Source of the DNA: an uncultured Clostridium sp.
Lineage (GTDB): Bacteria > Bacillota_I > Bacilli_A > RF39 > UBA660
Direction: 5' to 3'
Assembly (NCBI GenBank): GCA_946414595.1
Contig: CAMKPE010000010.1
Location: forward strand, 134 to 64,133
Length of the DNA: 64,000 nt
Positions 1 to 64,000 of this stretch are shown here, piece by piece. The notes beneath the pieces were generated by a model. It saw nothing but the letters and a program-made list of their open reading frames with translations, did not search any database and had not been told where the DNA came from. Within the stretch, counting starts at the first letter, position 1, and each line of letters opens with the position of its first letter. Both the position numbers and the translations under genes were made by a program.

Positions 1-309
1 TTAGGAGTGACTGATCAATCATCATCAGTTACGGCTTTCCTTGATAAATATCCTGATGATTATAGTGGTTGGAGTGAATCAAATAGAGCTTTTTTAGAAG
101 AACAACAAAAAATTTGGTCTGATTTAATGGAAAACGCTAACCATGGAAAAAATGCTGTAGATATTGCAAATCAGGATAAATATAATTCAACTAGCTCTCC
201 TATAGAAAGAGTTATGCAACAGGCAGAAATATTAAATAATGCCAACCCTAACCCAGATAGAAATGCTGTAGATATTGCAAATCAATATATTAATAATAAC
301 AATAATTAA
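1..309 (+). CDS. 3' end of a hypothetical protein whose 5' end lies upstream of the window. C-terminus has two copies of an RNAVDIANQ motif and an Asn-rich tail.
   Basis: Open frame from position 1 (in frame with ATG at 7) to stop at 307-309. Followed by a hairpin terminator. Confidence 0.4.
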   Translation, partial: LGVTDQSSSVTAFLDKYPDDYSGWSESNRAFLEEQQKIWSDLMENANHGKNAVDIANQDKYNSTSSPIERVMQQAEILNNANPNPDRNAVDIANQYINNNNN

Positions 310-310
310 A

Positions 311-335
311 AAGAGACATAAGTCTCTTTTTTTAT
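311..335. terminator. Bidirectional rho-independent terminator: hairpin agagac-ataa-gtctct flanked by an A-run and a T-run.
   Basis: Inverted repeat seen directly, with T-run on plus and A-run on the other side. Sits between convergent genes 7..309 (+) and 332..1228 (-). Confidence 0.5.
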
Positions 336-1228
336 ACTCTTTTTTTAATACTATCGCTTAAGCATACTTCATGATCTTTATCACGAACATATACTTTTCT
401 ATCTTTAAAGAAATCTCTAGGTACCCTACCTATTTGATCTTCAAATGCATCTATCTTATCTACTTTAGCAACCCATTCTGATCCAAATATAATGCTTGGC
501 TTTCCATCTACTAATTTAAAATCTACTACTGGTTCAAATTTCTTTGCATCAGATGAATAAATAGATACTGGTCTTTTTAACATAACACTTTCTGGATCAT
601 CTATTTCTACAATTGGATTATCCGGATAATGTATTTCATTGTTTCTTGATACCATTCCACTAGGATTACATACTGCTCTCATTGAATATGCGATTAAATC
701 ATCATAATCTGACACTGCAAATACTCCATCTACTATATCGTTATAATATTGATTTTCTCTATGATGGGATGCTTCTAAATAACCAAGACCCTGTTCAGGT
801 AATATAGTTTTCAAAGATCCTACTGTATTACTTGCAACTTCAGTACAAGCCTTTTTAAATTCATCTAATACTTTATATGCTGAATTAGGATCTGCTTTAC
901 TAACAAGTTCTAGAATATGTAAGAAGCTTTCTATATCAACATTATCATATCCATAATATTCTTTTATTTTCCTTTTTATTATTTCAGTTATATGTTCTAC
1001 AACTTCTTTTCTTCTTTCTTCGCTTCTTAAAGTATCACCTTTTGGTTTTGCACCTTTGTATGTTTCTAGTTTTCTACCTAAATATATTAACTCTAAATCT
1101 TGTAGTGATACTTTATCACACTTACTTAGTTTTTCTTCGTACTGTGTAACAAGTGCCTGTAATAGTCCTTGGCATTCATCCATTTTCTTTCTATCTAGCA
1201 TATTATCACTTACCCTTTCCTTCAACAT
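332..1228 (-). CDS. Hypothetical cytoplasmic protein, 298 aa. Its start overlaps the stop of the upstream HExxH gene, so the two are probably co-transcribed.
   Basis: Long ORF. 23-nt overlap with 1206..2312 suggests an operon. No recognisable motif. Confidence 0.45.
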   Translation of the reverse strand: MLKERVSDNMLDRKKMDECQGLLQALVTQYEEKLSKCDKVSLQDLELIYLGRKLETYKGAKPKGDTLRSEERRKEVVEHITEIIKRKIKEYYGYDNVDIESFLHILELVSKADPNSAYKVLDEFKKACTEVASNTVGSLKTILPEQGLGYLEASHHRENQYYNDIVDGVFAVSDYDDLIAYSMRAVCNPSGMVSRNNEIHYPDNPIVEIDDPESVMLKRPVSIYSSDAKKFEPVVDFKLVDGKPSIIFGSEWVAKVDKIDAFEDQIGRVPRDFFKDRKVYVRDKDHEVCLSDSIKKRV

Positions 1229-2312
1229 CCTTTAACATATCTCTCATTTGCTTCATTTCATATTCACCTTCAATACCTAACATTATTCTTGCAAAGCTTA
1301 ATTCATCACTTTGTCCTGTGAAAAGCTTTTTACCATACATTACTCCACCAATAAGTCTATTAACAAAAGCTTTTTCTTCATCAAAGCTTTCTGCTTCAGT
1401 AATCTCCCCTCTTGCTTTTCTAGCGTTTTGCTTACTATAAAATATTTTAAGTAAGAACTTATTTATTTCTCTTAAGAAATATTTATTATATTCATAATAC
1501 TCTTTATCCATTTTTTTTGCACTTAATGATATATCCATATTAAATATAAAACGTCTTATTTCATCTTCAGATGCATATTGTTTTAATTCTTCTATTAAGC
1601 CATGTAAGTTACCAGTTAAGAATAACTTTTCCATTAATTCTTTTCCTACTACTAACTCTAATGATTCTGCTATTTGAACTTGAAGTTCATAAGCCTCCAT
1701 CATGGCATGTTTTTCACCAAAGTATCTTCTAGTCATTAATTCAGTATAACCTTCATTTAATCCAGATCCTACTGAAGTTTGTTTTCCATCTTTTTCTGTA
1801 ACATTTTGATGAAATCCTACTAAAGTTCCATTTTCTAAAAATATTGTACTAGCTAAATGAAATAATTCATGAAACATACATGAATAATCAGATACTTGTA
1901 TTTCTTGATCCACATCACTTCTAGGATCATAGTATCCACTATTATCATGTTTTAATGTATGAAAAAATCTCCTTCTTATATCTGCTTGATTTATATTTCT
2001 ATAAAAGTTATCTATTGCATCAGGAAAATACTTTTGTAATACTTCTACAAATTCATTTACTATTTCTCTTAAAGTCTTACTTTTAAATCTTTCAAGTTTA
2101 ACTTCTTGCATTGGTCTTTGTATAGACTTTGGTAATTCTAATACTGTTGTCTTTATTCCTGTAGATACTTTTGGTTCTGTTTTACTTAATTTCTTTTTTT
2201 CTACAGCATTAACAATAGCTATTATAGGACAGTAAATCTTAACTACACCACAAATAGCATCTTGAAAACTTAACTTTAAATCTAGCTTGTTTTGTTCTTG
2301 TTTAGTTGCCAT
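1206..2312 (-). CDS. Putative soluble gluzincin-type zinc metallopeptidase, 368 aa. Carries FHELFHLAS (HExxH) and a downstream GLNEGYTEL motif. Paralog of 3741..4733.
   Basis: HExxH plus a NEGY motif about 35 aa downstream, similar to the M1-family HExxH...NEGFA arrangement. Conserved blocks FYRNI, GxNEGYTxLxTxRYF, GKEL, LxGLIE shared with 3741..4733. No signal peptide. Confidence 0.5.
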   Translation of the reverse strand: MATKQEQNKLDLKLSFQDAICGVVKIYCPIIAIVNAVEKKKLSKTEPKVSTGIKTTVLELPKSIQRPMQEVKLERFKSKTLREIVNEFVEVLQKYFPDAIDNFYRNINQADIRRRFFHTLKHDNSGYYDPRSDVDQEIQVSDYSCMFHELFHLASTIFLENGTLVGFHQNVTEKDGKQTSVGSGLNEGYTELMTRRYFGEKHAMMEAYELQVQIAESLELVVGKELMEKLFLTGNLHGLIEELKQYASEDEIRRFIFNMDISLSAKKMDKEYYEYNKYFLREINKFLLKIFYSKQNARKARGEITEAESFDEEKAFVNRLIGGVMYGKKLFTGQSDELSFARIMLGIEGEYEMKQMRDMLKDVEGKGK

Positions 2313-2334
2313 AGAATCACCTACTATAATTATA

Positions 2335-2362
2335 ACACTAAAAAAGAGCTTTTAATAAAAGC
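2335..2362 (-). terminator. Rho-independent terminator downstream of the permease gene: agagctttt-att-aaaagctct plus T-run on the minus strand.
   Basis: Perfect 9-bp inverted repeat followed by TTTTT on the minus strand. Confidence 0.55.
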
Positions 2363-2363
2363 T

Positions 2364-3062
2364 CTATAATACATTTACACCTTTATTGTAAATATATCTA
2401 CCTAATATATATAGTAATATATCTGCAAATAATACTATTCCTATAGATATTATATTATTATCTAAATCATAAAAATATCCAATAGCAAGTCTTATTATTA
2501 AATATATTAATACTCCAAATACAAATGATAATAAGTCTTTACCTTTATCCATTTTATTTCCAAATATTAATCCAGTAATAAGTGACATAAATATTAAAGA
2601 AAATTGAACTGCTATAGTTATTATAAATATAAAGTTACTCTCTATTCCTGTATAGTTATCTAATAGTCTTGATACAAAAGAGAATACATTCTTTCCAGAA
2701 AATACATTTATAAAACATATTCCTAGTATTATCCATGATATTACTAAAGATAATATACTTACTAATACTTTAGAGTCATATAAATTACTTCTTTTTATTG
2801 GAAGAGTTAGAAATAAATAAGATTCTTCTCTAAATAGATTATTTCTTATTTTTAAATATACTTTAGAGAAAGGTAATATTATTATAAAAAACATTCCAAC
2901 AAGTGATAAGTCAGTACATACTTTCTTAGCTGCTACTATAGCATCATTTGAGTTATTTGCACACATAATAACTACATAAGAAAGTATTATACAAGATATA
3001 TATAATGGTATTAAATCTTTATTAACTGATTTAAAGTCATATTTAAATAGTTTTCTTAACAT
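2364..3062 (-). CDS. Multi-pass membrane protein, probably an ABC-2 type permease partner of the adjacent ATPase. 232 aa, about 6 TM helices.
   Basis: Highly hydrophobic with multiple TM-like segments. Overlaps the 3' end of ABC ATPase gene 3043..3738 (translational coupling). Confidence 0.5.
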   Translation of the reverse strand: MLRKLFKYDFKSVNKDLIPLYISCIILSYVVIMCANNSNDAIVAAKKVCTDLSLVGMFFIIILPFSKVYLKIRNNLFREESYLFLTLPIKRSNLYDSKVLVSILSLVISWIILGICFINVFSGKNVFSFVSRLLDNYTGIESNFIFIITIAVQFSLIFMSLITGLIFGNKMDKGKDLLSFVFGVLIYLIIRLAIGYFYDLDNNIISIGIVLFADILLYILGRYIYNKGVNVL

Positions 3063-3738
3063 TTGAATACCTCCTTAAAACACTTTTAATAGAAGTATTT
3101 AAATTTTTAACTTCTTTTTGTAATACAACTTTGCCTTTATCTAGAACTATTATTTCATTAAACACTTTTTCCATTTCATTTAATAAGTGAGTAGTAACAA
3201 TTAAAGTAGAATTCTTATCTATTTTATTTATTATTATATCTAAGATATATTCTCTTGTTATTGGATCTACTCCTGTTAATGGTTCATCTATTATGTATAA
3301 TGATGCATTTCTAGATATTACTAATAATAATTTTAATTTTTCTTTCATTCCCTTAGACATTTTATATATCTTTAAGTTTCTATCTATATCAAATTCATCT
3401 AAATATTTTATTGCTCTTTTATAGTTAAAGTTTTTATAAAAGTCATTATAGAATTCTATTATTTGTAATGCATTCATATTCTCATCTAGATATTCTTTAT
3501 CTGGTAAGTATGCTATATCATTTTTAGATTCTATTCCTAATTTCTTTCCTTTGAATAATATTTCTCCACTAGTAGGTGTTAATAAATCGTTTATTAGTTT
3601 TAATAAAGTAGTCTTCCCTGCTCCATTCATTCCTAATAAGCCAATTATTTTTCCTTTAGTTATTTTTAGATTTATATCATCAAGTACTACAAAAGATCCA
3701 TATTTCTTTGTTAGATGATTTATTTCTAATAAATCCAT
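3043..3738 (-). CDS. ABC transporter ATP-binding protein, 231 aa.
   Basis: Walker A GMNGAGKTT. ABC signature LSKGMKEKL. Walker B LYIIDEPLTGVD. Confidence 0.85.
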   Translation of the reverse strand: MDLLEINHLTKKYGSFVVLDDINLKITKGKIIGLLGMNGAGKTTLLKLINDLLTPTSGEILFKGKKLGIESKNDIAYLPDKEYLDENMNALQIIEFYNDFYKNFNYKRAIKYLDEFDIDRNLKIYKMSKGMKEKLKLLLVISRNASLYIIDEPLTGVDPITREYILDIIINKIDKNSTLIVTTHLLNEMEKVFNEIIVLDKGKVVLQKEVKNLNTSIKSVLRRYSNVKKTI

Positions 3739-3740
3739 AT

Positions 3741-4733
3741 TTATCTACTTCTTTCTTTTTCTACTCCATAGTTAACTGTATATTTATGTGGTCCTACATA
3801 TACTCTTGGTTCAAATACTGATAAGAACTCTGCATATTCTTTTGTTACTGTCTCTCTATCAATTAGTCCTTTTTCATATTCGTTTAATAGTTTATTCATA
3901 TATGTAGTTGCTAAAAACTCTTTAACTGAGTCAAGTGCTTTTTGCACTTTACCTCTGTTTCTAGTTACTATTTTGTTATCTTCTTTATGTATTGTATCTA
4001 AGTCTATTATAAATTGTTTTGCTTTCTCTGGGCTTGAGTATACTGCAAGACGATCAATTAAGCCTTGCAAGTCATTTGTAAAGTAACAGTTACGTAATTC
4101 TTCTTTACCTACTATTTTTTCAACACACTTGGCACATGTTATTTCTTTACTATATGTTTTAGATTTTCTTCCTTTGTTAAAGTATCTATCAGTAAGTAGT
4201 TGTGTATATCCTTCATTTATTCCATCTCCTATATCACTTTTTCTTAGTTTTTTATTTGGTGAATAAATAAAGTAATACTGACTTAATCCATCATAGTAAA
4301 TACCATCTTTGTATGACGCGCTTGCCATGTGAAATAGTTCATGAAACAAGTCATTCTTACCAATATATTCAATATAGTTTTTCAAAGCTGAATGATATGT
4401 ACTTCCATTAAATATACCAGATAGAGTTCTATTAACTCTTAATGTTGTTATATTTCTATAAAAGTTTGAAAGTATTTCTGGTGGAAAGTTTTCTACTAAT
4501 ACTCTACAAAAGAAATCTACATGTGCTTTTATTCTTGGGCTTTTTATGCCATGTTGTATTATTGTTGGTACAACTCGCTCTAAAGCTGGCGGTAAGGCTA
4601 CTAAATTGGCATTTTCATATTGCACATTTGGGTTAATTTGATATCTTTCATCACTACGATCAAACATACTGTCATATGCAGTTACATGAATTCCATCATA
4701 AACGCTTGATTCTTCAGTTGCTTCCAATGCCAT
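3741..4733 (-). CDS. Putative soluble gluzincin-type zinc metallopeptidase, 330 aa. Carries FHELFHMAS and GINEGYTQLLTDRYF. Paralog of 1206..2312.
   Basis: HExxH plus NEGY motifs. Shared blocks with 1206..2312. No signal peptide. Confidence 0.5.
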   Translation of the reverse strand: MALEATEESSVYDGIHVTAYDSMFDRSDERYQINPNVQYENANLVALPPALERVVPTIIQHGIKSPRIKAHVDFFCRVLVENFPPEILSNFYRNITTLRVNRTLSGIFNGSTYHSALKNYIEYIGKNDLFHELFHMASASYKDGIYYDGLSQYYFIYSPNKKLRKSDIGDGINEGYTQLLTDRYFNKGRKSKTYSKEITCAKCVEKIVGKEELRNCYFTNDLQGLIDRLAVYSSPEKAKQFIIDLDTIHKEDNKIVTRNRGKVQKALDSVKEFLATTYMNKLLNEYEKGLIDRETVTKEYAEFLSVFEPRVYVGPHKYTVNYGVEKERSR

Positions 4734-4747
4734 TTTAGCACCTCCTT

Positions 4748-5719
4748 TTATTTATTCTTTTTTGTATTGATCAAAAACAATTCAAATAATTGTCTATGTT
4801 TTTTAACAACAACTTGTAGAATGATTCCACATACATAAGTAAGTATTGAAATCATTAACATAAATCCAGAGAATATTAATGTTGGGAATCTAGGAACAAG
4901 TCCTGTATCAAAATATTCTATAAATACTGGTATTCCAAATATTAAAGATATTATTAAGAATATTGTTCCAACAAGACTAAAGAATATTGCTGGTTTGTAT
5001 TCTTTAAACAATCTAGCAATTGTTTTTAATACTTTAAATCCATCACTATAAGTGTTTAATTTAGATACACTTCCCTTTGGTCTATCTCTATACTCTACTG
5101 GTATTTCTTTTAATAAGAAATTCTTATCTAAAGCATGTATAGTCATTTCTGTTTCTATTTCAAATCCCTTAGATAATACTGGGAATGTTTTTACAAAGTC
5201 ATAACTAAATGCTCTATATCCAGTCATTATATCTCTTATCTTACTTTTAAATAACGTATTTATAAGTCCTCTTACTAGTCTATTTCCAAAGTTATGGAAA
5301 GGTCTTTTATTTTCTTTAAAATATGTTGAAGATAGTCTATCTCCAATAACCATATCTGCTTGTCCTTTTAATACATATTCACACATTTCTCTTGCGTTTT
5401 CTTTTGGATATGTATCATCACCATCAATCATTAAATAACAATCAGCATCTATATCTTTAAACATAGATCTAATAACATTCCCTTTTCCTTGTTTATATTC
5501 GTATTTAACAATTGCTCCGGCCTTTCTTGCTATCTCATCAGTACCGTCCTTAGAATTATTATCATAAACATATATATCTGCTTCAGGTAATACTTCTTTA
5601 TAATCTTTAACTACTTTTTCAATTGTTTTACTCTCGTTATAACAAGGTATTAAAACAGCTATCTTCTTCCCCTCAAAAACATTATCCTTTTTTGTTTCTT
5701 TTGCTTGTTTTGCTTTCAT
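4748..5719 (-). CDS. GT2 family glycosyltransferase, GtrB/DPM1-like polyprenyl-phosphate sugar transferase. Has C-terminal TM helices.
   Basis: IPCYNES...DGDDTYP GT-A motifs (DXD). C-terminal hydrophobic segments typical of GtrB. 323 aa. Confidence 0.8.
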   Translation of the reverse strand: MKAKQAKETKKDNVFEGKKIAVLIPCYNESKTIEKVVKDYKEVLPEADIYVYDNNSKDGTDEIARKAGAIVKYEYKQGKGNVIRSMFKDIDADCYLMIDGDDTYPKENAREMCEYVLKGQADMVIGDRLSSTYFKENKRPFHNFGNRLVRGLINTLFKSKIRDIMTGYRAFSYDFVKTFPVLSKGFEIETEMTIHALDKNFLLKEIPVEYRDRPKGSVSKLNTYSDGFKVLKTIARLFKEYKPAIFFSLVGTIFLIISLIFGIPVFIEYFDTGLVPRFPTLIFSGFMLMISILTYVCGIILQVVVKKHRQLFELFLINTKKNK

Positions 5720-6983
5720 TTATATTTTTCCTTTCTAAATCTATAATTGACACTATACTTGCAAGGATTGCAAATATAGTAATTATTAATATTCTATGAG
5801 TAAAGAATGCATGTATATAAGAATGATTTCCAGTAACAGTAAACCATGCAAATGGTATACATGCTATTAATAAATATGGAACTATCTTTAATAGTTTTTC
5901 TTTTGTTATTTTATCTTTATTAATTATAAATAAGATTATTGCAAATAATATGAATAACAATAGTATTACTACATATGGTTTATTCATAATTATATCTAAG
6001 TTCTTTCTTATTACACTAAAAGGTGTAATGTTAGTCTCTTGAGCTTCTAAAGATGTTCTTGTCTCTATTGCACCTAAAGCAGACTTAAACATGTTATCAA
6101 ATGTAAGTATTGTTCCAAATAAGAACTTACCTACCCACATTCCAATGTAACCAACACCCCACATAAAAGAGTTAGCAACAAGACTTTTAACATTTGTCCA
6201 TAAGTCTTTTTCTTCTTTTAATATGAAATAAACAATTAATGGGAATCCTAAAGTTACAAGTGGATAAGTTAAGAAATCCATATAACTAGTTATTATTCCT
6301 ACAATTAAGAAGTAATATATATAACTATTATTCAATTTCAATTTATCATCAAGAAGTAATAATGCAATTAAACTTATATTAGTTATATAAAAGATTGTTG
6401 AATACTGAAGTGACATCATCACTATTGATGGATTAACCATAAGTATTGATATTAAATATGGAATTATATATTTCTCTTTTTTCTTTTTAAATAATAATAT
6501 TGCTACAAGTGCTATTAATATAGGTTGTATTATTGTATTTAATAATCTTATATTGGAGTAATTAAAGAACATTAATACGGGTTTTAATACTACTAAATAA
6601 CCATGCCAATAACGATCATATGAAGACAAATGAATTTCTTCTTCATTACTAAATATATTAGAAAGAGCTTTAACTGCATCATCTTCATCAATTGAATATC
6701 TATATACATGCATTGCTTTATCAAGCACGTTTTCATTTCCATCATATATTGCATTAGCAAGCATTATTGAATCAGTATAGTTATCAAGCTTAGTGTTTTC
6801 AACACCTTCAATAACTTCTTTATATTTACCTTCTTGTTCTAATAATGAAACAGAAGATTCAACATGTCCTTTCATTCTTCCTGTTGGAAGTAAGTAAACT
6901 CCAAGTAGTAATATAATACCTATTCCTATACTACTTAAAAGAATTAATAAAGTTTTACAAATCTTCTTTTTCATAATACTCAC
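5682..6983 (-). CDS. Large polytopic membrane protein, 433 aa. Candidate GT-C type membrane glycosyltransferase partnering the GtrB-like gene.
   Basis: More than 10 predicted TM helices. 38-nt overlap with the downstream GtrB-like gene. Gene-order analogy to gtrB/gtrC. No specific motif recognised. Confidence 0.4.
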   Translation of the reverse strand: MSIMKKKICKTLLILLSSIGIGIILLLGVYLLPTGRMKGHVESSVSLLEQEGKYKEVIEGVENTKLDNYTDSIMLANAIYDGNENVLDKAMHVYRYSIDEDDAVKALSNIFSNEEEIHLSSYDRYWHGYLVVLKPVLMFFNYSNIRLLNTIIQPILIALVAILLFKKKKEKYIIPYLISILMVNPSIVMMSLQYSTIFYITNISLIALLLLDDKLKLNNSYIYYFLIVGIITSYMDFLTYPLVTLGFPLIVYFILKEEKDLWTNVKSLVANSFMWGVGYIGMWVGKFLFGTILTFDNMFKSALGAIETRTSLEAQETNITPFSVIRKNLDIIMNKPYVVILLLFILFAIILFIINKDKITKEKLLKIVPYLLIACIPFAWFTVTGNHSYIHAFFTHRILIITIFAILASIVSIIDLERKNINESKTSKRNKKG

Positions 6984-7026
6984 CTGTACTTATATTATAC
7001 TATATATTAGTATTATTTTATATCAT

Positions 7027-7051
7027 AAAAAAAGTACCTAAAGGTACTTTT
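7027..7051 (-). terminator. Rho-independent terminator after the AAA+ gene: aaagtacc-ttta-ggtacttt plus T-run on the minus strand.
   Basis: Perfect inverted repeat seen directly. Overlaps the stop codon. Confidence 0.5.
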
Positions 7052-8528
7052 ATTCTAATTCAAATTTTCTATGATCATCAACAGTTTTTCTTGTTAATAC
7101 TAGTCTTTTAAATGTGCTATTTGGATTTTCAAGTATTGCTTTCTCTGCTGGGTCTATTACTCTTCCAACAAAGTTATTTAAGTTTCTCATTCCTGTTGAT
7201 TCTTGTTCAAGTCTTTCAAATATTGCATCAACAAAATCATCAGTTGCTGTTAAGTCTATTCCAAATTGTTCTTTATATCTTTTTCTTTTATCAGCAAGTA
7301 TACTTGTTGGTTTACTTACTAATATTTCTCTTTTTGTATCTAAATCTAGACTATTATATATTAATAGTGTTTTTATTCTTGATATTTCTTCATCTGTGAA
7401 ATATCCTTTTTCTATTATTTTTCTTTTTAATTCTTCTGGTGTAAGTATTGCTGCTTTTCTTGTTTCTTGACCAAATCCTAAACCTTTTTCAGGTTCTAAT
7501 ATACGTTCAAAAACACCTAAACAAGCAATTGTTAATAAACATGTATCAAATGGTTCTTCCATTCCATCTAAATGGAATACTTCACGTCCATCTAAGAATG
7601 TTAATAGTCCATCTTTAACTCCATCTGCTGCAACAGAACCTTGATTATCTAATTTATCAAATTCATCTAGTAAGAAGATTCCTCTTTCTGCTCTTTCTTT
7701 ATTCTTTCCTGAATCTTTATATAAATCAAATAATAAGCTTTCTATTGTTTTTCCTCTAATACCAGTTCTTACTAATTTAGAAGAGTTATATTTTACAAAA
7801 GGCACCCCCATATATCTAGCAGCAATTTCAAATGTTTCTGTTTTACCAGTTCCAGATGGTCCAGCTACTAAAATAGATGAAACCATATCTCCTTTTCTTG
7901 CTATATAGTTCATATATAGTTTTTGAGCAATTGTTTCTATTTCTTCATCATGCCCTAATATATATTCTTTAATAGCATCTCTAATACCAGGATAAGTTAT
8001 TTCTTTACTTAATCCATCATGCTTTATATTAGTAACTTCATCTTTAGCTTCTTCAACATCAGGTTTAGCTTCTGGAATAATCTCAGTTAATACACCACTT
8101 ACTTCTTCTTTAGTAGAACACTTTGCAAGTTTTTCAAGTACTGCATCATTTATTACTACAGATGATACTCCTTTTTTAGTATCTAACTCTACTACTCTTA
8201 AATTGTTTTTATCAGTTGAATCAACATAAAGAATTCTTTCTTTATTATCTTCAAAGAATTTTTTAGCAAGTAAGTCTGTATCTTCATCATAATTATATTC
8301 AGTCTCTAAATCTTCTGTATCATGAACATTACTTATTACATATCTATGATATAAGTCCATTTTGTGATTTAATATTGGAATTAATCCTTCATCTGTTGAA
8401 AACATTGTTCTATCAGATAATCCACCTTCAACAGATACTGGAAACAATACATAATTAGTACCACTTAATTTAAAAACACGATATTTAATTCCATATTCAT
8501 AAGTCTTATTTGTAACCATAAACCCCAC
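7050..8528 (-). CDS. Orphan AAA+ ATPase with HslU/ClpX-like nucleotide-binding domain and about 210-aa unique N-terminal domain. 492 aa.
   Basis: Walker A ILVAGPSGTGKTE. ClpX/HslU-like spacing to FVKYNSSKLV and Walker B LLDEFDKL. Own RBS aggtgggg, flanked by terminators on both sides. Confidence 0.6.
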   Translation of the reverse strand: MGFMVTNKTYEYGIKYRVFKLSGTNYVLFPVSVEGGLSDRTMFSTDEGLIPILNHKMDLYHRYVISNVHDTEDLETEYNYDEDTDLLAKKFFEDNKERILYVDSTDKNNLRVVELDTKKGVSSVVINDAVLEKLAKCSTKEEVSGVLTEIIPEAKPDVEEAKDEVTNIKHDGLSKEITYPGIRDAIKEYILGHDEEIETIAQKLYMNYIARKGDMVSSILVAGPSGTGKTETFEIAARYMGVPFVKYNSSKLVRTGIRGKTIESLLFDLYKDSGKNKERAERGIFLLDEFDKLDNQGSVAADGVKDGLLTFLDGREVFHLDGMEEPFDTCLLTIACLGVFERILEPEKGLGFGQETRKAAILTPEELKRKIIEKGYFTDEEISRIKTLLIYNSLDLDTKREILVSKPTSILADKRKRYKEQFGIDLTATDDFVDAIFERLEQESTGMRNLNNFVGRVIDPAEKAILENPNSTFKRLVLTRKTVDDHRKFELE

Positions 8529-8554
8529 CTAGTGGTTTATTATATATTAATATT

Positions 8555-8582
8555 AAAAAAATTGCTATATAAAATAGCAATT
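8555..8582 (-). terminator. Rho-independent terminator after the CYTH gene: aattgctat-tttata-tagcaatt plus T-run on the minus strand.
   Basis: Inverted repeat plus A-run on plus strand, seen directly. Confidence 0.5.
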
Positions 8583-9117
8583 ATTCAAATCTTAATTCTT
8601 TTATATCATTTACATTAATATTATATATTTCTTCATATATACTTTGACAATTTAAATTAGTAATCTTATCTTTATCTATTTCTAGAAGTTCTTCAACTTC
8701 TTTAATAGACTTGATATTTTTTCCTTCAAACTCTACATAAGTAGGTATTAATGGCCAAGAATCTATATCTATTTCAACATCATTAAGAATATATCTTATT
8801 CTTTTATTTTCCTGATATGCTCTTTTTTTGTATCCTAGTATATTTAACATTTCGTTAGTATCTTCAAAACTAGATACTTCTATTTCTAATTCTTTAGTTC
8901 CATCAATGCTATTTTCTTCTACATTCTTATATGTAAGTGTAATACTTTTACCTGTGTCTCTTAATCTAATCCATTCATTTTCTCTTACTGGATTAAAGTC
9001 ATATACATATCTTTTTTGAAACCAATCCCCAACAAAAGTGGCATTTAATTTTTTTAGTTTCTTAATTAGCTTCTCTTTATCTACTTCTAATACTCTTTCT
9101 TCTATCTCTTTATGCAT
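8581..9117 (-). CDS. CYTH-domain protein (class IV adenylate cyclase / triphosphatase-like fold).
   Basis: N-terminal HKEIEERVLEV resembles the CYTH EIERKF motif. About 175 aa, acidic and beta-rich. Start moved to the internal Met (MHKEIE), which abuts the apt stop. Confidence 0.6.
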   Translation of the reverse strand: MHKEIEERVLEVDKEKLIKKLKKLNATFVGDWFQKRYVYDFNPVRENEWIRLRDTGKSITLTYKNVEENSIDGTKELEIEVSSFEDTNEMLNILGYKKRAYQENKRIRYILNDVEIDIDSWPLIPTYVEFEGKNIKSIKEVEELLEIDKDKITNLNCQSIYEEIYNINVNDIKELRFE

Positions 9118-9118
9118 A

Positions 9119-9703
9119 TTACTCTTCATTTATGTCTATTAAAGAGAATAATTCTTTATTATCATTTAACTCTTTAATATTCATAACAACTCCTTCCCCT
9201 ACTACTTTTCCTCCTAAGGATTCTATAGCTTCTTTGATTACTTTTAAAGTATTACCAGTAGCATATATATCATCAAGCAAATAAAACTTTTTATTTTTAT
9301 AACTAGTATTAACAAGTTTAGGAAGCTCTAAAGTATCTTTTCCATATTCTTTTACATAATCAAAACCTAACTCTACTGTACTAGGAGCAAGCTTTCCTTT
9401 CTTTCTTACTGGAATAAGTCCAACATTAAGTTTATATGCTACCATTGATCCAAATAAGAATCCTCTTGCTTCAGGAGCAACAATATAATCGATATCTTTA
9501 TCTTTTAATTCTAAATAAAACTTTTCAGTTATTTCATTTAAAGTATCTTTATTAAGAATTAAAGGATTAATATCCACAAATTCTATTCCTTTAATAGGAA
9601 AATCTTTCTCTGTTCTAATATTTAAGTCTCTTTTCAAGTCATTCTTAAGAATAATCATAATATCACCCAATTTGATTATAACAAGAAAAAAAGAGTTATG
9701 CAC
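9119..9703 (-). CDS. apt: Adenine phosphoribosyltransferase. Start may be the internal Met at 9658.
   Basis: VAPEARGFLFGSMVAYKLNVGLIPVRKKGKL and the PRPP-binding loop YLLDDIYATGNT align with B. subtilis Apt. Confidence 0.75.
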   Translation of the reverse strand: MHNSFFLVIIKLGDIMIILKNDLKRDLNIRTEKDFPIKGIEFVDINPLILNKDTLNEITEKFYLELKDKDIDYIVAPEARGFLFGSMVAYKLNVGLIPVRKKGKLAPSTVELGFDYVKEYGKDTLELPKLVNTSYKNKKFYLLDDIYATGNTLKVIKEAIESLGGKVVGEGVVMNIKELNDNKELFSLIDINEE

Positions 9704-10070
9704 TCTTTTTATATTCTCTAATTATCCAAATCATTAATAAGGAAACTATATAATCTTTTTCAGTATCTGTTAATTCTCTTCCTTTAGGTATGTTATGCCA
9801 CTTTTCTAAACAAGATCTACAACAGCAACCACAAGCATGCATAGCAATGAAAACAGGATGTCCTTTCATAGGTGTTTGTTTACCATCATTTACCGGATTA
9901 CTAGGTACTAGTTTTTCATTAACAAAATCTATTGCATGTGACTTAACTATATCTAAACCTTTTTCATCTATATAAGAAATCATATACTTTCTAAGATGAA
10001 AACTACTTCTAAACTTAGATTTTGATAAAGATTCTAATTTCTTATTAATACTTATAACTTTATCATTCAT
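9696..10070 (-). CDS. DUF4186-like small protein with a conserved Cys cluster HACGCCCRSCLEKWHNIP.
   Basis: About 124 aa. KFRSSFHL...NDGKQTPMKGHPVFIAMHACGCCCRSCLEKWH matches my recollection of the DUF4186 family. Confidence 0.5.
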   Translation of the reverse strand: MNDKVISINKKLESLSKSKFRSSFHLRKYMISYIDEKGLDIVKSHAIDFVNEKLVPSNPVNDGKQTPMKGHPVFIAMHACGCCCRSCLEKWHNIPKGRELTDTEKDYIVSLLMIWIIREYKKSA

Positions 10071-11056
10071 TAGAACTTATAATCTAATTTAACTGCTGTT
10101 ACAATGTATAACGCATTATCCCAGTGGTGAGAACAAGTTTGCAATACAAGTATTTCTGATTCAGCATTTATACTTATATTTCTTGATTGAACAGGACTAT
10201 TAGTAATTGCATTAAAGTGATCAATAAAGTCTTGTCCAGTTAAATCAACTTTCATATGTTCACCATTAGTCTCTGATATTTCTTTAATTGATTTTATCTC
10301 ATATAAAGCTTTTCCACCTTCATATTGGAATATTATATATGGATGTGAATCAAAGAATTCTTTATCAAGAAACTTCTCAAGTTTTAAGAATGCTACTTTT
10401 ATATTTGTATCTCTTGTATTATGTCCATATATATTAATTTGTTTACTAGTAGGTTTAACTCTATAATCTAAAAATTCGGTTCCTCTTATATCATATTCTT
10501 TATCAACTGAATGTGTTAAGTAATAAGAATTATCATTTGATTGTGCTACTAATACGTTAAATAATTCAGGTATTTCAAGTCTTCCAACTATTTGATTATT
10601 GTTATGTTTCTTTCTTTCTGCTGCTATATCTATATCTTCAGCAAGTTTAAACTTAAAGCCATTAACAGTAGCATCTTCAGTTTCAGTACTTAACTCAGAT
10701 GGTGTTGGTTTATAAATGTCTGGTTCCGGTGGTTCTGGTTTAGGGCTAAAGTAATCTACTGCAAATACAATTGCTGATGCAACTAATACAAGCGAAAATA
10801 TTATATACATAATTATTTTAGTCTTGTTAGTTTTTTTCTTTTTCTTGTTAATAGGAGGCATATATCCCCCACCCATATTTGGATTAGGATTATAACCATT
10901 CATCCCTGGATTATAATTATTATTCATTCCCATATTATTACCACTAGTATTTAAAGGGAATGTATTATGACAATAAGTACAATTAGCCTGTTGACTATAA
11001 ATGTCAGTAACTACTTTTGCACCACATTGAGGACATACTACTTCCATATATCTCAT
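10070..11056 (-). CDS. Class B sortase-like transpeptidase fused to an N-terminal cytoplasmic zinc ribbon, an Asn/Gly/Pro-rich linker, a poly-Lys stretch and one TM helix.
   Basis: SrtB-like blocks YYLTHSVDKEYDIRGTEFLDYR, INIYGHNTRD (catalytic His) and ILVLQTCSHH (TLxTC Cys). N-terminus CPQCG...CTYCHN zinc ribbon. No Arg after the TLxTC block. Start chosen at MRYMEVV, which has an AGGAG RBS. Confidence 0.65.
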   Translation of the reverse strand: MRYMEVVCPQCGAKVVTDIYSQQANCTYCHNTFPLNTSGNNMGMNNNYNPGMNGYNPNPNMGGGYMPPINKKKKKTNKTKIIMYIIFSLVLVASAIVFAVDYFSPKPEPPEPDIYKPTPSELSTETEDATVNGFKFKLAEDIDIAAERKKHNNNQIVGRLEIPELFNVLVAQSNDNSYYLTHSVDKEYDIRGTEFLDYRVKPTSKQINIYGHNTRDTNIKVAFLKLEKFLDKEFFDSHPYIIFQYEGGKALYEIKSIKEISETNGEHMKVDLTGQDFIDHFNAITNSPVQSRNISINAESEILVLQTCSHHWDNALYIVTAVKLDYKF

Positions 11057-11103
11057 ATAATCATCTCCTATTATATATTTTAATTGTATCATAATTTATA
11101 AAA

Positions 11104-11132
11104 AGAAAAAATCCTTATTTCTAAGGATTTTA
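11104..11132. terminator. Hairpin terminator aaaaatcctta-tttc-taaggattttt. Sequence identical to the one at 14568..14597.
   Basis: Perfect inverted repeat flanked by A-run and T-run. Lies just downstream of the stop of giant gene 11168..14485. Confidence 0.55.
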
Positions 11133-11167
11133 CTTTTATTTACTATTATTAAACTAGATTAGATATT

Positions 11168-14100
11168 TTAGAAAAACATTGAAGTATTAGAATTTTCTTC
11201 TTTATTTGTTTCTTCTTTTACTTCTTTTTTCTTTTCGCCTTTTTCTTCATCTTCTTCTTTGTCTTCTTTATCACCAACTAATCCAGTTAATCCTAATCCT
11301 GCTGCACCTGCTGCTAATCCTGCTAGAGCACCAAGGGCTGCTGAACTTTGTCTAGTTTCCCCATTTATATTATACATAGCATCAAGTCCAGTATGTGGTC
11401 CATTTCCATCATAACCTCCATATCCTCCATATCCACTATCAGATGAATAAGAATCTGTAAACCATGGATTTGGATTATATGTTCTTGGTTCTGTTGAAAT
11501 TGTTGGAGTTCCAGAACGTCCTTCTGTACCTTGTTCTATTCCACTTTCTGTTTGTCTCTCAGAATGACTTTCAGTATGACTTTCAGTTCCTGGTTCTCCA
11601 GTTCCTCTTTCAGTGCTTCTTTCAGTACTTCTTTCAGATCTTCTCTCAGTACTTCCTTCAGTACTTCCTTCAGTACTTACTTCAGTACTTGTTTCTCCAG
11701 TTTTTCTCTCTGTACTCTTTTCACTACTTTGTTCAGATGTTCTTTCAACAGACTTAACTTCAAAATGATCAGGAATTGAAGAATATTCTTCTGGGAATAT
11801 TTCTCTTGCATAACCTATTGGAACGATTTCTCTTTGATCCCAAATAGTTACATCTGTACCTATCTTCTTTCCAGTTCTATCGAAGCACGCTACTCTTATT
11901 GTTCCTGTTAATGGATCAAATTCTCCAGTTACTGCATATATGTATCCATGTGCATCATCGTGAAGAATAACATCTCCTACTTTATAATCAATTACTACAC
12001 TGTGTCCACTTTCATCGACGCCATAATATCCATGCAGTGGCGTTATAACCGGCATCTGCGAGTAATCTTCAAATAATTTAATTACACTATCGTGACTCGA
12101 CGCATCACCATGAAGCAATAACGAATCTTTACTTTCAATCCATGAAGATCTATCCTCTAAATTAACTCCACGCCTATTTTTGAATCCATCTCCTACGAAG
12201 AATGATTCAAATGTATTTAGAGTTTGTTCAAAACTTACTATTTTATAATATTTATCAAGCATTTCTAAAAAGTCATCATTACATTTTTCTTGTTGAGGAA
12301 TAATATAATTGTTTATAAGATGTTCTTTTGCTTTTTCCAAATTATTTTTTTCTTTTAGTTTTGTCTCTACAGTAATATTATCTCTATTCCAGTCTTGAAC
12401 TCTTAAAGTATAATCACTGTCAGTTTCATCATCTTTTTGTACTGGCTTACTACCCACTTTTTCTTTTGCTTGATTATATGCTTTTGTTGCGTCAGATAAT
12501 AATCTTTCTAATTCACGCAAGTTACATCCCCATGAAGCTGCTCCAGCCGATGTTAAATAAGTTACGTCACTAGGGCAACCATCTACTAGAGAATAATCTT
12601 TATCTCCAATCCCCTGTCCTTTTAAATGGAATAATCTATCTTCTGAAGCCTTTAATGTAATAAGACAATCACATAACTCATCCAAAGATTCACATGCAGG
12701 TTTTAATGCGCTTTCTATATTTCCCATTGTTACTTCGAACTTACCTATTATAGTTTCAATGGCTTCTTTTTCGCTTTTACTTGCGCTACCTTCCCATCTT
12801 TGAAATTTTTCATGTGCAAGTTGAACTTGTTTCTTAAGTTCCTCAACTTCTTCCATTAAGTCATTTACAGTATAACCCCATTTTTTTTCATCAGGGAGTC
12901 CTAATTCTTTATATTTTTGTTCATAAATTGTACCATAAAAGTATTTATCTGGATATTGTTCTCCAAATTCATATCCATTTGCCTTCAAGCTATCAACCAT
13001 TAACTTCAAATCAGATACATTATACTGCCCAGTTGCTGCATATGTTGCTATATAGTCAATTGGACTAAACTTACTTGAACTAGTTCTTCCTAAAGGATTT
13101 CCAGTAACTTGCATTATTTCAAGTAGTCTTTCATTATTTGCTAATGTTGTTCTTTGAGCATTAGCACCCCCACTAGTTATTCCTGCATCGTATGATCCTG
13201 CTTCCTTTGCAGTACCATCCTTGTTCATATTTCCAAACGCACCCCATCCAGCATTATCACTACCTGTCGTTTGGGTTACGTGTGTTTCATGCATATATTC
13301 ATCATGCACATCAGGTCTATCTACTGATCCTACACCATTTTCTTTATTTATTGCTTCTGTTGCCCATGGCATTACAGAATCAGCACTTATTCTATCTCTT
13401 TCTTCACTACCTGAAACTTTATCTGGATCTAATCTATGTGTTGCTAGCAATTTTGCTTTTTCTTCTTCTGGTAATGAACTAAAATTATATTCTCTTTCTA
13501 AATAAGCTTCTAACCCTTCTTGTTTATCAAAATATCTAATTGGTTGATTTTGACCATTTGAATCTTTTTCATATTTTAACACATACGATCCATGCTCTTC
13601 AGATGCAGCTTCATTATTAGACAAAGCAACATATCCATCTGTTTTAATATGGTAATTGTCATGTCCTACTGCACGAATATTCGTTGCTATTGCTTCTGAT
13701 CTTCCAACAGTATCTGTTAATTGCATTATTGGATCATCCGGATTATCAGAATGTAATTCTGTTATAGTTGCACCTGTGATAGGATTTTTATGATCAGTAT
13801 CAGTAATAGCAAATAATGCATAATTGCCATCTTCATCTGGTAATATTTGTCCTTCTAATGGTTCCCCACCATCAACATAATATGTAACACGTCCCAAAAA
13901 AGTACGACCATCGCTAAATTTATAAGCACCTGAATCTCTCTCCCAAGAAGAACCATTAAATCTAATTCCTGGATAACCATGAGCCGAATATACCGTAGCA
14001 GAATCGTCAAATCTTGCAGTTCCTTTGACTTCAGTAAAAGCCGTTATATGTGCCTTTGAAGGGTCAATAGGACCAGTAGACTCACCAATTGGTTGCAACT

Positions 14101-14485
14101 CATAAGAGTTTTGTCCCTCTTTTTTTACAATAATACCTTCATGTGTAACTCCATCGCCCAATTGATATTCTACTCTTCCAGTATAATGCTCTACGCCATC
14201 ATCATTCCAACACTCATCAAAGTTAGCCCAAGTAGCACGAGTATATAATACTGGAAAAGCATTTCCAGATTGAATCCCAAAATTAGCTCCTGTTCCTCTT
14301 GAATCATCAATAATATCATATACATGCGTATCAGTACTATTTGCAGCAGTTGGATCAAAGCTCATCCTTGTTGATTCATCTCCAACCATTGCTCCAGGAA
14401 CTGGTCCTGAACCTGCCATTGGATCTGTTACTATCATTTCAGTATCTTCAGTTGTTGTAGTTATGGTTTCATCACTCATAACCAC
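11168..14485 (-). CDS. Giant paralog A, 1105 aa. Large secreted or surface protein of unknown function.
   Basis: Shares long conserved blocks with 14601..18245. Central WxG-like helix QRWEGSASKSEKEAIETIIGKFE. STE/TEGS tandem-repeat linker. C-terminus ...NGPHTGLDAMYNINGETRQSSAALGALAGLAAGAAGLGLTGLVGDKEDKEEDEE. Own promoter, strong RBS aggaggtgtggtt, own terminator. Confidence 0.7.
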   Translation of the reverse strand: MVMSDETITTTTEDTEMIVTDPMAGSGPVPGAMVGDESTRMSFDPTAANSTDTHVYDIIDDSRGTGANFGIQSGNAFPVLYTRATWANFDECWNDDGVEHYTGRVEYQLGDGVTHEGIIVKKEGQNSYELQPIGESTGPIDPSKAHITAFTEVKGTARFDDSATVYSAHGYPGIRFNGSSWERDSGAYKFSDGRTFLGRVTYYVDGGEPLEGQILPDEDGNYALFAITDTDHKNPITGATITELHSDNPDDPIMQLTDTVGRSEAIATNIRAVGHDNYHIKTDGYVALSNNEAASEEHGSYVLKYEKDSNGQNQPIRYFDKQEGLEAYLEREYNFSSLPEEEKAKLLATHRLDPDKVSGSEERDRISADSVMPWATEAINKENGVGSVDRPDVHDEYMHETHVTQTTGSDNAGWGAFGNMNKDGTAKEAGSYDAGITSGGANAQRTTLANNERLLEIMQVTGNPLGRTSSSKFSPIDYIATYAATGQYNVSDLKLMVDSLKANGYEFGEQYPDKYFYGTIYEQKYKELGLPDEKKWGYTVNDLMEEVEELKKQVQLAHEKFQRWEGSASKSEKEAIETIIGKFEVTMGNIESALKPACESLDELCDCLITLKASEDRLFHLKGQGIGDKDYSLVDGCPSDVTYLTSAGAASWGCNLRELERLLSDATKAYNQAKEKVGSKPVQKDDETDSDYTLRVQDWNRDNITVETKLKEKNNLEKAKEHLINNYIIPQQEKCNDDFLEMLDKYYKIVSFEQTLNTFESFFVGDGFKNRRGVNLEDRSSWIESKDSLLLHGDASSHDSVIKLFEDYSQMPVITPLHGYYGVDESGHSVVIDYKVGDVILHDDAHGYIYAVTGEFDPLTGTIRVACFDRTGKKIGTDVTIWDQREIVPIGYAREIFPEEYSSIPDHFEVKSVERTSEQSSEKSTERKTGETSTEVSTEGSTEGSTERRSERSTERSTERGTGEPGTESHTESHSERQTESGIEQGTEGRSGTPTISTEPRTYNPNPWFTDSYSSDSGYGGYGGYDGNGPHTGLDAMYNINGETRQSSAALGALAGLAAGAAGLGLTGLVGDKEDKEEDEEKGEKKKEVKEETNKEENSNTSMFF
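11560..11700 (-). repeat. In-frame 15-nt tandem repeats (ttcagtacttcc-like units) encoding the S/T/E/G-rich linker (STEGSTEGSTER...) of giant paralog A.
   Basis: Directly visible near-perfect tandem repeats of cagtacttccttcag units. Confidence 0.6.
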
Positions 14486-14567
14486 ACCTCCTAACTATTA
14501 ATTATTATAGTATTAACATATTATTACTATTTTCTATATCATATACATTGTATCATAATTTAGCAAA

Positions 14568-14597
14568 AGAAAAAATCCTTATTTCTAAGGATTTTTA
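14568..14597. terminator. Hairpin terminator identical to 11104..11132, downstream of giant paralog B.
   Basis: Same aaaaaatcctta-tttc-taaggattttt sequence. A-run and T-run on opposite sides. Confidence 0.55.
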
Positions 14598-14600
14598 TCT

Positions 14601-17600
14601 TTATTGATTATTTCCGAATGTTGTTTTATCAACATTTTGAGGTTTATCTTCAACTTCGATTGGGTGGTTTAGAGAAAACATTGGAGTTTCATCCTTTACT
14701 TCTTCTTTTTTCTCTTCTTTACCTTCCTCTTCGTCTTCTTCTTTATCCTCTTTATTGTCAACTAATCCAGTTAATCCTAAACCAGCTGCTCCAACCGCTA
14801 ATCCAGCAAGTGCTCCTAAACCAGCAGTGCTTTGTTTAGTTTCACCATTTGTATTATACATAGCATCAAGTCCAGTATGTGGTCCACCACCCCAGCTACC
14901 TGTTTCAGGTTCTGTGAATATTGGATGTGGAGCATATGTCTTATGCTCTGTTGGTTGTTCTGTTGGCCTATCTGTTGGTTGTTCTGTTGGTGCATCAGTT
15001 GGTCTATCTGTTGGTTGCTCTGAAGGTTTTTCAGTTGGTTTTTCAGTTGGTTTTTCTGTACCATGTGAAGTTGGTGCTTCAGTACCATGACCATGAGTTT
15101 TTCTCTCTGTCTTTCTTTCTGTATTCTTTTCAGGTTCAGAAACTGTCTCTGGTTCAGTCTCAAAGAAGTTATCTGGAATTGATGAATATTCTTCATCAAA
15201 GTCTCTAACATAACGAATTGGAACGATTTCTCTTTGATCCCAAATAGTTACGTCAGAACCAATCTTTCTACCTGTCTTATCGAAACATGCAATTCTTATT
15301 GTACCAGTTAATGGATCGAATTCTCCAGTAACTGCATAATAATATCCATGTGCATCATCGTGAATTAATACGTCACCAATCTTATATGGAACTATTGTAC
15401 TATGACCGTCTTCCCCAGCAGCATAGTAACCAGAAATTGGTGTAATAACCGGCATGCTCGAGTAATCTTCGAACAGCTTGATAATACTGTCGTGGGTCGG
15501 GTCGTTGTCGTCCAGATGGGTGAGCATCGAGTCTTTGCTTGAAATCCAAGAGCTTCTGTCTTGTAATGTAACTCCACGCTTGTTCTGGAATCCAGAACCA
15601 ACGAAGAATGATTCAAATGTATTAAGTGTTTGTTCAAAGTTAGTAATCTTATGATATAGTTCAATAACTGACATAAGTACACCATCACAAACAGTTGCTT
15701 GAGCTTCAATTAAAGCATCTACTTGTGTTTGTGCTGCCTGATACATGTGAACTTCTTTCAATTTATTTTCAGCTTCAGTTTTCCTAGATTGCCACTGCGA
15801 ATGTTGAGTATTATAACTTCTTAAACTTGCCTGATAAGTAGAATCTGGTTCAGTTGCTCCTTGAGTTGGTCTTATAGGTTCAGGACCAACTAGGTTAGAT
15901 AATCTTTGATAATCTTGTGAAGCATTATTTACGGCTTCTACTAATTCACGTTGATTCTTATTAACTGAAGCAGTTTCTCCATCGTATGATACTGTAATAG
16001 CACCATCAGGTAATCCATTACTTGGTGAAGTAGCTCCACCATCTCCTACAGAATATCCTTTAATAGCATATAACTTAGTTTCTTCTTTCTTCAAGTTTTC
16101 AAGTTCTGTACATAATTCTGTTAAAGCTTCACAAGCTGGTAATAATGATTCTCTAATGTTACCCATTGTAACTTCAAATTTACCAATGATAGTTTCAATA
16201 GCTTCTTTTTCACTATTACTTGCAGTTCCTTTCCATGAAAGGAATTTATCGTGAGCTGCTTTAGCATATTGTGCAAGTTCTTCAACTTCCGCTGCTAAAT
16301 CTTCAGCAGTATATCCCCATTGTGGTTCTCCTGGTAATCCTAATTGCTTATATTTTTGTTCATATGTTGTACCAAAGAAGTAACGTGCAGGGTGTGCTTC
16401 AAATTGAACACCATTTTGCTCTAATGCATCAACCATCAATTGTAAGTCATGTGCATTATATTGACCAGTTGCTGCATATGTAGCTATATAATCAAGTTTA
16501 CTAAATTTACTTGTATCTGTATTTCCTAAAGGGTTTCCAGTAGTACTTAGTATCTCTCCTAATCTACTATTATTATATAATGTTACTCTTGTAGCATTTG
16601 TTCCAGTAGTAACTCCTGGAGTAGATCCATTTGCTTTACCAGTTTCGGCATCCATATTACCAAATGCTCCCCAACCAGCATCATCACTACCTGTTGTTTG
16701 AGTAACGTGTGTTTCATGCATGTATTCATCATGCATATCAGGTCTATCTACTGATCCAACACCATTTTCTTTAGCAATTGCTTGTGTAGACCATGGCATT
16801 ACTGAATCAACGTCCATTTGACCATTTGGATGTGCATCTACTTTAGTTGGATCAACTTTTAAAGAATTCTTAACTGCCTCTTGTTCTTCTGGGCTCATGC
16901 TCTCTAAATCGTATCCAGCAAGATATGCGTCTAAGTCAGCTTGACTTTGGAAATATTTAACTGTATGAGTTTGTCCTGATGCATCAGTTTCTGTTAATGC
17001 AACATATTTTCCATGTGTACCAGCAGTTTCATTATTAGATAATGCTCTATAACCATCAGTTTTAATATGATAATCATCATGTCCAACTCCAGTTACATCA
17101 GAAACTTGTACTTGTGACTGATCTATTACATTTCCTTGAGCATCTTTTAATACTGTTATTGCATTATCTGCATTTTCATTATGTAAAACTGTTACTGTTG
17201 CCCCATCTACTGGGTTAGCTTGTGCAGTATCAGTTGCATCATATAACTTATATTCTCCAGTAGCAGGATCTTTTACGATAATACCATCGTGTGTTACTGT
17301 TGTAGTTACACCATCTTGTGTAACAGTTGTTGTATAAGTAACTTTTCCTTCGAATGCTGCTCCATCCTTAGTACCAGATGCAGTCCAGTTTCTACCATCG
17401 AATGTTACTCCACTACCAAGTTCAACATCCATGTCGTAAACAACTTTACCTTCACGACCTGTATATGCAGTAATTTTAGCTCCTGTTACTGTAGCACCAC
17501 TTGCATCTTGTAATTCGTAAGTTCCAGTTGGAGTCTTTACGATTTGACCCTCGTGTTCCCCACCATTAGAATCTGTATATTTAACAGGTCCTACATATTT

Positions 17601-18245
17601 TTCTTCACCTGGATTTTGTGAAGCCTGGCTATCTGGAACCCAAGTAGAATCAAAATCGACTTGATCTACATTTTCTGAATATGTTACATGATATGCATTA
17701 CCATCTTCTGGTTTTAATGTTTGTGGATTATTTCCCATTGCAGTATTTATATCATATGTATAAGTATCTGTTGTAACAGCTCCTTCTACTGTAATACCAC
17801 TTGCATTCATTGCTGGCCCTTCAAACACAGTAGAATCTGCTGTTGTAGTTGCTCCTGCTGTTGTTGTAGGATCAACAGTTACAGTTGGATCTGCTGTTCC
17901 ACTTCCTGTTGGGTCAACAGTTACAACCGGATCAGTTACCGGTGGCGTAGATGAAGCAGTTGTTGGTGCTTGCCACGCAGGTGGATTATCAGTGAAACTA
18001 CTACCATTTGTTTTAATACTTTCATGAGCTGCATTACTTCCTGCATCTAAAGATGTCCAGTTATAGCAAGCAGAACCATCAGTAGTTAAATAAGTTCTTG
18101 CATCTTGGATTGCTTGTGATAAATTACCACTATAATGTGTATCATTTTCAAAAAGCCAATGTCCCATTGCAATTGCAGCTGATTCTTGTGTTGAACAATG
18201 ACTTCCTTGAGTCATCCAAACCCAATCCCAATAATTATTTGCCAT
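14601..18245 (-). CDS. Giant paralog B, 1214 aa. Large secreted or surface protein of unknown function. Last gene of the 372aa-WXG-WXG operon.
   Basis: Paralogous to 11168..14485. Has a T/P-rich linker, WxG-like helix FLSWKGTASNSEKEAIETIIGKFE, a P-T-E-K/Q-P repeat linker, and C-terminal GGPHTGLDAMYNTNGETKQSTAGLGALAGLAVGAAGLGLTGLVDNKEDKEEDEEE. RBS aaagggggacctacaat ATG 17 nt after the stop of the WXG-like gene. Confidence 0.7.
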   Translation of the reverse strand: MANNYWDWVWMTQGSHCSTQESAAIAMGHWLFENDTHYSGNLSQAIQDARTYLTTDGSACYNWTSLDAGSNAAHESIKTNGSSFTDNPPAWQAPTTASSTPPVTDPVVTVDPTGSGTADPTVTVDPTTTAGATTTADSTVFEGPAMNASGITVEGAVTTDTYTYDINTAMGNNPQTLKPEDGNAYHVTYSENVDQVDFDSTWVPDSQASQNPGEEKYVGPVKYTDSNGGEHEGQIVKTPTGTYELQDASGATVTGAKITAYTGREGKVVYDMDVELGSGVTFDGRNWTASGTKDGAAFEGKVTYTTTVTQDGVTTTVTHDGIIVKDPATGEYKLYDATDTAQANPVDGATVTVLHNENADNAITVLKDAQGNVIDQSQVQVSDVTGVGHDDYHIKTDGYRALSNNETAGTHGKYVALTETDASGQTHTVKYFQSQADLDAYLAGYDLESMSPEEQEAVKNSLKVDPTKVDAHPNGQMDVDSVMPWSTQAIAKENGVGSVDRPDMHDEYMHETHVTQTTGSDDAGWGAFGNMDAETGKANGSTPGVTTGTNATRVTLYNNSRLGEILSTTGNPLGNTDTSKFSKLDYIATYAATGQYNAHDLQLMVDALEQNGVQFEAHPARYFFGTTYEQKYKQLGLPGEPQWGYTAEDLAAEVEELAQYAKAAHDKFLSWKGTASNSEKEAIETIIGKFEVTMGNIRESLLPACEALTELCTELENLKKEETKLYAIKGYSVGDGGATSPSNGLPDGAITVSYDGETASVNKNQRELVEAVNNASQDYQRLSNLVGPEPIRPTQGATEPDSTYQASLRSYNTQHSQWQSRKTEAENKLKEVHMYQAAQTQVDALIEAQATVCDGVLMSVIELYHKITNFEQTLNTFESFFVGSGFQNKRGVTLQDRSSWISSKDSMLTHLDDNDPTHDSIIKLFEDYSSMPVITPISGYYAAGEDGHSTIVPYKIGDVLIHDDAHGYYYAVTGEFDPLTGTIRIACFDKTGRKIGSDVTIWDQREIVPIRYVRDFDEEYSSIPDNFFETEPETVSEPEKNTERKTERKTHGHGTEAPTSHGTEKPTEKPTEKPSEQPTDRPTDAPTEQPTDRPTEQPTEHKTYAPHPIFTEPETGSWGGGPHTGLDAMYNTNGETKQSTAGLGALAGLAVGAAGLGLTGLVDNKEDKEEDEEEGKEEKKEEVKDETPMFSLNHPIEVEDKPQNVDKTTFGNNQ
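14935..15060 (-). repeat. In-frame 12-nt tandem repeats (tctgttggttgt-like) encoding the P-T-E-(K/Q)-P linker of giant paralog B.
   Basis: Visible tandem repetition gttggttgttctgttggcctatctgttggttgttctgttggtgcatcagttggtctatctgttggttgctc. Confidence 0.6.
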
Positions 18246-18262
18246 ATTGTAGGTCCCCCTTT

Positions 18263-18595
18263 CTAGCTATTAACATCTAGATTTTCAGCAAACTCTTCAA
18301 CGTTCTTGTTGATTTCTTCATTTACTAATCTATAGTCTTCTTTTGTTTTATTTAAAAATCTAATATAAATATCTAATGAATTTTCGATAGGATCATAATT
18401 TCCGTTAAGGATCTTATACTTTTCATACATGCTTCTTTGAGCTTGTCCTGTCCAAGTATCTGTCGCATTAACTTTTTCAGCATTTTGTTTTTGATTTGCA
18501 AAAACATCTTTCAACTTCATATATGAATTTGTTAATTCTGTAATTGTTTCTTCAAATTCACTAAAGTTGTTGATCTTCAAGTTCTGATTCGACAT
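18263..18595 (-). CDS. WXG100-like small helical protein, 110 aa (ATDTWTGQAQRSMYEKY). Candidate EsxB/Lap-type helper.
   Basis: Central W-x-G motif in a helical, acidic protein of about 100 aa. Strong RBS gaaggagg. 35-nt overlap with the upstream WXG gene. Confidence 0.55.
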   Translation of the reverse strand: MSNQNLKINNFSEFEETITELTNSYMKLKDVFANQKQNAEKVNATDTWTGQAQRSMYEKYKILNGNYDPIENSLDIYIRFLNKTKEDYRLVNEEINKNVEEFAENLDVNS

Positions 18596-18899
18596 AATTG
18601 ATAGCCTCCTTCTTTAACTCATTTCCACCTTCATCATCTTTTTCATCATAAAGGTTATTTGTTTCATTAACTGTATTAGAGATTTCTCTCATTGCTTGAG
18701 GAAGCTTTTTCATTTTCATTAAGTAGTTGTAGAAGTTGTTGCAGAATGTTTCTGCATCTTCTCCTTCCCAGTTTTCTCTTAACTTTTCAATGTTTGCAAG
18801 CATCTTCTCGATTTCTTCATCGAAATCAACACCGTCTTTGTCAATGGCATCTCTAACGTTTCCTAATTCTTCAGGATTAACTTTTAATACTCCGTCCAT
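18561..18899 (-). CDS. WXG100 family protein, EsxA-like. 112 aa.
   Basis: LKVNPEELGNVRDAID...LRENWEGEDAETF aligns with the S. aureus EsxA MSPEEIRAKS...ANWEGQAFSRF WXG core. RBS aggtga. Confidence 0.65.
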   Translation of the reverse strand: MDGVLKVNPEELGNVRDAIDKDGVDFDEEIEKMLANIEKLRENWEGEDAETFCNNFYNYLMKMKKLPQAMREISNTVNETNNLYDEKDDEGGNELKKEAINYVESELEDQQL

Positions 18900-18916
18900 A
18901 CATTATCACCTATCCT

Positions 18917-28210: not shown

Positions 28211-28648
28211 TTAAAAACCTCCTAAGTATCTTACAAATGCTACTACACAAGCAACACTAATACCATAGAAGAGCACTGATCCAGCAAGTTTAAAAACATT
28301 ACTTCCAATACCATATATAAGCCCTTCTTTTTTAAACTCAAGTCCAGCACTCATCATCGAATGAGCAAAACCAGTAATTGGTATAATAAGCCCACATCTT
28401 GCAAAGTTAACCCATTTATCAAAGAAACCTAAAGAAGTAAATAAGCAAGATACAAATATTAAAGTAACAATCATTAATGCTCCAGCATCTTTACTAGAGA
28501 TACCTAAATATAATGAATAAACATCTGTTAACAAACATCCAATAACTCCTAATAAACCACCAGTTAAGAATGCTATTAAACTATTAGATACTCTGTTTGA
28601 ACTAGCACTATGTTTATCTACTATTCTTTTATAATCTTTCTTTTCCAT
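28211..28648 (-). CDS. spoVAC: Stage V sporulation protein AC.
   Basis: Four-TM protein LIAFLTGGLLGVIGCLLTD...IPITGFAHSMMSAGLEFKKEGLIYGIGSNVF typical of SpoVAC. Start placed at MEKKDYKR with a ggtga RBS. Confidence 0.7.
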   Translation of the reverse strand: MEKKDYKRIVDKHSASSNRVSNSLIAFLTGGLLGVIGCLLTDVYSLYLGISSKDAGALMIVTLIFVSCLFTSLGFFDKWVNFARCGLIIPITGFAHSMMSAGLEFKKEGLIYGIGSNVFKLAGSVLFYGISVACVVAFVRYLGGF

Positions 28649-28702
28649 ATAATCACCATTATTAATATTTGCAATAATAATTAATGTATACAAAAAAACT
28701 GC

Positions 28703-29371
28703 CTAAGCAGCTTTCTTTGTTAATATATTATTTCTAATCTTATTTAATATCTTAGATTCTTTTCTTGATACTTGTACTTGTGATATTCCCATAGTTTCAG
28801 ATGTTTCTTTTTGACTCTTATCTAAGAAATATCTATCTATTATTAATGATTTTTCTTCATCATTTAACTTTTCTATTTCTTCTTTTAAATCTAATATGTC
28901 TTCATTGTATCCTTTTTCTATATAAGCTTCATAATCATATAAGTTACTATCTTTATCTTCACTTAATTCATAATCTAAACTTTTAATAGACATACTACTA
29001 TTTATTGCAGAATAAATGCTTTCTATAGGTACTTCTAAGTATTCTGCTATTTCTTCTAAACTAGGCACTCTTTCTTTAACCTGTGTTAAATATTCTTTAA
29101 CTTTATTAATTGACCTTAATAATTTAGTATTCTCAATATTAACTTTTATTAATTTATTTTCTCTAACATACTTTAGTATTTCACCCTTAATATAAAAGTG
29201 TGCATAAGTAGAAAACTTAGTACCACTATCTTTCTTATAATTCTTTAAAGCATTATAAAGTCCAATATTACCTACTTGATATAAGTCTTCTAAATCATTT
29301 TCATTATAGCTATATTTCTTTGCTATAGAATATATTAACTTCCGATACTCTACTACCGTATTGTTATCCAT
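28703..29371 (-). CDS. Sporulation sigma-70 family factor, SigF/SigG-like.
   Basis: Region 2 LYQVGNIGLYNALKNYKKDSGTKFSTYAHFYIKGEILKYVR. Region 4 ETSETMGISQVQVSRKESKILNKI, almost identical to the B. subtilis SigF C-terminus. Start at MDNNTV with an AGGAGA RBS. Confidence 0.75.
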   Translation of the reverse strand: MDNNTVVEYRKLIYSIAKKYSYNENDLEDLYQVGNIGLYNALKNYKKDSGTKFSTYAHFYIKGEILKYVRENKLIKVNIENTKLLRSINKVKEYLTQVKERVPSLEEIAEYLEVPIESIYSAINSSMSIKSLDYELSEDKDSNLYDYEAYIEKGYNEDILDLKEEIEKLNDEEKSLIIDRYFLDKSQKETSETMGISQVQVSRKESKILNKIRNNILTKKAA

Positions 29372-29474
29372 TTTATCTCCTCTATGCATATAAATATAGA
29401 ACAATATTTTAAATATTTATACAGATTCGACAAAACTAGCTAAAAATAGAAAAAAAGTAATGTAAATAATTACA

Positions 29475-31682
29475 TTACTTATTGTTAACTAATATTGCAC
29501 TTGAATAAGTTACATTTCCTTGGCTATCTTCAATCTTGAATAAAGCATAGTATCTATTAGAAATATCTAAATCACTAAATTCTAATGTAAATGATTCAGT
29601 TGTATCTAATTGCATTTGTGCAATCTTTTGAGTTGATTGCCAATTAGTTCCATTTAATGTTGTATATTGATAACTATTAAATGAAATTATATCGTAGTCC
29701 TCAATTAATAATTCAACTTTAGGTGCTACTTTATCTTCTTTATCATTCATTGGTACAACTCTACCCATATATCCTTTAGGATGATCTTCATCAACTATGA
29801 ATTCAATATAAGCATTAATTACTTCATATTCATAATCATCACCAAATCTAGAAAGTGTTATTGGTATTAAATACTTAACATAATCTTTTCCTTTTTCACT
29901 TTCTAATGCAGTTAAGTTAAGAATATTTCCATCACCATCAGTAATAGATAACATCTTTCTTGATACTGTAGTGCTCATTGTATTTCCTTCAACATTTACA
30001 TCACTACCATTATAAATTGGTGTATATGTATTGTTGTCATTCATAATAAACAATGTATAACTTACATTACTGTAGTTCTTAGCAACATCATCAGTTGTAG
30101 TAATAGATATATTACCTTCTCCATTTGCTTTTACAGTACTTCTTGATAGATCAAATGTATTCATTCTCTTTCCAGTTAATTTATCTGCAAAGTTAGAAAT
30201 AAATTTAAAGTAGTCTCTAGCAAATCCAAAACCATCATAAATAGTCATTATGGAAGATAAATAATCTCTAAATTCATATGGGAAATATATTGATACACCA
30301 TAACTATCTTGTAAGTCTGATTTATTATAAATAACAAAATCATTTATTGAACTCTTTAAGTTATTAACATCTTCACTATATTTTTCAGGTAATCTGTTTG
30401 CAAAATCAACTAAGTCAATCAAGTCAAACGTATATTCACCATATGGATCTCTTCCAAAGCTCTTAGAATTTTTTCTTGTTCTTGTTATAGTTGAATAATC
30501 AATATCTAAATTATCATCAATATTTTCAAATAATTTATTTAAGTATTTTTCTACATTATCAATTTTATTAAGTCTCATAACTGATAATGTTACACCTTTT
30601 ATATAACTATATTTTCCATAATATGCATCGTAATAATCTACGATGGATTTAGTTAATGTTACTGTATCTGTATCTGGAGTTATTTCTCCTAAGAAACCAT
30701 AATCCCAACCAGCACCTGGTTCTGCTTCTTCACTGGCAACCAGGTAATCTGTATAGTCAACTAATGAATAAGCAACCTCAACGCTCGCCATTAAACAAGC
30801 ATCAAAACCAACATATTCAAGTTTTCTTTCAGGTCCAAATGGACTATCACTTAATGCTTTTTTAATCATTGAAAGTGACATAAATTTTCCTTCTTGGTAC
30901 TCGTCAGATCCATATCCAAAAATAGGTCCTCCACCATGATCCCATAGAATTAAACTATAATAATCTGCTTTATAATTATCATATCCATATTGTAATAAGT
31001 ATGTTAAGTTTGCTGGATCAAGCATATTATTAGAACCACCTAACTCTTCAAGTAATTCTAATCCATCATTAGTTAATCTATACAAAGCATGTTTATCACT
31101 TGGAATATTATAACTATGCCAATTAGTTGCTCCTCCTGTATAGATAAGTACATTTACTTTTTCAAAGTCAGCATTAGAATCTCTCATCTCTGCTATATCT
31201 TTTGTTGCACTAAAATATTTACTTTCAAGATCTGCTCCAATCATATAAACCATGATTGTTCTTTTTCCTGTTTTAGTATTAAATATTGTATCTTTAGTTA
31301 AAAGGAAAATTGTACCTAATAACACAAATACAAATACACAACAAATTATTGCAGGTATATGACTCTTCTTTTTATTGTCTCTATAATTGCTTTGGTAATT
31401 TCCATAGTTTGTATTATAACTTTGTCCTGCTTGAACATTAATTCCGTTATTTGCTATAGCATTATCAAATAAAACTGCTTTCTTAATTTCACTAGATGGA
31501 TTTGTTAGTTTGTTTCCACAGTTCCCACAGAACTTTTCATTACTTTCAAACTTTGATCCACAATTTTGGCAAAATACGACATTTTGTTTTTTTTCTAATA
31601 CTGCTGCACCACAATCTGGACAAAATCTTGTTTTGTCATCATATTCTTTGTTACAGTTTTTACAAAACATCATTGCACTCAC
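29475..31682 (-). CDS. Clostripain-like C11 family cysteine peptidase. N-terminal double zinc ribbon and one TM anchor. 735 aa.
   Basis: N-terminus FCKNCNKEYDDKTRFCPDCG ... FCQNCGSKFESNEKFCGNCG. TM IPAIICCVFVFVLLGTIFLL. C11 blocks MVYMIGADLES, VLIYTGGATNWH, ILWDHGGG, GFDACLMASVEVAY (His/Cys dyad). Confidence 0.65.
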   Translation of the reverse strand: MSAMMFCKNCNKEYDDKTRFCPDCGAAVLEKKQNVVFCQNCGSKFESNEKFCGNCGNKLTNPSSEIKKAVLFDNAIANNGINVQAGQSYNTNYGNYQSNYRDNKKKSHIPAIICCVFVFVLLGTIFLLTKDTIFNTKTGKRTIMVYMIGADLESKYFSATKDIAEMRDSNADFEKVNVLIYTGGATNWHSYNIPSDKHALYRLTNDGLELLEELGGSNNMLDPANLTYLLQYGYDNYKADYYSLILWDHGGGPIFGYGSDEYQEGKFMSLSMIKKALSDSPFGPERKLEYVGFDACLMASVEVAYSLVDYTDYLVASEEAEPGAGWDYGFLGEITPDTDTVTLTKSIVDYYDAYYGKYSYIKGVTLSVMRLNKIDNVEKYLNKLFENIDDNLDIDYSTITRTRKNSKSFGRDPYGEYTFDLIDLVDFANRLPEKYSEDVNNLKSSINDFVIYNKSDLQDSYGVSIYFPYEFRDYLSSIMTIYDGFGFARDYFKFISNFADKLTGKRMNTFDLSRSTVKANGEGNISITTTDDVAKNYSNVSYTLFIMNDNNTYTPIYNGSDVNVEGNTMSTTVSRKMLSITDGDGNILNLTALESEKGKDYVKYLIPITLSRFGDDYEYEVINAYIEFIVDEDHPKGYMGRVVPMNDKEDKVAPKVELLIEDYDIISFNSYQYTTLNGTNWQSTQKIAQMQLDTTESFTLEFSDLDISNRYYALFKIEDSQGNVTYSSAILVNNK

Positions 31683-31764
31683 CTACCTTAACAATTTAAT
31701 TATAGCATACTCTAATATAAAAAAAAGAAAAAGTAATATTATTAAACATTACTTTTACACTTAT

Positions 31765-32901
31765 TTAGAATATTTGACTAAAATTGTCTAAAAAATAATC
31801 AAGAAAACTTACTTTATTAGCATCTTCTTTAGATACTAAATTACTAGATTTTATAACCTTCCCATTACTAACTAAGTTTATTACTCCTACTTTATCATTT
31901 TTCTTTATTGGAAGACTTATATCATCTAACTTTATATCTATATCATATTTAATACTTTGATTAGTCTTTTTACTTAGTACTGATAAATCATTTTCTAATA
32001 CGATAGGTATATTTTTAACATCAGATTTATCAAGTGATAGATAATCTACTACATCATTTTTCTTTTTTATTAAATCAAGTTTATAGTTATCAAATCCATA
32101 ATCAAGTAATTCCATTGCTTCGCTATTTCGTACTTTTCCTTCAGCTTCACCAAGCACAATTGCAATAAGACGCATATTATCTCTTTTAGCTGTTGCTGCC
32201 ATCGTATATTTTGCATTATCAGTAAAACCAGTCTTAAGCCCATCAGCACCATTATAAAATCTTACAAGTTTATTTGTGTTTACAAGCCAGTACTTATTAG
32301 GAGTATCTTTTCTAATATAATCTTCATATAAAGATGAATACTCAAGTATTTCTTCATGTTTTAATAGCTCTCTTGCTAAAAGCGCTAGATCATATGCACT
32401 TGATAAATGACCATCTTCATCAAGCCCAGTAGAGTTTTTATAAGTAGTGTTAGAAAGTCCCAACTCTTTTGCTTTCTTATTCATTAACTTAACAAATTCT
32501 TCTTCACTTCCAGAAATATATTCAGCAAGTGCTACAGTTGCATCATTAGCACTCACAATGCTCATTCCTTTAAATAGATCTCTAACACTCATCTTCTCCC
32601 CTGTTGAAAGCCATATTTGTGTTCCGCCCATACCAGATGCATTTTTACTTGCAACTACTATATCATCCCAACCAATATCACCATTTTCAATCTTATCAAG
32701 AACAATTAACTGTACCATCATCTTAGTTAAAGATGCTACTGCAACTTTTTCATCTTTTTCTTTTTCAAATAATATTTCCCCTGTCGATGCTTCTATCAGA
32801 ATACCATTTCTAGCATTCTTAAGTAATTCTTTCTCTTCTGCTTTAACAAACACCGGAAATAGTAAAAACATTATTAATAAAATCTTTACAAATCTTTTCA
32901 T
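31765..32901 (-). CDS. Serine-type D-Ala-D-Ala carboxypeptidase (PBP5 family), dacF-like by position near the sporulation sigma factor.
   Basis: SxxK ASLTKMM. SxN SIVSAND. KTG LKTGFT. Signal peptide MKRFVKILLIMFLLFPVFVKA. Confidence 0.8.
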   Translation of the reverse strand: MKRFVKILLIMFLLFPVFVKAEEKELLKNARNGILIEASTGEILFEKEKDEKVAVASLTKMMVQLIVLDKIENGDIGWDDIVVASKNASGMGGTQIWLSTGEKMSVRDLFKGMSIVSANDATVALAEYISGSEEEFVKLMNKKAKELGLSNTTYKNSTGLDEDGHLSSAYDLALLARELLKHEEILEYSSLYEDYIRKDTPNKYWLVNTNKLVRFYNGADGLKTGFTDNAKYTMAATAKRDNMRLIAIVLGEAEGKVRNSEAMELLDYGFDNYKLDLIKKKNDVVDYLSLDKSDVKNIPIVLENDLSVLSKKTNQSIKYDIDIKLDDISLPIKKNDKVGVINLVSNGKVIKSSNLVSKEDANKVSFLDYFLDNFSQIF

Positions 32902-32977
32902 AATACCTCCATTAAAAGAATATGATAATTGTGATTAATAAATACATATATGATATAATTTCTTTAAGGAGTGCTTT

Positions 32978-33901
32978 ATGACAAAGAGAAGAAAGAAAAA
33001 AATTAATTATTCTATATTTTTTTATATTTTAGTTATTATTGCTGTCGCTGTTTTTCTAATACTATTTTTAAATAATGATGAAAAAAGTGAAAACAAAAAC
33101 GAAAATACAAACACAAACGCAAATGTAGTTGATAAACCAGTTGTAAAAGAAAAGACTGAGGAAGAAATCAAATTAGAAAAGTTAAATAATATTAATGAAA
33201 AATTAGATTTCTTTAAAATGGAGAATCTAGATAGATATATTGCATATAAAGAAAAAAATCCAGATTTAGATGATGAAACAGTTGTTGTATACGTTAATAT
33301 TGGGCTTGATCAAAATTTCTATACAAACGTTAAAGATAGTCCTTATAAACATACAAATACTGTTTTAGCAAATAAATTCTATTTTCTTGGAAAAGATTAT
33401 GAACCAAAAGATTTAGTAACTATTAACAATAAGTATTCTAGTGGGGGAAAACAAATGACACGTGAAGCTGCACAAGCCTTTGAAAAGATGTCACAAGCTG
33501 CTCGTGATCAAGGATATACAGTAAGAGCAGTATCAACATATAGAAGTTATAGTTATCAAGCAGGTTTATATGAAAGATATGCTGCAAGTGACGGTAAAGA
33601 AAAAGCTGATACATATTCAGCTCGTCCTGGATACTCCGAACATCAAACTGGTTTAGCAGTAGACGTTGATAACGCTAACAAATCATACACAAGTTTTGGT
33701 GATACTAAAGAATTCACATGGATGAAAGAAAACTCTTATAAGTATGGATATATTTTAAGATACACAAAAGCTACTGAGTTTATAACTGGTTATAAAGATG
33801 AACCATGGCACTATAGATATGTTGGAGTTGAAATAGCAACATACATCCATGAACATCCAATGACATACGAAGAATATTATGTAAGATTCTTAGACAAATA
33901 A
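32978..33901 (+). CDS. VanY/M15B-family D,D-carboxypeptidase with N-terminal membrane anchor.
   Basis: Zn ligands and motifs SEHQTGLAVDV and DEPWHYRYVG. TM IFFYILVIIAVAVFLILFL. Confidence 0.75.
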   Translation: MTKRRKKKINYSIFFYILVIIAVAVFLILFLNNDEKSENKNENTNTNANVVDKPVVKEKTEEEIKLEKLNNINEKLDFFKMENLDRYIAYKEKNPDLDDETVVVYVNIGLDQNFYTNVKDSPYKHTNTVLANKFYFLGKDYEPKDLVTINNKYSSGGKQMTREAAQAFEKMSQAARDQGYTVRAVSTYRSYSYQAGLYERYAASDGKEKADTYSARPGYSEHQTGLAVDVDNANKSYTSFGDTKEFTWMKENSYKYGYILRYTKATEFITGYKDEPWHYRYVGVEIATYIHEHPMTYEEYYVRFLDK

Positions 33902-33902
33902 A

Positions 33903-33937
33903 AAAGTTAATCTTTAAGATTAACTCTTTTTTTATCA
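33903..33937. terminator. Bidirectional terminator hairpin agttaatctt-taa-gattaact with flanking A-run and T-run.
   Basis: Lies between convergent genes. Perfect inverted repeat. Confidence 0.5.
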
Positions 33938-34590
33938 TAAAATAACATAACTGTAACAATAATCATTACAAGTAAACATATTATCTGATTAAATGATATT
34001 ATTTCTTTTACATGTTCATATCTTAAAAAATCAAGAATGAACTTTGCAAATGCTGACACCATAATCGTTATATATGAAATATATTTATTATTTCTATTTT
34101 TATATACAACTATAAATATTATTAGGAATGTAATTGTCTCAACAATCTGTATTGGAAACACTGCTATATTCTTGTAATCAACATATGTAACCGAAAATAT
34201 TCCATCATAAGGAATACCATGACAACATCCAACCATAAAACAAGCAATTTTAGCAAGCCCATATATCAAAGGTAGCGATATACATACATATTTAAATAGC
34301 TTTCCTTTTAATGGCATTATTTTTTCAAAAATAATAGTTGATGCCATAAGTCCAGCTGCACATCCAAAAGATGTTAGACCAGATTCAATAAAATCATTAT
34401 CAATAAATAAATATGTAAATAACTTACCCCACGAAACCATTAAAACAAAGCTCAAAAAAAAGAATAGCAATATGTTATTATTACATTTTGCTTCTTTTTT
34501 TACTGAATAAGATACAAAACATAATCCAACAATTATTGCTAATAAAACTATTATTATATAAATTGGAAAATTAATCTTATGTATTATCAT
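33907..34590 (-). CDS. Polytopic membrane protein, 227 aa, with a conserved MVGCCHGIPYDG motif. Possibly a prolipoprotein diacylglyceryl transferase-like enzyme.
   Basis: About 7 TM helices. A GCC-x-G motif in a loop. Assignment to the Lgt family is tentative. Confidence 0.3.
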   Translation of the reverse strand: MIIHKINFPIYIIIVLLAIIVGLCFVSYSVKKEAKCNNNILLFFFLSFVLMVSWGKLFTYLFIDNDFIESGLTSFGCAAGLMASTIIFEKIMPLKGKLFKYVCISLPLIYGLAKIACFMVGCCHGIPYDGIFSVTYVDYKNIAVFPIQIVETITFLIIFIVVYKNRNNKYISYITIMVSAFAKFILDFLRYEHVKEIISFNQIICLLVMIIVTVMLFYDKKRVNLKD

Positions 34591-34596
34591 ATTAAC

Positions 34597-34992
34597 TTAC
34601 ATATTCCTACAAGATTCTAATGCATTTTGAGCTTCTCTTGTACATTCACTAATAAACCATATACCTAATATTATCAAAATAACTATATATATCATATTTA
34701 TTATAAAATAAAGTAAAACCATTTTAGAATTGGGATATTTAACTTTTGCAAAAATTGATATGACAAGAGCAACATTTTGTAACACAATAAAGAAAGGTAT
34801 TAAATTAAAGTTTTTTGTAGCCATTAATAATATCAAAAATAGGATTGATAAACCAAGAAATATATAACCTATAGAACATAAAACTGTTTCTTTATTGTCA
34901 TGGTTATTCCCGTTGTAAATTCTTGTACCACATTTGCCACAAAATTCACTACCATAATCTAAATTGTTTCCACATCTTGGGCACTGCATCAA
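34597..34992 (-). CDS. Zinc-ribbon plus TM membrane protein, 131 aa.
   Basis: MMQCPRCGN...FCGKCG zinc ribbon followed by 3 TM helices. Confidence 0.5.
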   Translation of the reverse strand: MMQCPRCGNNLDYGSEFCGKCGTRIYNGNNHDNKETVLCSIGYIFLGLSILFLILLMATKNFNLIPFFIVLQNVALVISIFAKVKYPNSKMVLLYFIINMIYIVILIILGIWFISECTREAQNALESCRNM

Positions 34993-35004
34993 TAGTTCAC
35001 CACC

Positions 35005-35454
35005 CTATCTACCATATTTATCATTTATATAATTATTTAACTTATAATTAAACTTTTCCTTCATCATTTGCCATACTCCCCATCCAATTGCTCCCAAACC
35101 AACTGGGAAAATTGTAAAGAATACCCAAACAGACTCAAGCATTATAGAAAAAACAATACCTAATATTATACATACAATAAATATTATTACTGCAGCTATT
35201 AAATATATGTTAGTAGTTTTTTTATTGAATTGATAAACTCTTTCATTTATTTCTTTTCTTTTTTGATATAAAGTTTTTTGATTTACTGGGGCTCCACATT
35301 TTGGGCAAAAACTACTACCAGCATTCACTTGTGTTCCACAACTATTACAAAAACTATTTTGTTGTGGTGAAAATCTACTTCCACATTTGTAACAAAATTC
35401 ATTACTTTCTGGGTTTTCTACTCCACACATTGGACAATATTTCATACTATTCAT
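35005..35454 (-). CDS. Double zinc-ribbon plus TM membrane protein, 149 aa.
   Basis: CPMCG..CYKCG and CNSCG..CPKCG pairs, then 2 TM helices. Confidence 0.5.
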   Translation of the reverse strand: MNSMKYCPMCGVENPESNEFCYKCGSRFSPQQNSFCNSCGTQVNAGSSFCPKCGAPVNQKTLYQKRKEINERVYQFNKKTTNIYLIAAVIIFIVCIILGIVFSIMLESVWVFFTIFPVGLGAIGWGVWQMMKEKFNYKLNNYINDKYGR

Positions 35455-36679
35455 CCTCTATTGTAAACGCATCAGTTATATTAAAGTTATCTTCTACTTT
35501 ATTATAGTAAAGTGTACATAATGTATCACCAAGTTCAACAGTATCTCCAACTTGTTTATTTAAGAATACTCCAACAGTTGGATCAATCTTATCATCCTTA
35601 TTAGTTCTTCCACTACCAAGTGAATTAGATACTTTAGCTACTATTAAGGCATTAATAGCTTTAACAACACCTTTCTTAGTAGATTTAATCTCTAATGTCT
35701 TTTCACTAACAGGCATGTCATCAAGTCTACCACCTTGATAGTTAATAAATTGATTAAATTTATCCAATGCTTTCTTAGAATTGATTGCTTCAAGAACTTC
35801 TTCTCTTGCATCAATTATTGATTCTTCTTTAGCCATACTTACCATATTACTTGCTATATCAACACACAAGTCATATAGGTTGTTTTTAACTTTACCATCA
35901 AGAAGTTCAGCAGCTTCAGCAACTTCCAAAGCATTACCAACGCAGAATCCAAGTGGTGTATCCATATCACTAATTAAGCATCTAACTTCTTTTTCATATT
36001 TATTACCGATTCTAATCATTAAGTCTCTTAATTCTTTAGCAGTTCTTTCATCTTTAAGAAGTGCTCCATCTCCACACTTAATATCAATTAAAATCTTATC
36101 AGCGCCACTTGCAATCTTCTTACTCATTATACTTACAGCGATTAATGGTACTGAATCTACTGTACCAGTTACATCTCTTAATGAATAAACTTCTCTATCT
36201 AATGGAACTAAATTATCTGTTTGACTACAAACAATCATTCCAATATCATTCAATTGTTTTAAGAATTGTTCTTTATTAGCTTCAACTTTAAAACCTGGAA
36301 TACTTTCAAGTTTATCTATTGTACCTCCAGTTACTCCTAATCCTCTTCCACTCATTTTAGGAACTTTTATACCAAGTGAGGCTACTATTGGAGCAACAAT
36401 TAAAGTAGTCTTATCTCCAACACCACCTGTTGAATGTTTATCTACTTTAACTCCTTTAATAGATGATAAATCAAGAACTTCTCCACTATTTATAAAAATA
36501 TCAGTCAAATCAAAAACTTCTTGATCAGACATTCCGTTAATACAAATTGCCATCAATAAAGCAGACATTTGATAGTCTTGTACTTCTTTCTTTAAAAAAC
36601 CATTAAAAGCAATTTCTAGTTCTTCTCTAGTTAATTCCTCATTATTTCTTTTTTTGTTAATAACATCAATAATATTCAT
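35447..36679 (-). CDS. pdp: Pyrimidine-nucleoside (thymidine) phosphorylase.
   Basis: HSTGGVGDKTTLIVAPIVASLGIKVPKMSGRGLGVTGGTIDKLESIPGF is the hallmark of the thymidine/pyrimidine-nucleoside phosphorylase family. Confidence 0.85.
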   Translation of the reverse strand: MNIIDVINKKRNNEELTREELEIAFNGFLKKEVQDYQMSALLMAICINGMSDQEVFDLTDIFINSGEVLDLSSIKGVKVDKHSTGGVGDKTTLIVAPIVASLGIKVPKMSGRGLGVTGGTIDKLESIPGFKVEANKEQFLKQLNDIGMIVCSQTDNLVPLDREVYSLRDVTGTVDSVPLIAVSIMSKKIASGADKILIDIKCGDGALLKDERTAKELRDLMIRIGNKYEKEVRCLISDMDTPLGFCVGNALEVAEAAELLDGKVKNNLYDLCVDIASNMVSMAKEESIIDAREEVLEAINSKKALDKFNQFINYQGGRLDDMPVSEKTLEIKSTKKGVVKAINALIVAKVSNSLGSGRTNKDDKIDPTVGVFLNKQVGDTVELGDTLCTLYYNKVEDNFNITDAFTIEDE

Positions 36680-36745
36680 AGCCCCTCCTATTATGAAACA
36701 ATTATAACATAAAAAATAAAATAAAAAAACATATTTAAAATATGT

Positions 36746-37117
36746 TTATCTAATTTTCTTTTCCATATATTCTATTGTTCTTTTAGAGTCTTCCATCATC
36801 TTGTTATATAAGTCTGTATGTTTTCTTAACTCTTTTATTAATTCTATTTCAAGTGAAGACATTCTCATTCCATAATCTTCTTTATCATCACTTACTACAT
36901 AATTTTCAGTACCAACCAGGTAATCTAAGTCAACTTTAAAGTAATTTGCAATAGCAATAAGCATTTCCATTGGTGCTGTTCTATTGCCTTTTTCATATCC
37001 ACATATTGCAGATTTAGTAACACTTAAGTTTTTACCTAACTCTTCTTGAGTAAGATTAGCACTAGTTCTCAGTTCTTTTAATCTTTTACTAAATAAAGTC
37101 AACTTCATCACTTCCAA
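36746..37117 (-). CDS. XRE-family HTH transcriptional regulator.
   Basis: LKELRTSANLTQEELGKNLSVTKSAICGYEKGNRTAPMEMLIAIANYFKVDLDYLVG Cro/C1-type HTH. Confidence 0.75.
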   Translation of the reverse strand: MEVMKLTLFSKRLKELRTSANLTQEELGKNLSVTKSAICGYEKGNRTAPMEMLIAIANYFKVDLDYLVGTENYVVSDDKEDYGMRMSSLEIELIKELRKHTDLYNKMMEDSKRTIEYMEKKIR

Positions 37118-37179
37118 GTCATATTCATTATATTGAATAATATTCTTGAATTGTTTAAAGTTAACAAAATGTGAACTTT

Positions 37180-37746
37180 CTATTTTTGTATGTTTTTATT
37201 TAATTGTTCATCTAGTTTATCTGTAAAGTTTTCTTCATCACTATTATATATAGACATTCCTAGTTCAGAAGCTAAATCTATTAGAGTTTTAACAGCTTTT
37301 TCAAACTCTTTTTTCTCTTCGCCTTCTAAACACCCAGAGTATTTATATATTGAATCCATTGGAATTGCTATTCCTACTATATCTTTATTTGGTATATCTC
37401 CAACTGATCTCCATTCATCTACTAGATTAGTAAATGGTTCATTTTCTTCATCAAAACCTATTGAATTTGTTACTTTTACTTTTTTAGCTTCAATAGATGG
37501 TGATATTACAAATACCATACATTTATCTATCCATGCAGCTCTTGACGATCTCATATATTTGTCTTGATCACTATAATCGTATTCTTCATTCTTTTTATAT
37601 AAGCATACATGATCATATTGATCTTCACTTAAATTACGAACTTTACTTCTTGATTTAAGACCACCACTTAATAATATTTCAGTCATGAATTTAATTCCAT
37701 TTAAAAAATCAAAATGATCAAATCCATGGTAATAATATCTTTCCAT
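37180..37746 (-). CDS. Hypothetical cytoplasmic protein, 188 aa. Co-oriented directly upstream of the XRE regulator.
   Basis: ORF only. No motif recognised. Confidence 0.35.
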   Translation of the reverse strand: MERYYYHGFDHFDFLNGIKFMTEILLSGGLKSRSKVRNLSEDQYDHVCLYKKNEEYDYSDQDKYMRSSRAAWIDKCMVFVISPSIEAKKVKVTNSIGFDEENEPFTNLVDEWRSVGDIPNKDIVGIAIPMDSIYKYSGCLEGEEKKEFEKAVKTLIDLASELGMSIYNSDEENFTDKLDEQLNKNIQK

Positions 37747-37813
37747 AAAGCCTCCTAAATAATACTATTTAAATTATAACATAAAAAAGAAACAGAACAT
37801 TCTGTTTCTTAAT

Positions 37814-38119
37814 TTATACAATAAATGTATTTACTAAAACTTCAACAACAAGCATTGAGTATACAAGAAGAGATACAACTCCTACTGATATTTCAAACTT
37901 TGTTTTATTCTTTAAAGATAAAATAAATATACTAAAAATAAATCCAATGAAAGACATAACTTCTAAAGCCATTTCCATCGCTTTATATATCGAAATAATC
38001 ATACTTTGACCATCTACTGGTTCACAACCACACCAATTGCCTTTTCCACAACCAGCAACACAATCAATTACTTCTTCATTAAATTCTTTATAAAGTATAA
38101 AAACTATAAGTAATACCAA
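37814..38119 (-). CDS. Small membrane protein, 101 aa, with Cys cluster CVAGCGKGNWCGCEP.
   Basis: Two TM helices flanking a Cys-rich loop. Confidence 0.35.
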   Translation of the reverse strand: MVLLIVFILYKEFNEEVIDCVAGCGKGNWCGCEPVDGQSMIISIYKAMEMALEVMSFIGFIFSIFILSLKNKTKFEISVGVVSLLVYSMLVVEVLVNTFIV

Positions 38120-38268
38120 GAATATCGTTAAATATCCAATACCAACATTTATTATTGTTCTTCTATTATTTAAATCAACATTTTTTTCTTTGCCTTTTTA
38201 CTCTTTGCCTTTTTCATATTATCACCATTCTCATTATAACATAATATAACAAGAAAAAAAGAAGAAAA

Positions 38269-38628
38269 TTATTCTGTTTCTTCTTCATCTTCTTCTTGTT
38301 CTTGATCTTTGTTTTTATTAGATAAGAAAGTTACTCTTTCAGCAATAACATCAAAGTAGTATTTCTTTTCATCATCTTTTTCAACAACACTACTTTGAAC
38401 TCGACCCTTAACTCCTACAATATCGCCCTTATGACAATACTCAACAGTATTCTTAGCAACTGCATCCCATAAAACGCAGTTTATGAAATCACTTTCATAC
38501 TCACCATCCATATTCTTAAAACTTCTTGGGATAGCTAAAGTAATATATGATCTCTTTTTATTATTTTCTGTTTCAACTAGTTCTGGATCTCTAACAAGTC
38601 TTCCGACCAAAACCACCTGATTAAGCAT
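38269..38628 (-). CDS. ssb: Short single-stranded DNA-binding protein (OB fold) with atypical acidic tail.
   Basis: MLNQVVLVGRLVRDPELV...DFINCVLWDAVAKN aligns to the B. subtilis SsbA N-terminal OB fold. Ends ...EQEEDEEETE without the canonical DDDIPF tip. Strong AGGAGG RBS before MLNQ. Confidence 0.65.
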   Translation of the reverse strand: MLNQVVLVGRLVRDPELVETENNKKRSYITLAIPRSFKNMDGEYESDFINCVLWDAVAKNTVEYCHKGDIVGVKGRVQSSVVEKDDEKKYYFDVIAERVTFLSNKNKDQEQEEDEEETE

Positions 38629-38810
38629 ATTACTCCTCCTTTCGAAGAAGTAATTTAACACTTAAATAATATATTAACAAACGACCAAATAGATAGATTA
38701 AAGCATAATAAAATATGAATAAATATAATTCTTATATAGAAAAATATTATTCAAAAATATCTATATTAATAATCTATTAAAAGCGAAGTATTTATAAAAA
38801 AAAAGAATTT

Positions 38811-40118
38811 TTACAAATTCCTTTTTAATAACTGATTTAATTCTACTGCATATTCCATAGGAAGTTCTTCTCTAAACCTTTCTATGAATCCAAGAATAAT
38901 TAATTCTGTTGCTTTCTCTTCAGGTATTCCTCTACTCATTAAATAGAATAGATTATCTTCACTTATTCTTGAAACAGTTGCTTCATGTTCAATATTACTT
39001 TTAGAAGTTCTACATATGTTTGTTGGATATGCATCACTTTTAGAATCTTTATCAAGTATTAATGAATCACATTTAACAATTGCTTTACTATTAATTGCAG
39101 ATTCTTTAATATCTACTTTACCTCTATAGGAAGCATTTCCTCCAAGACGTGCAATACTTTTTGATATTATTGTACTTGTTGTATTCTTACCAATATGAAT
39201 CATTCTTGCACCACTATCTTGTTGTTGTTCATGTGTTGCAACTGAAATAGTAATACATGTTCCAGTTGAATTATCTCCTTTTAGAATACACGCTGGATAC
39301 TTCATAGTAGCCTTACTACCAATATTTCCATCAATCCATTCCATTGTTCCATTCTCTTCAACAAGTGCTCTTTTAGTAACAAGATTTAATACATTAGTTG
39401 CCCAGTTTTGTACAGTTGAATAACGACATTTACTATTCTTTCCAACATATATTTCAACAACTGCTGCATGTAAACTTGAATCACTATATGTAGGTGCAGT
39501 ACATCCTTCTACATAATGTAAGTCACTATTATCATCAACAATAATTAAAGTTCTTTCAAATTGACCCATTCCTCTTGAATTAATTCTAAAATAACTTTGA
39601 AGTGGTCTATCTAAAGTAGTATTTGGTGGTATGTAAATAAAACTTCCTCCAGAAAAAACTGATCCATTTAAAGCTGCTAACTTATTATCAGCATTACTTA
39701 CAATTTTACCAAAATACTTCTTTACTAAATCAGGATGTTCTTTCATAGCAACTTCAATTGAAGTAAATATAACATTCTTCTTTTCTAACTCTTCAAGCAT
39801 GTTATGGTATATTACTTCACTTTCATATTGAACACCCATACCACCTAAGTATTTTTCACTATCGATTACACCAAGATCTCTAAACTCACATTGAATATTT
39901 GTATCTAGTTTTTTCCAATCATTATTTAATCCAGCTTCACTGCTTTTATAATAAATAACTTTATCAAAATCTAAATCAAATTTAGGTCCAAAATCTGGCA
40001 TATCTAATTTATTAAATAATTCAAAACTTTTTAATCTATAATCAAGGATCCATTGTTCCTCATGTTTTATGTCAGATATTTTTCTAATATTCTCTTCACT
40101 AAGTCCTACTACTTCCAT
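38811..40118 (-). CDS. sufB: Fe-S cluster assembly protein SufB.
   Basis: FERTLIIVDDNSDLHYVEGCTAP conserved SufB motif. Last gene of the suf cluster. Confidence 0.8.
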   Translation of the reverse strand: MEVVGLSEENIRKISDIKHEEQWILDYRLKSFELFNKLDMPDFGPKFDLDFDKVIYYKSSEAGLNNDWKKLDTNIQCEFRDLGVIDSEKYLGGMGVQYESEVIYHNMLEELEKKNVIFTSIEVAMKEHPDLVKKYFGKIVSNADNKLAALNGSVFSGGSFIYIPPNTTLDRPLQSYFRINSRGMGQFERTLIIVDDNSDLHYVEGCTAPTYSDSSLHAAVVEIYVGKNSKCRYSTVQNWATNVLNLVTKRALVEENGTMEWIDGNIGSKATMKYPACILKGDNSTGTCITISVATHEQQQDSGARMIHIGKNTTSTIISKSIARLGGNASYRGKVDIKESAINSKAIVKCDSLILDKDSKSDAYPTNICRTSKSNIEHEATVSRISEDNLFYLMSRGIPEEKATELIILGFIERFREELPMEYAVELNQLLKRNL

Positions 40119-40144
40119 AAAGAACATCCTCTCTTTCTATTTTA

Positions 40145-40609
40145 TTAACTACAAGTATATCCTTTTTCTTTCATTGTTTCTTTTACTTTATCTATATCTA
40201 GTATTCCATTTTCATCAGTATTTTCTAATACTGTCTTTGAGCTTTCATCAGTAATGTTTTTATTATACTTTTCAATGTCTATTTCTAAGTCATAATATAA
40301 ATTTTCTTTTGCACTATCACAATAAGCGCGTACTCTTACTCCAGGTGTGTCTTCTTCCCATTTATCTGAGTTAGCTTTACACATCATATTTTTAGTTTCA
40401 TCATCTGTTATTTTTGATACAGTTGATACTTCATATTTTAATACCTTATTATTTGAATCTAATGTGTATGTCATTTCTCCTTCAGTATTACCACTAGATC
40501 CTTTACATACTAATTTGTTTTTACTACTTGTTGTTGCAACTAATACGATTACTACTATTAAAGCAACTACTACAACACTACAAATAGCTATTATTAAACC
40601 TTTTTTCAT
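40145..40609 (-). CDS. Membrane-anchored or lipoprotein-like small protein, 154 aa, inserted inside the suf cluster.
   Basis: N-terminal MKKGLIIAICSVVVVALIVVIVLVATTSS anchor. Four Cys in the ectodomain. Confidence 0.4.
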   Translation of the reverse strand: MKKGLIIAICSVVVVALIVVIVLVATTSSKNKLVCKGSSGNTEGEMTYTLDSNNKVLKYEVSTVSKITDDETKNMMCKANSDKWEEDTPGVRVRAYCDSAKENLYYDLEIDIEKYNKNITDESSKTVLENTDENGILDIDKVKETMKEKGYTCS

Positions 40610-40620
40610 ATTTCTAATTC

Positions 40621-41043
40621 CTAGTCTTCATCATTAACTATTTTCTTAATTGATTCCATTGGAAGAAGTGCACATTTCTTTCTACTTGGTTGTTTATAAA
40701 CTTCATTATATATATTTAATTCTCCCAATAAATCTTCATCATAAGGAAGTTCATTAATCATTCTATCAAAGTTATCTACGATTAATTCTGCTTCTTCTAA
40801 TGATTTACCTTTAAGTTCTTTAGTCATTACACTTGTTGCACTAGTACATATTGCACAAGCTTCTCCATCGAATTTAATATCCTCTAATTTTCCATCGACT
40901 ACTTTTGCTGCTACTGTAATATTATCTACACAAGATTCATTTCTTGAATTAACTTCTTTATAAGCTGAATCTTTTGGTATCCCACGATTTGCAGGATTTT
41001 GATAATTATCAAGTATTGCTTCTCTTTTTAAATTTACATCCAT
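40621..41043 (-). CDS. sufU: SufU-type Fe-S cluster scaffold / sulfur acceptor.
   Basis: NPANRGIPKDSAY...FDGEACAICTSATSVMTKELKGKSLEEA aligns with B. subtilis SufU. Confidence 0.75.
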   Translation of the reverse strand: MDVNLKREAILDNYQNPANRGIPKDSAYKEVNSRNESCVDNITVAAKVVDGKLEDIKFDGEACAICTSATSVMTKELKGKSLEEAELIVDNFDRMINELPYDEDLLGELNIYNEVYKQPSRKKCALLPMESIKKIVNDED

Positions 41044-41061
41044 ATTATCCCTCTATTCTTT

Positions 41062-42258
41062 CTATACTACTGTTTCAAGTATTTTATCTTGATTCATTAA
41101 TGCATTTACTAATACATCTATTTCTTCTTTAGTATTGTAGAAATATAAACTAATTCTACAAGTATTTGTATCACAAATTGCTTCTTGTAACATCTTAGCA
41201 CAATGGTTACCTGCTCTTATACATACTTTAAATTGATTTAAGTATATTGCAACATCTTGGCTAAAGAAATTGTTTATATTAAATAATAATACTCCTGTAT
41301 CCAAATTCTTATTGTATATTTTTATATTTGGGACAGTACTTATTCTATCTACTAAATATTTTTTAAGTTCAACTTCATATTCATGTATTTTATCAAGTCC
41401 AATTGTTTGTAAATAATCTATGGCAGCTCCAAGTCCTATTACACCAGCAATATTACAAGTACCTGCTTCAAGTCTTGTTGGAAGTTCTTTTAGTTCATAT
41501 TCACCATTACTGTTAAATGAAACATTCATTCCTCCACCATATTCAATTGGTACTAATTTTTCTAATAAATCTAGTTTTCCATAAAGCACTCCAACACCTG
41601 TTGGTCCAAGCATTTTATGTGCTGAAAATCCAAGAAAACTTACATTTAAATCTTGAACATCTAATTTCATATGTCCAATACTTTGTGTTGCATCTAACAC
41701 AAATAGTATTCCTTTTTCTTTACACAACTCTCCTATTGCTTTAACAGGTCTTAAATCCCCAATCGCATTAGTAACATGTGCTAAAGAAATTACTTTTGTA
41801 TTTTCATATACTTTCTCTTTTAATTTTTCTATGCTAACTGAGTAATCACTTTCTAAATCAGCATAATCAATTATGAATCCAATTTGTTTTGCTAAAGTCA
41901 TCCAAGGAAGTATGTTTGATGCGTGTTCTCCTTTTGTAAGTAAAACTCTATCTCCAGGTTTTAAATAATGTGCCATGAAGCCAAAGACAACCATATTAAA
42001 ACTTTCAGTAGAACCTTTAGTAAAGATTATCTCTTTACTTGATTCAGCATTAATAAGATTCTTTACTTTGTCCCTAACACCATCATACTTCTCATCAACT
42101 TTTAAGCTGATATCATAATCTCCTCTATGAGAATTAGCAGTATACTTTGTATAATAATCTACTATTTCTCTTACTACACTTCTAGGCTTCTGTGTAGTAG
42201 CAGCATTATCTAAATATATAATTCCAGTATTAAATATATCAAAATCTTCTCTATTCAA
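41062..42258 (-). CDS. sufS: Cysteine desulfurase SufS (class V aminotransferase).
   Basis: PLP-Lys region SFLGFSAHKMLGPTGVGVLYG. 398 aa. Position between sufD and sufU. Confidence 0.8.
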   Translation of the reverse strand: MNREDFDIFNTGIIYLDNAATTQKPRSVVREIVDYYTKYTANSHRGDYDISLKVDEKYDGVRDKVKNLINAESSKEIIFTKGSTESFNMVVFGFMAHYLKPGDRVLLTKGEHASNILPWMTLAKQIGFIIDYADLESDYSVSIEKLKEKVYENTKVISLAHVTNAIGDLRPVKAIGELCKEKGILFVLDATQSIGHMKLDVQDLNVSFLGFSAHKMLGPTGVGVLYGKLDLLEKLVPIEYGGGMNVSFNSNGEYELKELPTRLEAGTCNIAGVIGLGAAIDYLQTIGLDKIHEYEVELKKYLVDRISTVPNIKIYNKNLDTGVLLFNINNFFSQDVAIYLNQFKVCIRAGNHCAKMLQEAICDTNTCRISLYFYNTKEEIDVLVNALMNQDKILETVV

Positions 42259-42272
42259 TATATCACCTCCAA

Positions 42273-42998
42273 TTATTTATTTATATTTTCTATTATGCCA
42301 CAATAAATATCTCTTTCTTTATCATCAAGTTTCATATTACCAATTAAGAAAGCCTTAATTAATAAATCATCACATTCTTCTATAGTTAAACCTCTACTCA
42401 TCATATAGAATTTATCTTCTTCATCAAAAGTTCCTATATATGCAGAGTGACTTGCTTCTATTTCAGAATTATCAACAATTAAGTTTGGAAGTATATTACT
42501 CTTTCCATCTTTCAAATTAATAATCTTATTATCTTGTTTAAAATTAACAGAAGAACTATCTTTCTTAATAATTCCATCTACAATAAATTTAAATTCATTA
42601 TCTTCTACATTAATACAATGGTTAACTATTACACTTTTTGTATCTGAACTATTATGTAATATTTTTTGTGTATAATTATTATCTAAATAATTAATAACAC
42701 TTGTTGAATACTTTATCTTTGAATTAATATCATTCATTTCAATTGTAACTGTATCACTACAATCAATCGATAATTTGTTAATTACTACATCACAATCTTC
42801 ATCTATAAAGTAATTTACTCTATTACTAGTTTTATTTGTTTTAATAAATCCTTTAAAACAAACTCCCTTACCAATATGTATATTTACTTCTTTTTCTAAT
42901 TCATTAAAATCTACTGTCATATCTGTATCTTGATCTATGAATATATCAGTAGTTTCTATATTGTTATCTAATACTAGTTTATTCATCTTTAGAATCAC
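42273..42998 (-). CDS. sufD: SufD-like Fe-S assembly protein (short form).
   Basis: 241 aa. C-terminal SufBD-fold signature GTFDEEDKFYMMSRGL. Overlaps the sufC stop. Confidence 0.6.
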   Translation of the reverse strand: MILKMNKLVLDNNIETTDIFIDQDTDMTVDFNELEKEVNIHIGKGVCFKGFIKTNKTSNRVNYFIDEDCDVVINKLSIDCSDTVTIEMNDINSKIKYSTSVINYLDNNYTQKILHNSSDTKSVIVNHCINVEDNEFKFIVDGIIKKDSSSVNFKQDNKIINLKDGKSNILPNLIVDNSEIEASHSAYIGTFDEEDKFYMMSRGLTIEECDDLLIKAFLIGNMKLDDKERDIYCGIIENINK

Positions 42999-43737
42999 TA
43001 CCTATTACAGATGCATCAGAGTATCCGTTTTTTTCTATATCGAATGCTAAATCATATCCACCTGTTTTAACAATCTTTCCACATACCATCATGTGAACAA
43101 ACTCTGGCTTTATATATTCAAGTATTCTAGGATAATGAGTAATTATAAGAACTGATGTTTTAGGATGTTCTTTTAAATATTTATTAATTCCACCACATAC
43201 TTTTCTTAAGCTATCAATGTCAAGTCCTGAATCTAATTCATCAAGTATTATGAAACTAGGTTCTAATAGTTCAAGTTGTAAAACTTCATTTTTCTTTCTT
43301 TCCCCACCACTAGCACCTACATTAATTGATCTATGAATCATTTCTTCAGGGAAATCTAATTCACTAGCTTTAGCTTTAATATCTTTTATAAACTCAAATA
43401 ATCCAATAGCATTCTCTCTTCTTGCATTAATTGCAGTTTTAATAAATTCACTATTTTGAACTCCTTCAATGCTAATAGGATTTTGAAATGATACAAATAC
43501 ACCACGTCTTGCTATTTCATCAGTAGATAAACCTATAATAGATTTACCATCTAATTTAATATCTCCACTTTTAACAGTATAATTCTTACTACCTAATATT
43601 ACTTTAGATAAAGTTGACTTACCTGTACCATTAGGTCCCATGATTGCATGTATTTCACCATCTTTAATATCTAAATTAAAGTCATTAAGAATTCTCTTTT
43701 CTCCAACAACGACATTTAATCCTTTAATATTTAACAT
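42979..43737 (-). CDS. sufC: Fe-S cluster assembly ATPase SufC.
   Basis: Walker A GPNGTGKST. ABC signature SGGERKK. Walker B ILDELDSGLD. 252 aa. Confidence 0.85.
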   Translation of the reverse strand: MLNIKGLNVVVGEKRILNDFNLDIKDGEIHAIMGPNGTGKSTLSKVILGSKNYTVKSGDIKLDGKSIIGLSTDEIARRGVFVSFQNPISIEGVQNSEFIKTAINARRENAIGLFEFIKDIKAKASELDFPEEMIHRSINVGASGGERKKNEVLQLELLEPSFIILDELDSGLDIDSLRKVCGGINKYLKEHPKTSVLIITHYPRILEYIKPEFVHMMVCGKIVKTGGYDLAFDIEKNGYSDASVIGSDSKDE

Positions 43738-43897
43738 GAAATCACCTCTAATTCGTATTTAATTATAACATAAAATACATCTTTTATGTATAAAAGAAAT
43801 CATTTTTAAACACAATATTATTGATATTTGATTATTCACGAAAAAGGAAAGATTTTCTTTCCTTTTTGTGTTATCATAATATTAGGTGATGAAAGTT

Positions 43898-44287
43898 ATG
43901 GATTGTATTTTTTGTAAAATTATTAATGGAGAAATTCCAAGTCTTACAGTATATGAAGATGATTTAGTAAAAGTGTTTTTAGATATTAACCCAACTACTA
44001 ATGGGGATATGATGATAGTACCTAAAAATCATTGTGTTACTATAGAAGATCTAGATGAAGAACTAGTTTTACATATGTTTAAAGTTGCTAAAGAAATGTA
44101 TTCTTTAGTAAAAGAAAAACTAGGAGCTGAAGGTCTTACTCTTGTTCAAAACAATGGTCATGGGCAAGATGTTAAACATTTTCACTTACATCTAACTCCA
44201 AGATACTCAAATGATGATTTTAAACATTCTACAAATAAAGATATACTAATAGATAAAGAAGAAGTATTAGAGAAATTAAAAAACTAG
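43898..44287 (+). CDS. HIT (histidine triad) family hydrolase.
   Basis: HFHLHLTPR histidine triad. N-terminus CIFCKIINGEIPS. RBS ggtga before the ATG at 43898. Confidence 0.8.
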   Translation: MDCIFCKIINGEIPSLTVYEDDLVKVFLDINPTTNGDMMIVPKNHCVTIEDLDEELVLHMFKVAKEMYSLVKEKLGAEGLTLVQNNGHGQDVKHFHLHLTPRYSNDDFKHSTNKDILIDKEEVLEKLKN

Positions 44288-44312
44288 ATTAATTCAATCT
44301 AGTTTTTTTCAT
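44280..44312. terminator. Bidirectional hairpin aactagattaa-ttcaa-tctagtt with A-run and T-run.
   Basis: Lies between convergent HIT gene (+) and the 268-aa gene (-). Confidence 0.5.
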
Positions 44313-45095
44313 TCCACTTACAATTATAAATTTATTAGCAAGTACTGCTGCTTCTTTTAATATTTCTCTTGTGAAATCAGATATTTCTTCATCTGAAATA
44401 GGAAACTCTATTCCTCTTGTCATCATCTCTGCACATATTGCAGTAAACTCTAATGAAAGATATTTTTTCTTTCCTTCTAATGCAGTTTCATAATCTTCCA
44501 TTCCTTCATACATTTCTGTACAATTTGATTCATGAATAATATCTTGAAGTATTCTATAATACTCATTAAGTGCTAAAGGATTAGAAAGCAATCCGAAGTT
44601 GCTTTCAGGAGTACTTAACTCTTCTAAGTTTCTTGTTTCTCCAGCAAAATAATTTCTTAAAATCATTGATTGAGTAGCTCTTAAATTAATATATTTATGT
44701 AAAGAATCTTTAGTATCTTTATCTAGTTTATTACTCTTACAAAACCATAAATACACAGCATATAAGAATTTATTATTTTCTTCTTCAAAGACTGTTTCTT
44801 TAAATTTTTCTCTATAAGTATTTGAAAGCAAGAAACATAAAGTTGATCTATCAAATGTTTCTTCATCAGCTTCTTCATGACCGCTCATTATGATAGACAT
44901 TAACTCTTCTTGTGGATAATTTTCTAACATATAATCTACTAAAGCATTAGTACATAAAAATACATTCCTATATTTTTCTTTTAAATCATCACTTACTATT
45001 CCTTTTTTTTCATCTTCTTCAATTGCTTTATCAATAAGTAATCGTTCTTCTTTAACTAGATTTAAAACGTTGTTAATAAACTCTTCCATACACAA
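44289..45095 (-). CDS. Hypothetical acidic cytoplasmic protein, 268 aa. Lies downstream of the DGWTGI paralog array.
   Basis: ORF only. Confidence 0.4.
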   Translation of the reverse strand: MCMEEFINNVLNLVKEERLLIDKAIEEDEKKGIVSDDLKEKYRNVFLCTNALVDYMLENYPQEELMSIIMSGHEEADEETFDRSTLCFLLSNTYREKFKETVFEEENNKFLYAVYLWFCKSNKLDKDTKDSLHKYINLRATQSMILRNYFAGETRNLEELSTPESNFGLLSNPLALNEYYRILQDIIHESNCTEMYEGMEDYETALEGKKKYLSLEFTAICAEMMTRGIEFPISDEEISDFTREILKEAAVLANKFIIVSGMKKTRLN

Positions 45096-45181
45096 CTACC
45101 CCCAAAATTGTTTTTTATTATATAATATTAAGAATTATAAGTCAAAAAAATAACCCATTTCTGAGTTATTTATATTTTTAG

Positions 45182-45811
45182 TTAAGCAGCCATTACATTT
45201 TCGGCTTGTTGTTTTCCTAGCATTATATTATTAGTTTCTTCTTCGATTGCTTTATTTAATACAGTTTCAATAGTACTTAATTCATTTCTAATGTAAATTA
45301 TACTTTTATCAATCATTTTTTTGTATTCTGCTTGTAAGTCACCAGCTGGATCAAACATTGAAAAATTCATTGGTACTCCATCTAAATCGGCTTCTACTGC
45401 TTTCATTTTATCATGAAAATCATTCAATGCAACTTTAACTAAAGCAACATTCATACCTTTTAATCCATCTTTTTCTGATTGTAGCTTATCAAAAAAATAA
45501 TGTCCATGCCATAAAGTATAATCATATTCAAATTCTGCTCCATTATATTTGGCCATAAACGATGCAGCTTTTGCGGCACTCATTAAAATGTTGTTATGAC
45601 AATTATTTAATTCTTCCTCGAATCCTTCTAGTGAAACTATTTGTTGATTAAAATCTACTGCTTTTTCTGATGCCCATACTAGAGACAAGTTACTAGTAAA
45701 CTTAATTGCTCCTTGAACATACTTGCTTTTGATTTGTTTCATTGCATCTTTAAAAGCATCTAATTGTTTTTGTACATCACTAATGTTAATTCCTGTCCAT
45801 CCATCTCCCAT
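45182..45811 (-). CDS. DGWTGI paralog 1, about 209 aa. Start at MGDGWTGINISD.
   Basis: N-terminus MGDGWTGI, C-terminus MLGKQQAENVMAA. Strong RBS taaggaggtatatat before the ATG at 45811. The ORF-track upstream extension is probably spurious. Confidence 0.6.
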   Translation of the reverse strand: MGDGWTGINISDVQKQLDAFKDAMKQIKSKYVQGAIKFTSNLSLVWASEKAVDFNQQIVSLEGFEEELNNCHNNILMSAAKAASFMAKYNGAEFEYDYTLWHGHYFFDKLQSEKDGLKGMNVALVKVALNDFHDKMKAVEADLDGVPMNFSMFDPAGDLQAEYKKMIDKSIIYIRNELSTIETVLNKAIEEETNNIMLGKQQAENVMAA

Positions 45812-45928
45812 AATATATACCTCCTTAATTATAAAATATAGATTAACATCTACTTTTATTATCATATATATGTAGTCATTTGCAAAGAAAATTAAAACAA
45901 CCCATGTAAATGAGTTGTCTATTAACAA

Positions 45929-45960
45929 TTTTACTAAGCTGTAAGTTGTGATTCTGCTTG
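45929..45960 (-). terminator. Hairpin acaactcat-ttac-atgggttgt plus T-run after paralog 2.
   Basis: Near-identical in sequence to the terminator after paralog 3. Confidence 0.5.
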
Positions 45961-46566
45961 TTGTTTTCCTAACATTACATTTAATTCTTCAGTTTCAAAT
46001 GCAGCTTTTGCATCATTAACTGCAGATGATACTGCATTACTAATCAATAATATTAATTGATTAACCATTCTTTTATATTCTGTTTGTAATGTACCATCTG
46101 GGTCTAATAATGAAAAATCTGTTGGTACTTCAATTAATCTTTCAATCAATGATGTTGTGCTTTCTTTAAACGCATCTACTGACATTTTAGCAAGTACAAC
46201 ATTCATACCTGTAATTCCATCCTTAACATCTTCTAACATCTTAGCATCACCTTCTCCTGAAGGTCTTGTACCTACATCGTAACTAAATGATGCGCCATTA
46301 TGTTGAGCCATAAAATCTGCTGCTCTACTAGCGGAATAAAGAACATCCCAGGCACATCTTCCAATGTCTAAACCTAATGTTGCTAAATTTTTTATATGAG
46401 CATTATAAGCAATTGCTTTTTCTGAAGCCCAAGTACGATATAGTTCTTCGTTAAATAAACTAAAAGCAGTTTGATAATTATTTGCAATTTCATCCATTAC
46501 ACTTTTAAAATTATCTAATTGACTTTTTACAGCATCTAAATTTATTCCTGTCCATCCATCTCCCAT
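45934..46566 (-). CDS. DGWTGI paralog 2, 210 aa.
   Basis: MGDGWTGINLDAV...MLGKQQAESQLTA. RBS aggaggtatttttt. Confidence 0.65.
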   Translation of the reverse strand: MGDGWTGINLDAVKSQLDNFKSVMDEIANNYQTAFSLFNEELYRTWASEKAIAYNAHIKNLATLGLDIGRCAWDVLYSASRAADFMAQHNGASFSYDVGTRPSGEGDAKMLEDVKDGITGMNVVLAKMSVDAFKESTTSLIERLIEVPTDFSLLDPDGTLQTEYKRMVNQLILLISNAVSSAVNDAKAAFETEELNVMLGKQQAESQLTA

Positions 46567-46595
46567 AAAAAATACCTCCTATATTATTTATCTAA

Positions 46596-46680
46596 TAACA
46601 TTATCTTACAATAATTATAATTTGTAAAGTTTTTCTAATAATAAAAACAACCCATATACATGAGTCGTCTTATTTTTGTA
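46596..46680 (-). terminator. Hairpin aagacgactcat-gtat-atgggttgtttt plus T-run after paralog 3.
   Basis: G-U-containing stem. Motif aaaacaacccat..atgag shared with 45929..45960. Confidence 0.45.
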
Positions 46681-46681
46681 A

Positions 46682-47308
46682 TTATGCTGAAAGTACTTGT
46701 TCTGCTTGTACTTTTCCTAATCTAATGTTCATTGTTTCTTCATCAAATGCTTTTTCTAAATCTTTAGTTGCACCTTCAAGTAAATATTCTACATGTGAAA
46801 TAGCTGAATTAACCATTTCAACATATTGTGCTTTTATTTCTCCTGCTGGATCATACAAAGCAAAATCAAGTGGAATATCACGTAAATCATTTAAAACAGA
46901 ATTAACACTATCAGTAAAAGCATTTAATGCCATTTTTGCTAATGGAACATTCATTCCTATAGTGCCATCTTTGTCTTCTAACAATCTAACTGGTTCAATT
47001 GAACTAGTTATTTCTTCATAAGTGAATGTGTGATTTACTCCATTGTATCTAGCCATAAAAGATGCGGCTGTGCTTGCTGCTTGTAATACGTTATTAGCTG
47101 CATAATCAATTAAGTTTTCTAATGCTAAGTTAACAATATATGGATTAAATTCTACTGCTTTTGGTGAAGCCCAAGTACGATATAAACTGTCATTAAATAA
47201 TTCAAATGCTGTTTTAAAATTATTATACGCCCTATTCATTCCATCTCTAAAATTAGATATTTGATTCTCTACTGTTTCGACATCTATTCCTGTCCATCCA
47301 TCTGCCAT
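46682..47308 (-). CDS. DGWTGI paralog 3, 208 aa.
   Basis: MADGWTGIDVETV...RLGKVQAEQVLSA. RBS aggaggatagatt. Confidence 0.65.
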   Translation of the reverse strand: MADGWTGIDVETVENQISNFRDGMNRAYNNFKTAFELFNDSLYRTWASPKAVEFNPYIVNLALENLIDYAANNVLQAASTAASFMARYNGVNHTFTYEEITSSIEPVRLLEDKDGTIGMNVPLAKMALNAFTDSVNSVLNDLRDIPLDFALYDPAGEIKAQYVEMVNSAISHVEYLLEGATKDLEKAFDEETMNIRLGKVQAEQVLSA

Positions 47309-47408
47309 AATCTATCCTCCTCTACTATCATTTAAATTATTATATATCTTAATTATCATACAGGTATTATATTTTGTAAACATAAATCTATTATTTCAGT
47401 GTAAACAA

Positions 47409-47432
47409 AAAGTAAGTCATATGACTTACTTA
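47409..47432 (-). terminator. Hairpin aagtaagtca-tatg-acttactt plus T-run after the small-peptide genes.
   Basis: Perfect 10-bp inverted repeat. Confidence 0.45.
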
Positions 47433-47516
47433 GTAGCAAAAAGATCCATGTAATATAATTGAGAGTAATATATAAACTACTACAATTACCAAGAATCCAT
47501 TATTATCGTTTTGCAA
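47430..47516 (-). CDS. Micro-ORF, 28 aa, TTG start. (M)QNDNNGFLVIVVVYILLSIILHGSFCY. YjcZ-like hydrophobic sporulation-type peptide.
   Basis: GGAGGG RBS 7 nt before TTG. Single hydrophobic helix. Resembles YjcZ-family peptides. Below the ORF-track length cutoff. Confidence 0.4.
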   Translation of the reverse strand: MQNDNNGFLVIVVVYILLSIILHGSFCY

Positions 47517-47528
47517 GATTATCCCTCC

Positions 47529-47609
47529 TTAAATCCAGGCACCTAGAATAATTACTAGTAAAACGAATAATACTAAAACAATTGCAGAAGATGAAGTATT
47601 ATTATTCAT
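47529..47609 (-). CDS. Micro-ORF, 26 aa. MNNNTSSSAIVLVLFVLLVIILGAWI. YjcZ-like hydrophobic sporulation-type peptide.
   Basis: GGAGG RBS ggaggactaaatt before ATG. Hydrophobic core AIVLVLFVLLVIILGA closely resembles the YjcZ family FALIVVLFILLIIVGA core. Confidence 0.5.
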   Translation of the reverse strand: MNNNTSSSAIVLVLFVLLVIILGAWI

Positions 47610-47750
47610 AATTTAGTCCTCCTTTTTTCTTAGTCACAATATTTTATGGAATAATAATAAAAAAGTTCTTACAAACGTTAATTTATTTGAAAATATTGTT
47701 TATTTATTTAATTTTTGTTATTATATTTATGTATGCAGAGAGGAGATTAT

Positions 47751-48728
47751 ATGAAAAAATTAATGATTGTTGTATTTGCAACTTTATTACTTGTTACTGG
47801 ATGTAAAAGTGTACCAAAGTTAGCAGATGGAAAAGAAGCTGTAGTAAGTTTTAAAGATGGAGGTATTTCAACTGAAGAATTATACGAAGAGCTAAAAGAA
47901 AAATATGCTTTATCTGTTTTAATAAACATGATTGATACTAAGATATTAGATGAAAAGTATGAAACTGATAGTGATGCTAAAAGTTATGCTAAAAGTAATA
48001 TTGAATTAACTGAAACATATTACAATAACTATTACAATCAAATGTATTCTACTTATGAATCATTTATATCTGAACAATATGGTATTTCAACTAAAGATGA
48101 ATTAAATGATTATTTTATTCTTCGTTATAAGAGAAACTTAGCAATTAAAGATTATGCTAAATCACTTGTATCTGATGGTGAAATAGAAGATTACTATGAT
48201 GATGAATTAATCGGAGACATGGAAGTAAGTCATATATTAATAACTGCTGAATATGAAACTGATGATGAAAAAGAAGCTGCTGAAGCTGAAGCTTTAAAGA
48301 AAGCTAAAGAAGTAATTGCTAAACTAGATGCTGGTGAAGATTTTGCAACACTTGCTAAAGAATATTCTAAAGATGGTTCTTCATCTAAAGGTGGAGAGCT
48401 TGGAAGAATTGGTCATGGTGATACAGTTACAGAATTTGAACAAGCTGCTTATAAACTAGAAGTTGGTAAATATACTAAAGAACCAGTTAAAACTAAATTT
48501 GGATATCATATTATTTTAAAAACAAAACAATATGACAAGCCAAAACTAGATGAAGTTAAAGATGAAATAATTGAAACTCTATCAGAAGAAAAATTAAACG
48601 AAGATAATTCTTTATCAATAACTGCTCTAGAAGAATTAAGAAAAGATAGTGGTATGACTATTGAAGATTCAACATTAAAGTCTCAATATGATACTTATAT
48701 CACTAATTCAAAATTACAATCAAAATAA
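47751..48728 (+). CDS. prsA: Foldase lipoprotein PrsA (parvulin-type peptidyl-prolyl isomerase).
   Basis: Lipoprotein signal MKKLMIVVFATLLLVTGC. Parvulin domain EVSHILI...GGELGRIG...FGYHIILKTK. RBS gagaggag. Confidence 0.85.
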   Translation: MKKLMIVVFATLLLVTGCKSVPKLADGKEAVVSFKDGGISTEELYEELKEKYALSVLINMIDTKILDEKYETDSDAKSYAKSNIELTETYYNNYYNQMYSTYESFISEQYGISTKDELNDYFILRYKRNLAIKDYAKSLVSDGEIEDYYDDELIGDMEVSHILITAEYETDDEKEAAEAEALKKAKEVIAKLDAGEDFATLAKEYSKDGSSSKGGELGRIGHGDTVTEFEQAAYKLEVGKYTKEPVKTKFGYHIILKTKQYDKPKLDEVKDEIIETLSEEKLNEDNSLSITALEELRKDSGMTIEDSTLKSQYDTYITNSKLQSK

Positions 48729-48745
48729 AAAAATAAAGTAAGCAA

Positions 48746-49231
48746 TTACTTTATTTTTTTTATACCCAAAACTTTGACCATCTTTTCTTTTGGTTTTCTT
48801 CTTTCTAAATATCTATTAATAAATGTATCTAAACTAACTAAGTCATTAAGATTTTTAATAACTATATCTATTTCTTTATCATTAATATATTTACTTCTAT
48901 TTAAAAAATATTTATATTTCTTTGGATTTATCCCCACTACTTTCTTAAAAGTTTCAGAGTAATATTCAATTGAATTAAATCCATGATCAAGAGCAATACT
49001 TAAAACATAATTATCATATTTATAATCAGATAAGCTTTTAAATACTTTTACTCTATTTATATAATCAAATATAGATAGACCTATTTCTTTTTTAAATTTC
49101 TTCATTATATAGGTTTTATCATAATAAAAAAGATTAGATAAAAGAGTTATATTTATCTCTTTATATATGTTTTTATTTATATATTCTAATATGTCGCAAA
49201 TAAGATTATTTGAATACATAATAATCACCAA
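48746..49231 (-). CDS. Short AraC-family HTH transcriptional regulator.
   Basis: Two HTH units ...FKKEIGLSIFDYINRVKVFKSL... and ...LSIALDHGFNSIEYYSETFKKVVGINPKKY. Confidence 0.65.
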   Translation of the reverse strand: MVIIMYSNNLICDILEYINKNIYKEINITLLSNLFYYDKTYIMKKFKKEIGLSIFDYINRVKVFKSLSDYKYDNYVLSIALDHGFNSIEYYSETFKKVVGINPKKYKYFLNRSKYINDKEIDIVIKNLNDLVSLDTFINRYLERRKPKEKMVKVLGIKKIK

Positions 49232-49316
49232 TTACTATTATAACACAAAATGCCATTATTGTTTAACTGAAATAATAAAAAGAGTATTATTATATATGCA
49301 TGAAAGGAGTGATAGT

Positions 49317-50639
49317 ATGTCATATGCAAGATGGGCAACTAAAGAAGAAGTAGTTGAAGCAACTACAAAATTAACTAAGGGGGATATTTCTAAGTCAGGA
49401 ATTCAAGTAATGTATGATGAAGATAGTCTATATGTAGATAGTAGAGAAATTCACAATCTAATCATTGGTTCTACGGGATCAGGCAAAACACAGACAACTG
49501 TACTTCCACAATTATATACATCAATAATGGCTAATGACTCATTTATAGTAAATGATCCAAGAGGAGAAATCTATGAAAAAATGAGTGGTTTAGCAAATCA
49601 AAATGGATATAAGATAAATGTATTAAATTTCCAAGATCCTTCAAAAGGAAACAATTTTAATCCATTACACTTACCATATAAATTATATAAGAGTGGAAAT
49701 ATTGATGCAGCTATTGAAATGTTAGAAGATATTGGATATTACATTATTTGCGAAGATCATAAAACTGATGCTGATCCATTCTGGGAAAACTCTGCCACTA
49801 CTCTATTTACAGGTCTTGCTTTATACTTATTTGAAAAAGCAAATGCTGAAGCAATTAACTTAAATAGTATAGTAAGCTTAAGTACTAAAATTGAAGAAGT
49901 AGTAAAAGAAGTTAAAGAAATGGATAAGAATTCATTAATCTATAGTACACTTGCTGCAATAGTAAATGCTCCAAAAGAAACATTTACATCAATAGTAGCA
50001 GTATTCATTCAAAAAGCTAGATTAATAACTTCAAGAGAATCAATTTCTAAAATATTATGTAACGATAATATGGATTTAGAAAATATTAAAAAGGATAAAA
50101 CAGCAATATTCGTCATCGGAGATGGAAGATACTCAAATGTTATATTCCCAATGCTAATAAACGAAGTATTTAAGATGATAGATATCAACAACTACAAAGA
50201 AAGAAGATTAAATATCATCTTAGATGAATTTGATTCATATAAACCAATTAAAAACTTCAACAATATGCTTTCAGTATCAAGAAGTTTAAATATTAGATTT
50301 AATATCTTTATTCAAAGTATTCTTGAACTTGAATATGTATATGGTAAAAAAGAAGCTGAATTCATTAAAATGTGCTTTGGAAATATTTACTACTTACTTG
50401 CAAACGATTATGAGACATTAGATTACATTTCTAACTTATGTGGAAGATCATCAGAAAACGAAATGCTTGTTACAAGAGAAGATCTAAAGACTCTTAAACC
50501 ATTTGAAGTAATAATAATTAAAATAAGAATGTACCCAATAAAAACTAAATTGTTACCTTACTTTGAATTAAAGATTGAAGATATAGCCCCACTAGAAATG
50601 AAAAATCTAGAATATACAAACATAGTTATTTACAAATAA
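49317..50639 (+). CDS. Orphan TraG/VirD4-like (T4SS-DNA_transf family) ATPase lacking an N-terminal TM domain. 440 aa.
   Basis: Walker A IIGSTGSGKTQT followed by VNDPRGE. Walker B/DExx ILDEFDS. C-terminal FIQSILELEYVYGKKEAEFIKMCFGNIYYLLAN matches the coupling-protein QS..QL...YG block. Start at MSYARW with a gaaaggag RBS. Confidence 0.6.
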   Translation: MSYARWATKEEVVEATTKLTKGDISKSGIQVMYDEDSLYVDSREIHNLIIGSTGSGKTQTTVLPQLYTSIMANDSFIVNDPRGEIYEKMSGLANQNGYKINVLNFQDPSKGNNFNPLHLPYKLYKSGNIDAAIEMLEDIGYYIICEDHKTDADPFWENSATTLFTGLALYLFEKANAEAINLNSIVSLSTKIEEVVKEVKEMDKNSLIYSTLAAIVNAPKETFTSIVAVFIQKARLITSRESISKILCNDNMDLENIKKDKTAIFVIGDGRYSNVIFPMLINEVFKMIDINNYKERRLNIILDEFDSYKPIKNFNNMLSVSRSLNIRFNIFIQSILELEYVYGKKEAEFIKMCFGNIYYLLANDYETLDYISNLCGRSSENEMLVTREDLKTLKPFEVIIIKIRMYPIKTKLLPYFELKIEDIAPLEMKNLEYTNIVIYK

Positions 50640-50665
50640 AAAAAGATGGATTTAATCCATCTTTT

Positions 50666-51415
50666 TTATTCTTCACTAATATTGAATCCTAAAGCATACA
50701 TCTTTTGTCTTACTCTAAACTTAAGTTCATCACCAGAATACTTACGAGAAAGTTTATTATAGATTTTCTCGTATTCTTTTTTTTCAATTTCTTTATCATT
50801 CTTTATTTCTATTGTAGAAACAACTGAATTAATAACACTTCTTTCATATCCTAGATTAACTAAATATAAAACTATTTTATTTCTAAGTATTGATGCACTT
50901 TTATTTCTATTAGTAGATACCATTTTCTTAGCAATCTTCTCTATCTTTTCTTTTTGTGTATCTATATCAAAAGACTCTAAAGCTTTATAAGCAGTACTAT
51001 CACTAATACCTAGTTCATTTAATTTATTTTTAATCTTATATGGTCCATCATTTGTTAATAAAACCTTATCGTTTACAAATGCTTTAGCATAACTATCATC
51101 ATCAATATATTTGTTTTTTATCAATATGTTTATTACTTCATCAATGGAATCCTTATCAAATTCTTTCTTTGATAAATGTTCTCTTATTTCTTTTTTGCTT
51201 CTCATCTTTGTTGATATATATTTAATTGCAAGATTATATGCGATATATACTTTATTTTCATTAAGCATTTGATCAATTAATTTATTATCAACATCTTTTT
51301 TAAGTAATAGATTGTACTTAAGTATTATCTCTTCAGATATATCTATATTGTTTCCATTATCAAAGAATACTTGATACATTCCATTCTTTTTCTTATCGTA
51401 TTTTAGAATCTTCAT
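50666..51415 (-). CDS. recX: RecX family regulatory protein.
   Basis: Three-repeat helical architecture. N-terminus MKILKYDKKKNGMYQVFFDNGNNIDISEEIILKYNL typical of RecX. Confidence 0.65.
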   Translation of the reverse strand: MKILKYDKKKNGMYQVFFDNGNNIDISEEIILKYNLLLKKDVDNKLIDQMLNENKVYIAYNLAIKYISTKMRSKKEIREHLSKKEFDKDSIDEVINILIKNKYIDDDSYAKAFVNDKVLLTNDGPYKIKNKLNELGISDSTAYKALESFDIDTQKEKIEKIAKKMVSTNRNKSASILRNKIVLYLVNLGYERSVINSVVSTIEIKNDKEIEKKEYEKIYNKLSRKYSGDELKFRVRQKMYALGFNISEE

Positions 51416-51487
51416 AAAACCACCTAATAATATTATACATTTTTTTATGGTTTATAGACACAAAAAAAGCAATGCGCAAGATGTAAA

Positions 51488-51694
51488 CTATTCATCTATG
51501 TACATTACTTTTATGTAACCTTCTGCTATTTCTTCCAAAGCTCTTCCAATGTTTTTCTTTGAAACATATTTGTTTGCAGGCATTTGTAAATGATTAGTTT
51601 CTTTAATCTCTTTACTTCTTCTTGCTGCAATATGTACTAGTTCATACTTTGAACTAACAACATTTAAAAGCTTGTCTATTGATGGATATATCAC
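51488..51694 (-). CDS. rpoZ: DNA-directed RNA polymerase subunit omega.
   Basis: MIYPSIDKLLNVVSSKYELVHIAARRSKEI aligns with the B. subtilis RpoZ [29 protein letters not shown]. Confidence 0.8.
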   Translation of the reverse strand: MIYPSIDKLLNVVSSKYELVHIAARRSKEIKETNHLQMPANKYVSKKNIGRALEEIAEGYIKVMYIDE

Positions 51695-51781
51695 TCTATC
51701 ACCGTCCCTATTTTAAGGATAACGTAATAAAAATTGCTTTTCAATAGTTTGGACACAACTTTACATTTATAAAAATGTAAA

Positions 51782-53056
51782 CTATGGAACTACTATCCAT
51801 GCATTTGGCACTGGTCTAGTTTTTGCTTGGAAAGATCCATTTCTTGGGTTTGATATTATTTGACCATTAAGTTCCATTGCACTTGATGTACCACCGTCTA
51901 GGTTTGCTGCATTAATTGCACCATAATCAAGTAATACTTTAACAACGTCATTCATATCAGCTCCAGCACTTCCTGCTTGTCTTCCATCGATTATTAGTAA
52001 TAATACGATACCATCAGCTCTTTGACCAATAGCACTTCTTGGAGCAGTTCCCCAACCACCATTACCATTTACGTATGAAGATTTACCATTAACAATTAAG
52101 AATGGTCCGAAATCAACGCAATCACGAATTCCTGCATTCAAAGCTTCTTTAGCACTCATTCTTGCAAGAATTAATTTATTATCTTTATTAAATCCAATAA
52201 TACCACCTGTACTAGTAGCCTTGCTATTATTAGCAATTAGCTTACCTTCAGATATAACAACACCATGAGGTACTCCTCCAGTTGAATTCCAATCTGGATC
52301 ATAGAATCCTCCAGCATTTATAGCAAGTACTGCATTATATCTACTAGCTATTTGAGTAATAAATTGTCCGTATGAACCAGATAAAGTAGTTCCAGTTCCT
52401 CTAGATACTCCAATTTTAACATGGCTTGCATCATAAACAACTGCTAACTTACCTTTAAATCCATATCTTTTACTATCTAAATCGATAATCTTATATAAAT
52501 CATTACCAGCATCTTTTGTTAATACTTGTCTTTCAAATTCATTTTTGTATGTAACTTGATTAAAGTCTGGTGTAGAGAATGTAATCAAATCTGGATTAGT
52601 ATCTTCTCCACTTTCCATAACTGTATTATTTGCCATAGTAATATTAATATCATAATCATTATAGAACCATGTTGCAAAATATTGATGGTTCATTGTAGTC
52701 ATTGCAGTAGTTATTAACCAATCTTTAAATCCTGTACCAGGAAGATAAAGCATTCCAAGTATTGAATAACCTCCTACTGTATAAAGAAGTGCTAAAAGAT
52801 ATAATGCATATCTAAATCCTCTTTTTAATCTCTTTGGTGGTTTATCAGTACCAGTCTTAATAAACACAATTCCTACAATTAATAAAAGTAATGAGACAAT
52901 AGCAACTATTAATACAGGCAATGACATAGCATTACTAATTAATTTGTTACTGAATATTGATACAACATAAAGACTAGAAAAAAGAGGAAATAATATTATT
53001 CCTAAAGCTAAAAATTTTCTACCTAGTCTTTTCTTTGGTAAAAGATCAAACTTCAT
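51782..53056 (-). CDS. Phosphodiester glycosidase (NAGPA/DUF2233) family protein with N-terminal TM segments.
   Basis: AVLAINAGGFYDPDWNSTGGVPHGVVISEGKLI ... FGPFLIVNGK blocks. Confidence 0.55.
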   Translation of the reverse strand: MKFDLLPKKRLGRKFLALGIILFPLFSSLYVVSIFSNKLISNAMSLPVLIVAIVSLLLLIVGIVFIKTGTDKPPKRLKRGFRYALYLLALLYTVGGYSILGMLYLPGTGFKDWLITTAMTTMNHQYFATWFYNDYDINITMANNTVMESGEDTNPDLITFSTPDFNQVTYKNEFERQVLTKDAGNDLYKIIDLDSKRYGFKGKLAVVYDASHVKIGVSRGTGTTLSGSYGQFITQIASRYNAVLAINAGGFYDPDWNSTGGVPHGVVISEGKLIANNSKATSTGGIIGFNKDNKLILARMSAKEALNAGIRDCVDFGPFLIVNGKSSYVNGNGGWGTAPRSAIGQRADGIVLLLIIDGRQAGSAGADMNDVVKVLLDYGAINAANLDGGTSSAMELNGQIISNPRNGSFQAKTRPVPNAWIVVP

Positions 53057-53068
53057 ATTATCAACCTC

Positions 53069-53680
53069 CTAATCTGCATTTTGTCCTAAATATGTTCCAT
53101 CCTTATTTAAATCTACATATTTTATATATTTCTCTGCTTTAAATTCTTCTAATTCATCATACTTAACTGCATTCATTAAAACACTCTTGTTTTCTTCAAC
53201 AGTCCATTCATTGAATTCTTTAATCTTACTATTAAAGTATTCATTATCTCCAATAAATGTATTAATTGTTCTTTCTAAATTAAGATAATATGCAATACAT
53301 TTATCATTTGCTTCACTAACGCTATACTTTGAAGTACATTTGTCTTCTAAGTATGCTGAAACATCTTCTATTTCAGTAATTAAAGTTTCATATTGTTTAA
53401 TCTTTCCTGCCATACCTTCATACCCTTTAGGCATATCAGCATAGAAAGTAACATAATTATTAAAATCTTTAATTAACTCATCTCTATAAGTAGTAAGTTC
53501 ACTTTCTTTTTCAAAGAATGTTTTATAGACATCTCCAATTTCATCTGCTACTACTTTTTCATCAGCAATCATTTTTTCTCTTCCATCTTTATACATTTTA
53601 GTGAAAGTAAATATAACTCCACTTATTATAAAAGCCAACCCAAAAATGAAAGCAAATAATCTTAAATATTGTTGTTTCAC
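53069..53680 (-). CDS. Hypothetical membrane-anchored protein, 203 aa.
   Basis: N-terminal TM LRLFAFIFGLAFIISGVIFTF. No motif recognised. Confidence 0.4.
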   Translation of the reverse strand: MKQQYLRLFAFIFGLAFIISGVIFTFTKMYKDGREKMIADEKVVADEIGDVYKTFFEKESELTTYRDELIKDFNNYVTFYADMPKGYEGMAGKIKQYETLITEIEDVSAYLEDKCTSKYSVSEANDKCIAYYLNLERTINTFIGDNEYFNSKIKEFNEWTVEENKSVLMNAVKYDELEEFKAEKYIKYVDLNKDGTYLGQNAD

Positions 53681-53734
53681 GCTATCACCTACTATATAGT
53701 ACTATATCATTTATCACACTTTTTTTCAAACCAT

Positions 53735-55201
53735 TTATATAGTTTTATAAAAAATATTTTTATTTCTTTTCGTTACTATATCCATAAACTTATAATAGTA
53801 TGTTTTATATCCATCTAGTAATTTGTCATTAAGTTTTTCATATGGATACATTTTATAACTATGTCTATAACTATCTTTTACTGAATAAACATAAGATAGT
53901 GACGCAGTTGGATTAGTAAGTGTAATAGTACTAACCCCATTCTCTATTTTTTTGTTAACTTCGACACTCATTACAAGCCCAGTTAGTTTTTCAACTCCAT
54001 ATTGACTTGCTACGAAGTTTCCAAGTGAGTATATTACCATAGTTTTACCTATAAAGTCAACCGGTTGTATTACATGTGGATGGTGTCCTATGACAATATC
54101 TACACCTAAACTTGCTAAATAGTTAGCAATTCTTTCTTCTTCAGCAGTTGGAGTATGTGTATATTCTTCACCCCAGTGCATTGCAACCATTAACAAATCA
54201 ACTTTACCTCTTAGCCTTTCAACATCTTTTTTAGCTTGAAGATCTGAATAAACATTAACTAAATATTCTTTACCTTCAGGCACTCTAAGACCATTCGTAG
54301 TAGTTGTATATGATAAAAGTGCATAAATTATTCCATTTTTCTCCATTATTACATCTTTATCTCTATCTTCAAAACTAGAATAACTTCCTGCAGTCATTAT
54401 TCCTTCTTTACTCTTCCAATAATCTAGGGATGATAAAATACCCTTCTCACCTTTATCTAAAGAATGATTATTAGCCAAAGATACTAAATTAAATCCTAAG
54501 TCAAGAAAAGCATCCCCAACTTCCTTAGGAGAATTAAATCTAGGATAAGAAGAAAGCCCTAATTCAGTTCCTCCCAAAAGAGACTCTTGATTGTAGAATG
54601 CTAAATCATATTTACTAATTATATCTTTATAATATTCAACTAATGGATGAAAATCATACTTACCTGTACTTCTTTTAACATCATCATATATTGCCCCATG
54701 AATCAAACAATCACCAACCATAACTAAAGATAAGTTATAGTTTTCTACAACTGCTTCTTCATAAGGTAAATTAATCCTACTAACATCATTCTTTAAGTCA
54801 GGACTTTTACCTGATCCATAAAGAAGGTTGTAAACAAAGATTAATACTAAGAAAGCTACTATAGATAAGAAGATGTATAACAAGCTATTACTACTTTTAG
54901 TAACATATTCTTTCTTTTCTTCTTTAACTATCTTTTCTACTTTTGGCTCTTCTTTTGCTTTGAAATCAAATACTTGAAGAGGTTCAGTAGTTACTACTTT
55001 TTCTTTCTTAACTGGTGCTTTTCTACTAGTTGTTTTTCTTGTAGTAGTCTTTTTAGTTGTAGTTGTCTTCTTAGTTGCTGTTTTCTTAGCAGTACTACTT
55101 GTTGTCTTTTTCTTAGTTGTAGTAGTTTTTTTCTTAGATGTTGTCTTCTTTGTAGTAGTTCTCTTTTTTGTAGTTGTCTTCTTTTCCTTTTCTTCTTCCA
55201 T
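53735..55201 (-). CDS. CapA/PgsA-family metallophosphoesterase with Lys/Thr-rich N-terminus and TM anchor.
   Basis: MHWGEEYTHTPTAEEERIANYLASLGVDIVIGHHPHVIQP ... LGNFVASQ matches CapA (poly-gamma-glutamate synthesis family). Confidence 0.7.
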   Translation of the reverse strand: MEEEKEKKTTTKKRTTTKKTTSKKKTTTTKKKTTSSTAKKTATKKTTTTKKTTTRKTTSRKAPVKKEKVVTTEPLQVFDFKAKEEPKVEKIVKEEKKEYVTKSSNSLLYIFLSIVAFLVLIFVYNLLYGSGKSPDLKNDVSRINLPYEEAVVENYNLSLVMVGDCLIHGAIYDDVKRSTGKYDFHPLVEYYKDIISKYDLAFYNQESLLGGTELGLSSYPRFNSPKEVGDAFLDLGFNLVSLANNHSLDKGEKGILSSLDYWKSKEGIMTAGSYSSFEDRDKDVIMEKNGIIYALLSYTTTTNGLRVPEGKEYLVNVYSDLQAKKDVERLRGKVDLLMVAMHWGEEYTHTPTAEEERIANYLASLGVDIVIGHHPHVIQPVDFIGKTMVIYSLGNFVASQYGVEKLTGLVMSVEVNKKIENGVSTITLTNPTASLSYVYSVKDSYRHSYKMYPYEKLNDKLLDGYKTYYYKFMDIVTKRNKNIFYKTI

Positions 55202-55203
55202 AA

Positions 55204-55794
55204 TTATTTCTTCCTATAAAAAACAGATAATACTGTAACAAATCTATATAAAATTCTATTACTTCTATTTATAGCAATACTTTTACCTATTGCTTTTCCT
55301 CCGATTGTCATTGCTGCAATTGCTGCAGTTACTAATAATGTAACTGCAAGAAGAGATATATTAAACTTGTTTGCCACAATTATTGAAATACTTACACCAA
55401 CAGAACCACTTATGATTCCGCAAATATCTCCAATTACATCATTACAAAAGCTAGATACTTTATCAGCGTTTTTGATTAATCTAACTGCAAGATGTGCTCC
55501 TTTAACTTTTTTAGTAGCCATTGAATTAAATGTTTTAACATCTGCAACAGTAACACTGATACCTATCATATCAAATAAAATACCAAGCCCAATAAATGCA
55601 AAAATTAATACTGCACTTACAAGTATATGAGCATTAGGTATTATAACTTCACCAATAAAAGAAAAAACTAAAGATATAAAAAAAGAAACAATAGTTATTA
55701 AACTAACCCATTTAACATCTATTTTCTTCTTATCTTTAATTGGTTTTTTTCTTGCTTTATTTGAATATTTTTCTTTATAGTCTTTATCTTTCAT
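55204..55794 (-). CDS. Small 4-TM membrane protein with DUF21/CNNM-like transmembrane domain and no CBS pair. Candidate OapA (OLE-associated protein A).
   Basis: LVSAVLIFAFIGLGILFDMIGISVTVADVKTFNSMATKKVKGAHLAVRLIKNADKVSSFCNDVIGDICGIISGSVGVSISI resembles the CNNM/CorB TM domain. 196 aa. Lies directly downstream of a GC-rich non-coding region. Confidence 0.5.
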   Translation of the reverse strand: MKDKDYKEKYSNKARKKPIKDKKKIDVKWVSLITIVSFFISLVFSFIGEVIIPNAHILVSAVLIFAFIGLGILFDMIGISVTVADVKTFNSMATKKVKGAHLAVRLIKNADKVSSFCNDVIGDICGIISGSVGVSISIIVANKFNISLLAVTLLVTAAIAAMTIGGKAIGKSIAINRSNRILYRFVTVLSVFYRKK

Positions 55795-55799
55795 ATTCG

Positions 55800-56390
55800 C
55801 CTCAAATAAAAATCAGAAATGGCAATTAACATAGTAAACCTTGTGTCATTAGGTCAAGTTGGATTTCCCTTAATCTTACTTATTCGTTACCAAATAAGCA
55901 GTTCCCTTTTGAAAGATTAAATAGATAGTTACCTAATCTATTACTTGATAGCCACTTAGTACACACTACAATCCTATATCAATTTACACTCTAGGAGTTT
56001 TCCTCAATCAATGGAATATTGCTTATGTTTTTTTGCAGTGAAAGTTTCAGGTAGCAATACTGTATTACAAGATGTACACCTTCTAACAAGTTGTCTTCGT
56101 CCCCCAACACCACTCAAACCTGGCTACTCTATCCATAGCTTTAGCCACAAGATAGGTTCACGCCTAAGTCGTAAGTTCTCACGATTTTAGGTCTCCGCGG
56201 GAAAATGGAACGGTTGCCGTATGCCGTTACGATCGTCCATAGCCCCTTCAAATTCAGCACCCACCCCATACTGGGCGTAAGAAGCAAGCACCAAACGTTT
56301 CATAGATATGCCTTCTAACGATATTTTACCCTCGTCTTCACAATATTGTATTGACTAGAATAATGCGCCATTTCTGCTACATTATATCAT
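55800..56390 (-). ncRNA. Candidate large structured ncRNA, about 600 nt, GC-rich. Putative OLE (ornate large extremophilic) RNA co-oriented upstream of an OapA-like gene.
   Basis: About 600 nt with no ORF over 50 codons on either strand. 45-50% GC within a roughly 27% GC genome. A TAAAAT -10 element at the 5' side. Immediately upstream of a 4-TM DUF21-like gene, the known ole-oapA arrangement. RNase P RNA and tmRNA conserved motifs were looked for and not found. Confidence 0.45.
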
Positions 56391-56427
56391 ATATAAATGT
56401 TTTTATCAAATGATTTACTAAACAAAA

Positions 56428-56462
56428 AACACCAGATTTACTTGTTTTTAAGCCTCTGGTGT
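56428..56462 (-). terminator. Hairpin acaccaga-ggcttaaaaacaagtaaa-tctggtgt plus TTTTTGTTT on the minus strand, after gene 56469..57512.
   Basis: Inverted repeat seen directly. Confidence 0.45.
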
Positions 56463-56468
56463 AAATTA

Positions 56469-57512
56469 TTATTTTATTTCGCTTCCGCCCCATTCAACTA
56501 CTGTGAATCCAACTCTTTTTGGAGTATTAAGAACTTGTTCTTTAACCTCAATTGGTTTATCAAGTGCCTTATAATCCATTAAAACTCTAATAATAGTATC
56601 TGGGTTTGGATTAATCTCTAGTTTCATATAAGAATTAATCTCTTCCATAGTTTCAAATCTAATATAATTGTATTCATTTGCTTCTAGTTTAGGTAACCAG
56701 TAAACAATGAATTCATTTGCTTCTCTTTCATTTAATCCAAGAAGAGCTAACTTTTCTTCTAAGAAAGCTAAAGTATCTTCTTTCTTAACTACAAATCCAT
56801 CTTCTTTTACTTCAGCACGATGGTTATTTCCTTCCCAATATAATGCATAATAGTATCTATTTGTAACTTTGTCGTATAAATCTCCATTTGTCTTAGCATA
56901 TACTTTCCATCCATCGTTATATCTTGGATAACTTACAAATATATTTTCACTATTAGTAAGTTTTACTTCTACATCCATATCCTCTTCTGGATATAAATAA
57001 ATAATAGGTTTATATGCAACATTAGGATCACAATCAGGTTTGTTTCTTGCTACATAATTTATTTCTACAGATAAATCTGTAACAGTTTTATCAACTGGTA
57101 ATAGATAATACATATAATATGGAGCACATACACCACAATTAGCAGTATAACTTGCAGTTACTTTTAAAACATTATTATCTACTTCATAACTATTGATTTT
57201 AATGTCTTTATCTGTACAAGAATCATATGCAATTTCAACAACTGCATAATTATTATTATCAAAAGCTTTTTCTTCTACTTTTCCTTCTTCAAAAACATTT
57301 AGATATTCGTTATAACTTGTTAATACTTTTTTATCTGTTTTAATTTCGTCTGAATAATCTCCAAGGAAGATTGCATCAGTAACAACTTTTTCTTCTCCTT
57401 TTTTATTATTTAGTAATATTAGTAATACTATTGTTATTGCAAGAATTAAAACTACTCCTGTAATAATAAAAACTAAATTTTTATTTTTAATATTTTTCTT
57501 TTTCATAAACAC
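56469..57512 (-). CDS. Membrane-anchored hypothetical protein, 347 aa, with N-terminal TM and a large Cys-containing ectodomain.
   Basis: TM LVFIITGVVLILAITIVLLILL. No motif recognised. Confidence 0.4.
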   Translation of the reverse strand: MFMKKKNIKNKNLVFIITGVVLILAITIVLLILLNNKKGEEKVVTDAIFLGDYSDEIKTDKKVLTSYNEYLNVFEEGKVEEKAFDNNNYAVVEIAYDSCTDKDIKINSYEVDNNVLKVTASYTANCGVCAPYYMYYLLPVDKTVTDLSVEINYVARNKPDCDPNVAYKPIIYLYPEEDMDVEVKLTNSENIFVSYPRYNDGWKVYAKTNGDLYDKVTNRYYYALYWEGNNHRAEVKEDGFVVKKEDTLAFLEEKLALLGLNEREANEFIVYWLPKLEANEYNYIRFETMEEINSYMKLEINPNPDTIIRVLMDYKALDKPIEVKEQVLNTPKRVGFTVVEWGGSEIK

Positions 57513-57529
57513 ACCTCATTCTAATTATA

Positions 57530-58402
57530 TCAAAATCTAATTAAAATTACACCAATTATTATAAGAATTGATGCTATTAATTTTTGAACAAATTTCTTTT
57601 TGTTTTTTACTATGAAATATTCATACATTGTATTTAATATTGAAGTTAAAGTAAGTATTGGTGCTACTACTGTAACATTACCTAACTGATATGCTCTTAC
57701 TGATGCTATTAACATAAGACACCAACAAAAACCTGCTAGAATAAATCTTTTTTTATCATATAAATTAAATTCTTCTCTTAGTTTTTTAACAGTTAATCTA
57801 CTTGCAATAGATATTATCACCGCAGGAATAAATACTGTCATCATCGTATACATTGCTAAATTAAAATTATCTGAAATATTAACATTTATAAGCATTGCTA
57901 TTGCAAATAAAAAGTTAGATATAAAACACATTATAAAGTATTTGTTTAATTTTATTTTTCCACCATCAAGTGTAAGTATTATATTAGCAATAATTATTAT
58001 TGCAGCACCCACTATTTTTTTAATAACTATTGCTTCTTTTAAGAAGACAAATCCAAATATCATTAAAAATACTGTGGATAATTGTTTAAGCATACTAAAT
58101 ATTGAAGGATCTAGTCCATATCTTGCTTCTATATTTAATCTATCAGTTGCAGCATATATTACTACTACAAGAAATAATATTAAGTATACACTCATATCAC
58201 TTGGGAAAGTAAATTTAAAAAATGGCAAAAAGAATATTGCAAAAAATGCTGTAAATATTTCTAACAACACAGTAAGTGCACTAGCATCTTTCATATTCCT
58301 ATTTGCTTTCTTAAAGCTTTGGGCAAATGTAACTGAACTAATTAAATAAAATATAGCCCAAAATTTCCAATCGTTAAATATTTCCATTGTTGTTATCACC
58401 AA
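57530..58402 (-). CDS. EamA/DMT-family transporter (10 TM).
   Basis: Two duplicated 5-TM halves. 290 aa, very hydrophobic. Confidence 0.55.
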   Translation of the reverse strand: MVITTMEIFNDWKFWAIFYLISSVTFAQSFKKANRNMKDASALTVLLEIFTAFFAIFFLPFFKFTFPSDMSVYLILFLVVVIYAATDRLNIEARYGLDPSIFSMLKQLSTVFLMIFGFVFLKEAIVIKKIVGAAIIIIANIILTLDGGKIKLNKYFIMCFISNFLFAIAMLINVNISDNFNLAMYTMMTVFIPAVIISIASRLTVKKLREEFNLYDKKRFILAGFCWCLMLIASVRAYQLGNVTVVAPILTLTSILNTMYEYFIVKNKKKFVQKLIASILIIIGVILIRF

Positions 58403-58437
58403 GAATAATTATATCATAAAAAAAGTCTCTTTCGAGA

Positions 58438-58743
58438 CTATCTATTATTAAAGCAACAACAAGATCCACATTGTACATTAGTACATACATTTTCTTCACA
58501 ACAAGTATATCTAGGTTGATATGTATGACGATATACATGATTATTAATTATTTTTGTATTAATTGGACATATATGTGGAACTTCATGCATTATTGTTCTA
58601 TTTACTACTCGCTCTTGCATAGGCTCAATTATTGGTGAAGAGACATTCCCCATCATTGTATTCCCCATATTAAAATCTACATCAACATTAACATCAGCAT
58701 CTCCAAAGAAATTTTGATTAAAACTATTTGAATCTGTAAACAC
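58438..58743 (-). CDS. Small Cys/His-rich protein, 101 aa, possibly CotD-like spore coat protein.
   Basis: IMHEVPHICPINTKIINNHVYRHTYQP resembles the CotD VHPTHCCEH...IVPHIHPQ pattern. C-terminus CCEENVCTNVQCGSCCC. Confidence 0.3.
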   Translation of the reverse strand: MFTDSNSFNQNFFGDADVNVDVDFNMGNTMMGNVSSPIIEPMQERVVNRTIMHEVPHICPINTKIINNHVYRHTYQPRYTCCEENVCTNVQCGSCCCFNNR

Positions 58744-58844
58744 TATTATTCCTCCTATCTGAAATATTTTATGTAAAAATAAGAGAAATGCTATTTTATG
58801 AGCCTATTCATGATATAATTATTCTAATAGAAAGGTATTTTGAT

Positions 58845-59921
58845 ATGGCTTTAATAAAATGTATTGAATGTGGAAAAGAAATAAGCGATAAGGCAGAAAC
58901 ATGCCCAAATTGTGGATACCCAACTGATGCTTCAATTGAACAAGCTGAATTAAAAAAAATTGAAGAAAAATATGAAAAAAGAGAAAAAGAGATAAAGAAT
59001 GTAAAAAAGAAAAAGAAAAGTAAAAGAGAATTAATAATTTTAATTATTGTTCTTGTAATTGCAATTATCGCACTAACACTTTATTTTACGGTTTTTAAAG
59101 GAGGCAAAAGCAGCAAAGATAGTAATAAAGACTATAAAATTGACAATGCTCTTGTTTGTTATAGTAGAGATAGTTTTGGTGCCGGATCATATAAATTAGA
59201 ATTTTTCTTTAGTGGTGAAAAGATGATCAAAATTACGGAATTCTTTATTACCAACTGTAACTACTACCCTACTGATGATCCAAGATTTCCAGACTGTGCA
59301 AACAATTCTTATGGTTATGATGATTATTTAGTTGATAATAATGTAGGATTTATAAAACGTGTAATGGATGTAGTATCTAATCCTTCACAAGCTCACTCCT
59401 TAGTAAGTTTAAAAGATATACGTGCAAACGATTCTCCAAAGGATGTTAAAGATAAACTAGTTAAATACGATTGTGAGAAAAAAGATAATTTAGAAGAAAG
59501 CAAAAACGAAATCGTTCCAGCAAAAGATAGACTTGAAGAAGCTTTAAAGCGCTATGGATATGAAACAAAAAATGGAACAGAATATACACTGGATTACTCA
59601 AATGGTGATTATGTTATGAATTATTCTTTAAATCTTTCTAATAAAACTTATAGATCTTATCAAAAAAGTAAAGGTGTAGAAACTACAATAGTATATAACT
59701 TAAAAACAAAGGTTATTGATCTTACTTTTGTTGAACCTCATGAAAAATATAAATCAACTATTAGTTGGGATTTAAACACTGGAAATTATAATTGTAATTC
59801 TACACAAAACAATTGGTGTAACAAGTATGCTCAAGAATTCGTTGAAGTTACAATAAAAAATACACTTACTACTTTCGAGCAATTGCAAAATAGAGCTCAA
59901 GTTTTCCCAAGTGAATTTTAA
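58845..59921 (+). CDS. Zinc-ribbon plus TM membrane protein with about 270-aa Cys-containing ectodomain.
   Basis: MALIKCIECGKEISDKAETCPNCGYP zinc ribbon. Poly-Lys stretch. TM LIILIIVLVIAIIALTLYF. Start at 58845 with a TATAAT -10 and a gaaagg RBS upstream. Confidence 0.55.
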   Translation: MALIKCIECGKEISDKAETCPNCGYPTDASIEQAELKKIEEKYEKREKEIKNVKKKKKSKRELIILIIVLVIAIIALTLYFTVFKGGKSSKDSNKDYKIDNALVCYSRDSFGAGSYKLEFFFSGEKMIKITEFFITNCNYYPTDDPRFPDCANNSYGYDDYLVDNNVGFIKRVMDVVSNPSQAHSLVSLKDIRANDSPKDVKDKLVKYDCEKKDNLEESKNEIVPAKDRLEEALKRYGYETKNGTEYTLDYSNGDYVMNYSLNLSNKTYRSYQKSKGVETTIVYNLKTKVIDLTFVEPHEKYKSTISWDLNTGNYNCNSTQNNWCNKYAQEFVEVTIKNTLTTFEQLQNRAQVFPSEF

Positions 59922-59927
59922 TAAAAA

Positions 59928-59952
59928 AGAGGCAAATAAAAAAGCCTCTTTT
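59928..59952 (+). terminator. Hairpin aagaggc-aaataaaaaa-gcctctt plus T-run.
   Basis: Perfect 7-bp inverted repeat after the stop of 58845..59921. Confidence 0.5.
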
Positions 59953-60024
59953 AATTATAAAAAAGGTGCATTTATACTATCTTTTAAATATACTTTAGTG
60001 TTATAATATATAATAGGTGATTAT

Positions 60025-61173
60025 ATGAAAAATACGAGTGTATATTGGGATTATGATTCTAATGTTATTAATTTATTTTTAGATGAATTTAAAGAGTTAT
60101 CAGGTTATAGTGATTTCAAATTTAAATACAACTGGGGATTTTATCCAGAAATAGAAGATTATATTAAAAGAGTTATGTATACATCTTTTGCAAGAAGTAA
60201 AGAAATAAGAGGACAACTTCCTACGCTTATACATAATATTGAAGATTTTTTTGCATTCTCAATTAGAGATGGTTTCATATCAAAAACAAATATTAAAAGA
60301 ATACTTGATAGATTAAAAGATAAAGATAATGGATTTAGAGCTATTACACCTTTAGAAGAAAAAGGATGGTATGGTAAAAGAATCAATGATGAAATTCAAC
60401 TTAATCTTAATATGACAACACATGAGAATAGTCCACGTCTTTCAAAAGAAGATATAACAAGACTATATTTATATCATGAAATTGGTCATAAGATTTTAAA
60501 TATTTATAGTAATAAAGATGTTATTGAAAAGTATTTAGCAACAGTTGAGGGAATACTACAAGATATGGGTGTTGAAAAACCTGACGTAGTAATGCCAGAA
60601 CAAATTCCTAGTGGATTCTTAATGATTGAAGAATGTCTTACTCAAGAATTAGCAGAAAAACTAACTTATGAATCTATAGGTAAAAAACGCCCTGATTATA
60701 AAGAAAGACATGAAATATTTAGTATTCAACAAGATGGTGTTGAAACAGGTATCGTATCTACGAACCATGATTTCTATGGATTATTTCAAGAACCAACAAT
60801 TGAGTTTGGAAGAACATTAAGAGGATGCAGTCATAGAACTGCAACAAATGAAGAAATATTATCTTCTATGATTCATAAAGCTTTATATACAAACTTTGAT
60901 GAAGAAGTAATAAGAGAATACTATAGTGGCGATGGTACAAAATTCCAAGACTTATATAGATTATTAAGAACTATGGGTATTATTCTTGATCAAAAATACG
61001 CATCATTTGGGAATGGAAAACCACTGGTTGGTGGAAAAGTTAGTGATTGCTTAAAAGCAGTTGATACATTAACAAGAAGACATGAAGACTTAAGACCTTA
61101 TCCTTCAATAGGATTCAAAAAAATAGATTATACTAAATACTTAGTACAAGGAGTACAAAAAAATACAAAATAG
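60025..61173 (+). CDS. Hypothetical cytoplasmic protein, 382 aa, with an HExxH motif (LYLYHEIGHKI). Putative zinc metallopeptidase.
   Basis: HEIGH motif. Otherwise no recognisable signature. Immediately upstream of the Cys-rich giant secreted protein gene. Confidence 0.4.
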   Translation: MKNTSVYWDYDSNVINLFLDEFKELSGYSDFKFKYNWGFYPEIEDYIKRVMYTSFARSKEIRGQLPTLIHNIEDFFAFSIRDGFISKTNIKRILDRLKDKDNGFRAITPLEEKGWYGKRINDEIQLNLNMTTHENSPRLSKEDITRLYLYHEIGHKILNIYSNKDVIEKYLATVEGILQDMGVEKPDVVMPEQIPSGFLMIEECLTQELAEKLTYESIGKKRPDYKERHEIFSIQQDGVETGIVSTNHDFYGLFQEPTIEFGRTLRGCSHRTATNEEILSSMIHKALYTNFDEEVIREYYSGDGTKFQDLYRLLRTMGIILDQKYASFGNGKPLVGGKVSDCLKAVDTLTRRHEDLRPYPSIGFKKIDYTKYLVQGVQKNTK

Positions 61174-61184
61174 GAGTTTAATGC

Positions 61185-64000
61185 ATGAAGAAATTGTTAT
61201 CAAAAATTACAATTTTATTAATAATGCTTAGTTTCTTTATACCAGTATTCGTTAACGCATGGTCTGATAATATGAATGGTGCATGGAAATATGCATATGC
61301 CTATCAGATTACCATAGTAAAATACGATGGTGAAGGAACCCCAGAAGCATTAGGTAAACCAATACTTGTTTATCATCCAAATCTATTGCAAGATGTTTAC
61401 TACACTACAAATGAAAAAATGCCAAAAAATTATGATGATTTAACACAAAATGCTTGGGGGTATCGACAACTAATCGATCCTAAAGATGATCATGCAATAA
61501 GTCAAATGTATTGGCTATACGAAACTGATGATCTTGATTATAGTGATGCAGACAGTTTTGAACAATTAAAAGAAGCAGTTGACAAACTTAATGCAGATGA
61601 TTTCTCTGCAGAAGGTCTATATGATGTTGCAAAAGACTTAATAGAAGATAAAAATTTGGGGGATGGTTCAATTGTTTGTAGCAAAGTTAGTGGAAGATGT
61701 GAACGTTCTAAAGATGGTGATCAAAGATACTTTAATTACGATCGTAGCGATGTTATATTTGCTCAGCCATATTTAAAAAAAGCTACAAGGGACCCTGAAA
61801 GTGGACGTACTGGTTATAAAAAATTTATTTACACATTTTTAACTCCACAAAGAAAAATAACATACCATGGTAAAGATGTTGATTTAAGCAAATATTATAA
61901 AACTTTTTCCGATTCTAATTTGACAGAAAATAATGTTAATAATGGTTACTTAGAAACTATTGCAAAAAAATATGCTGGAAGCGTTAAAAAAGTACGAGAT
62001 AATTTTGGAATAGACTTAGATTATAAAGATATTGATAAATATTATGTATCTTTTGAACCTGTTCAAAGAGTACTAGATGGTATCAAACAAGATACGGGAA
62101 CTTATTATATAACGTCCCATGAAAAAATAGTAATTAAAGAAGTAACATGGCAAAAAAGTGATTGGGAATTATCAGATGCAGTGTGCAACCGTACTTTCAC
62201 AATACCAACTGGAAGACATAAATATGAAAACAGATTTAGAGTTGAAAATCATTATTGCAATTATAAAGTGAAAGATGGGGTCTCACACTTTCAAGGTTCG
62301 ACATATTATTGGGATGGTCGTGCTTGTTATTCAAAAAGATTTGATTACTGCCGTGCATATCTATTAAAGAACTTACAAAATGGAGTTAAGATTATTAAAA
62401 ACCTATATGGAAGATATGCAGACGGATATAGTCATTTAGAAACATCAAGAAAACTTGGATCAGGAGCAGTATATCTAAATAGAGCAGTCGATTACTGTAA
62501 CGAAGATAAGAATAAACATTGTGTTTTAGAAGATGATAACCAAACATGTAAGAAAGATTCAAGTGGAAACATAATGTATGAGTATTATATTGGTCCAGAT
62601 AGAGATTTAGGTATTACTGGAACACAAGAAAAGAATTACTATAAATTAAGTGGAGCTTGTTATAGTGGAACAGGAACAACAGGAATTAAACATTTCTTTC
62701 TACAAACATTACTTGACTGTCCAGAAGTATGTTCTGCAGCAGGAGAAAAAACAAGTGATTCCTTCTTAGCGTGTGCAGAAAACTTCTGTGAAGCTGAAGT
62801 TGACTATAACAGAAAAGGAAGTCCACAAAAAGCTAAAGAAGCATGTATCTTAACATGTGGATATAGACCACCAGATTATGATAAAAATTCTGGAGAAGGA
62901 ACAACAAATTGCGAAGCAACAAGTCCTTATAAAGATATAAATGAAGTAACAGCAAATGGAACAACAACATGTAATGTTAATGATGATGGATCTGGGAAAG
63001 TATTAAGCGGTCTAATAAAAACATGTGATGGAAATAGAATAGATTCATTTGATGGGGATGATACAAACGATACTCCATTTGATATAAGAAGATATGTTAC
63101 AGTAGCATGTATGGAAACAAGTGCATTTGAATATAAAGATGCATCTAAATTAGAAGTTATAAGAGGAACAGGACTTAATTATAGTGTTGTTCTAAACGGA
63201 GAAAAGAAATGTCAAGCGTATTTTGATGAAGATCAGTGGAAATTTGACTATGCTACTATTTCAGGAAAAGATCCAGACAGAAGAAAAAGATTACTCTATA
63301 TAAAAGAAGTATATAATCATATGTTTGATGATACGTATGATAAAACAAAAAGTGCATATTATGACCCTGACTTTGCAGAACAAGGTGATGGAGAAATAGA
63401 TTGGAATCTTTACTTGTATGACACAAAAAAAGTATCAGTAAAATCACAAATAACAGAAAGCGTATATGGAGAAACAAAGCAAAGTGACCTTGAAACATTA
63501 GTAACTACAGAAGAAACTGGAAAAGCTACAAAGGTTATAATAAATAACGGCGTTGCAAAAAAAATATCAAAAAATAATATAATAGATGAACCTTTTAATA
63601 AATATGAACAAGTGAGCACAGTTAAAGCTACATATCAATTTGATAACAGATGTGTTAGTAATGATGGACTAGGAACAGTTACAAAAGCACCAGCATCAGG
63701 TCTATGTTATCAAACAAAAGATGAACATGGTGTTGTAACACCAGTATATGGACAAAATGTATTCTATACAAATTTACAAGCAGATGTATCTGGTAACAAA
63801 GTAAATACGTTTGCTACTGTAGGAAAAGAAGTAAAAGATGATAATACTTACTATGATGTAAAAGAAAGATGTGATTATACTACTAAAGGTGATGTTATTC
63901 CTCCTAGTAATTATTTATCATGTGATATAAGAATAGATCCAGTAGGTAGTACAGAAGCATGGGGAAATAGTATTTATCATGGAGGAGACGTAACAGCAAC
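61185..64000 (+). CDS. Very large Cys-rich secreted protein. 5' portion only (over 938 codons). Runs off the end of the window.
   Basis: RBS taggag plus ATG at 61185. Signal peptide MKKLLSKITILLIMLSFFIPVFVNA. I read the frame open to position 64000 with more than 40 Cys. Not in the ORF track because no stop lies within the window. Confidence 0.6.
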   Translation, partial: MKKLLSKITILLIMLSFFIPVFVNAWSDNMNGAWKYAYAYQITIVKYDGEGTPEALGKPILVYHPNLLQDVYYTTNEKMPKNYDDLTQNAWGYRQLIDPKDDHAISQMYWLYETDDLDYSDADSFEQLKEAVDKLNADDFSAEGLYDVAKDLIEDKNLGDGSIVCSKVSGRCERSKDGDQRYFNYDRSDVIFAQPYLKKATRDPESGRTGYKKFIYTFLTPQRKITYHGKDVDLSKYYKTFSDSNLTENNVNNGYLETIAKKYAGSVKKVRDNFGIDLDYKDIDKYYVSFEPVQRVLDGIKQDTGTYYITSHEKIVIKEVTWQKSDWELSDAVCNRTFTIPTGRHKYENRFRVENHYCNYKVKDGVSHFQGSTYYWDGRACYSKRFDYCRAYLLKNLQNGVKIIKNLYGRYADGYSHLETSRKLGSGAVYLNRAVDYCNEDKNKHCVLEDDNQTCKKDSSGNIMYEYYIGPDRDLGITGTQEKNYYKLSGACYSGTGTTGIKHFFLQTLLDCPEVCSAAGEKTSDSFLACAENFCEAEVDYNRKGSPQKAKEACILTCGYRPPDYDKNSGEGTTNCEATSPYKDINEVTANGTTTCNVNDDGSGKVLSGLIKTCDGNRIDSFDGDDTNDTPFDIRRYVTVACMETSAFEYKDASKLEVIRGTGLNYSVVLNGEKKCQAYFDEDQWKFDYATISGKDPDRRKRLLYIKEVYNHMFDDTYDKTKSAYYDPDFAEQGDGEIDWNLYLYDTKKVSVKSQITESVYGETKQSDLETLVTTEETGKATKVIINNGVAKKISKNNIIDEPFNKYEQVSTVKATYQFDNRCVSNDGLGTVTKAPASGLCYQTKDEHGVVTPVYGQNVFYTNLQADVSGNKVNTFATVGKEVKDDNTYYDVKERCDYTTKGDVIPPSNYLSCDIRIDPVGSTEAWGNSIYHGGDVTA

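Follow-up and report, generated by a model that had tools for sequence, protein, structure and literature searches.

The window, by which we mean the whole 64,000-nucleotide stretch of DNA analyzed here, carries on its minus strand a predicted class B sortase (SrtB) gene. Upstream of it lies a cassette encoding a helical protein that we call P372, two WXG100-type proteins (a and b) and two giant proteins (BIG1 and BIG2); downstream lie genes for a DUF4186 protein, an adenine phosphoribosyltransferase and a CYTH-domain protein. The features are listed in order of position, with the evidence for each in brackets.

7030..7051, minus: strong terminator-like hairpin at the end of the co-directional run, past an AAA+ gene (7050-8528)
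8581..9129, minus: CYTH-domain protein, a bystander (PF01928 34.1 bits, cut-off 23.2)
9119..9703, minus: apt, adenine phosphoribosyltransferase, probable start ATG 9658, a bystander (NF002636 151 bits, cut-off 125)
9696..10070, minus: DUF4186 gene, a bystander (PF13811 158.9 bits)
10070..11056, minus: sortase gene, 328 aa plus stop (RBS-supported ATG at 11056)
10073..10645, minus: class B sortase catalytic domain, residues 138-328 (Foldseek 5b23_A, TM 0.88, E 1e-15)
10109..10111, minus: Leu316 codon, where canonical SrtB has the beta8 catalytic Arg (aligned with R217 of Clostridioides difficile SrtB, Cd-SrtB)
10133..10141, minus: Q306-T307-C308 (LQTC), catalytic Cys and clade-specific Gln at Cys-2 (sequence, alignment)
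10421..10423, minus: catalytic His212 codon, in GHN (invariant in 120/120 and 80/80 sortases)
10748..10846, minus: polybasic KKKKKTNKTK and transmembrane (TM) helix, residues 71-103 (sequence; AF2 helix 78-103)
10847..10954, minus: low-complexity linker rich in Asn, Gly, Pro and Met, residues 35-70 (AF2 pLDDT about 40-46)
10955..11056, minus: zinc ribbon, residues 1-34, with C8/C11 and C26/C29 (CPQCG...CTYCH in the sequence)
11109..11130, minus: weak A/T-rich hairpin followed by a T-run, in the gap between BIG1 and the sortase gene (direct reading of the sequence)
11168..14485, minus: BIG1, 1105-aa putative substrate with an internal WEGSAS hairpin and no signal peptide (sequence)
11276-11335, minus: Gly/Ala TM segment of BIG1
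11387..11398, minus: PHTG of BIG1, residues 1030-1033, followed by LD, a 17-aa spacer and an acidic tail
14601..18245, minus: BIG2, 1214-aa paralogous putative substrate with an internal WKGTAS hairpin and no signal peptide (sequence)
14760-14819, minus: Gly/Ala TM segment of BIG2
14871..14882, minus: PHTG of BIG2, residues 1122-1125, with an acidic tail past the TM segment
18263..18595, minus: WXG100-like protein a, 110 aa, WTG at residue 48 (position conserved in all clade-A loci)
18561..18899, minus: WXG100 protein b, 112 aa, WEG at residue 44 (profile matches)
18917..20035, minus: P372, first gene of the cassette, with a conserved helical N-terminal domain

Architecture of the sortase

The sortase reading frame is open up to an ATG at 11092 (10070-11092, minus; 340 aa from this first ATG). 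Because AGGAG lies 7 nt 5' of the ATG at 11056, we take the latter as the start; the resulting 328-aa product is 100% identical to a database protein (P0001). The preliminary description of a 328-aa protein composed of a zinc ribbon, a linker, KKKKK, a TM helix and an SrtB domain with GHN and LQTC motifs is borne out in every feature. In the AF2 model of the protein (pLDDT 86.7), the predicted ribbon forms four short beta strands with pLDDT >90, and its two CxxC knuckles (C8-x2-C11 and C26-x2-C29) sit on beta hairpins as in known zinc ribbons. No profile matched this region above threshold, the nearest being a zf-LITAF-like match of 16.5 bits against a cut-off of 23.8. K71-K75 belong to a group of basic residues on the N-terminal flank of the single TM helix (78-103), and because the positive-inside rule places the KKKKKTNKTK side of the helix in the cytoplasm, the N-terminus and ribbon probably lie inside the cell and the catalytic domain on its outer face. 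The cytoplasmic ribbon is not a fixed part of these sortases: 19 of the 120 closest homologs carry it.

The fold of the catalytic domain is that of class B (MEROPS C60B): the top 19 PDB matches in Foldseek are all SrtB, and other sortase classes appear only at E 2e-6 or weaker. Curated profiles score the protein below their cut-offs (TIGR03064, 84 bits against 153.75; PF04203, 25.0 against 26.6).

Loss of the catalytic arginine in a sortase clade

Sortases are textbook His-Cys-Arg enzymes that serve as protein-ligation tools and as anti-virulence targets. The catalytic Arg of class B, which stands 8-14 residues past the Cys at the start of beta8, is missing from the sortase in the window, as the preliminary description had claimed. 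A phmmer alignment to Cd-SrtB sets R217 opposite Leu316 (TCTYEFDDA-R-MVI versus TCSHHWDNA-L-YIV), the last 20 residues (SHHWDNALYIVTAVKLDYKF) contain no Arg, and no Arg equivalent was found elsewhere in the alignment. The same position is Leu, Phe or Tyr in 120/120 closest homologs and in 80 of the 81 sortases from GTDB loci, which come from uncultured gut and rumen Bacilli. All 80 of these Arg-less sortases have Gln at Cys-2 (LQTC), whereas Ser occupies this site (LSTC) in 4/4 canonical SrtB proteins, namely those of C. difficile, Bacillus anthracis and Staphylococcus aureus and the one canonical SrtB among the loci. His212 and Cys308 are invariant in both sets, and besides these two residues and the GHN and xQTC motifs, about 25 positions are invariant or nearly so across the 80 species-level genomes. 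Thus, the loss of Arg is not a local oddity; it is clade-wide and paired with the gain of Gln, and it marks a large uncharacterized sortase clade so far confined to uncultured gut and rumen Bacilli. The whole dataset consists of metagenome-assembled genomes, and our conclusions are drawn from genomics.

The best PDB sequence match (E 2e-18) is C. difficile SrtB (CD2718; PDB 5gyj, 4ux7), which has the same fold and an N-terminal membrane anchor but no zinc ribbon. Its recognition motif is (S/P)PxTG, and Arg217 forms hydrogen bonds with the P1 Thr (PMC5118464). This motif is close to the PHTG, PDTG, PPKTG and IPxTG sequences found beside the Arg-less clade. The two differ in that the C. difficile enzyme combines LSTC with Arg217 and the Arg-less clade LQTC with Leu, Phe or Tyr; in addition, Tyr167, which contacts the P4 Pro, is His in 73/80 Arg-less members, and the C. 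difficile substrates have signal peptides and basic tails. The SrtB enzymes of S. aureus and B. anthracis (NPQTN and NPKTG; PDB 1ng5, 4lfd, 1rz2) likewise have the class B fold, extra helices included, and the GH(x) and xTC motifs, and their genes adjoin that of a dedicated substrate. Unlike the Arg-less sortase, they keep the Arg (TTKR-IVVV in S. aureus, EAGR-LVVH in B. anthracis) and Ser at Cys-2, and their cargo consists of Sec-exported heme-uptake proteins. In at least 16 Arg-less loci, a neighbor of the sortase is a classical protein that combines a signal peptide with [I/F/P]PxTG, a TM segment and a KKK tail.

A conserved cassette upstream of the sortase

The neighbors named in the preliminary description, all of them downstream, are real, but the conserved partners lie upstream and had been overlooked. 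The order P372-WXG-WXG-BIG-sortase occurs in every clade-A locus, and WXG-WXG-BIG-sortase is invariant in >19 loci of differing genomic context. WXG100 protein b exceeds both profile cut-offs (PF06013, 37 bits against 27.3; TIGR03930, 48.8 bits against 44.85), and its neighbor a stays under threshold (PF06013, 19.8 bits; TIGR03930, 27 bits). P372 in the window has a Gly/Ala TM segment and an acidic tail without PxTG. The hairpin at 11109..11130, which a terminator scan did not list because it has <3 GC pairs, is a possible leaky terminator.

Toward the C-terminus of both BIG proteins, a Pro/Thr stalk leads into PHTG-LD, a spacer of roughly 17 residues and a Gly/Ala TM helix, and a long tail rich in acidic residues and Lys closes the chain. 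Like other class B enzymes, the sortase has neighbors with a non-LPXTG signal of the xPxTG type (PHTG). PxTG[LI] is present in 20/20 clade-A BIG proteins, compared with 3.4 expected from shuffles, and PxTG itself is strictly conserved, as is its distance from the TM segment; in clade B, EYxPIPxT[GMN] is present in 9/9 substrates, compared with 1.25 expected. About 28 of 37 full-length BIG-family representatives share the same C-terminal anchor. No N-terminal hydrophobic signal was found in BIG1, BIG2, the clade-A and clade-B neighbors or the 37 full-length representatives.

The BIG signal follows the tripartite plan of a canonical LPXTG signal, in which Pro-x-Thr-Gly comes first, then a hydrophobic helix and, at the very C-terminus, a charged tail; in both, a Pro/Thr-rich stalk stands before the motif. 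It departs from the canonical form in its spacer (13-22 residues versus 4-10), in a Gly/Ala-rich helix (LGALAGLAxGAAGLGL) encoded in a genome of 27% GC, and in a tail of 20-75 residues that is net acidic (e.g. +8/-14) where canonical tails are short and basic. Canonical LPXTG proteins also carry the N-terminal signal peptide that BIG proteins lack.

Probable relationship to type VII secretion

WXG, helper and DUF4176 markers occur only in two sortase clades, A and B, both of them monophyletic and both with substrates that lack signal peptides; these markers were found in 0 of about 50 other sortase loci. In one locus of clade B, a sister clade (L076), the sortase gene lies between a DUF4176 gene and EssC (TIGR03928, 947 bits against a cut-off of 778), and in another (L029) EssC, at 802 bits, is 6.7 kb from the sortase. 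No EssC gene or other core gene of a type VII secretion system (T7SS) turned up in the 64-kb window, nor did any lie closer than 10 kb to a clade-A sortase.

The cassette resembles those of large helical-domain T7SSb effectors (LXG toxins such as the Tel proteins of Streptococcus intermedius and EsaD/TspA of S. aureus) in that small WXG100 or helper genes immediately precede a gene for a large protein without a Sec signal peptide, and in clade B the likeness extends to the adjacent DUF4176 and EssC/YukD genes. It is unlike them in other respects. BIG proteins have no Pfam match to LXG (PF04740) or WXG100, their WxG hairpin lies within the chain, at a distance of 200-670 residues from the N-terminus, and their C-terminus is a stalk with a sortase signal in place of a toxin paired with an immunity protein. 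An AF2 model of the BIG2 core consists of a helix-WKG-helix hairpin and long helices, for which a Foldseek search returned nothing significant (best E-value 0.05). Because BIG proteins lack a Sec signal, contain an internal helix-WxG-helix and are preceded by two WXG100 genes, their export in this genome is most likely by a type VIIb system. That a type VII substrate can stay membrane-associated is reportedly the case for TspA. We found no published T7SS substrate with a sortase signal, and a 2026 review of T7SSb names sortase only in a reference (PMC13492133).

Genes downstream of the sortase

The identities proposed earlier for the DUF4186, apt and CYTH genes stand; the CYTH protein stays under the cut-off of TIGR00318 (52 bits against 57.95). 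The 1-nt overlap is likewise real, the stop TAA of the sortase gene and the ATG of the DUF4186 gene sharing one base at 10070. Tight gene spacing makes co-transcription plausible, and the four genes are probably co-transcribed. This operon order is kept only in the nearest relatives, and DUF4186, apt and CYTH are passengers, mere neighbors of the sortase.

Discussion

In regard to function, we consider it probable that the sortase is a dedicated, Arg-independent SrtB variant that processes type-VII-exported surface proteins, with BIG1 and BIG2 as its probable substrates. The fixed change from Ser to Gln, the invariant His and Cys and the retained PxTG neighbors fit a changed mechanism better than decay. 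The enzyme would thus be catalytically competent without Arg, and Gln306 or Asn213 may perhaps supply the hydrogen bonds that replace it. BIG1 and BIG2 would pass out through a type VIIb secretion system and be held at the membrane by the C-terminal Gly/Ala helix, whereupon the sortase would cleave past the Thr of PxTG and the cleaved proteins would be transferred to peptidoglycan or released. Of these two outcomes, wall anchoring is the one that we propose. A more specific form of this proposal, which we advance tentatively, is that type VII export and sortase anchoring are coupled: a Gln-assisted, Arg-independent Cys-His enzyme would covalently link giant, WXG100-partnered cargo that lacks a Sec signal peptide to the wall by means of a special C-terminal signal, in which a long spacer separates PxTG from a Gly/Ala helix and an acidic tail extends into the cytoplasm.

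Alternatively, since reviews place Arg in the catalytic triad of every characterized sortase class, the protein may have lost its activity and only bind, retain or chaperone the PxTG proteins, if it does anything at all. Efficient catalysis needs the Arg in those sortases that have been studied, the structure of an R217A mutant made from Cd-SrtB has been solved (PDB 6kyd), and the sub-threshold profile scores point in the same direction. A dead enzyme is nonetheless quite improbable given the conservation of His212, Cys308, GHN, xQTC and the further positions across 80 species-level genomes, the coupling of the Arg replacement to a fixed Gln beside the Cys, and the canonical PxTG substrates still adjacent in many lineages. 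It is also conceivable, if unlikely, that an active enzyme cleaves PxTG and transfers the product to water, freeing type-VII-exported proteins from their C-terminal membrane helix. Such a protease would suit the loss of Arg and the ways in which the BIG signal differs from wall-anchoring signals (long spacer, Gly/Ala TM segment, acidic tail), and known T7SSb effectors are released and not anchored (PMC13492133). However, a long Pro/Thr-rich stalk before PxTG is typical of the wall-spanning regions of anchored proteins, and sister Arg-less sortases pair with classical wall-anchor signals.

Two further readings concern the neighbors. The giant proteins might reach the surface in another way, or be held by a tail anchor with most of the chain in the cytoplasm; the WXG100 genes would then be unrelated and the PxTG never seen by the sortase. 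We regard this as very unlikely: the absence of essC near all clade-A loci, the lack of any LXG or WXG100 profile match or fold match for BIG and the theoretical possibility of an outward-facing acidic C-terminal tail are consistent with it, but the WXG-WXG-BIG-sortase order is invariant in different contexts, PxTG is strictly conserved at its fixed distance from the TM segment, and clade B shows the same design inside an EssC locus. Furthermore, the tail is richer in Lys than the upstream flank, which favors a tail-in topology. Least credible to us is a functional unit of sortase, DUF4186, apt and CYTH that ties surface transpeptidation to nucleotide metabolism or signaling, possibly through the zinc ribbon, a reading that follows the remark in the preliminary description on an unusual mix of a surface transpeptidase and nucleotide-metabolism genes. 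All four genes run in the same direction with little space between them, the 1-nt overlap of sortase and DUF4186 genes recurs in loci L001 and L085, no strong terminator precedes the one at 7030-7051, and DUF4186 lies downstream in 4/4 loci whose sortase bears a ribbon. Against these points, DUF4186 is also found behind ribbon-less sortases, and of the 16 clade-A loci with enough downstream sequence, 9 have it, 7-8 have apt and 3 have CYTH; about 65 more distant Arg-less sortase loci contain none of these genes. DUF4186 relatives with 75% identity adjoin priA or ligA without a sortase or apt. In addition, the same sublineage conserves both flanks, with an FAD oxidoreductase gene on the upstream side and ABC and GT2 genes on the downstream side, which points to plain vertical synteny for DUF4186-apt-CYTH. 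For annotation, the apparent link between sortase and nucleotide metabolism is therefore a synteny artifact.

Our findings bear on two major surface pathways of Gram-positive bacteria. A species-rich clade that is Arg-less and Gln-fixed would provide a test of the real role of Arg and may hold enzymes of altered chemistry or specificity. To our knowledge, every sortase substrate described so far is Sec-exported, and T7SSb cargo has been reported only as released or as membrane-associated. If our proposal is true, the enzyme would be the first known sortase able to dispense with the triad Arg, and its pathway the first to anchor T7SS cargo to the wall. A sorting signal adapted to type VII secretion would join the two pathways, and their coupling would explain how abundant uncultured gut and rumen Bacilli display proteins of about 1000 residues.

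The cytoplasmic zinc ribbon and polybasic patch of the sortase may be a docking site for the acidic tails or for the secretion machine. We found no report in the literature of a zinc-ribbon module on a sortase. The layout of CxxC...CxxC, low-complexity linker, basic patch and TM helix is that of the ribbon-linker-TM modules on membrane proteins of Firmicutes (Pfam Zn_Ribbon_1 or DZR). Within the window, a clostripain-family protease (29475-31682) has the same ribbon-linker-basic-TM layout as the N-terminus of the sortase.

Results

The sortase closes a conserved cassette whose other members all lie upstream of it. Its genomic setting is a window of about 27% GC from an uncultured Bacilli genome, with spoVA, sigma-factor and scpAB genes present, and all genes around the sortase lie on the minus strand. 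In transcription order the features are:

18917-20035, minus strand: P372, first gene of the cassette
18561-18899, minus strand: WXGb, WXG100-type gene
18263-18595, minus strand: WXGa, WXG100-like gene
14601-18245, minus strand: BIG2, giant putative substrate (1214 aa)
11168-14485, minus strand: BIG1, its paralog (1105 aa)
10070-11056, minus strand: sortase (328 aa)
9696-10070, minus strand: DUF4186 gene
9119-9703, minus strand: apt
8581-9129, minus strand: CYTH gene
7050-8528, minus strand: ClpX-like AAA+ gene
7030-7051, minus strand: strong hairpin terminator

The sortase reading frame is open as far as an ATG at 11092, and AGGAG stands 7 nt ahead of the ATG at 11056; database protein P0001, also of 328 aa, is 100% identical to the window sortase. 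In the gap behind BIG1, a weak A/T-rich hairpin and the T-run next to it (11109-11130, minus strand) suggest that the sortase may have its own transcript start besides read-through from BIG1. Further upstream, a perfect sigma-70 consensus (TTGACA-17-TATAAT, 12/12; 21523-21551, minus strand) lies directly downstream of tRNA-Leu(CAA) (21585-21670, minus strand) and upstream of a 322-aa gene of unknown function (20525-21493) that stands ahead of the cassette and is matched by a homolog in locus L001 only.

In every locus of clade A, the sortase clade that contains the window enzyme, a P372-like gene, WXGb, WXGa, one or two giant proteins and the sortase follow one another in this order, despite differing surroundings (L005, L009-L013, L083 and L085); L083 holds two cassettes in tandem, with a YkuD gene downstream. 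WXGb scores above the curated WXG100 thresholds (PF06013, 37 bits; TIGR03930, 48.8) and WXGa below them. Of 162 GTDB matches examined, 80 were kept. All 162 derive from metagenome-derived gut or rumen genomes, with no isolate seen among them, labeled Bacilli, Erysipelotrichaceae, Tenericutes/Mollicutes, "Clostridium sp. CAG" or Candidatus Coprovivens.

The sortase begins with a zinc ribbon (CPQC...CTYC, residues 1-34; four strands at pLDDT >90 in the AF2 model, which reaches 86.7 overall), followed by a disordered N/G/P/M-rich linker, the basic patch KKKKKTNKTK, a single TM helix (residues 78-103) and the catalytic domain. Because the basic patch precedes the helix, the ribbon is predicted to be cytoplasmic and the enzyme extracellular. 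Among the 120 closest homologs, 19 have the ribbon, in clade A only, and ribbon-plus and ribbon-minus sortases occupy the same cassette. The same front-end layout recurs in a second extracytoplasmic cysteine peptidase, a 735-aa clostripain-family protease (29475-31682, minus strand; Peptidase_C11 domain, 175 bits) with two N-terminal zinc ribbons (PF13240, PF12773), an N/Y/Q-rich linker, a basic patch and a TM helix. Taken together, these three observations indicate that the ribbon is an optional, reusable cytoplasmic module; we can only speculate that it contacts acidic tails or a secretion machine.

The first 19 Foldseek PDB matches of the enzyme are class B sortases (C. perfringens SrtB, TM 0.88, E 1e-15), with the remaining sortase classes far weaker, and its profile scores fall under the curated cut-offs (PF04203, 25.0 versus 26.6; TIGR03064, 84 versus 153.75). 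In a phmmer alignment with C. difficile (Cd) SrtB, Leu316 stands opposite Cd Arg217, the last 20 residues contain no Arg, and the canonical residue is plain in SrtB of B. anthracis (LSTC...GR-LVV) and S. aureus (LSTC...KR-IVV). Reviews place an active-site Arg in nearly every characterised sortase class that they cover. The position is Leu, Phe or Tyr in all 120 closest database homologs and in 80 of the 81 sortases from the 80 GTDB species loci, the sole exception being a second, ordinary SrtB in L049. Other positions differ as well (see table), including that of Cd Tyr167, which contacts the P4 Pro (PMC5118464).

Table. Compared positions in 80 Arg-less sequences and four canonical SrtB.
Position; Arg-less; canonical SrtB
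Cys-2; Gln 80/80; Ser 4/4
Residue next after catalytic His; Asn 80/80; N/R/H/S
Cd Tyr167 position; His 73/80; Tyr
H280; His 75/80; Y/F/F/W

No alternative conserved Arg was found across the Arg-less family: R199, in a DYR motif, occurs in canonical SrtB as well, conservation of R215 is limited to clade A, and R159 and R292 are unconserved in the wider family. Thus, the window sortase lacks the triad Arg, a defining family feature, and judging from sequence the change looks fixed and compensated rather than a product of decay. Gln306 or Asn213 may supply the hydrogen bonds that normally come from Arg.

The neighbors of Arg-less sortases fall into two substrate classes (see table). Type 1 substrates have the classical sortase-substrate design, and their position beside Arg-less enzymes argues that these are working sortases. 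Type 2 substrates map to two monophyletic clades of a neighbor-joining sortase tree, clade A and its sister clade B (L029 to L076).

Table. Putative substrates adjoining Arg-less sortases.
Feature; type 1; type 2
Signal peptide; yes; no
Motif; [I/F/P]PxTG; PxT[G/M/N]
Spacer; 4-10 residues; 11-22 residues
TM helix; Leu/Ile-rich; Gly/Ala-rich
Tail; KKK-type; acidic

The giant proteins share a helix-WxG-helix hairpin, then very long helices, and a conserved beta domain; their passenger regions are variable. Their C-termini run from a Pro/Thr-rich stalk through P-x-T-G-[LI]-[DG], a 13-22-residue spacer and LGALAGLAxGAAGLGL to an acidic/Lys tail of 20-75 residues (sorting-signal segment, YDGNGPHTGLDAMY). 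PxTG is present in 20 of 20 BIG proteins against 3.4 expected from shuffles. An exhaustive HMMER search for homologs of the BIG2 core, which replaced a word-indexed search (3 matches), yielded only 53 representatives of the family from 1.84 billion proteins. The same anchor is present in about 28 of the 37 that are full-length, and an N-terminal hydrophobic signal in none. A PDB sequence search with BIG2 returned chance matches only, and Pfam at E up to 5 gave nothing meaningful for BIG fragments, the P372 N-domain or the clade-B helper. Foldseek with the BIG2 core model found generic helical bundles only (best E 0.05), and we therefore claim no LXG membership for BIG. The links that BLAST drew from BIG2 to clade-B substrates disappeared once low-complexity filtering was switched off, so that the two are not homologous outside the anchor.

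Several further features of the giant proteins were observed. The motif PD.HD..MH.THVTQ is invariant in all aligned BIG-family proteins (BIG1, residues ~436-450, window ~13135-13180; BIG2, residues ~520-535); it has no profile match and may serve in metal binding or catalysis. In BIG2, another P-x-T-G, PETG (14898-14909, minus strand), lies nine residues ahead of the conserved PHTG; it is absent in BIG1. The BIG genes (11168-18245) have 34-37% GC versus about 27% for the window, which fits strong selection for Gly/Ala/Pro/Thr-rich segments or a foreign origin. In the BIG-core relatives P0279, P0292, P0293 and P0295, the WxG helical core is kept and the beta domain and anchor are swapped for other C-terminal domains, with the hairpin of P0295 at the extreme N-terminus; by analogy, this modularity resembles that of polymorphic effectors. 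P372 has a Gly/Ala TM (19046-19105) and acidic tail like those of BIG, but no PxTG; this anchor is found in the window and L001 only, and homologs elsewhere end in Ser/Asn/Thr-rich repeats without it.

The T7SS-associated markers, namely WXG100-like genes, a 117-aa helper, DUF4176 and the P372 N-domain, occur in clades A and B only; some 50 other loci have none of them. In clade B, L076 reads WXG, WXG, helper, type 2 substrate, DUF4176 (PF13780, 82 bits), sortase, EssC (TIGR03928, 947.5 bits; cut-off 778.4) and YukD-like, and L029 has EssC (802 bits) 6.7 kb from the sortase. FtsK-type ATPase motif matches in L050, L064 and L071 were discounted as FtsK false positives by size and N-terminal TM. 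In the compact T7SSb-like locus of L076 (777-10560), EssC and YukD-like are the only recognizable machinery, neither EsaA nor EssB was seen in the locus, and the next genes are recU and one for a class A PBP; the locus may represent a minimal T7SS in reduced genomes.

Downstream of the sortase, whose stop overlaps the DUF4186 start by 1 base, DUF4186, apt and CYTH are probably co-transcribed with it in the window. In the 16 clade-A loci with enough downstream sequence, the sortase is followed by DUF4186 in 9, apt in 7-8 and CYTH in 3, and none of the three occurs in about 65 other loci. The same sublineage also keeps an upstream FAD oxidoreductase and a far-downstream ABC pair and GT2, and conservation of both flanks points to vertical synteny. 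DUF4186 is very abundant (at least 7982 matches at E ≤ 1e-10 among scored candidates); an 85% identical homolog in L085 is arranged likewise and also overlaps by 1 nt, and homologs at 75% identity lie behind priA or near ligA/pcrA with neither sortase nor apt. Rfam found tRNA-Leu only in 6500-22000, which rules out a riboswitch before apt, and PADLOC gave generic weak matches only for these genes, so that a defense-system reading falls away. We conclude that DUF4186, apt and CYTH are passengers.

Discussion

From the observed anatomy and gene associations we infer an export route, a sortase activity and an acceptor. The giant proteins would be exported by a T7SSb with WXG100 partners, and their C-terminal Gly/Ala helix would serve as a stop-transfer anchor that leaves the acidic/Lys tail cytoplasmic. 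The adjoining sortase would then cut PHTG between Thr and Gly and pass the protein to a peptidoglycan precursor, so that the Pro/Thr stalk would span the wall. In layout the cassette is close to those of T7SSb effectors, but with a sortase signal at the end instead of a toxin and immunity pair. The enzyme folds, and is taken to work, like a class B (S/P)PxTG-type sortase, but because it lacks the catalytic Arg and scores below the curated thresholds we class it as a variant and not as an ordinary class B member.

Type VII export of the giant proteins is weakened by the absence of essC from the window and from within 10 kb of clade-A sortases, by the lack of an LXG or WXG100 profile match or significant fold match in BIG, and by the internal position of the WxG hairpin; even so, we find export by another route very doubtful. 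The acidic tail is a further weak point of the proposed mechanism. A protease that cuts the giant proteins to release them is an unlikely reading of an enzyme whose relatives adjoin classical substrates, and a dead pseudo-enzyme, for which the missing Arg would speak, seems quite improbable when Gln at Cys-2 accompanies the replacement throughout. The preliminary description had read the sortase, apt and their neighbors as an operon mixing a surface transpeptidase with nucleotide metabolism. Its account of the protein, including the missing Arg, was right, but the operon meaning is unsupported given the inconsistent downstream genes, and the key upstream context was missed; a metabolic operon is therefore highly improbable.

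Attention is merited by the clade-wide switch from Arg to a hydrophobic residue and from Ser to Gln, and by what looks like a link between sortase processing and type VII cargo. Our literature search found no paper on an Arg-less or LQTC sortase. Searches combining sortase with T7SS, LXG or WXG100 gave nothing relevant, which is no proof of novelty; we found no publication linking T7SS cargo to sortases, and a 2026 T7SSb review has the term sortase in its reference list only.

Neighboring genes offer further observations. The ClpX-like AAA+ protein (492 aa) is divergent (TIGR00382, 67 bits; cut-off 371), lacks the ClpX zinc finger and begins with a unique domain of about 180 aa; its gene follows the cluster in the window, L001, L003, L004, L015 and L081. 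Conserved downstream in close relatives is a set of genes (window 2364-6983, minus strand; L085 9852-14375) encoding a GT2 glycosyltransferase with C-terminal TM helices, a 433-aa polytopic membrane protein, a 330-aa protein and an ABC ATPase/permease pair, which may be an extracytoplasmic glycosylation set for Thr/Pro-rich stalks. In clade-A locus L010 (2920-9945), a WXG100-like gene, a 103-aa partner, a 969-aa protein and two proteins of about 388 aa, each helical at the N-terminus and ending in an alpha/beta-hydrolase region (esterase/lipase-like), lie directly upstream of the sortase, in what looks like a T7SS effector island.

What the first reader, a model, noticed from the sequence alone, without database searches (positions are those of the whole stretch)
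11168..14900. GPHTG just upstream of the hydrophobic C-terminal segment in both giant paralogs: possible noncanonical sortase-B sorting signal
Both giant proteins carry G-P-H-T-G about 17 residues before the hydrophobic segment (NGPHTGLDAMYN... and GGGPHTGLDAMYN...). Class B sortases from clostridia recognise (S/P)PxTG-type motifs. A SrtB-like gene sits immediately downstream at 10070-11056. The 372-aa protein has the same anchor but no PxTG, so the anchor and the motif may be separable.
Basis: inference. Interest (0 to 1): 0.6.

Follow-up and report, generated by a model that had tools for sequence, protein, structure and literature searches.

The report
Sortase signal on signal-peptide-less giant proteins
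Two giant proteins end in a conserved P-x-T-G-[L/I]-D motif, a membrane helix and an acidic tail, next to an unusual sortase that lacks the usual catalytic arginine. This looks like a new cell-wall sorting signal on proteins that have no Sec signal peptide and sit beside type VII secretion-type (WXG100) genes.

Summary
GPHTG lies 16 residues before a Gly/Ala-rich hydrophobic segment in both giants. A class-B-like sortase gene follows at 10070-11056. The 372-aa protein has the same anchor but no PxTG.

The cassette [~300 aa]-WXG100-WXG100-like-giant-sortase recurs in at least five chromosomal contexts in uncultured gut Bacilli. Of 33 distinct giant C-termini, 32 keep P-x-T-G-[L/I]-[D/N/E/G] while the flanks diverge. 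The 33rd has P-I-H-T-G-L-D.

All 81 sortase relatives examined keep the catalytic His and Cys but have Tyr, Leu or Phe where the catalytic Arg should be. Some of them sit next to classical Sec-type PxTG substrates, so the missing Arg does not argue for a dead enzyme.

The signal is non-canonical in four ways:
- no N-terminal signal peptide
- WXG100 partner genes
- an acidic rather than basic tail
- no match to curated LPXTG-anchor models

A second, unrelated cassette pairs a sister sortase with signal-less PxTG proteins and a DUF4176 type VII chaperone.

Cleavage, the acceptor and type VII export are inferred, not shown. Verdict: a new variant of a sortase-substrate system, possibly the first link between type VII secretion and sortase.

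The parts
18917..20035 (-). First cassette gene, 372 aa. Helical N-terminus. C-terminal Gly/Ala-rich anchor (residues 311-330, nt 19046-19105) plus an acidic tail. No PxTG.
   Evidence: Homologs are the first gene of the cassette in L001-L023. Only the window clade (L001, L002, L009) carries the anchor.
18561..18899 (-). WXG100 protein, 112 aa, with WEG motif.
   Evidence: PF06013 scores 37.0 bits (cut-off 27.3). TIGR03930 scores 48.8 bits (cut-off 44.85).
18263..18595 (-). Second small WXG100-like protein, 110 aa, with WTG motif. It overlaps the first by 35 nt.
   Evidence: Sub-threshold PF06013 and TIGR03930 hits. The pair is conserved in every cassette.
14601..18245 (-). Giant A, 1214 aa, no signal peptide. 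Internal helix-WKG-helix (WKG at nt 16227-16235). P/T/E-rich linker (14886-15170). GPHTGLD (14865-14885). Gly/Ala-rich TM (14760-14822). Acidic tail (14604-14759).
   Evidence: The ORF is maximal and starts 18 nt after the upstream stop codon.
11168..14485 (-). Giant B, 1105 aa, a paralog of giant A (59% identity in the core). WEG at nt 12788-12796. S/T/E-rich linker (11402-11767). GPHTGLD (11381-11401). TM (11276-11338). Acidic tail ending in MFF (11171-11275).
11099..11131 (-). 10-bp hairpin followed by a U-run between giant B and the sortase gene (terminator or attenuator-like).
   Evidence: dG -14 kcal/mol, z = -2.4. The consensus scan missed it because the stem has few G-C pairs.
10070..11056 (-). 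Class-B-like sortase, 328 aa. Cytoplasmic CxxC...CxxC zinc ribbon (10970-11035). Lys-rich stretch plus TM (10757-10816). Extracytoplasmic catalytic domain with YGHN (His212, 10418-10429) and LQTCSHH (Cys308, 10124-10144). Leu316 (10109-10111) occupies the position of the catalytic Arg.

Best explanation
The GPHTG motif is the core of a tripartite C-terminal sorting signal. The signal has a low-complexity P/T/E-rich spacer, then x-P-x-T-G-[L/I]-[D/N/E/G]. About 17 variable residues follow, then a Gly/Ala-rich transmembrane helix (LGALAGLAxGAAGLGLTGL) and a Lys/Asp/Glu tail with a net negative charge. The adjacent divergent class-B-type sortase most likely reads this signal.

Proposed sequence of events:
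1. The giants have no Sec signal peptide, contain an internal helix-WxG-helix domain, and are encoded directly after a WXG100 pair. They are most likely exported by a type VIIb-like route with the two small proteins as partners.
2. The C-terminal helix holds the precursor at the membrane.
3. The sortase is anchored N-in/C-out. Its Cys308 attacks the Thr-Gly bond, releasing the anchor and tail.
4. The giant is transferred to a cell-wall acceptor, with the P/T-rich spacer spanning the wall.
5. The 372-aa protein has the anchor but no motif, so it would stay in the membrane.

Shown here: the anatomy, the conservation, the gene linkage, and the fold and residue pattern of the sortase.
Inferred: export, topology, cleavage at T|G, and the acceptor.
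For: Motif conservation:
- P, T and G are invariant in 32 of 33 distinct anchor-bearing C-termini, 14-23 aa before the anchor.
- The flanks are unalignable.

Gene linkage:
- The cassette [~300 aa]-WXG-WXG-giant-sortase is kept in different chromosomal contexts: next to DUF4186 (window, L001-L004), next to YkuD (L005), between trmD and rplS (L007, L019, L020), and others.
- In 19 of 20 close-clade loci with enough upstream DNA, a PxTG giant lies within 1.3 kb of the sortase gene.

The sortase:
- It matches C. difficile SrtB at E = 2e-18.
- The AlphaFold2 model has pLDDT 84.6, and its top 19 PDB matches are all class B sortases, with TM-score up to 0.88.
- His and Cys are invariant in 81 of 81 sequences.
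- A Lys-rich stretch before the TM places the catalytic domain outside the cell.
- Relatives in the same Arg-less clade flank classical Sec substrates carrying xPxTG[VIL], a TM segment and a basic tail, for example L028, L037, L043, L062, L072 and L078. The L078 substrate nearly reaches the LPXTG_anchor cut-off.

Export route:
- No giant has an N-terminal hydrophobic segment.
- The first small protein is a bona fide WXG100.
- The giant core is predicted as helix-WxG-helix.
- Its profile also hits ~100-aa proteins and the N-termini of 0.6-5.3 kaa proteins that give weak WXG100 matches.
- An independent cassette pairs a sister sortase with signal-less IP[NQ]TG[VI] proteins that have the same kind of anchor and acidic tail. 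It also carries a DUF4176 gene (E = 4e-25), a family of T7SSb toxin chaperones (PMC12478183).

Precedent: C. difficile SrtB uses (S/P)PxTG (PMC4371152).
Against: - The catalytic Arg, considered essential in characterised sortases (PMC4371152), is replaced by Leu. No relocated conserved Arg was found.
- The sortase scores below the curated cut-offs: TIGR03064 84 versus 153.75, PF04203 25 versus 26.6.
- The tail is acidic, the motif lies 77-94 aa from the C-terminus, and the gap between motif and TM (16 aa) is long. These features are unlike classical sorting signals.
- No EssC-like multi-P-loop ATPase lies in the window or in any of the loci then held (L001-L088, 1.39 Mb in all). Whether these genomes have a T7SS was not tested.
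- No LXG model matches the giants.
- T7SS is not known to leave a C-terminal helix in the membrane.
- A hairpin terminator separates giant B from the sortase gene, whose stop codon overlaps the start of a DUF4186 gene.
- Much of the conservation comes from related genomes.
Confidence: 0.6

Rival explanations
1. The sortase-like enzyme recognises PxTG but does not anchor the giant to peptidoglycan. Without the Arg, it may work as a processing protease (sheddase) that releases the giant from its membrane anchor. Alternatively it may join the giant to another protein, or act as a non-catalytic docking partner.
For: The Arg is missing in all 81 clade members. The active site is remodelled: Gln306 is invariant where C. 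difficile has Ser207, and His267 is invariant where C. difficile has Tyr. Scores fall below the curated sortase cut-offs. The related uncultured orders are reported to have partly reduced peptidoglycan pathways (PMC10868615).
Against: His212 and Cys308 are invariant, which argues against a dead enzyme. The P/T-rich spacer before the motif is typical of wall-spanning regions. Clade members sit next to classical wall-anchor-type substrates. The window encodes peptidoglycan enzymes and sporulation genes. The giants have no canonical YPKN pilin motif.
Confidence: 0.17
2. PxTG[LI]D is a conserved juxtamembrane part of the anchor module, with a role unrelated to the sortase. It could be an export or recognition signal, or an oligomerisation element. 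The neighbouring sortase would then act on other proteins.
For: The whole module (motif, Gly/Ala-rich helix, DK-rich tail) is conserved together. The 372-aa protein uses the anchor without the motif. The hairpin terminator and the overlap of the sortase stop codon with the DUF4186 start suggest partly separate transcription. One close-clade locus (L018) has the sortase gene without an anchored giant.
Against: P, T and G are exactly the residues a PxTG sortase needs, and they are the only invariant ones outside the helix. The sortase gene travels with the giant gene through different contexts, while DUF4186 does not. An unrelated signal-less protein family next to a sister sortase carries the same motif.
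Confidence: 0.13
3. The giants are cytoplasmic tail-anchored membrane proteins and are never exported. PxTG would then lie on the cytoplasmic face and could never meet the extracytoplasmic sortase.
For: The giants have no signal peptide. No T7SS core gene was found nearby. The acidic tail does not obey the positive-inside rule.
Against: WXG100 partners and DUF4176 in the sister cassette point to export. So do the P/T-rich spacers and the conserved linkage to an extracytoplasmic enzyme.
Confidence: 0.07

Closest known systems
Clostridioides difficile SrtB and its (S/P)PxTG substrates (PMC4371152, PMC4155245)
   Same: Class B sortase fold. N-terminal membrane anchor. His and Cys (the xTC motif). 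A Pro-x-Thr-Gly core motif followed by a hydrophobic segment. The best sequence match in the PDB (E = 2e-18).
   Different: The catalytic Arg (R234, or R217 in PDB numbering) is Leu here. Ser207 is Gln. The substrates here lack a signal peptide, have an acidic tail, and carry the motif 77-94 aa from the C-terminus. There is no preference for S or P before the Pro, and L/I-D after the Gly is strongly conserved.
AbpA-SrtB locus of oral streptococci (PMC4974636; NCBIfam NF040525)
   Same: A dedicated class B sortase encoded beside its own substrate, which carries a non-LPXTG sorting signal.
   Different: The motif differs (LPKTxAVK type). AbpA is a small Sec-dependent adhesin. The window sortase scores only 39 bits against a cut-off of 200 for that model.
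T7SSb effector loci: an LXG protein with small helical or WXG100-like targeting factors and a DUF4176 chaperone (PMC10801868, PMC12478183)
   Same: A large signal-less protein encoded after two ~100-aa helical proteins, one of them a bona fide WXG100. A helix-WxG-helix domain. DUF4176 in the sister cassette.
   Different: The WxG domain is internal rather than N-terminal. No LXG model matches. The C-terminus is a sorting-signal-like anchor instead of a toxin domain. No immunity gene is evident. No ess core genes are nearby.

Membership tests
Class B sortase (TIGR03064 / PF04203) | Sortase beta-barrel fold with class B features | tested here: met
   AlphaFold2 model with pLDDT 84.6. The top 19 Foldseek PDB hits are all SrtB. 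TM-score 0.88 and rmsd 2.0 A against C. perfringens SrtB.
Class B sortase (TIGR03064 / PF04203) | Catalytic His and Cys (TLxTC-type motif) | tested here: met
   YGHN His212 and LQTC Cys308 are invariant in 81 of 81 sequences.
Class B sortase (TIGR03064 / PF04203) | Catalytic Arg on strand beta8 | tested here: not met
   The Arg in C. difficile 'DDARMVI' aligns to Leu316. The column is Y46/L25/F10 and never R.
Class B sortase (TIGR03064 / PF04203) | Score above the curated family cut-off | tested here: not met
   TIGR03064: 84 bits versus 153.75. PF04203: 25 versus 26.6.
Class B sortase (TIGR03064 / PF04203) | N-terminal membrane anchor with the catalytic domain outside the cell | tested here: met
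   KKKKKTNKTK followed by a 20-aa hydrophobic helix (pLDDT >90) before the catalytic domain. The topology is inferred from the charge distribution.
Class B sortase (TIGR03064 / PF04203) | Transpeptidase activity on its motif | not testable with these tools
   Requires an enzyme assay.
Cell-wall sorting signal (LPXTG-type) | N-terminal Sec signal peptide on the precursor | tested here: not met
   The ORFs are maximal. The best 15-residue hydrophobicity window within the first 40-45 residues averages 1.2 or less in all giants, against more than 2 (1.7 at the lowest) for the Sec substrates in the same data. This is a heuristic; SignalP was not run.
Cell-wall sorting signal (LPXTG-type) | Pentapeptide with a Thr-Gly scissile bond | tested here: met
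   x-P-x-T-G in 32 of 33 C-termini. Cleavage itself was not tested.
Cell-wall sorting signal (LPXTG-type) | Hydrophobic segment after the motif | tested here: met
   A 21-aa Gly/Ala-rich segment with mean Kyte-Doolittle hydropathy of 1.4-1.75, 14-23 aa after the Gly.
Cell-wall sorting signal (LPXTG-type) | Short, positively charged tail | tested here: not met
   Tails are 17-71 aa long and net acidic in every case (K/R 3-14 versus D/E 8-25).
Cell-wall sorting signal (LPXTG-type) | Match to the curated LPXTG_anchor model TIGR01167 | tested here: not met
   No hit at E <= 10 for either giant. The Sec-type control from L078 scores 14.7 against a cut-off of 15.9.
T7SSb substrate (LXG/WXG100 type) | Adjacent WXG100-family partner gene(s) | tested here: met
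   PF06013 and TIGR03930 score above their cut-offs for 18561-18899. The pair is present in all cassettes.
T7SSb substrate (LXG/WXG100 type) | N-terminal LXG domain (PF04740) | tested here: not met
   No Pfam or NCBIfam hit for the giants or for sub-segments. The WxG hairpin is internal.
T7SSb substrate (LXG/WXG100 type) | WXG100-like helical hairpin in the substrate | tested here: inconclusive
   The low-confidence model shows helix 268-291, W292-x-G294, helix 298-350. The profile hits small proteins with weak WXG100 matches, E = 5e-4 to 7e-2.
T7SSb substrate (LXG/WXG100 type) | EssC-type ATPase and ess core genes in the same genome | not testable with these tools
   None in the window or the loci held (L001-L088; 1.39 Mb in all). 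Whole genomes could not be scanned.

The most novel reading that the evidence does not exclude
In a clade of uncultured gut Bacilli, a dedicated sortase family covalently sorts proteins exported by a type VII (WXG100/DUF4176-associated) route. The sortase works without the canonical catalytic arginine. It reads a distinct signal: PxTG[L/I]D, a Gly/Ala-rich helix, then an acidic tail. This would be the first functional coupling of type VII secretion with sortase-mediated surface attachment. It would also define a second class of sorting signal, matched to the export route: acidic tail for the type VII route, basic tail for Sec.
Probability: 0.35. Interest if true: 0.85.

Novelty: new variant of a known kind. 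Interest (0 to 1): 0.7.

Why it matters
- **A new sorting signal and sortase subfamily.** Both are invisible to current curated models. A published survey reports that related uncultured orders lack srtA/srtB (PMC10868615). Whether the window organism belongs to those orders was not established.
- **Catalysis without the arginine.** 81 of 81 sortases keep Cys and His but not the supposedly essential Arg. This bears on the sortase mechanism and may offer a new specificity for sortase-mediated ligation.
- **A possible type VII-sortase link.** If export is type VII-dependent, substrates of that pathway can become wall-anchored surface structures, not only toxins. That would also raise the question of how a C-terminal helix is handled by the type VII machine.
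- **Surface biology of uncultured gut bacteria.** The giants are the largest and probably most exposed proteins of small-genome rumen and gut bacteria that cannot be cultured. They are candidates for adhesion or host interaction.

Tried and rejected
- **False positives.** 'TIPTTGIT' and 'LIPVTGVT' motifs in 360-aa proteins next to distant sortases first looked like substrates. They are the conserved FtsW/RodA motif of polytopic membrane proteins and were discarded.
- **No family for the giants.** Pfam and NCBIfam scans of the giants, of sub-segments and of the C-terminal 90-99 aa gave no family and no sorting-signal model.
- **Structure of the giant core.** The AlphaFold2 model was poor (pLDDT 54.6, only 4 sequences). 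Foldseek against the PDB returned only generic long-helix bundles such as F-BAR domains, which is uninformative.
- **Type VII core genes.** A search for EssC-like ORFs (at least 600 aa with at least two Walker A motifs) in the window and the loci then held (L001-L088) found none.
- **Relocated Arg.** No family-wide conserved Arg was found apart from Arg199, which canonical SrtB also has.
- **Pilin motif.** A canonical YPKN-type motif is absent from the giants.
- **Identity of the window's organism.** Exact look-ups returned no name or record.
- **Literature.** Searches for sortase with WXG100, T7SS or LXG found no paper describing such a coupling in the held library.
- **Extra context look-ups.** Distant giants confirmed the WXG pair, but the contigs ended before the expected sortase gene.


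Full report
**Setting.** The window is a chromosomal stretch of a low-GC (about 27%) spore-forming Firmicute. It carries an RNA polymerase sigma factor gene (28703-29404) beside the spoVA genes, and also scpA/scpB and a PBP5-type carboxypeptidase. The genes of interest are all on the minus strand, in this order:
- a 372-aa protein (18917-20035)
- a WXG100 protein (18561-18899)
- a second WXG100-like protein (18263-18595)
- giant A (14601-18245, 1214 aa)
- giant B (11168-14485, 1105 aa)
- a hairpin followed by a U-run (about 11099-11131)
- a sortase-like gene (10070-11056), whose stop codon overlaps the start of a DUF4186 gene

**Observation.**
- GPHTG lies at residues 1029-1033 of giant B (nt 11387-11401) and at 1121-1125 of giant A (nt 14871-14885).
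- In both giants, 16 residues separate the Gly from a 21-residue Gly/Ala-rich hydrophobic segment.
- Tails of 35 and 52 residues follow. They are rich in Lys, Asp and Glu, and net acidic.
- The 372-aa protein has a homologous anchor and tail but no P.TG.

By chance alone, one P.TG in a 130-residue C-terminus is not remarkable. The background is about 3-6 occurrences per 9276 positions. The two giants are also paralogs, 59% identical in the core. The evidence therefore has to come from comparison with other genomes.

**The sortase.**
- Its catalytic part matches C. difficile SrtB at E = 2e-18.
- The AlphaFold2 model is confident (pLDDT 84.6).
- The 19 best PDB matches are all class B sortases, with TM-score up to 0.88.
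- It has a cytoplasmic zinc ribbon, a Lys-rich stretch, one TM helix and an extracytoplasmic domain.
- His212 (YGHN) and Cys308 (LQTCSHH) are present.
- The catalytic Arg of C. difficile SrtB (R234; R217 in PDB numbering; PMC4371152 and the 6kyd title) aligns to Leu316.
- It falls below the curated cut-offs of TIGR03064 and PF04203.

The missing Arg is not a lesion in one gene. About 210 homologs exist. In an alignment of the window protein with 80 relatives from species-representative genomes, His and Cys are invariant. The Arg column is Tyr (46), Leu (25) or Phe (10), and never Arg. Family-specific invariant residues include Gln306 (Ser207 in C. difficile SrtB) and His267.

**Linkage.** The cassette [~260-370 aa protein]-WXG100-WXG100-like-giant-sortase recurs in different chromosomal surroundings in uncultured gut and rumen 'Bacilli' MAGs:
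- beside DUF4186 (window, L001-L004, L009)
- beside a YkuD gene, with the substrate part duplicated (L005)
- between trmD and rplS (L007, L019, L020)
- in further contexts (L013, L016, L022)

In L017, L019 and L021 a glycosyltransferase-like gene sits between the giant and the sortase gene. Of 20 close-clade loci with enough upstream DNA, 19 have an anchored giant within 1.3 kb of the sortase gene. L018 is the exception.

**Motif conservation.** A profile of the giant core found only 77 cluster representatives among 1.84 billion proteins. These were combined with the locus-encoded giants.
- 32 of 33 distinct anchor-bearing C-termini carry P-x-T-G-[L/I], 14-23 residues (median 17) before the anchor.
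- The 33rd has P-I-H-T-G-L-D.
- The residue after L/I is D (22), N (5), E (3) or G (2).
- The x position is His in 21 of 32.
- The residue before Pro varies.
- The preceding P/T/E-rich spacer and the stretch after the motif cannot be aligned between clades.
- Every tail is net acidic.
- No giant has an N-terminal hydrophobic segment.

**Support from the wider sortase clade.** More distant members of the same Arg-less clade flank two kinds of proteins.
- Textbook Sec substrates. These have a signal peptide, xPxTG[V/I/L], a hydrophobic segment and a KKKFN or RKRGF tail. They are often the immediately adjacent gene, as in L028, L037, L043, L062, L072 and L078. The L078 example almost reaches the curated LPXTG_anchor cut-off, whereas the giants give no hit.
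- A second, unrelated family of signal-less 830-1230-aa proteins (L039, L046-L049, L066). These end in IP[N/Q]TG[V/I], a Gly/Ala-rich helix and an acidic tail. Each follows a ~115-aa helical protein and precedes a DUF4176 gene. DUF4176 proteins are chaperones of T7SSb-exported LXG toxins (PMC12478183).

PxTG therefore goes with this sortase clade. The basic-tail version goes with Sec substrates. The acidic-tail, Gly/Ala-helix version goes with signal-less proteins that have type VII-type partner genes.

**Export route.**
- The first small protein passes the WXG100 thresholds.
- The giant core is predicted, at low confidence, as helix-W-x-G-helix followed by long helices and a C-terminal beta domain.
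- The same profile region matches ~100-140-aa proteins and the N-termini of 0.6-5.3 kaa proteins. Those give weak WXG100 hits.

This fits a type VII-like substrate, but it is circumstantial. No LXG model matches. No EssC-like gene lies in the 1.39 Mb examined. Whole genomes could not be scanned.

**Mechanism proposed.**
1. The giant is exported together with the WXG100 pair.
2. It is held at the membrane by the Gly/Ala-rich helix.
3. Cys308 of the sortase cleaves between Thr and Gly.
4. The giant is transferred to a wall acceptor, with the P/T-rich spacer spanning the wall.
5. The motif-less 372-aa protein remains in the membrane.

The alternatives are release rather than anchoring, a motif unrelated to the sortase, and cytoplasmic tail-anchored giants. 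Each is listed with its test under the rival explanations.

**Known versus new.** The nearest systems are:
- C. difficile SrtB with (S/P)PxTG (PMC4371152)
- the AbpA-SrtB pair (PMC4974636)
- T7SSb effector loci (PMC10801868, PMC12478183)

This system fails defining features of each of the three families tested: the catalytic Arg and curated scores for SrtB, the signal peptide and basic tail for the sorting signal, and the N-terminal LXG domain for T7SSb substrates. No paper linking sortase and type VII substrates was found in the held library. A survey of related uncultured orders reports that they lack srtA/srtB (PMC10868615). That would be expected if only divergent enzymes like this one are present. 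The taxon of the window was not established.

**Verdict.** This is a new variant of a sortase-substrate system. A more novel reading, a type VII-sortase coupling, remains open.

Noticed in passing
window 10970-11035 (sortase residues 8-29): The sortase of this clade has an N-terminal CxxC...CxxC zinc ribbon (pLDDT about 90) and an Asn/Gly/Met/Pro-rich linker on the cytoplasmic side. Most relatives (~250 aa) lack it. It could meet the cytoplasmic acidic tails of the substrates.
   Followed up: partly
window 11171-11185 and 14679-14693; homologs P0129, P0134, P0137, P0156: Many acidic tails end in, or contain, a short hydrophobic motif: ...SMFF, NPQFF, KPQMF, or NPMFSLNHPIEVE in giant A. It may be a separate recognition element, for example for export.
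   Followed up: no
window ~13230-13330 (giant B residues ~386-420) and the equivalent region in giant A: VDRPDVHDEYMHETHVTQTTGSDxAGWGAFGNM is almost invariant across the family, yet it is predicted with very low confidence (pLDDT about 25). It may be a binding site that folds on a partner, or a metal site.
   Followed up: no
sortase residue 312 (window 10121-10123) versus the residue after Thr-Gly: Sortases with Trp four residues after the catalytic Cys go with TG-Leu substrates (7 lineages, 1 exception in L005). Those with Leu or Ile at that position go with TG-Ile (6 lineages). This could be enzyme-substrate co-variation, but it is confounded by phylogeny.
   Followed up: partly
L017 3891-5003, L019 8724-9836, L021; also L013 4758-5855: A 365-370-aa glycosyltransferase-like protein with TPR-like repeats is inserted between the giant and the sortase gene, or lies just upstream of the cassette. 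This hints that the long Pro-Thr repeats are glycosylated.
   Followed up: no
L025 2125-3879 and L026 3559-5334: Signal-less 584-591-aa proteins follow two small helical proteins. They end in AIP[D/N]TRVD, then a hydrophobic segment and a KKNKKK tail, a few kb upstream of a clade sortase. This may be a T-R variant of the motif.
   Followed up: no
L018 3991-9945: This is the one close-clade locus without an anchored giant. Instead it has a WXG100 protein and two 387-388-aa proteins with a helical N-terminus and an esterase/PHB-depolymerase-like C-terminus (toxin-like), then a 969-aa protein before the sortase gene.
   Followed up: partly
window 20206-20460 (-): An 84-aa ORF with two hydrophobic segments in the spacer upstream of the cassette is conserved in L001 and L002.
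   Followed up: partly
window 11000-20000: The cassette is more GC-rich (0.34-0.37) than its surroundings (about 0.27). This could reflect amino-acid composition (Gly, Ala, Pro, Thr) or foreign origin.
   Followed up: no
window 21523-21551 (-): A perfect 12/12 sigma-70 consensus promoter (TTGACA-17-TATAAT) lies upstream of the 322-aa gene of unknown function (20525-21493), which precedes the cassette in the window clade.
   Followed up: no
window 29475-31682 (-): A clostripain-family (C11) peptidase is fused to N-terminal double zinc ribbons. This repeats the zinc-ribbon-plus-extracytoplasmic-enzyme layout seen in the sortase.
   Followed up: no

What the first reader, a model, noticed from the sequence alone, without database searches (positions are those of the whole stretch)
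45182..47308. Tandem array of three DGWTGI paralogs, each with its own RBS and near-identical terminator
Three consecutive genes encode about 208-aa acidic, probably all-helical cytoplasmic proteins. They begin M(G/A)DGWTGI(N/D), share internal blocks (LYRTWAS.KA, DG(I/L)(T/K)GMNV.LAKM, F(S/A)L(L/Y)DP(D/A)G) and end (M/R)LGK(Q/V)QAE. An N-terminal W-T-G motif is unusual. Each copy has a strong AGGAGG RBS and a conserved 3' hairpin (aaaacaacccat..atgag..gtc), so the duplication unit includes the terminator. I do not recognise the family.
Basis: seen in the sequence. Interest (0 to 1): 0.65.

Follow-up and report, generated by a model that had tools for sequence, protein, structure and literature searches.

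The report
Three tandem double-hairpin WXG-like genes
Three neighbouring genes encode diverged copies of an unannotated acidic helical protein from uncultured low-GC gut or rumen bacteria; each copy is an internal duplication of an ESAT-6/WXG100-like hairpin and probably travels through a type VII-like secretion route, which is not shown.

Summary
Three minus-strand genes (46682-47308, 45934-46566, 45182-45811) encode 208-210 aa acidic paralogs that are 41-45% identical. Each has a sigma-A-like promoter, an AGGAGG ribosome-binding site and a homologous hairpin terminator.

No Pfam, NCBIfam or PHROG model matches. An exhaustive profile search still finds about 380 cluster representatives, mostly 205-230 aa.

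Fetched relatives come from uncultured Bacilli/Clostridia assemblies with 25-27% GC. They often lie in tandem arrays of two or three, with no conserved neighbour.

New findings:
- The protein is an internal repeat. Residues 2-33 match residues 114-145 (hhalign P=3.5e-6).
- AlphaFold2 gives a confident four-helix bundle made of two hairpins.
- The invariant Trp46 sits in the first turn.
- The first unit aligns in register with WXG100/ESAT-6 proteins. This signal is weak but reproducible.

Supporting context:
- The window itself holds a bona fide WXG100 gene cluster.
- One relative sits beside an ESAT-6-like operon.
- Some relatives carry variable C-terminal tails.

Best reading: a single-chain "double WXG" protein, likely a type VII secretion substrate or targeting module. 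Export is inferred, and no EssC gene was seen. I rate it a new variant of a known kind, of moderate interest.

The parts
46682..47308 (-). Copy 1 CDS, 208 aa (MADGWTGID...RLGKVQAEQVLSA); equals P0006
   Evidence: AF2 pLDDT 87.8; orthologue 71% identical in the syntenic locus L009
45934..46566 (-). Copy 2 CDS, 210 aa; equals P0001
   Evidence: AF2 pLDDT 91.4, pTM 0.84
45182..45811 (-). Copy 3 CDS, 209 aa from the ATG at 45811; equals P0005
   Evidence: the longer TTG ORF to 45928 overlaps copy 2's terminator and is spurious
47352..47380 (-). Sigma-70-like promoter of copy 1 (TTTACA, 17 nt, GATAAT)
46600..46628 (-). Sigma-70-like promoter of copy 2 (TTTACA, 17 nt, GATAAT)
45858..45886 (-). Sigma-70-like promoter of copy 3 (TTTGCA, 17 nt, GATAAT)
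47316..47321 (-). AGGAGG ribosome-binding site of copy 1
   Evidence: read from the sequence
46575..46580 (-). AGGAGG ribosome-binding site of copy 2
45820..45825 (-). AGGAGG ribosome-binding site of copy 3
46644..46671 (-). Intrinsic terminator hairpin plus U-run after copy 1
   Evidence: -11.4 kcal/mol, z -3.8
45895..45920 (-). Intrinsic terminator hairpin plus U-run after copy 2, homologous to that of copy 1
   Evidence: -10.7 kcal/mol, z -4.0
45148..45171 (-). Shorter homologous terminator hairpin plus U-run after copy 3
   Evidence: -8.6 kcal/mol, z -3.6

Best explanation
The locus is a tandem array of three old paralogs. Each is an independent, probably strongly expressed sigma-A-type transcription unit.

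Each protein is about 23 kDa, acidic and lacks a signal peptide. It arose by internal duplication of a helix-turn-helix unit:
- Unit A: DG[WF]TG.N, helix 1, invariant W-A-S turn, helix 2.
- A linker of about 30 residues.
- Unit B: DG..GMN, helix 3, (F/Y)DP.G turn, then a long helix 4 ending in LGKQQAE or LAKQQAT.

The two hairpins pack antiparallel into one elongated four-helix bundle. This is a single-chain mimic of the EsxA/EsxB-type WXG100 dimer.

I infer that the bundle is the unit recognised by a type VII-like secretion ATPase. The Trp turn and the conserved C-terminal tail would lie side by side as the recognition surface. The proteins would then be exported as abundant extracellular or surface factors.

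In relatives the same module carries variable C-terminal tails, so there it would act as an N-terminal targeting domain, as LXG and PE/PPE domains do.

Shown here: the array anatomy, the family and its distribution, the internal repeat, the predicted fold, and a weak in-register similarity to WXG100/ESAT-6. Inferred: homology to WXG100, export by a T7SS, and any extracellular role.
For: Array and regulatory anatomy.

The family is real and sizeable. It has 379 representatives at E<=1e-3 and 296 at E<=1e-10, mostly 205-230 aa. The consensus is conserved from the first to the last residue.

Internal repeat: residues 2-33 align with residues 114-145. hhalign gives probability 87.6%, P=3.5e-6 and score 32.8, against 9.7+-1.7 (maximum 16.1) for 100 column shuffles.

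Predicted fold: two AlphaFold2 models (pLDDT 87.8 and 91.4, pTM 0.80 and 0.84) give helices 10-45, 49-89, 123-145 and 159-209. Trp46 lies in the first turn. Beta-bridges link residues 46-47 to residues 112-121, which places the start of unit B beside turn A.

Similarity to WXG100:
- hhalign of the family against a WXG100 alignment pairs residues 1-59 with 1-58 and Trp46 with Trp44. P=0.0031 and score 23.1, against shuffles of 11.0+-2.0 (0 of 200 reach it) and 14.9 for the reversed alignment.
- The N-half profile searched against 177,635 PDB sequences ranks M. tuberculosis ESAT-6 second and third. Residues 31-94 align with 27-89 and Trp with Trp, at E=0.5.
- Pfam WXG100 matches one member at E=0.0025 and the family consensus at E=0.0075, in register.

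Conserved positions: W46 in 98 of 98 sequences, S48 in 96, A51 in 98, an aromatic residue six positions after each turn (F54, Y/F162), and G7/G118.

Context:
- The same window carries a bona fide WXG100 gene (PF06013, 37 bits; S. aureus EsxA 2VS0 at E=1.9e-4) followed by giant tail-anchored proteins.
- In L007 two family genes lie divergently beside three ESAT-6-like small genes and an ORF of at least 1144 aa.

Some relatives carry variable Gly/Ser/Asn-rich or amphipathic C-terminal tails after the module: P0011, P0022, P0023, P0124, and the genes in L014 and L015.

The proteins are acidic with no signal peptide or transmembrane segment, like the window's WXG100 proteins.
Against: - No curated model reaches threshold.
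- With only three PDB EsxA sequences as the template, the hhalign match is not significant: score 12.2, reached by 38 of 150 shuffles.
- The motif is W-x-S, not W-x-G.
- The WXG100 C-terminal pattern HxxxD/ExxhxxxH (PMC3935865) is not conserved.
- Unit B alone shows no WXG100 signal.
- Foldseek against the PDB finds only generic helix bundles, E>=0.05.
- No EssC or other T7SS core gene lies in the 64 kb window or within 10 kb of the WXG100 cluster in relatives.
- Across nine lineages the family genes sit among housekeeping genes, and no neighbour is shared within 6 kb.
- Adjacency to ESAT-6-like genes was seen in one lineage only.
Confidence: 0.45

Rival explanations
1. An intracellular four-helix-bundle protein with a structural, storage, stress or regulatory role and no link to secretion. 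The WXG100 resemblance would be convergence among helical hairpins.
For: There is no signal peptide. Flanking genes in most loci are housekeeping, and no neighbour is conserved. All WXG100 signals are below curated thresholds. Foldseek's best, non-significant hits are Dps/ferritin-type and designed bundles.
Against: - The in-register alignment with WXG100/ESAT-6 places Trp on Trp in two independent searches.
- The nearly invariant residues are Gly, Ala, Ser, Thr, Trp, Met, Asp and Glu (T6, G7, W46, S48, A51, G115, G118, M119, D153, E191). They do not form a ferroxidase-type His/Glu set.
- The variable low-complexity C-terminal tails in relatives are typical of exported proteins.
- Conservation of the very first and last residues suggests recognition elements.
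Confidence: 0.28
2. A T7SS adaptor or chaperone, analogous to the Lap/WXG100-like partner proteins. It would bind the helical targeting regions of the giant substrates encoded elsewhere in the genome, and would stay in the cell or be co-secreted with them.
For: Candidate T7SS substrates are usually accompanied by small WXG100-related partners (PMC11217815, read). The window encodes giant WXG-associated proteins. L007 places family genes next to such an operon.
Against: Family genes are usually not adjacent to any large substrate gene. Known Lap proteins are about 100-130 aa single hairpins encoded immediately upstream of their toxin; this is background knowledge from PMC9600955 and PMC10801868, of which I saw only the abstracts. 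Some family members carry their own C-terminal tails, which fits cargo better than chaperone.
Confidence: 0.12
3. A sporulation-associated structural protein (coat, crust or forespore), expressed together with the adjacent YjcZ-like peptides.
For: Two YjcZ-like peptide genes lie directly upstream; one gives a weak PF09680 hit at E=0.006. The lineage is a spore former, with SpoVAD, SpoVAC and YqfD in related contigs.
Against: The peptides have their own terminator at 47410-47431. The array promoters match sigma-A consensus rather than the sporulation-sigma consensus, which I recall from memory and did not test. No YjcZ-like or other sporulation gene recurs next to family genes in other lineages.
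Confidence: 0.08
4. A phage or mobile-element protein, such as a scaffold, tape-measure chaperone or conjugation accessory.
For: A soluble TraG/VirD4-like ATPase gene lies 2 kb away. The proteins are helical and acidic, like scaffold proteins.
Against: There is no PHROG hit and no relative in 2.9 million viral contigs, tested with two profiles. The flanks are chromosomal housekeeping genes, and the position is syntenic in a related species. The TraG-like gene is absent from the other lineages.
Confidence: 0.02

Closest known systems
WXG100 / ESAT-6 family (Pfam PF06013; e.g. S. aureus EsxA 2VS0, M. tuberculosis ESAT-6/CFP-10 3FAV)
   Same: - Acidic helix-turn-helix hairpin of about 95 residues, with no signal peptide.
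- An invariant Trp at residue 45-46 in the turn, followed by x-(G/S)-x2-A-x2-F.
- An N-terminus of the type M-x-G-h-x-h-N-P-E.
- Four-helix-bundle quaternary logic.
- Often monocistronic and multi-copy.
- In-register profile alignments.
   Different: - Two units are fused in one 210-aa chain.
- The turn is W-x-S instead of W-x-G.
- Unit B has lost the Trp, and its turn is DP.G.
- The C-terminal HxxxD/ExxhxxxH pattern is absent.
- No curated model reaches threshold.
- No T7SS core gene was seen nearby.
LXG domain of T7SSb polymorphic toxins (PF04740)
   Same: It is a helical module of about 200 aa. In some relatives the family module sits N-terminal to variable C-terminal regions. LXG belongs to the WXG superfamily, according to the Pfam description shown.
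   Different: - Most family members (more than 90% of the listed representatives) are the module alone.
- Pfam LXG gives only E of about 0.1 for two long members.
- No adjacent immunity or Lap genes occur in the window.
- No recognisable toxin domain occurs in the tails.
Single-chain or paired ESX substrates of Actinobacteria (EspB, a PE-PPE-like fusion; PE_PGRS/PPE with Gly-rich tails). This comparison is from background knowledge and was not tested.
   Same: The concept is shared: a four-helix bundle made by two hairpins carries a bipartite signal, and it is sometimes followed by low-complexity Gly/Asn-rich tails. P0124 has a GGFGSGGGFG... tail.
   Different: No sequence relation was tested or found. 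The phylum is different, and no YxxxD/E motif occurs at the expected place.

Membership tests
WXG100 (PF06013) | Significant match to the curated family profile | tested here: not met
   The three window proteins give no hit. One of 98 members matches at E=0.0025. The family consensus matches at E=0.0075 and 17 bits, against a cutoff of 27.3.
WXG100 (PF06013) | Helix-turn-helix hairpin of about 100 aa with Trp-x-Gly in the turn | tested here: inconclusive
   The hairpin is predicted, and the invariant Trp46 lies in the turn. The third position is Ser in 96 of 98 sequences, not Gly. Unit B keeps the Gly (G156, 82 of 98) but has no Trp.
WXG100 (PF06013) | Detectable remote homology by profile-profile or profile-sequence comparison | tested here: inconclusive
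   hhalign gives P=0.0031, with 0 of 200 shuffles reaching the score. ESAT-6 ranks second and third in the PDB search at E=0.5. The match is not significant against three PDB EsxA sequences alone.
WXG100 (PF06013) | C-terminal HxxxD/ExxhxxxH pattern (PMC3935865) | tested here: not met
   A regex run over 98 aligned members finds no conserved position in the C-terminal helix.
WXG100 (PF06013) | Genomic association with an EssC/EccC FtsK-SpoIIIE ATPase, and T7SS-dependent secretion | not testable with these tools
   No ORF in the window is large enough to be an EssC apart from two giant proteins, and those have no Pfam ATPase domain. A bona fide WXG100 gene is present at 18561-18899. The rest of the genome was not available.
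LXG domain (PF04740) | Profile match, plus an N-terminal position ahead of a variable toxin domain with downstream immunity and upstream Lap genes | tested here: not met
   Only faint hits, E=0.09 and 0.12, for P0023 and P0081. The window copies have no C-terminal domain. No Lap-like or immunity-like neighbours are present.
Dps/ferritin-like four-helix bundle | Significant fold match and conserved di-iron/ferroxidase ligands | tested here: not met
   Foldseek gives E>=0.1 and TM 0.27-0.47. The conserved columns are Gly/Ala/Ser/Trp/Met plus one Asp and one Glu, which is not a ligand set.
Phage structural or scaffold families (PHROGs) | Profile match or occurrence on viral contigs | tested here: not met
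   No PHROG hit with E<0.01. No relatives were found in viral contigs.

The most novel reading that the evidence does not exclude
These proteins would define a new, widespread class of type VII secretion substrates in uncultured low-GC gut/rumen Bacillota. The class would be a single-chain 'double WXG' bundle, born from tandem duplication and fusion of an EsxA-like gene and then degenerated asymmetrically: unit A keeps the Trp turn, and unit B keeps the Gly turn and the long C-terminal tail. A covalent chain would thus reproduce the bipartite EsxA/EsxB signal. The module would also be reused as an N-terminal targeting domain for variable tails, in parallel with LXG and PE/PPE. The free N-terminal DG[WF]TG strand could dock onto the unit-B turn of a neighbouring molecule, just as the internal DG..GMN strand docks on the Trp turn. 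That would allow head-to-tail homo- or hetero-oligomers of the paralogs.
Probability: 0.35. Interest if true: 0.6.

Novelty: new variant of a known kind. Interest (0 to 1): 0.42.

Why it matters
T7SS substrates in Bacillota are known mainly as 100-aa WXG100 hairpins, LXG toxins and their small partners.

A sizeable unannotated family would extend that catalogue. It has about 380 clusters at 50% identity and is often multi-copy and strongly signalled for expression. If it is a covalently fused Esx-like dimer, it would:
- add substrates from lineages that are only known from metagenomes;
- offer a natural single-chain model for how the composite signal (Trp turn plus C-terminal tail) is read;
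- deserve a Pfam/NCBIfam model, so that thousands of 'hypothetical proteins' get a meaningful label.

If the T7SS link is wrong, it is still a clean example of an internally duplicated four-helix-bundle family of unknown role in abundant gut/rumen bacteria.

Tried and rejected
- **Curated libraries.** Pfam, NCBIfam and PHROGs on the three proteins, on 98 members and on the family consensus gave only noise from helical families.
- **PDB sequence search.** Profile searches with the whole family found nothing relevant.
- **Word-index homologue searches.** These were very insensitive here, with 5, 10 and 3 hits.
- **Collection scans.** The genome-contig scan with close paralogs found nothing. The narrower profile gave 3 loci. 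The metagenome scan gave 3 short contigs. The viral scans gave none.
- **Exact look-ups.** These failed for P0001, P0002, P0012, P0011 and P0022, so the tailed variants P0011 and P0022 have no genomic context.
- **Guilt by association.** An all-against-all comparison of neighbours within 6 kb in nine lineages found only generic ABC ATPase similarity.
- **Type IV prepilin-like signal.** I considered MDG|FTGL as such a signal and rejected it, because no hydrophobic helix follows.
- **Double-glycine leader.** I considered a leader for the C39 ABC exporter next to the gene in L001/L012. I rejected it because the motif sits at residues 3-7 and the adjacency occurs in one lineage only.
- **Other checks.** The HxxxD/ExxhxxxH motif is absent. 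Unit B shows no significant match to WXG100.
Full report
**1. Observation**

The three genes lie on the minus strand:
- copy 1 at 46682-47308 (208 aa);
- copy 2 at 45934-46566 (210 aa);
- copy 3 at 45182-45811 (209 aa).

The mechanical ORF list extends copy 3 to a TTG at 45928. That extension runs through copy 2's terminator. The ATG at 45811 has the AGGAGG site and restores the MGDGWTGI start.

The proteins are 41-45% identical with 59 invariant columns. The CDSs are 58-62% identical at the DNA level. The proteins are acidic (pI 4.4-4.9), and no 19-residue window is hydrophobic enough for a membrane segment.

Each gene has three regulatory elements:
- A sigma-70-like promoter, TTTACA or TTTGCA, 17 nt spacer, GATAAT.
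- An AGGAGG site 8-9 nt before the ATG.
- A hairpin plus U-run that folds far better than shuffles, at -11.4, -10.7 and -8.6 kcal/mol with z of -3.6 to -4.0.

The three hairpins share the core AACTCA...ATGGGTT(G/A)TTTT. The duplicated unit is therefore a whole transcription unit.

**2. The family**

No Pfam, NCBIfam or PHROG model matches. The word-indexed search found only five proteins.

An exhaustive HMMER search with a six-sequence profile against 1.84 billion representatives found more:
- 379 proteins at E<=1e-3;
- 296 at E<=1e-10;
- 42 at E<=1e-30;
- almost all 205-230 aa.

The consensus is conserved from the first residue to the last:

MDGFTGLNpe.Ak.qI..F ... WASPKAVEF ... A..ANG ... 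nG.vGMNv..VK.aLd.F ... LP..IAFYDPdG.L..aYk ... AiETEtnnIlLAKqqAt.tLsa

The window copies belong to a 'DGWTG' subgroup. The only names any source gives are 'hypothetical protein', from Bacilli bacterium MAGs.

**3. Distribution and context**

The fetched loci have 25-27% GC. They come from uncultured 'Bacilli bacterium' and 'Clostridia bacterium' MAGs and from metagenome scaffolds. The sample labels suggest ruminant gut studies; that is my reading of the labels only.

Tandem arrays recur:
- three copies in L004;
- two in L010, from the same sample as L004;
- two in L007, plus one in L006 from the same MAG;
- two in L016.

Single copies occur in L001/L012 and in L008.

Tandem copies within a genome are 42-64% identical. 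The window's copies are as far from each other as from other DGWTG-type proteins, so the triplication is old.

L009 is a syntenic relative: RecX, a TraG-like gene, AraC and PrsA, then a 71%-identical orthologue of copy 1 at the contig end.

Flanking genes are mostly housekeeping, for example rplL/uvrA, tyrS/rplM and fba/gmk. An all-against-all comparison of neighbours within 6 kb found no shared family apart from generic ABC ATPases. No relatives occur in viral contigs.

**4. Anatomy of the protein**

Two AlphaFold2 models were made: copy 1 with a 6-sequence alignment, and copy 2 with a 15-sequence alignment. Both are confident (pLDDT 87.8 and 91.4, pTM 0.80 and 0.84) and they agree:
- a disordered N-terminus, residues 1-5;
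- helices 10-45, 49-89, 123-145 and 159-209;
- a non-helical stretch, residues 90-122.

The key new result is an internal repeat. Residues 2-33 (DGWTGIDVETVENQISNF...) align with residues 114-145 (DGTIGMNVPLAKMALNAF...). hhalign gives probability 87.6%, P=3.5e-6 and score 32.8. One hundred column shuffles give 9.7+-1.7 with a maximum of 16.1.

The protein is therefore two helix-turn-helix units in tandem.

DSSP shows beta-bridges at residues 46-47, in the W-A of the first turn, and at 112-121, in the DG..GMN start of unit B. From this and the helix lengths I infer three things:
- The hairpins pack antiparallel.
- The start of unit B lies beside turn A.
- The long helix 4 runs back to end near Trp46.

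I could not inspect coordinates, so this geometry is an inference.

**5. Relation to WXG100**

The lead came from the pattern. Trp46 is invariant and sits in a turn. It is followed by S-P-K-A-V-E-F, which resembles W-x-G-x2-A-x2-F. The N-terminus resembles M-x-G-h-x-V-x-P-E-E-L.

The window contains a bona fide WXG100 protein at 18561-18899. It starts MDGVLKVNPEEL and has WEGEDAETF at residues 44-52. It scores 37 bits on PF06013, above the cutoff of 27.3. It matches S. aureus EsxA 2VS0 at E=1.9e-4.

Tests supporting a relation:
- hhalign of the family (98 sequences) against a six-sequence WXG100 alignment gave the predicted register. Residues 1-59 paired with 1-58 and Trp46 with Trp44. P=0.0031 and score 23.1, against 11.0+-2.0 for shuffles (0 of 200 reach it) and 14.9 for the reversed alignment.
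- An N-half profile searched against all PDB sequences ranked M. tuberculosis ESAT-6 second and third of 177,635. Residues 31-94 aligned with 27-89, Trp with Trp, and 'seAa..mA.anG' with 'SEAGQAMASTEG'. E was 0.5.
- Pfam WXG100 matches one member at E=0.0025 and the consensus at E=0.0075, in register.

Tests against:
- With only three PDB EsxA sequences as template, the score is not above shuffles.
- Unit B alone gives nothing.
- The HxxxD/ExxhxxxH pattern of WXG100 C-termini (PMC3935865) is not conserved.
- Foldseek finds no Esx or LXG chain. A two-chain dimer would in any case be invisible to a single-chain search.

I therefore treat WXG100-superfamily descent as likely, about 0.6, but not proven. 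I do not file the family as a member of PF06013.

**6. Links to type VII secretion**

(a) The window carries a WXG100 cluster 27 kb from the array, at 11168-20035 on the minus strand. It consists of:
- a 372-aa protein with a helical N-terminus;
- two WXG100-type genes;
- two paralogous giant proteins of 1214 and 1105 aa.

The giant proteins have an internal W(K/E)G motif and a Gly/Ala-rich C-terminal anchor followed by KEDKEE. The cluster is syntenic in relatives.

(b) In L007 two family genes lie divergently beside three small ESAT-6-like genes (NCBIfam E of about 1e-3 each; my WXG100 HMM E=1e-4 and 2e-3) and an ORF of at least 1144 aa.

(c) Some relatives extend the module with variable tails. 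Examples are the amphipathic Gly-rich 160-180 aa tails of P0011, P0022 and P0023, the GGFGSGGG repeats of P0124, and the Ser/Thr/Asn-rich tails in P0055, L014 and L015. This is the architecture of a targeting domain.

Against this, no EssC-type gene was seen in the window or near the WXG100 clusters of relatives. Adjacency to Esx-like genes occurs in one lineage only.

**7. Mechanism proposed**

An EsxA-like gene duplicated in tandem and fused. The two halves then degenerated in complementary ways. Unit A kept the Trp turn. Unit B kept the Gly turn and the long C-terminal helix with its conserved tail.

The single chain would thus reproduce the four-helix Esx dimer, with its Trp turn beside a C-terminal tail. 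In known systems that composite is the export signal; this is established knowledge for ESX pairs and is summarised in PMC3935865.

The three autonomous transcription units suggest high, separately adjustable expression. The old divergence suggests specialised or hetero-oligomerising paralogs.

Steps shown: the array, the repeat, the fold and the weak WXG100 similarity. Steps inferred: homology, export and any function outside the cell.

Rival readings and my estimates:
- intracellular bundle protein, 0.28;
- Lap-like adaptor, 0.12;
- sporulation protein, 0.08;
- phage or mobile-element protein, 0.02.

**8. Novelty and verdict**

The family has no curated model or name. I found no description of a fused double WXG100 protein of this kind in three literature searches.

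I rate it a new variant of a known kind, the WXG100 superfamily of T7SS substrates. Interest is moderate at 0.42. A T7SS specialist would find it useful rather than astonishing, and the secretion claim is untested.

Noticed in passing
window 11168-20035 (minus strand): This looks like a T7SS-substrate cluster. It holds a 372-aa protein with a helical N-terminus, a low-complexity middle, a Gly/Ala-rich C-terminal anchor and an acidic tail. It also holds a bona fide WXG100 (18561-18899), a second WXG100-like gene (18263-18595), and two paralogous giant proteins (1214 and 1105 aa). The giants have no Pfam domain apart from a single PT disordered-repeat hit in the 1214-aa protein, an internal F.(S/R)W(K/E)G motif and the same C-terminal anchor. 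The cluster is syntenic in relatives L017-L020, which have one giant instead of two. No EssC lies nearby.
   Followed up: partly
window 47430-47609 (minus strand): Two tiny hydrophobic peptides of 26 and 28 aa lie directly upstream of the array and have their own terminator at 47410-47431. The first gives a sub-threshold YjcZ_2 hit (E=0.006); the second gives none. No such peptides occur next to the family in other loci.
   Followed up: partly
window 49167-50639 (+); L009 6667-7989: This is a TraG/VirD4-type coupling-protein homologue (PF02534, E=3e-38) without an obvious membrane anchor. It sits in a chromosomal housekeeping context between an AraC-type regulator and recX. The position is conserved in the related contig L009, where the gene is called at 440 aa, so the real start in the window is probably the MSYARWATKEEV methionine.
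   Followed up: no
window 44289-45095 (minus strand): A 268-aa acidic helical protein with 6 Cys lies immediately after the third terminator. It has a near-consensus promoter (TTGACT, 17 nt, TATAAT). It has no Pfam or PHROG hit, and no homologue lies near the family in other lineages.
   Followed up: partly
L001 10888-13671; L012 965-3850: In one lineage the single family gene is followed by a C39-peptidase ABC exporter and three small genes (135, 48 and 57 aa). This looks like a bacteriocin export locus upstream of rpsU. The adjacency is conserved between two species whose family proteins are 64% identical.
   Followed up: no
L007 2-4324 (minus strand): The operon holds three ESAT-6-like small proteins (107, 104 and 110 aa) followed by an ORF of at least 1144 aa that runs off the contig. 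The large ORF has no Pfam domain. The operon is divergent from two tandem family genes.
   Followed up: partly
window 10070-11092 (minus strand): A 340-aa protein lies just downstream of the giant proteins. It has an N-terminal zinc-ribbon-like CxxC pair, a membrane segment and a C-terminal region containing LQTCS. By eye it resembles a sortase, but this was not tested. The position is conserved in L017-L020 as a 331-aa gene.
   Followed up: no
P0011, P0022, P0023; L014 711-1601; L015 257-1168: Family members carry C-terminal extensions after a conserved ...VGK.EAEEEL.V.PT junction. The tails are unrelated to each other between groups, are Gly/Ser/Asn-rich or amphipathic, and often end in aromatic residues (W, F, or WFN/WND).
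   Followed up: partly

Follow-up and report, generated by a model that had tools for sequence, protein, structure and literature searches.

A predicted full-length OLE RNA and its adjoining oapA gene in an uncultured gut Bacilli genome

The minus strand of the window (the whole 64,000-nt stretch of DNA analysed here) contains, in a GC-rich gap between two genes, what is predicted to be a complete copy of the known OLE RNA, directly followed by a gene whose 196-aa product is predicted to be OapA. Such a pair had been proposed in a preliminary description made from the letters and their open reading frames, and the proposal is now supported by a match to the Rfam family RF01071, by the OapA traits of the protein and by the adjacency of ole and oapA in relatives. 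The locus is therefore read as one in which an OLE RNA driven by sigma-A would be transcribed with run-on into oapA and would, by analogy, form a ribonucleoprotein (RNP) at the membrane, a reading to which a probability of about 0.94 is given.

OLE is a large structured bacterial RNA which acts at the cell membrane and possibly spans it, and its biochemical function is still being sought. The RNA (ornate, large, extremophilic) was reportedly described by Puerta-Fernandez in 2006, and the protein OapA, short for OLE-associated protein A, was reportedly treated by Block in 2011 and by Harris in 2019. The features of the locus, in the order of transcription, are as follows.

56422..56463, minus strand: terminator-like hairpin at the 3' end of the upstream 347-aa gene, identified by folding
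56409..56381, minus strand: predicted sigma-70/sigma-A promoter, TTGATA-17 nt-TATAAT with a TG extension, identified by promoter search
56387..55803, minus strand: OLE RNA as delimited by RF01071, its first ~12 nt overlapping the -10 box of the promoter
55794..55204, minus strand: oapA, 196 aa, four-TM and CNNM-like, an ORF starting 9 nt downstream of OLE
53735..55201, minus strand: PGA_cap/CapA-family gene, 488 aa (PF09587, 226 bits)

Extent, covariation and stems of the OLE RNA

About 670 nt separate the ORF ending at 56469 from the ORF starting at 55794 (both minus), and no ORF within them exceeds 59 aa. The region had been described as free of ORFs, which is borne out for the 585-nt stretch 55803..56387, where no long ORF is present (the six-frame maxima are 76 codons for a stop-free run and 59 aa for an ORF with a start codon). 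Its position directly 5' of a co-oriented gene for a 196-aa four-TM protein was also described correctly, as this gene occupies 55204..55794 on the minus strand and its product has four predicted TM helices. The raised GC content that had been claimed holds for the peak (50.5% at 56091..56300, the top 200-nt value of the window), but the background against which it was set is 28.8% in the window and not 27%. The OLE element has 38.5% GC overall, unevenly spread with 42% in the 5' two-thirds (56000..56387) and 31% in the 3' third (55803..55999), and it ranks 164th among 6342 frames of 585 nt, which is within the window's top 2.6% but not the highest frame.

The Infernal search with RF01071 that the preliminary description had named as a check of its proposal returned a full-length, untruncated match at 56387..55803 (minus), which takes in model positions 1-616 of 616 and scores 363.9 bits, seven times the gathering threshold of 50; chance is excluded by the covariance-model E of 2.6e-103. 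When the whole window was scanned with Rfam 15 at gathering thresholds, two matches were obtained, namely OLE and a tRNA-Leu (CAA) at 21585..21670. The RF01071 model comprises 159 pairs, both partners of which are present here in 152 cases, and 136 of these 152 are canonical or G-U.

The secondary structure was further assessed in an alignment of 28 OLE sequences (the window and 27 relatives), which came from loci found via the OapA protein, their OapA proteins being 45-78% identical to window OapA. The sequences were aligned by MAFFT, which is blind to structure, and the Rfam structure was projected onto the alignment through the window row. Under this structure 89.4% of the cells are paired across the 28 sequences, versus 38-46% with the 3' partners slid by 1-3 columns, while compensatory changes, with both sides altered, occur at 98 of 148 pairs, and none of 500 column shuffles matched any of the observed covariation measures. 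Approximately 170 columns are invariant (~25% of the nucleotides) and match the upper-case blocks of the Rfam consensus, and no disabling change was seen at these positions in the window OLE. The RNA unites a score above the gathering threshold, a structure with compensatory changes, high conservation, an oapA gene downstream and a Bacillota host.

The stems of the RNA are listed below, with names that are probable assignments from their order and from text anchors (PMC9723947, PMC7936274, PMC11332333), those of P7 and P8 being taken from order and PMC11332333.

56297..56251, minus strand: P5/P5.1, a long hairpin with a GCCCA loop (structure mapping, PMC9723947)
56246..56199, minus strand: P6 hairpin with an invariant GGCAUAC loop region (model mapping; covariation helices 3-4)
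56191..56163, minus strand: P7 hairpin with a short tip (covariation helices 5-6)
56155..56129, minus strand: P8 hairpin (covariation helices 5-6)
56120..56026, minus strand: P9-P9.3 'arch', a long composite hairpin (covariation helices 7-10)
55984..55824, minus strand: 3' multi-helix domain, part of 'domain 2' (covariation helices 12-17)

P5/P5.1 (helix 2) is 93% paired, with compensatory changes in 10 pairs, and is flanked by J4a/5 (...AUCUAUGAAAC) and, on its 3' side, by UUGAAGGGG; in the OLE RNA of H. halodurans the region flanking P5 forms a k-turn bound by OapC/bS21, and P6 comes next (PMC9723947). Helices 5-6 (P7/P8) are 89.5% and 99.7% paired, respectively. The P9 arch (helices 7-10) is 66-90% paired with 28 pairs showing compensatory changes, its distal part being the least conserved region of the RNA and pairing less well (66-75%), while helices 12-17 of the 3' domain are 89-100% paired with 34 such pairs. 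This domain holds the invariant P12.2 (UCAAGU/ACUUGA), the adjoining P13 (AUAGA-U-UAG[GUAA]CUAUCUAU), in which a U is bulged and the loop is of the GNRA type, P14/P14.1, where GUAA recurs as a loop, and GGGAAAUCC. The conserved loops of the window OLE are GCCCA, GGCAUAC, GAGGAAAACUC and GGGAAAUCC, and the sequence contains two CUAG palindromes. The published binding site of OapB comprises helix P12.2 and hairpin P13, the latter with one bulged nucleotide and a GNRA loop (PMC7936274), and P13 of the window RNA is predicted to be an intact OapB docking site.

With P7, P8 and an intact OapB site all retained, the RNA falls into the 'full-length' type of OLE (Fernando & Breaker 2024, PMC11332333), with which it shares the whole model, P5-P9 and P12.2-P14.1, the OapB site, oapA downstream and an anaerobic gut Bacillota host. 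It departs from the full-length consensus in that it is AT-rich (38.5% GC), its P7 tip is 15 nt shorter than in the Rfam consensus (deletion at model ~213-227) and the small Rfam hairpin at model 424-432 is absent. The same hairpin is missing from 27 of the 27 aligned relatives, among which the length of the P7 tip varies by 0-35 nt, and both the short tip and the missing hairpin are, as judged from the alignment, clade-wide traits. Two shortened types have been described, variant 1 (TANB77-type, with short P7-P9 and no OapB site) and variant 2 (RF39-type, without P7 and P8) (PMC11332333). Their kind of host, uncultured low-GC gut Bacillota, is shared with the window, but the window RNA is neither of them, as P7, P8 and the P13 GNRA loop and bulge are kept. 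Among the otherwise full-length relatives, a 531-nt OLE of 276 bits from a goat-omasum Bacilli MAG (L011:2428-2958) is without exactly the P7-P8 block, and appears by its sequence to match the published variant 2.

OapA and its adjacency to ole

The 196-aa protein, whose N-terminal tail is Lys-rich, had been likened to CNNM/CorB in its TM domain, and this is upheld by a weak CNNM/DUF21 match (Pfam PF01595, 22 bits, E 1.4e-4, below the threshold of 28.4) and by CorB/CorC as the best structural matches. No CBS or CorC domain and no other Pfam domain was found in the protein, and an NCBIfam search with it gave no matching model. Its kinship with CorB/CorC is visible solely by fold comparison, since a PDB sequence search yielded no match at E<=1. 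An AlphaFold2 model built on the homolog alignment (pLDDT 87.5) contains helices at residues 27-51, 57-83, 110-144 and 148-176, all four of which are covered by two hydrophobic blocks in the sequence. The four best PDB matches to this model fall on archaeal CorB (7m1t, 7m1u) and on the TM domain of CorC (7cff), with nothing but noise below them; the same structural kinship has been published for OapA of H. halodurans (PMC11332333).

The family to which the protein belongs is ~195 aa long, with 7634 matches when clustered at 90% identity and 1088 when clustered at 50%, the latter being representative clusters counted at E<=1e-3. Window OapA is 98% and 94% identical to the nearest clusters and 63% to the nearest species-representative genome, and a search for its exact sequence retrieved no public contig. 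In an alignment of 40 homologs (A1; 33-82% identical to window OapA), D75, D119, G122, D123, G130, K167 and K171 are invariant. A proline that is conserved in CNNM domains is among the features which OapA is described as lacking; in A1, an alignment of OapA homologs alone, proline occupies no conserved column, and it occurs in the window protein solely at positions 18 and 53. The two invariant aspartates D119 and D123 form the DxxxD motif (D119-V-I-G-D123), the hallmark separating OapA from CNNM domains (Fernando and Breaker, PMC11332333).

Set against the published OapA criteria, the window protein shows no difference in kind: four TM helices, DxxxD, a sub-threshold CNNM match, a CorB-like fold and a place right after ole are all present, and the protein is identified by them as OapA. 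With MpfA/CorB/CorC it shares the same TM fold (Foldseek probability 1.00, TM-score 0.46-0.51 over ~140 columns), but unlike those proteins it has neither a CBS pair nor a CorC domain, carries an extra N-terminal TM helix, bears DxxxD and is paired with an RNA; with 196 aa and just a sub-threshold CNNM match it does not qualify as one of them. It has been proposed that the OLE RNA supplies functions of the domains missing from OapA (PMC12265935).

The decisive evidence for OapA is genomic, the pairing with ole being a property of the relatives as well. In 39 of 40 homolog loci from species-representative genomes, a full match to Rfam puts OLE upstream of oapA in the same orientation, and an nhmmer profile recovers this arrangement in 79 of 83 loci, where the gap has a median of 39 nt. 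Three metagenomic contigs with a 78%-identical OapA give an equally strong OLE match in the same syntenic place. The gap between ole and oapA amounts to 0.5-1.7 kb in four loci (L013, L022, L024 and L053), and around three OapA homologs from gut Bacilli MAGs (L023, L033 and L037) a search with a relaxed Rfam threshold found no OLE in the 3 kb to each side. These three are possible exceptions to the adjacency, or their OLE may lie farther off.

Expression signals and genomic neighbourhood

The terminator-like hairpin upstream of ole (CACCAGAG...CUCUGGUG, then UUUUUUGUUU as the U-run) has a folding energy of -15.1 kcal/mol (z -3.68), and equally good folds occurred in none of 200 shuffles. It closes the upstream 347-aa gene, and ole therefore opens a new transcription unit. 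A simple terminator scan of 53.5-57.7 kb, which allowed loops of <=8 nt, found no terminator, and it missed this hairpin, whose branched top it probably treated as a loop of >8 nt. The predicted ole promoter has 11 of 12 matches and is the best promoter-like site of the region. In 25 of 27 Bacilli-clade relatives a promoter with 10-12 of 12 matches occupies the same position, the end of its -10 box lying 9-20 nt ahead of the conserved UGGYRCA, and a dedicated ole promoter is thus a feature of the clade. Because the first ~12 nt of the RF01071 match overlap the -10 box, the 5' end of the OLE transcript is probably near 56375.

Between ole and oapA the simple scan found no terminator-like site, and the GAGG ribosome-binding site of oapA, 7 nt before the ATG, lies within the 3' tail of the Rfam match. 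Co-transcription of ole and oapA, then processing, is likely by analogy with H. halodurans (PMC12265935). The two systems differ in that ole of H. halodurans lies inside a long polycistronic operon (PMC12265935), whereas the window ole has its own near-consensus promoter right after a terminator.

Among named relatives, those closest to the locus are "Bacilli bacterium" MAGs of uncultured gut organisms (rabbit, goat, mouse and human), genomes for which OLE is already on record, and the titles of the nearest loci are those of gut MAGs of a Bacilli, Bacillota, Mollicutes or Erysipelotrichaceae bacterium. The capA-like gene begins 2 nt past the oapA stop and is probably on the same transcript. 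Its product starts with ~75 residues that are nearly all Thr, Lys and Ser repeats, followed by one TM segment. This gene stands next to oapA only in the three closest loci (L001-L003) and is absent there in the other 80. The downstream order on the minus strand is oapA, the capA-like gene, an unknown but conserved protein of 203 aa, a NAGPA phosphodiester glycosidase and recX, and in the gene order of the relatives rpoZ lies between NAGPA and recX. The 203-aa protein comes after oapA in 9 of 83 loci and NAGPA in 12 of 83, all from one sub-clade. The capA-like and NAGPA genes are outside the neighbour genes named in the OLE papers.

Directly 5' of ole, the 347-aa gene at 56469..57512 (minus) has no Pfam match, and its product has no tblastn similarity to the 370-aa gene in the same slot of L001-L003, while EamA, ole and oapA flanking the slot are 78-88% identical to those of the same three loci. 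The slot appears to have been replaced or to be hypervariable. Among the scanned ORFs of the 64-kb window, which is a part of the genome, no KOW (OapB), L7Ae (OapC), bS21 or CNNM+CBS+CorC (MpfA) protein was found. From the intact P13 site an oapB gene (ybzG) would be expected in the genome, and from the published anticorrelation zero or one mpfA gene. At 26867..29404 (minus), spoVAC, spoVAD and spoVAEB adjoin a gene for a sigma-70-family factor, and this low-GC gut organism is predicted to keep sporulation genes. The presence of OLE correlates with sporulation genes (PMC11332333), and the spoVA genes of the window agree with this.

Several other parts of the window were annotated in the course of the analysis. 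The interval 48746..50639, between recX and a PrsA-like rotamase, contains genes for a TraG/VirD4-type coupling protein (490 aa, plus strand) and an AraC-family regulator, the recX-to-rotamase interval of L001-L003 is without either gene, and the interval 48746..50639 may be a mobile-element remnant. The large ORFs at 11168..18245 were considered in this analysis as rpoB/rpoC with ybxF/oapC nearby, which was ruled out by Pfam. The region 10070..20035 (minus) encodes two very large proteins (1105 and 1214 aa), for which a PT repeat is the sole Pfam match and which sit between sortase-like and WXG100 (type VII secretion substrate) genes together with small unknown ORFs, and may be a secretion or surface-protein cluster. 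A second non-coding gap at 61.2-64 kb was rejected, as a single long ORF (61185..64000, plus strand) leaves the end of the window; the region resembled a gap in the ORF list because this ORF is open-ended. Its product of >938 aa has a signal-peptide-like start, many cysteines and no Pfam match. A Cys-rich ORF of 101 aa without a Pfam match (58438..58743, minus) adjoins a zinc-ribbon membrane-type protein (58788..59921, plus), and further zinc-ribbon (DZR) proteins are encoded at 34597..35454 and 29475..31682, the latter fused to a clostripain domain.

Proposed mechanism, alternatives and significance

On the basis of the family membership of RNA and protein, the covarying structure, the adjacency and the promoter and terminator signals, the following course of events is proposed. 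The promoter at 56409..56381 would drive an OLE RNA of ~570-585 nt, and transcription would probably continue into oapA, there being no terminator between the two, and perhaps into the capA-like gene. On the model of Halalkalibacterium halodurans and Clostridium acetobutylicum, the RNA would fold and dimerise, and a dimeric OapA, as a relative of the CNNM/CorB Mg2+ transporters, would bind it and keep it at the membrane. The resulting RNP may aid the cell under stresses such as too much Mg2+, low temperature, short-chain alcohols and poor carbon sources. The stability and processing of the RNA, its dimerisation, the binding by OapA, the membrane localisation and the physiological role are thereby carried over from the literature, according to which OapA probably transports divalent cations in the manner of CNNM proteins and functions of the cytosolic domains of MpfA may be supplied by the RNA (PMC12265935, PMC11332333, PMC12286853). 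At the level of sequence, all that OLE and OapA are expected to require appears to be present and under purifying selection, and no feature of the sequence speaks against the assignment.

The structured region could instead be a mere long cis-acting 5' leader of the oapA mRNA, similar to a riboswitch or attenuator. The co-orientation of ole and oapA at a distance of 9 nt, the lack of a terminator-like site between them and the position of the oapA ribosome-binding site inside the tail of the Rfam match would all suit such a leader. However, the OLE family is known experimentally as an abundant processed RNA of ~600 nt that forms an RNP (PMC12265935, PMC12286853), the spacing of 0.5-1.7 kb in L013, L022, L024 and L053 does not fit, and ~150 conserved base pairs with ~25% invariant nucleotides far exceed the need of any known leader, all of which makes a leader very improbable. 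Slightly less credible still is a decaying, non-functional ole remnant in a reduced gut genome, for which the short P7 tip (15 nt) and the lost small hairpin could be taken as signs, shortened OLE variants being carried by gut Bacilli and Clostridia with reduced genomes (PMC11332333). Decay is at odds with the match to every model region, the 136 intact pairs among the 152 retained and the conservation of the positions invariant in the 28 sequences (invariance being defined with the window row included). The oapA ORF is moreover intact with all invariant residues, the strong promoter is conserved, and the same short features occur clade-wide together with compensatory changes, which points to purifying selection.

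Hardly conceivable is a third explanation, in which the 196-aa protein is a truncated Mg2+ exporter of the MpfA/CorB type that is unrelated to the RNA and adjoins it by coincidence. The weak CNNM similarity, the CorB/CorC structural matches and the label 'CBS domain containing hemolysin-like protein' given to homologs in some databases lean towards it, but the protein has no CBS/CorC domain, possesses four TM helices versus three and the OapA-specific DxxxD, and belongs to a large family of the same ~195-aa length with OLE upstream in 79 of the 83 sampled loci. The reading as an ole-oapA locus with a sigma-A-driven OLE RNA is accordingly preferred.

The RNA family, its OapA partner, their adjacency and their occurrence in gut Bacillota have already been described, and the window copy is an ordinary one, one more AT-rich gut-Bacilli OLE beside the thousands catalogued, which opens no long-standing question. 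The main value of the finding is annotation, in that a "non-coding gap" of 0.6 kb and a membrane-protein gene that had no name become an OLE/OapA pair, for the recognition of which the reading of the sequence alone had sufficed. A modest comparative use lies in the dedicated promoter, the clade-specific trimming of P7, the loss of the small hairpin and the local linkage to envelope genes. It is a speculative and rather unlikely extension that ole-oapA of gut Bacilli is an autonomous, strongly promoted unit heading an envelope-gene operon (CapA/PGA_cap, the 203-aa protein and NAGPA). If true, this would link the OLE particle specifically with the making or breakdown and renewal of a cell-wall polymer, and it would fit a recent proposal in which domain 2 of OLE reportedly reaches the cell wall.
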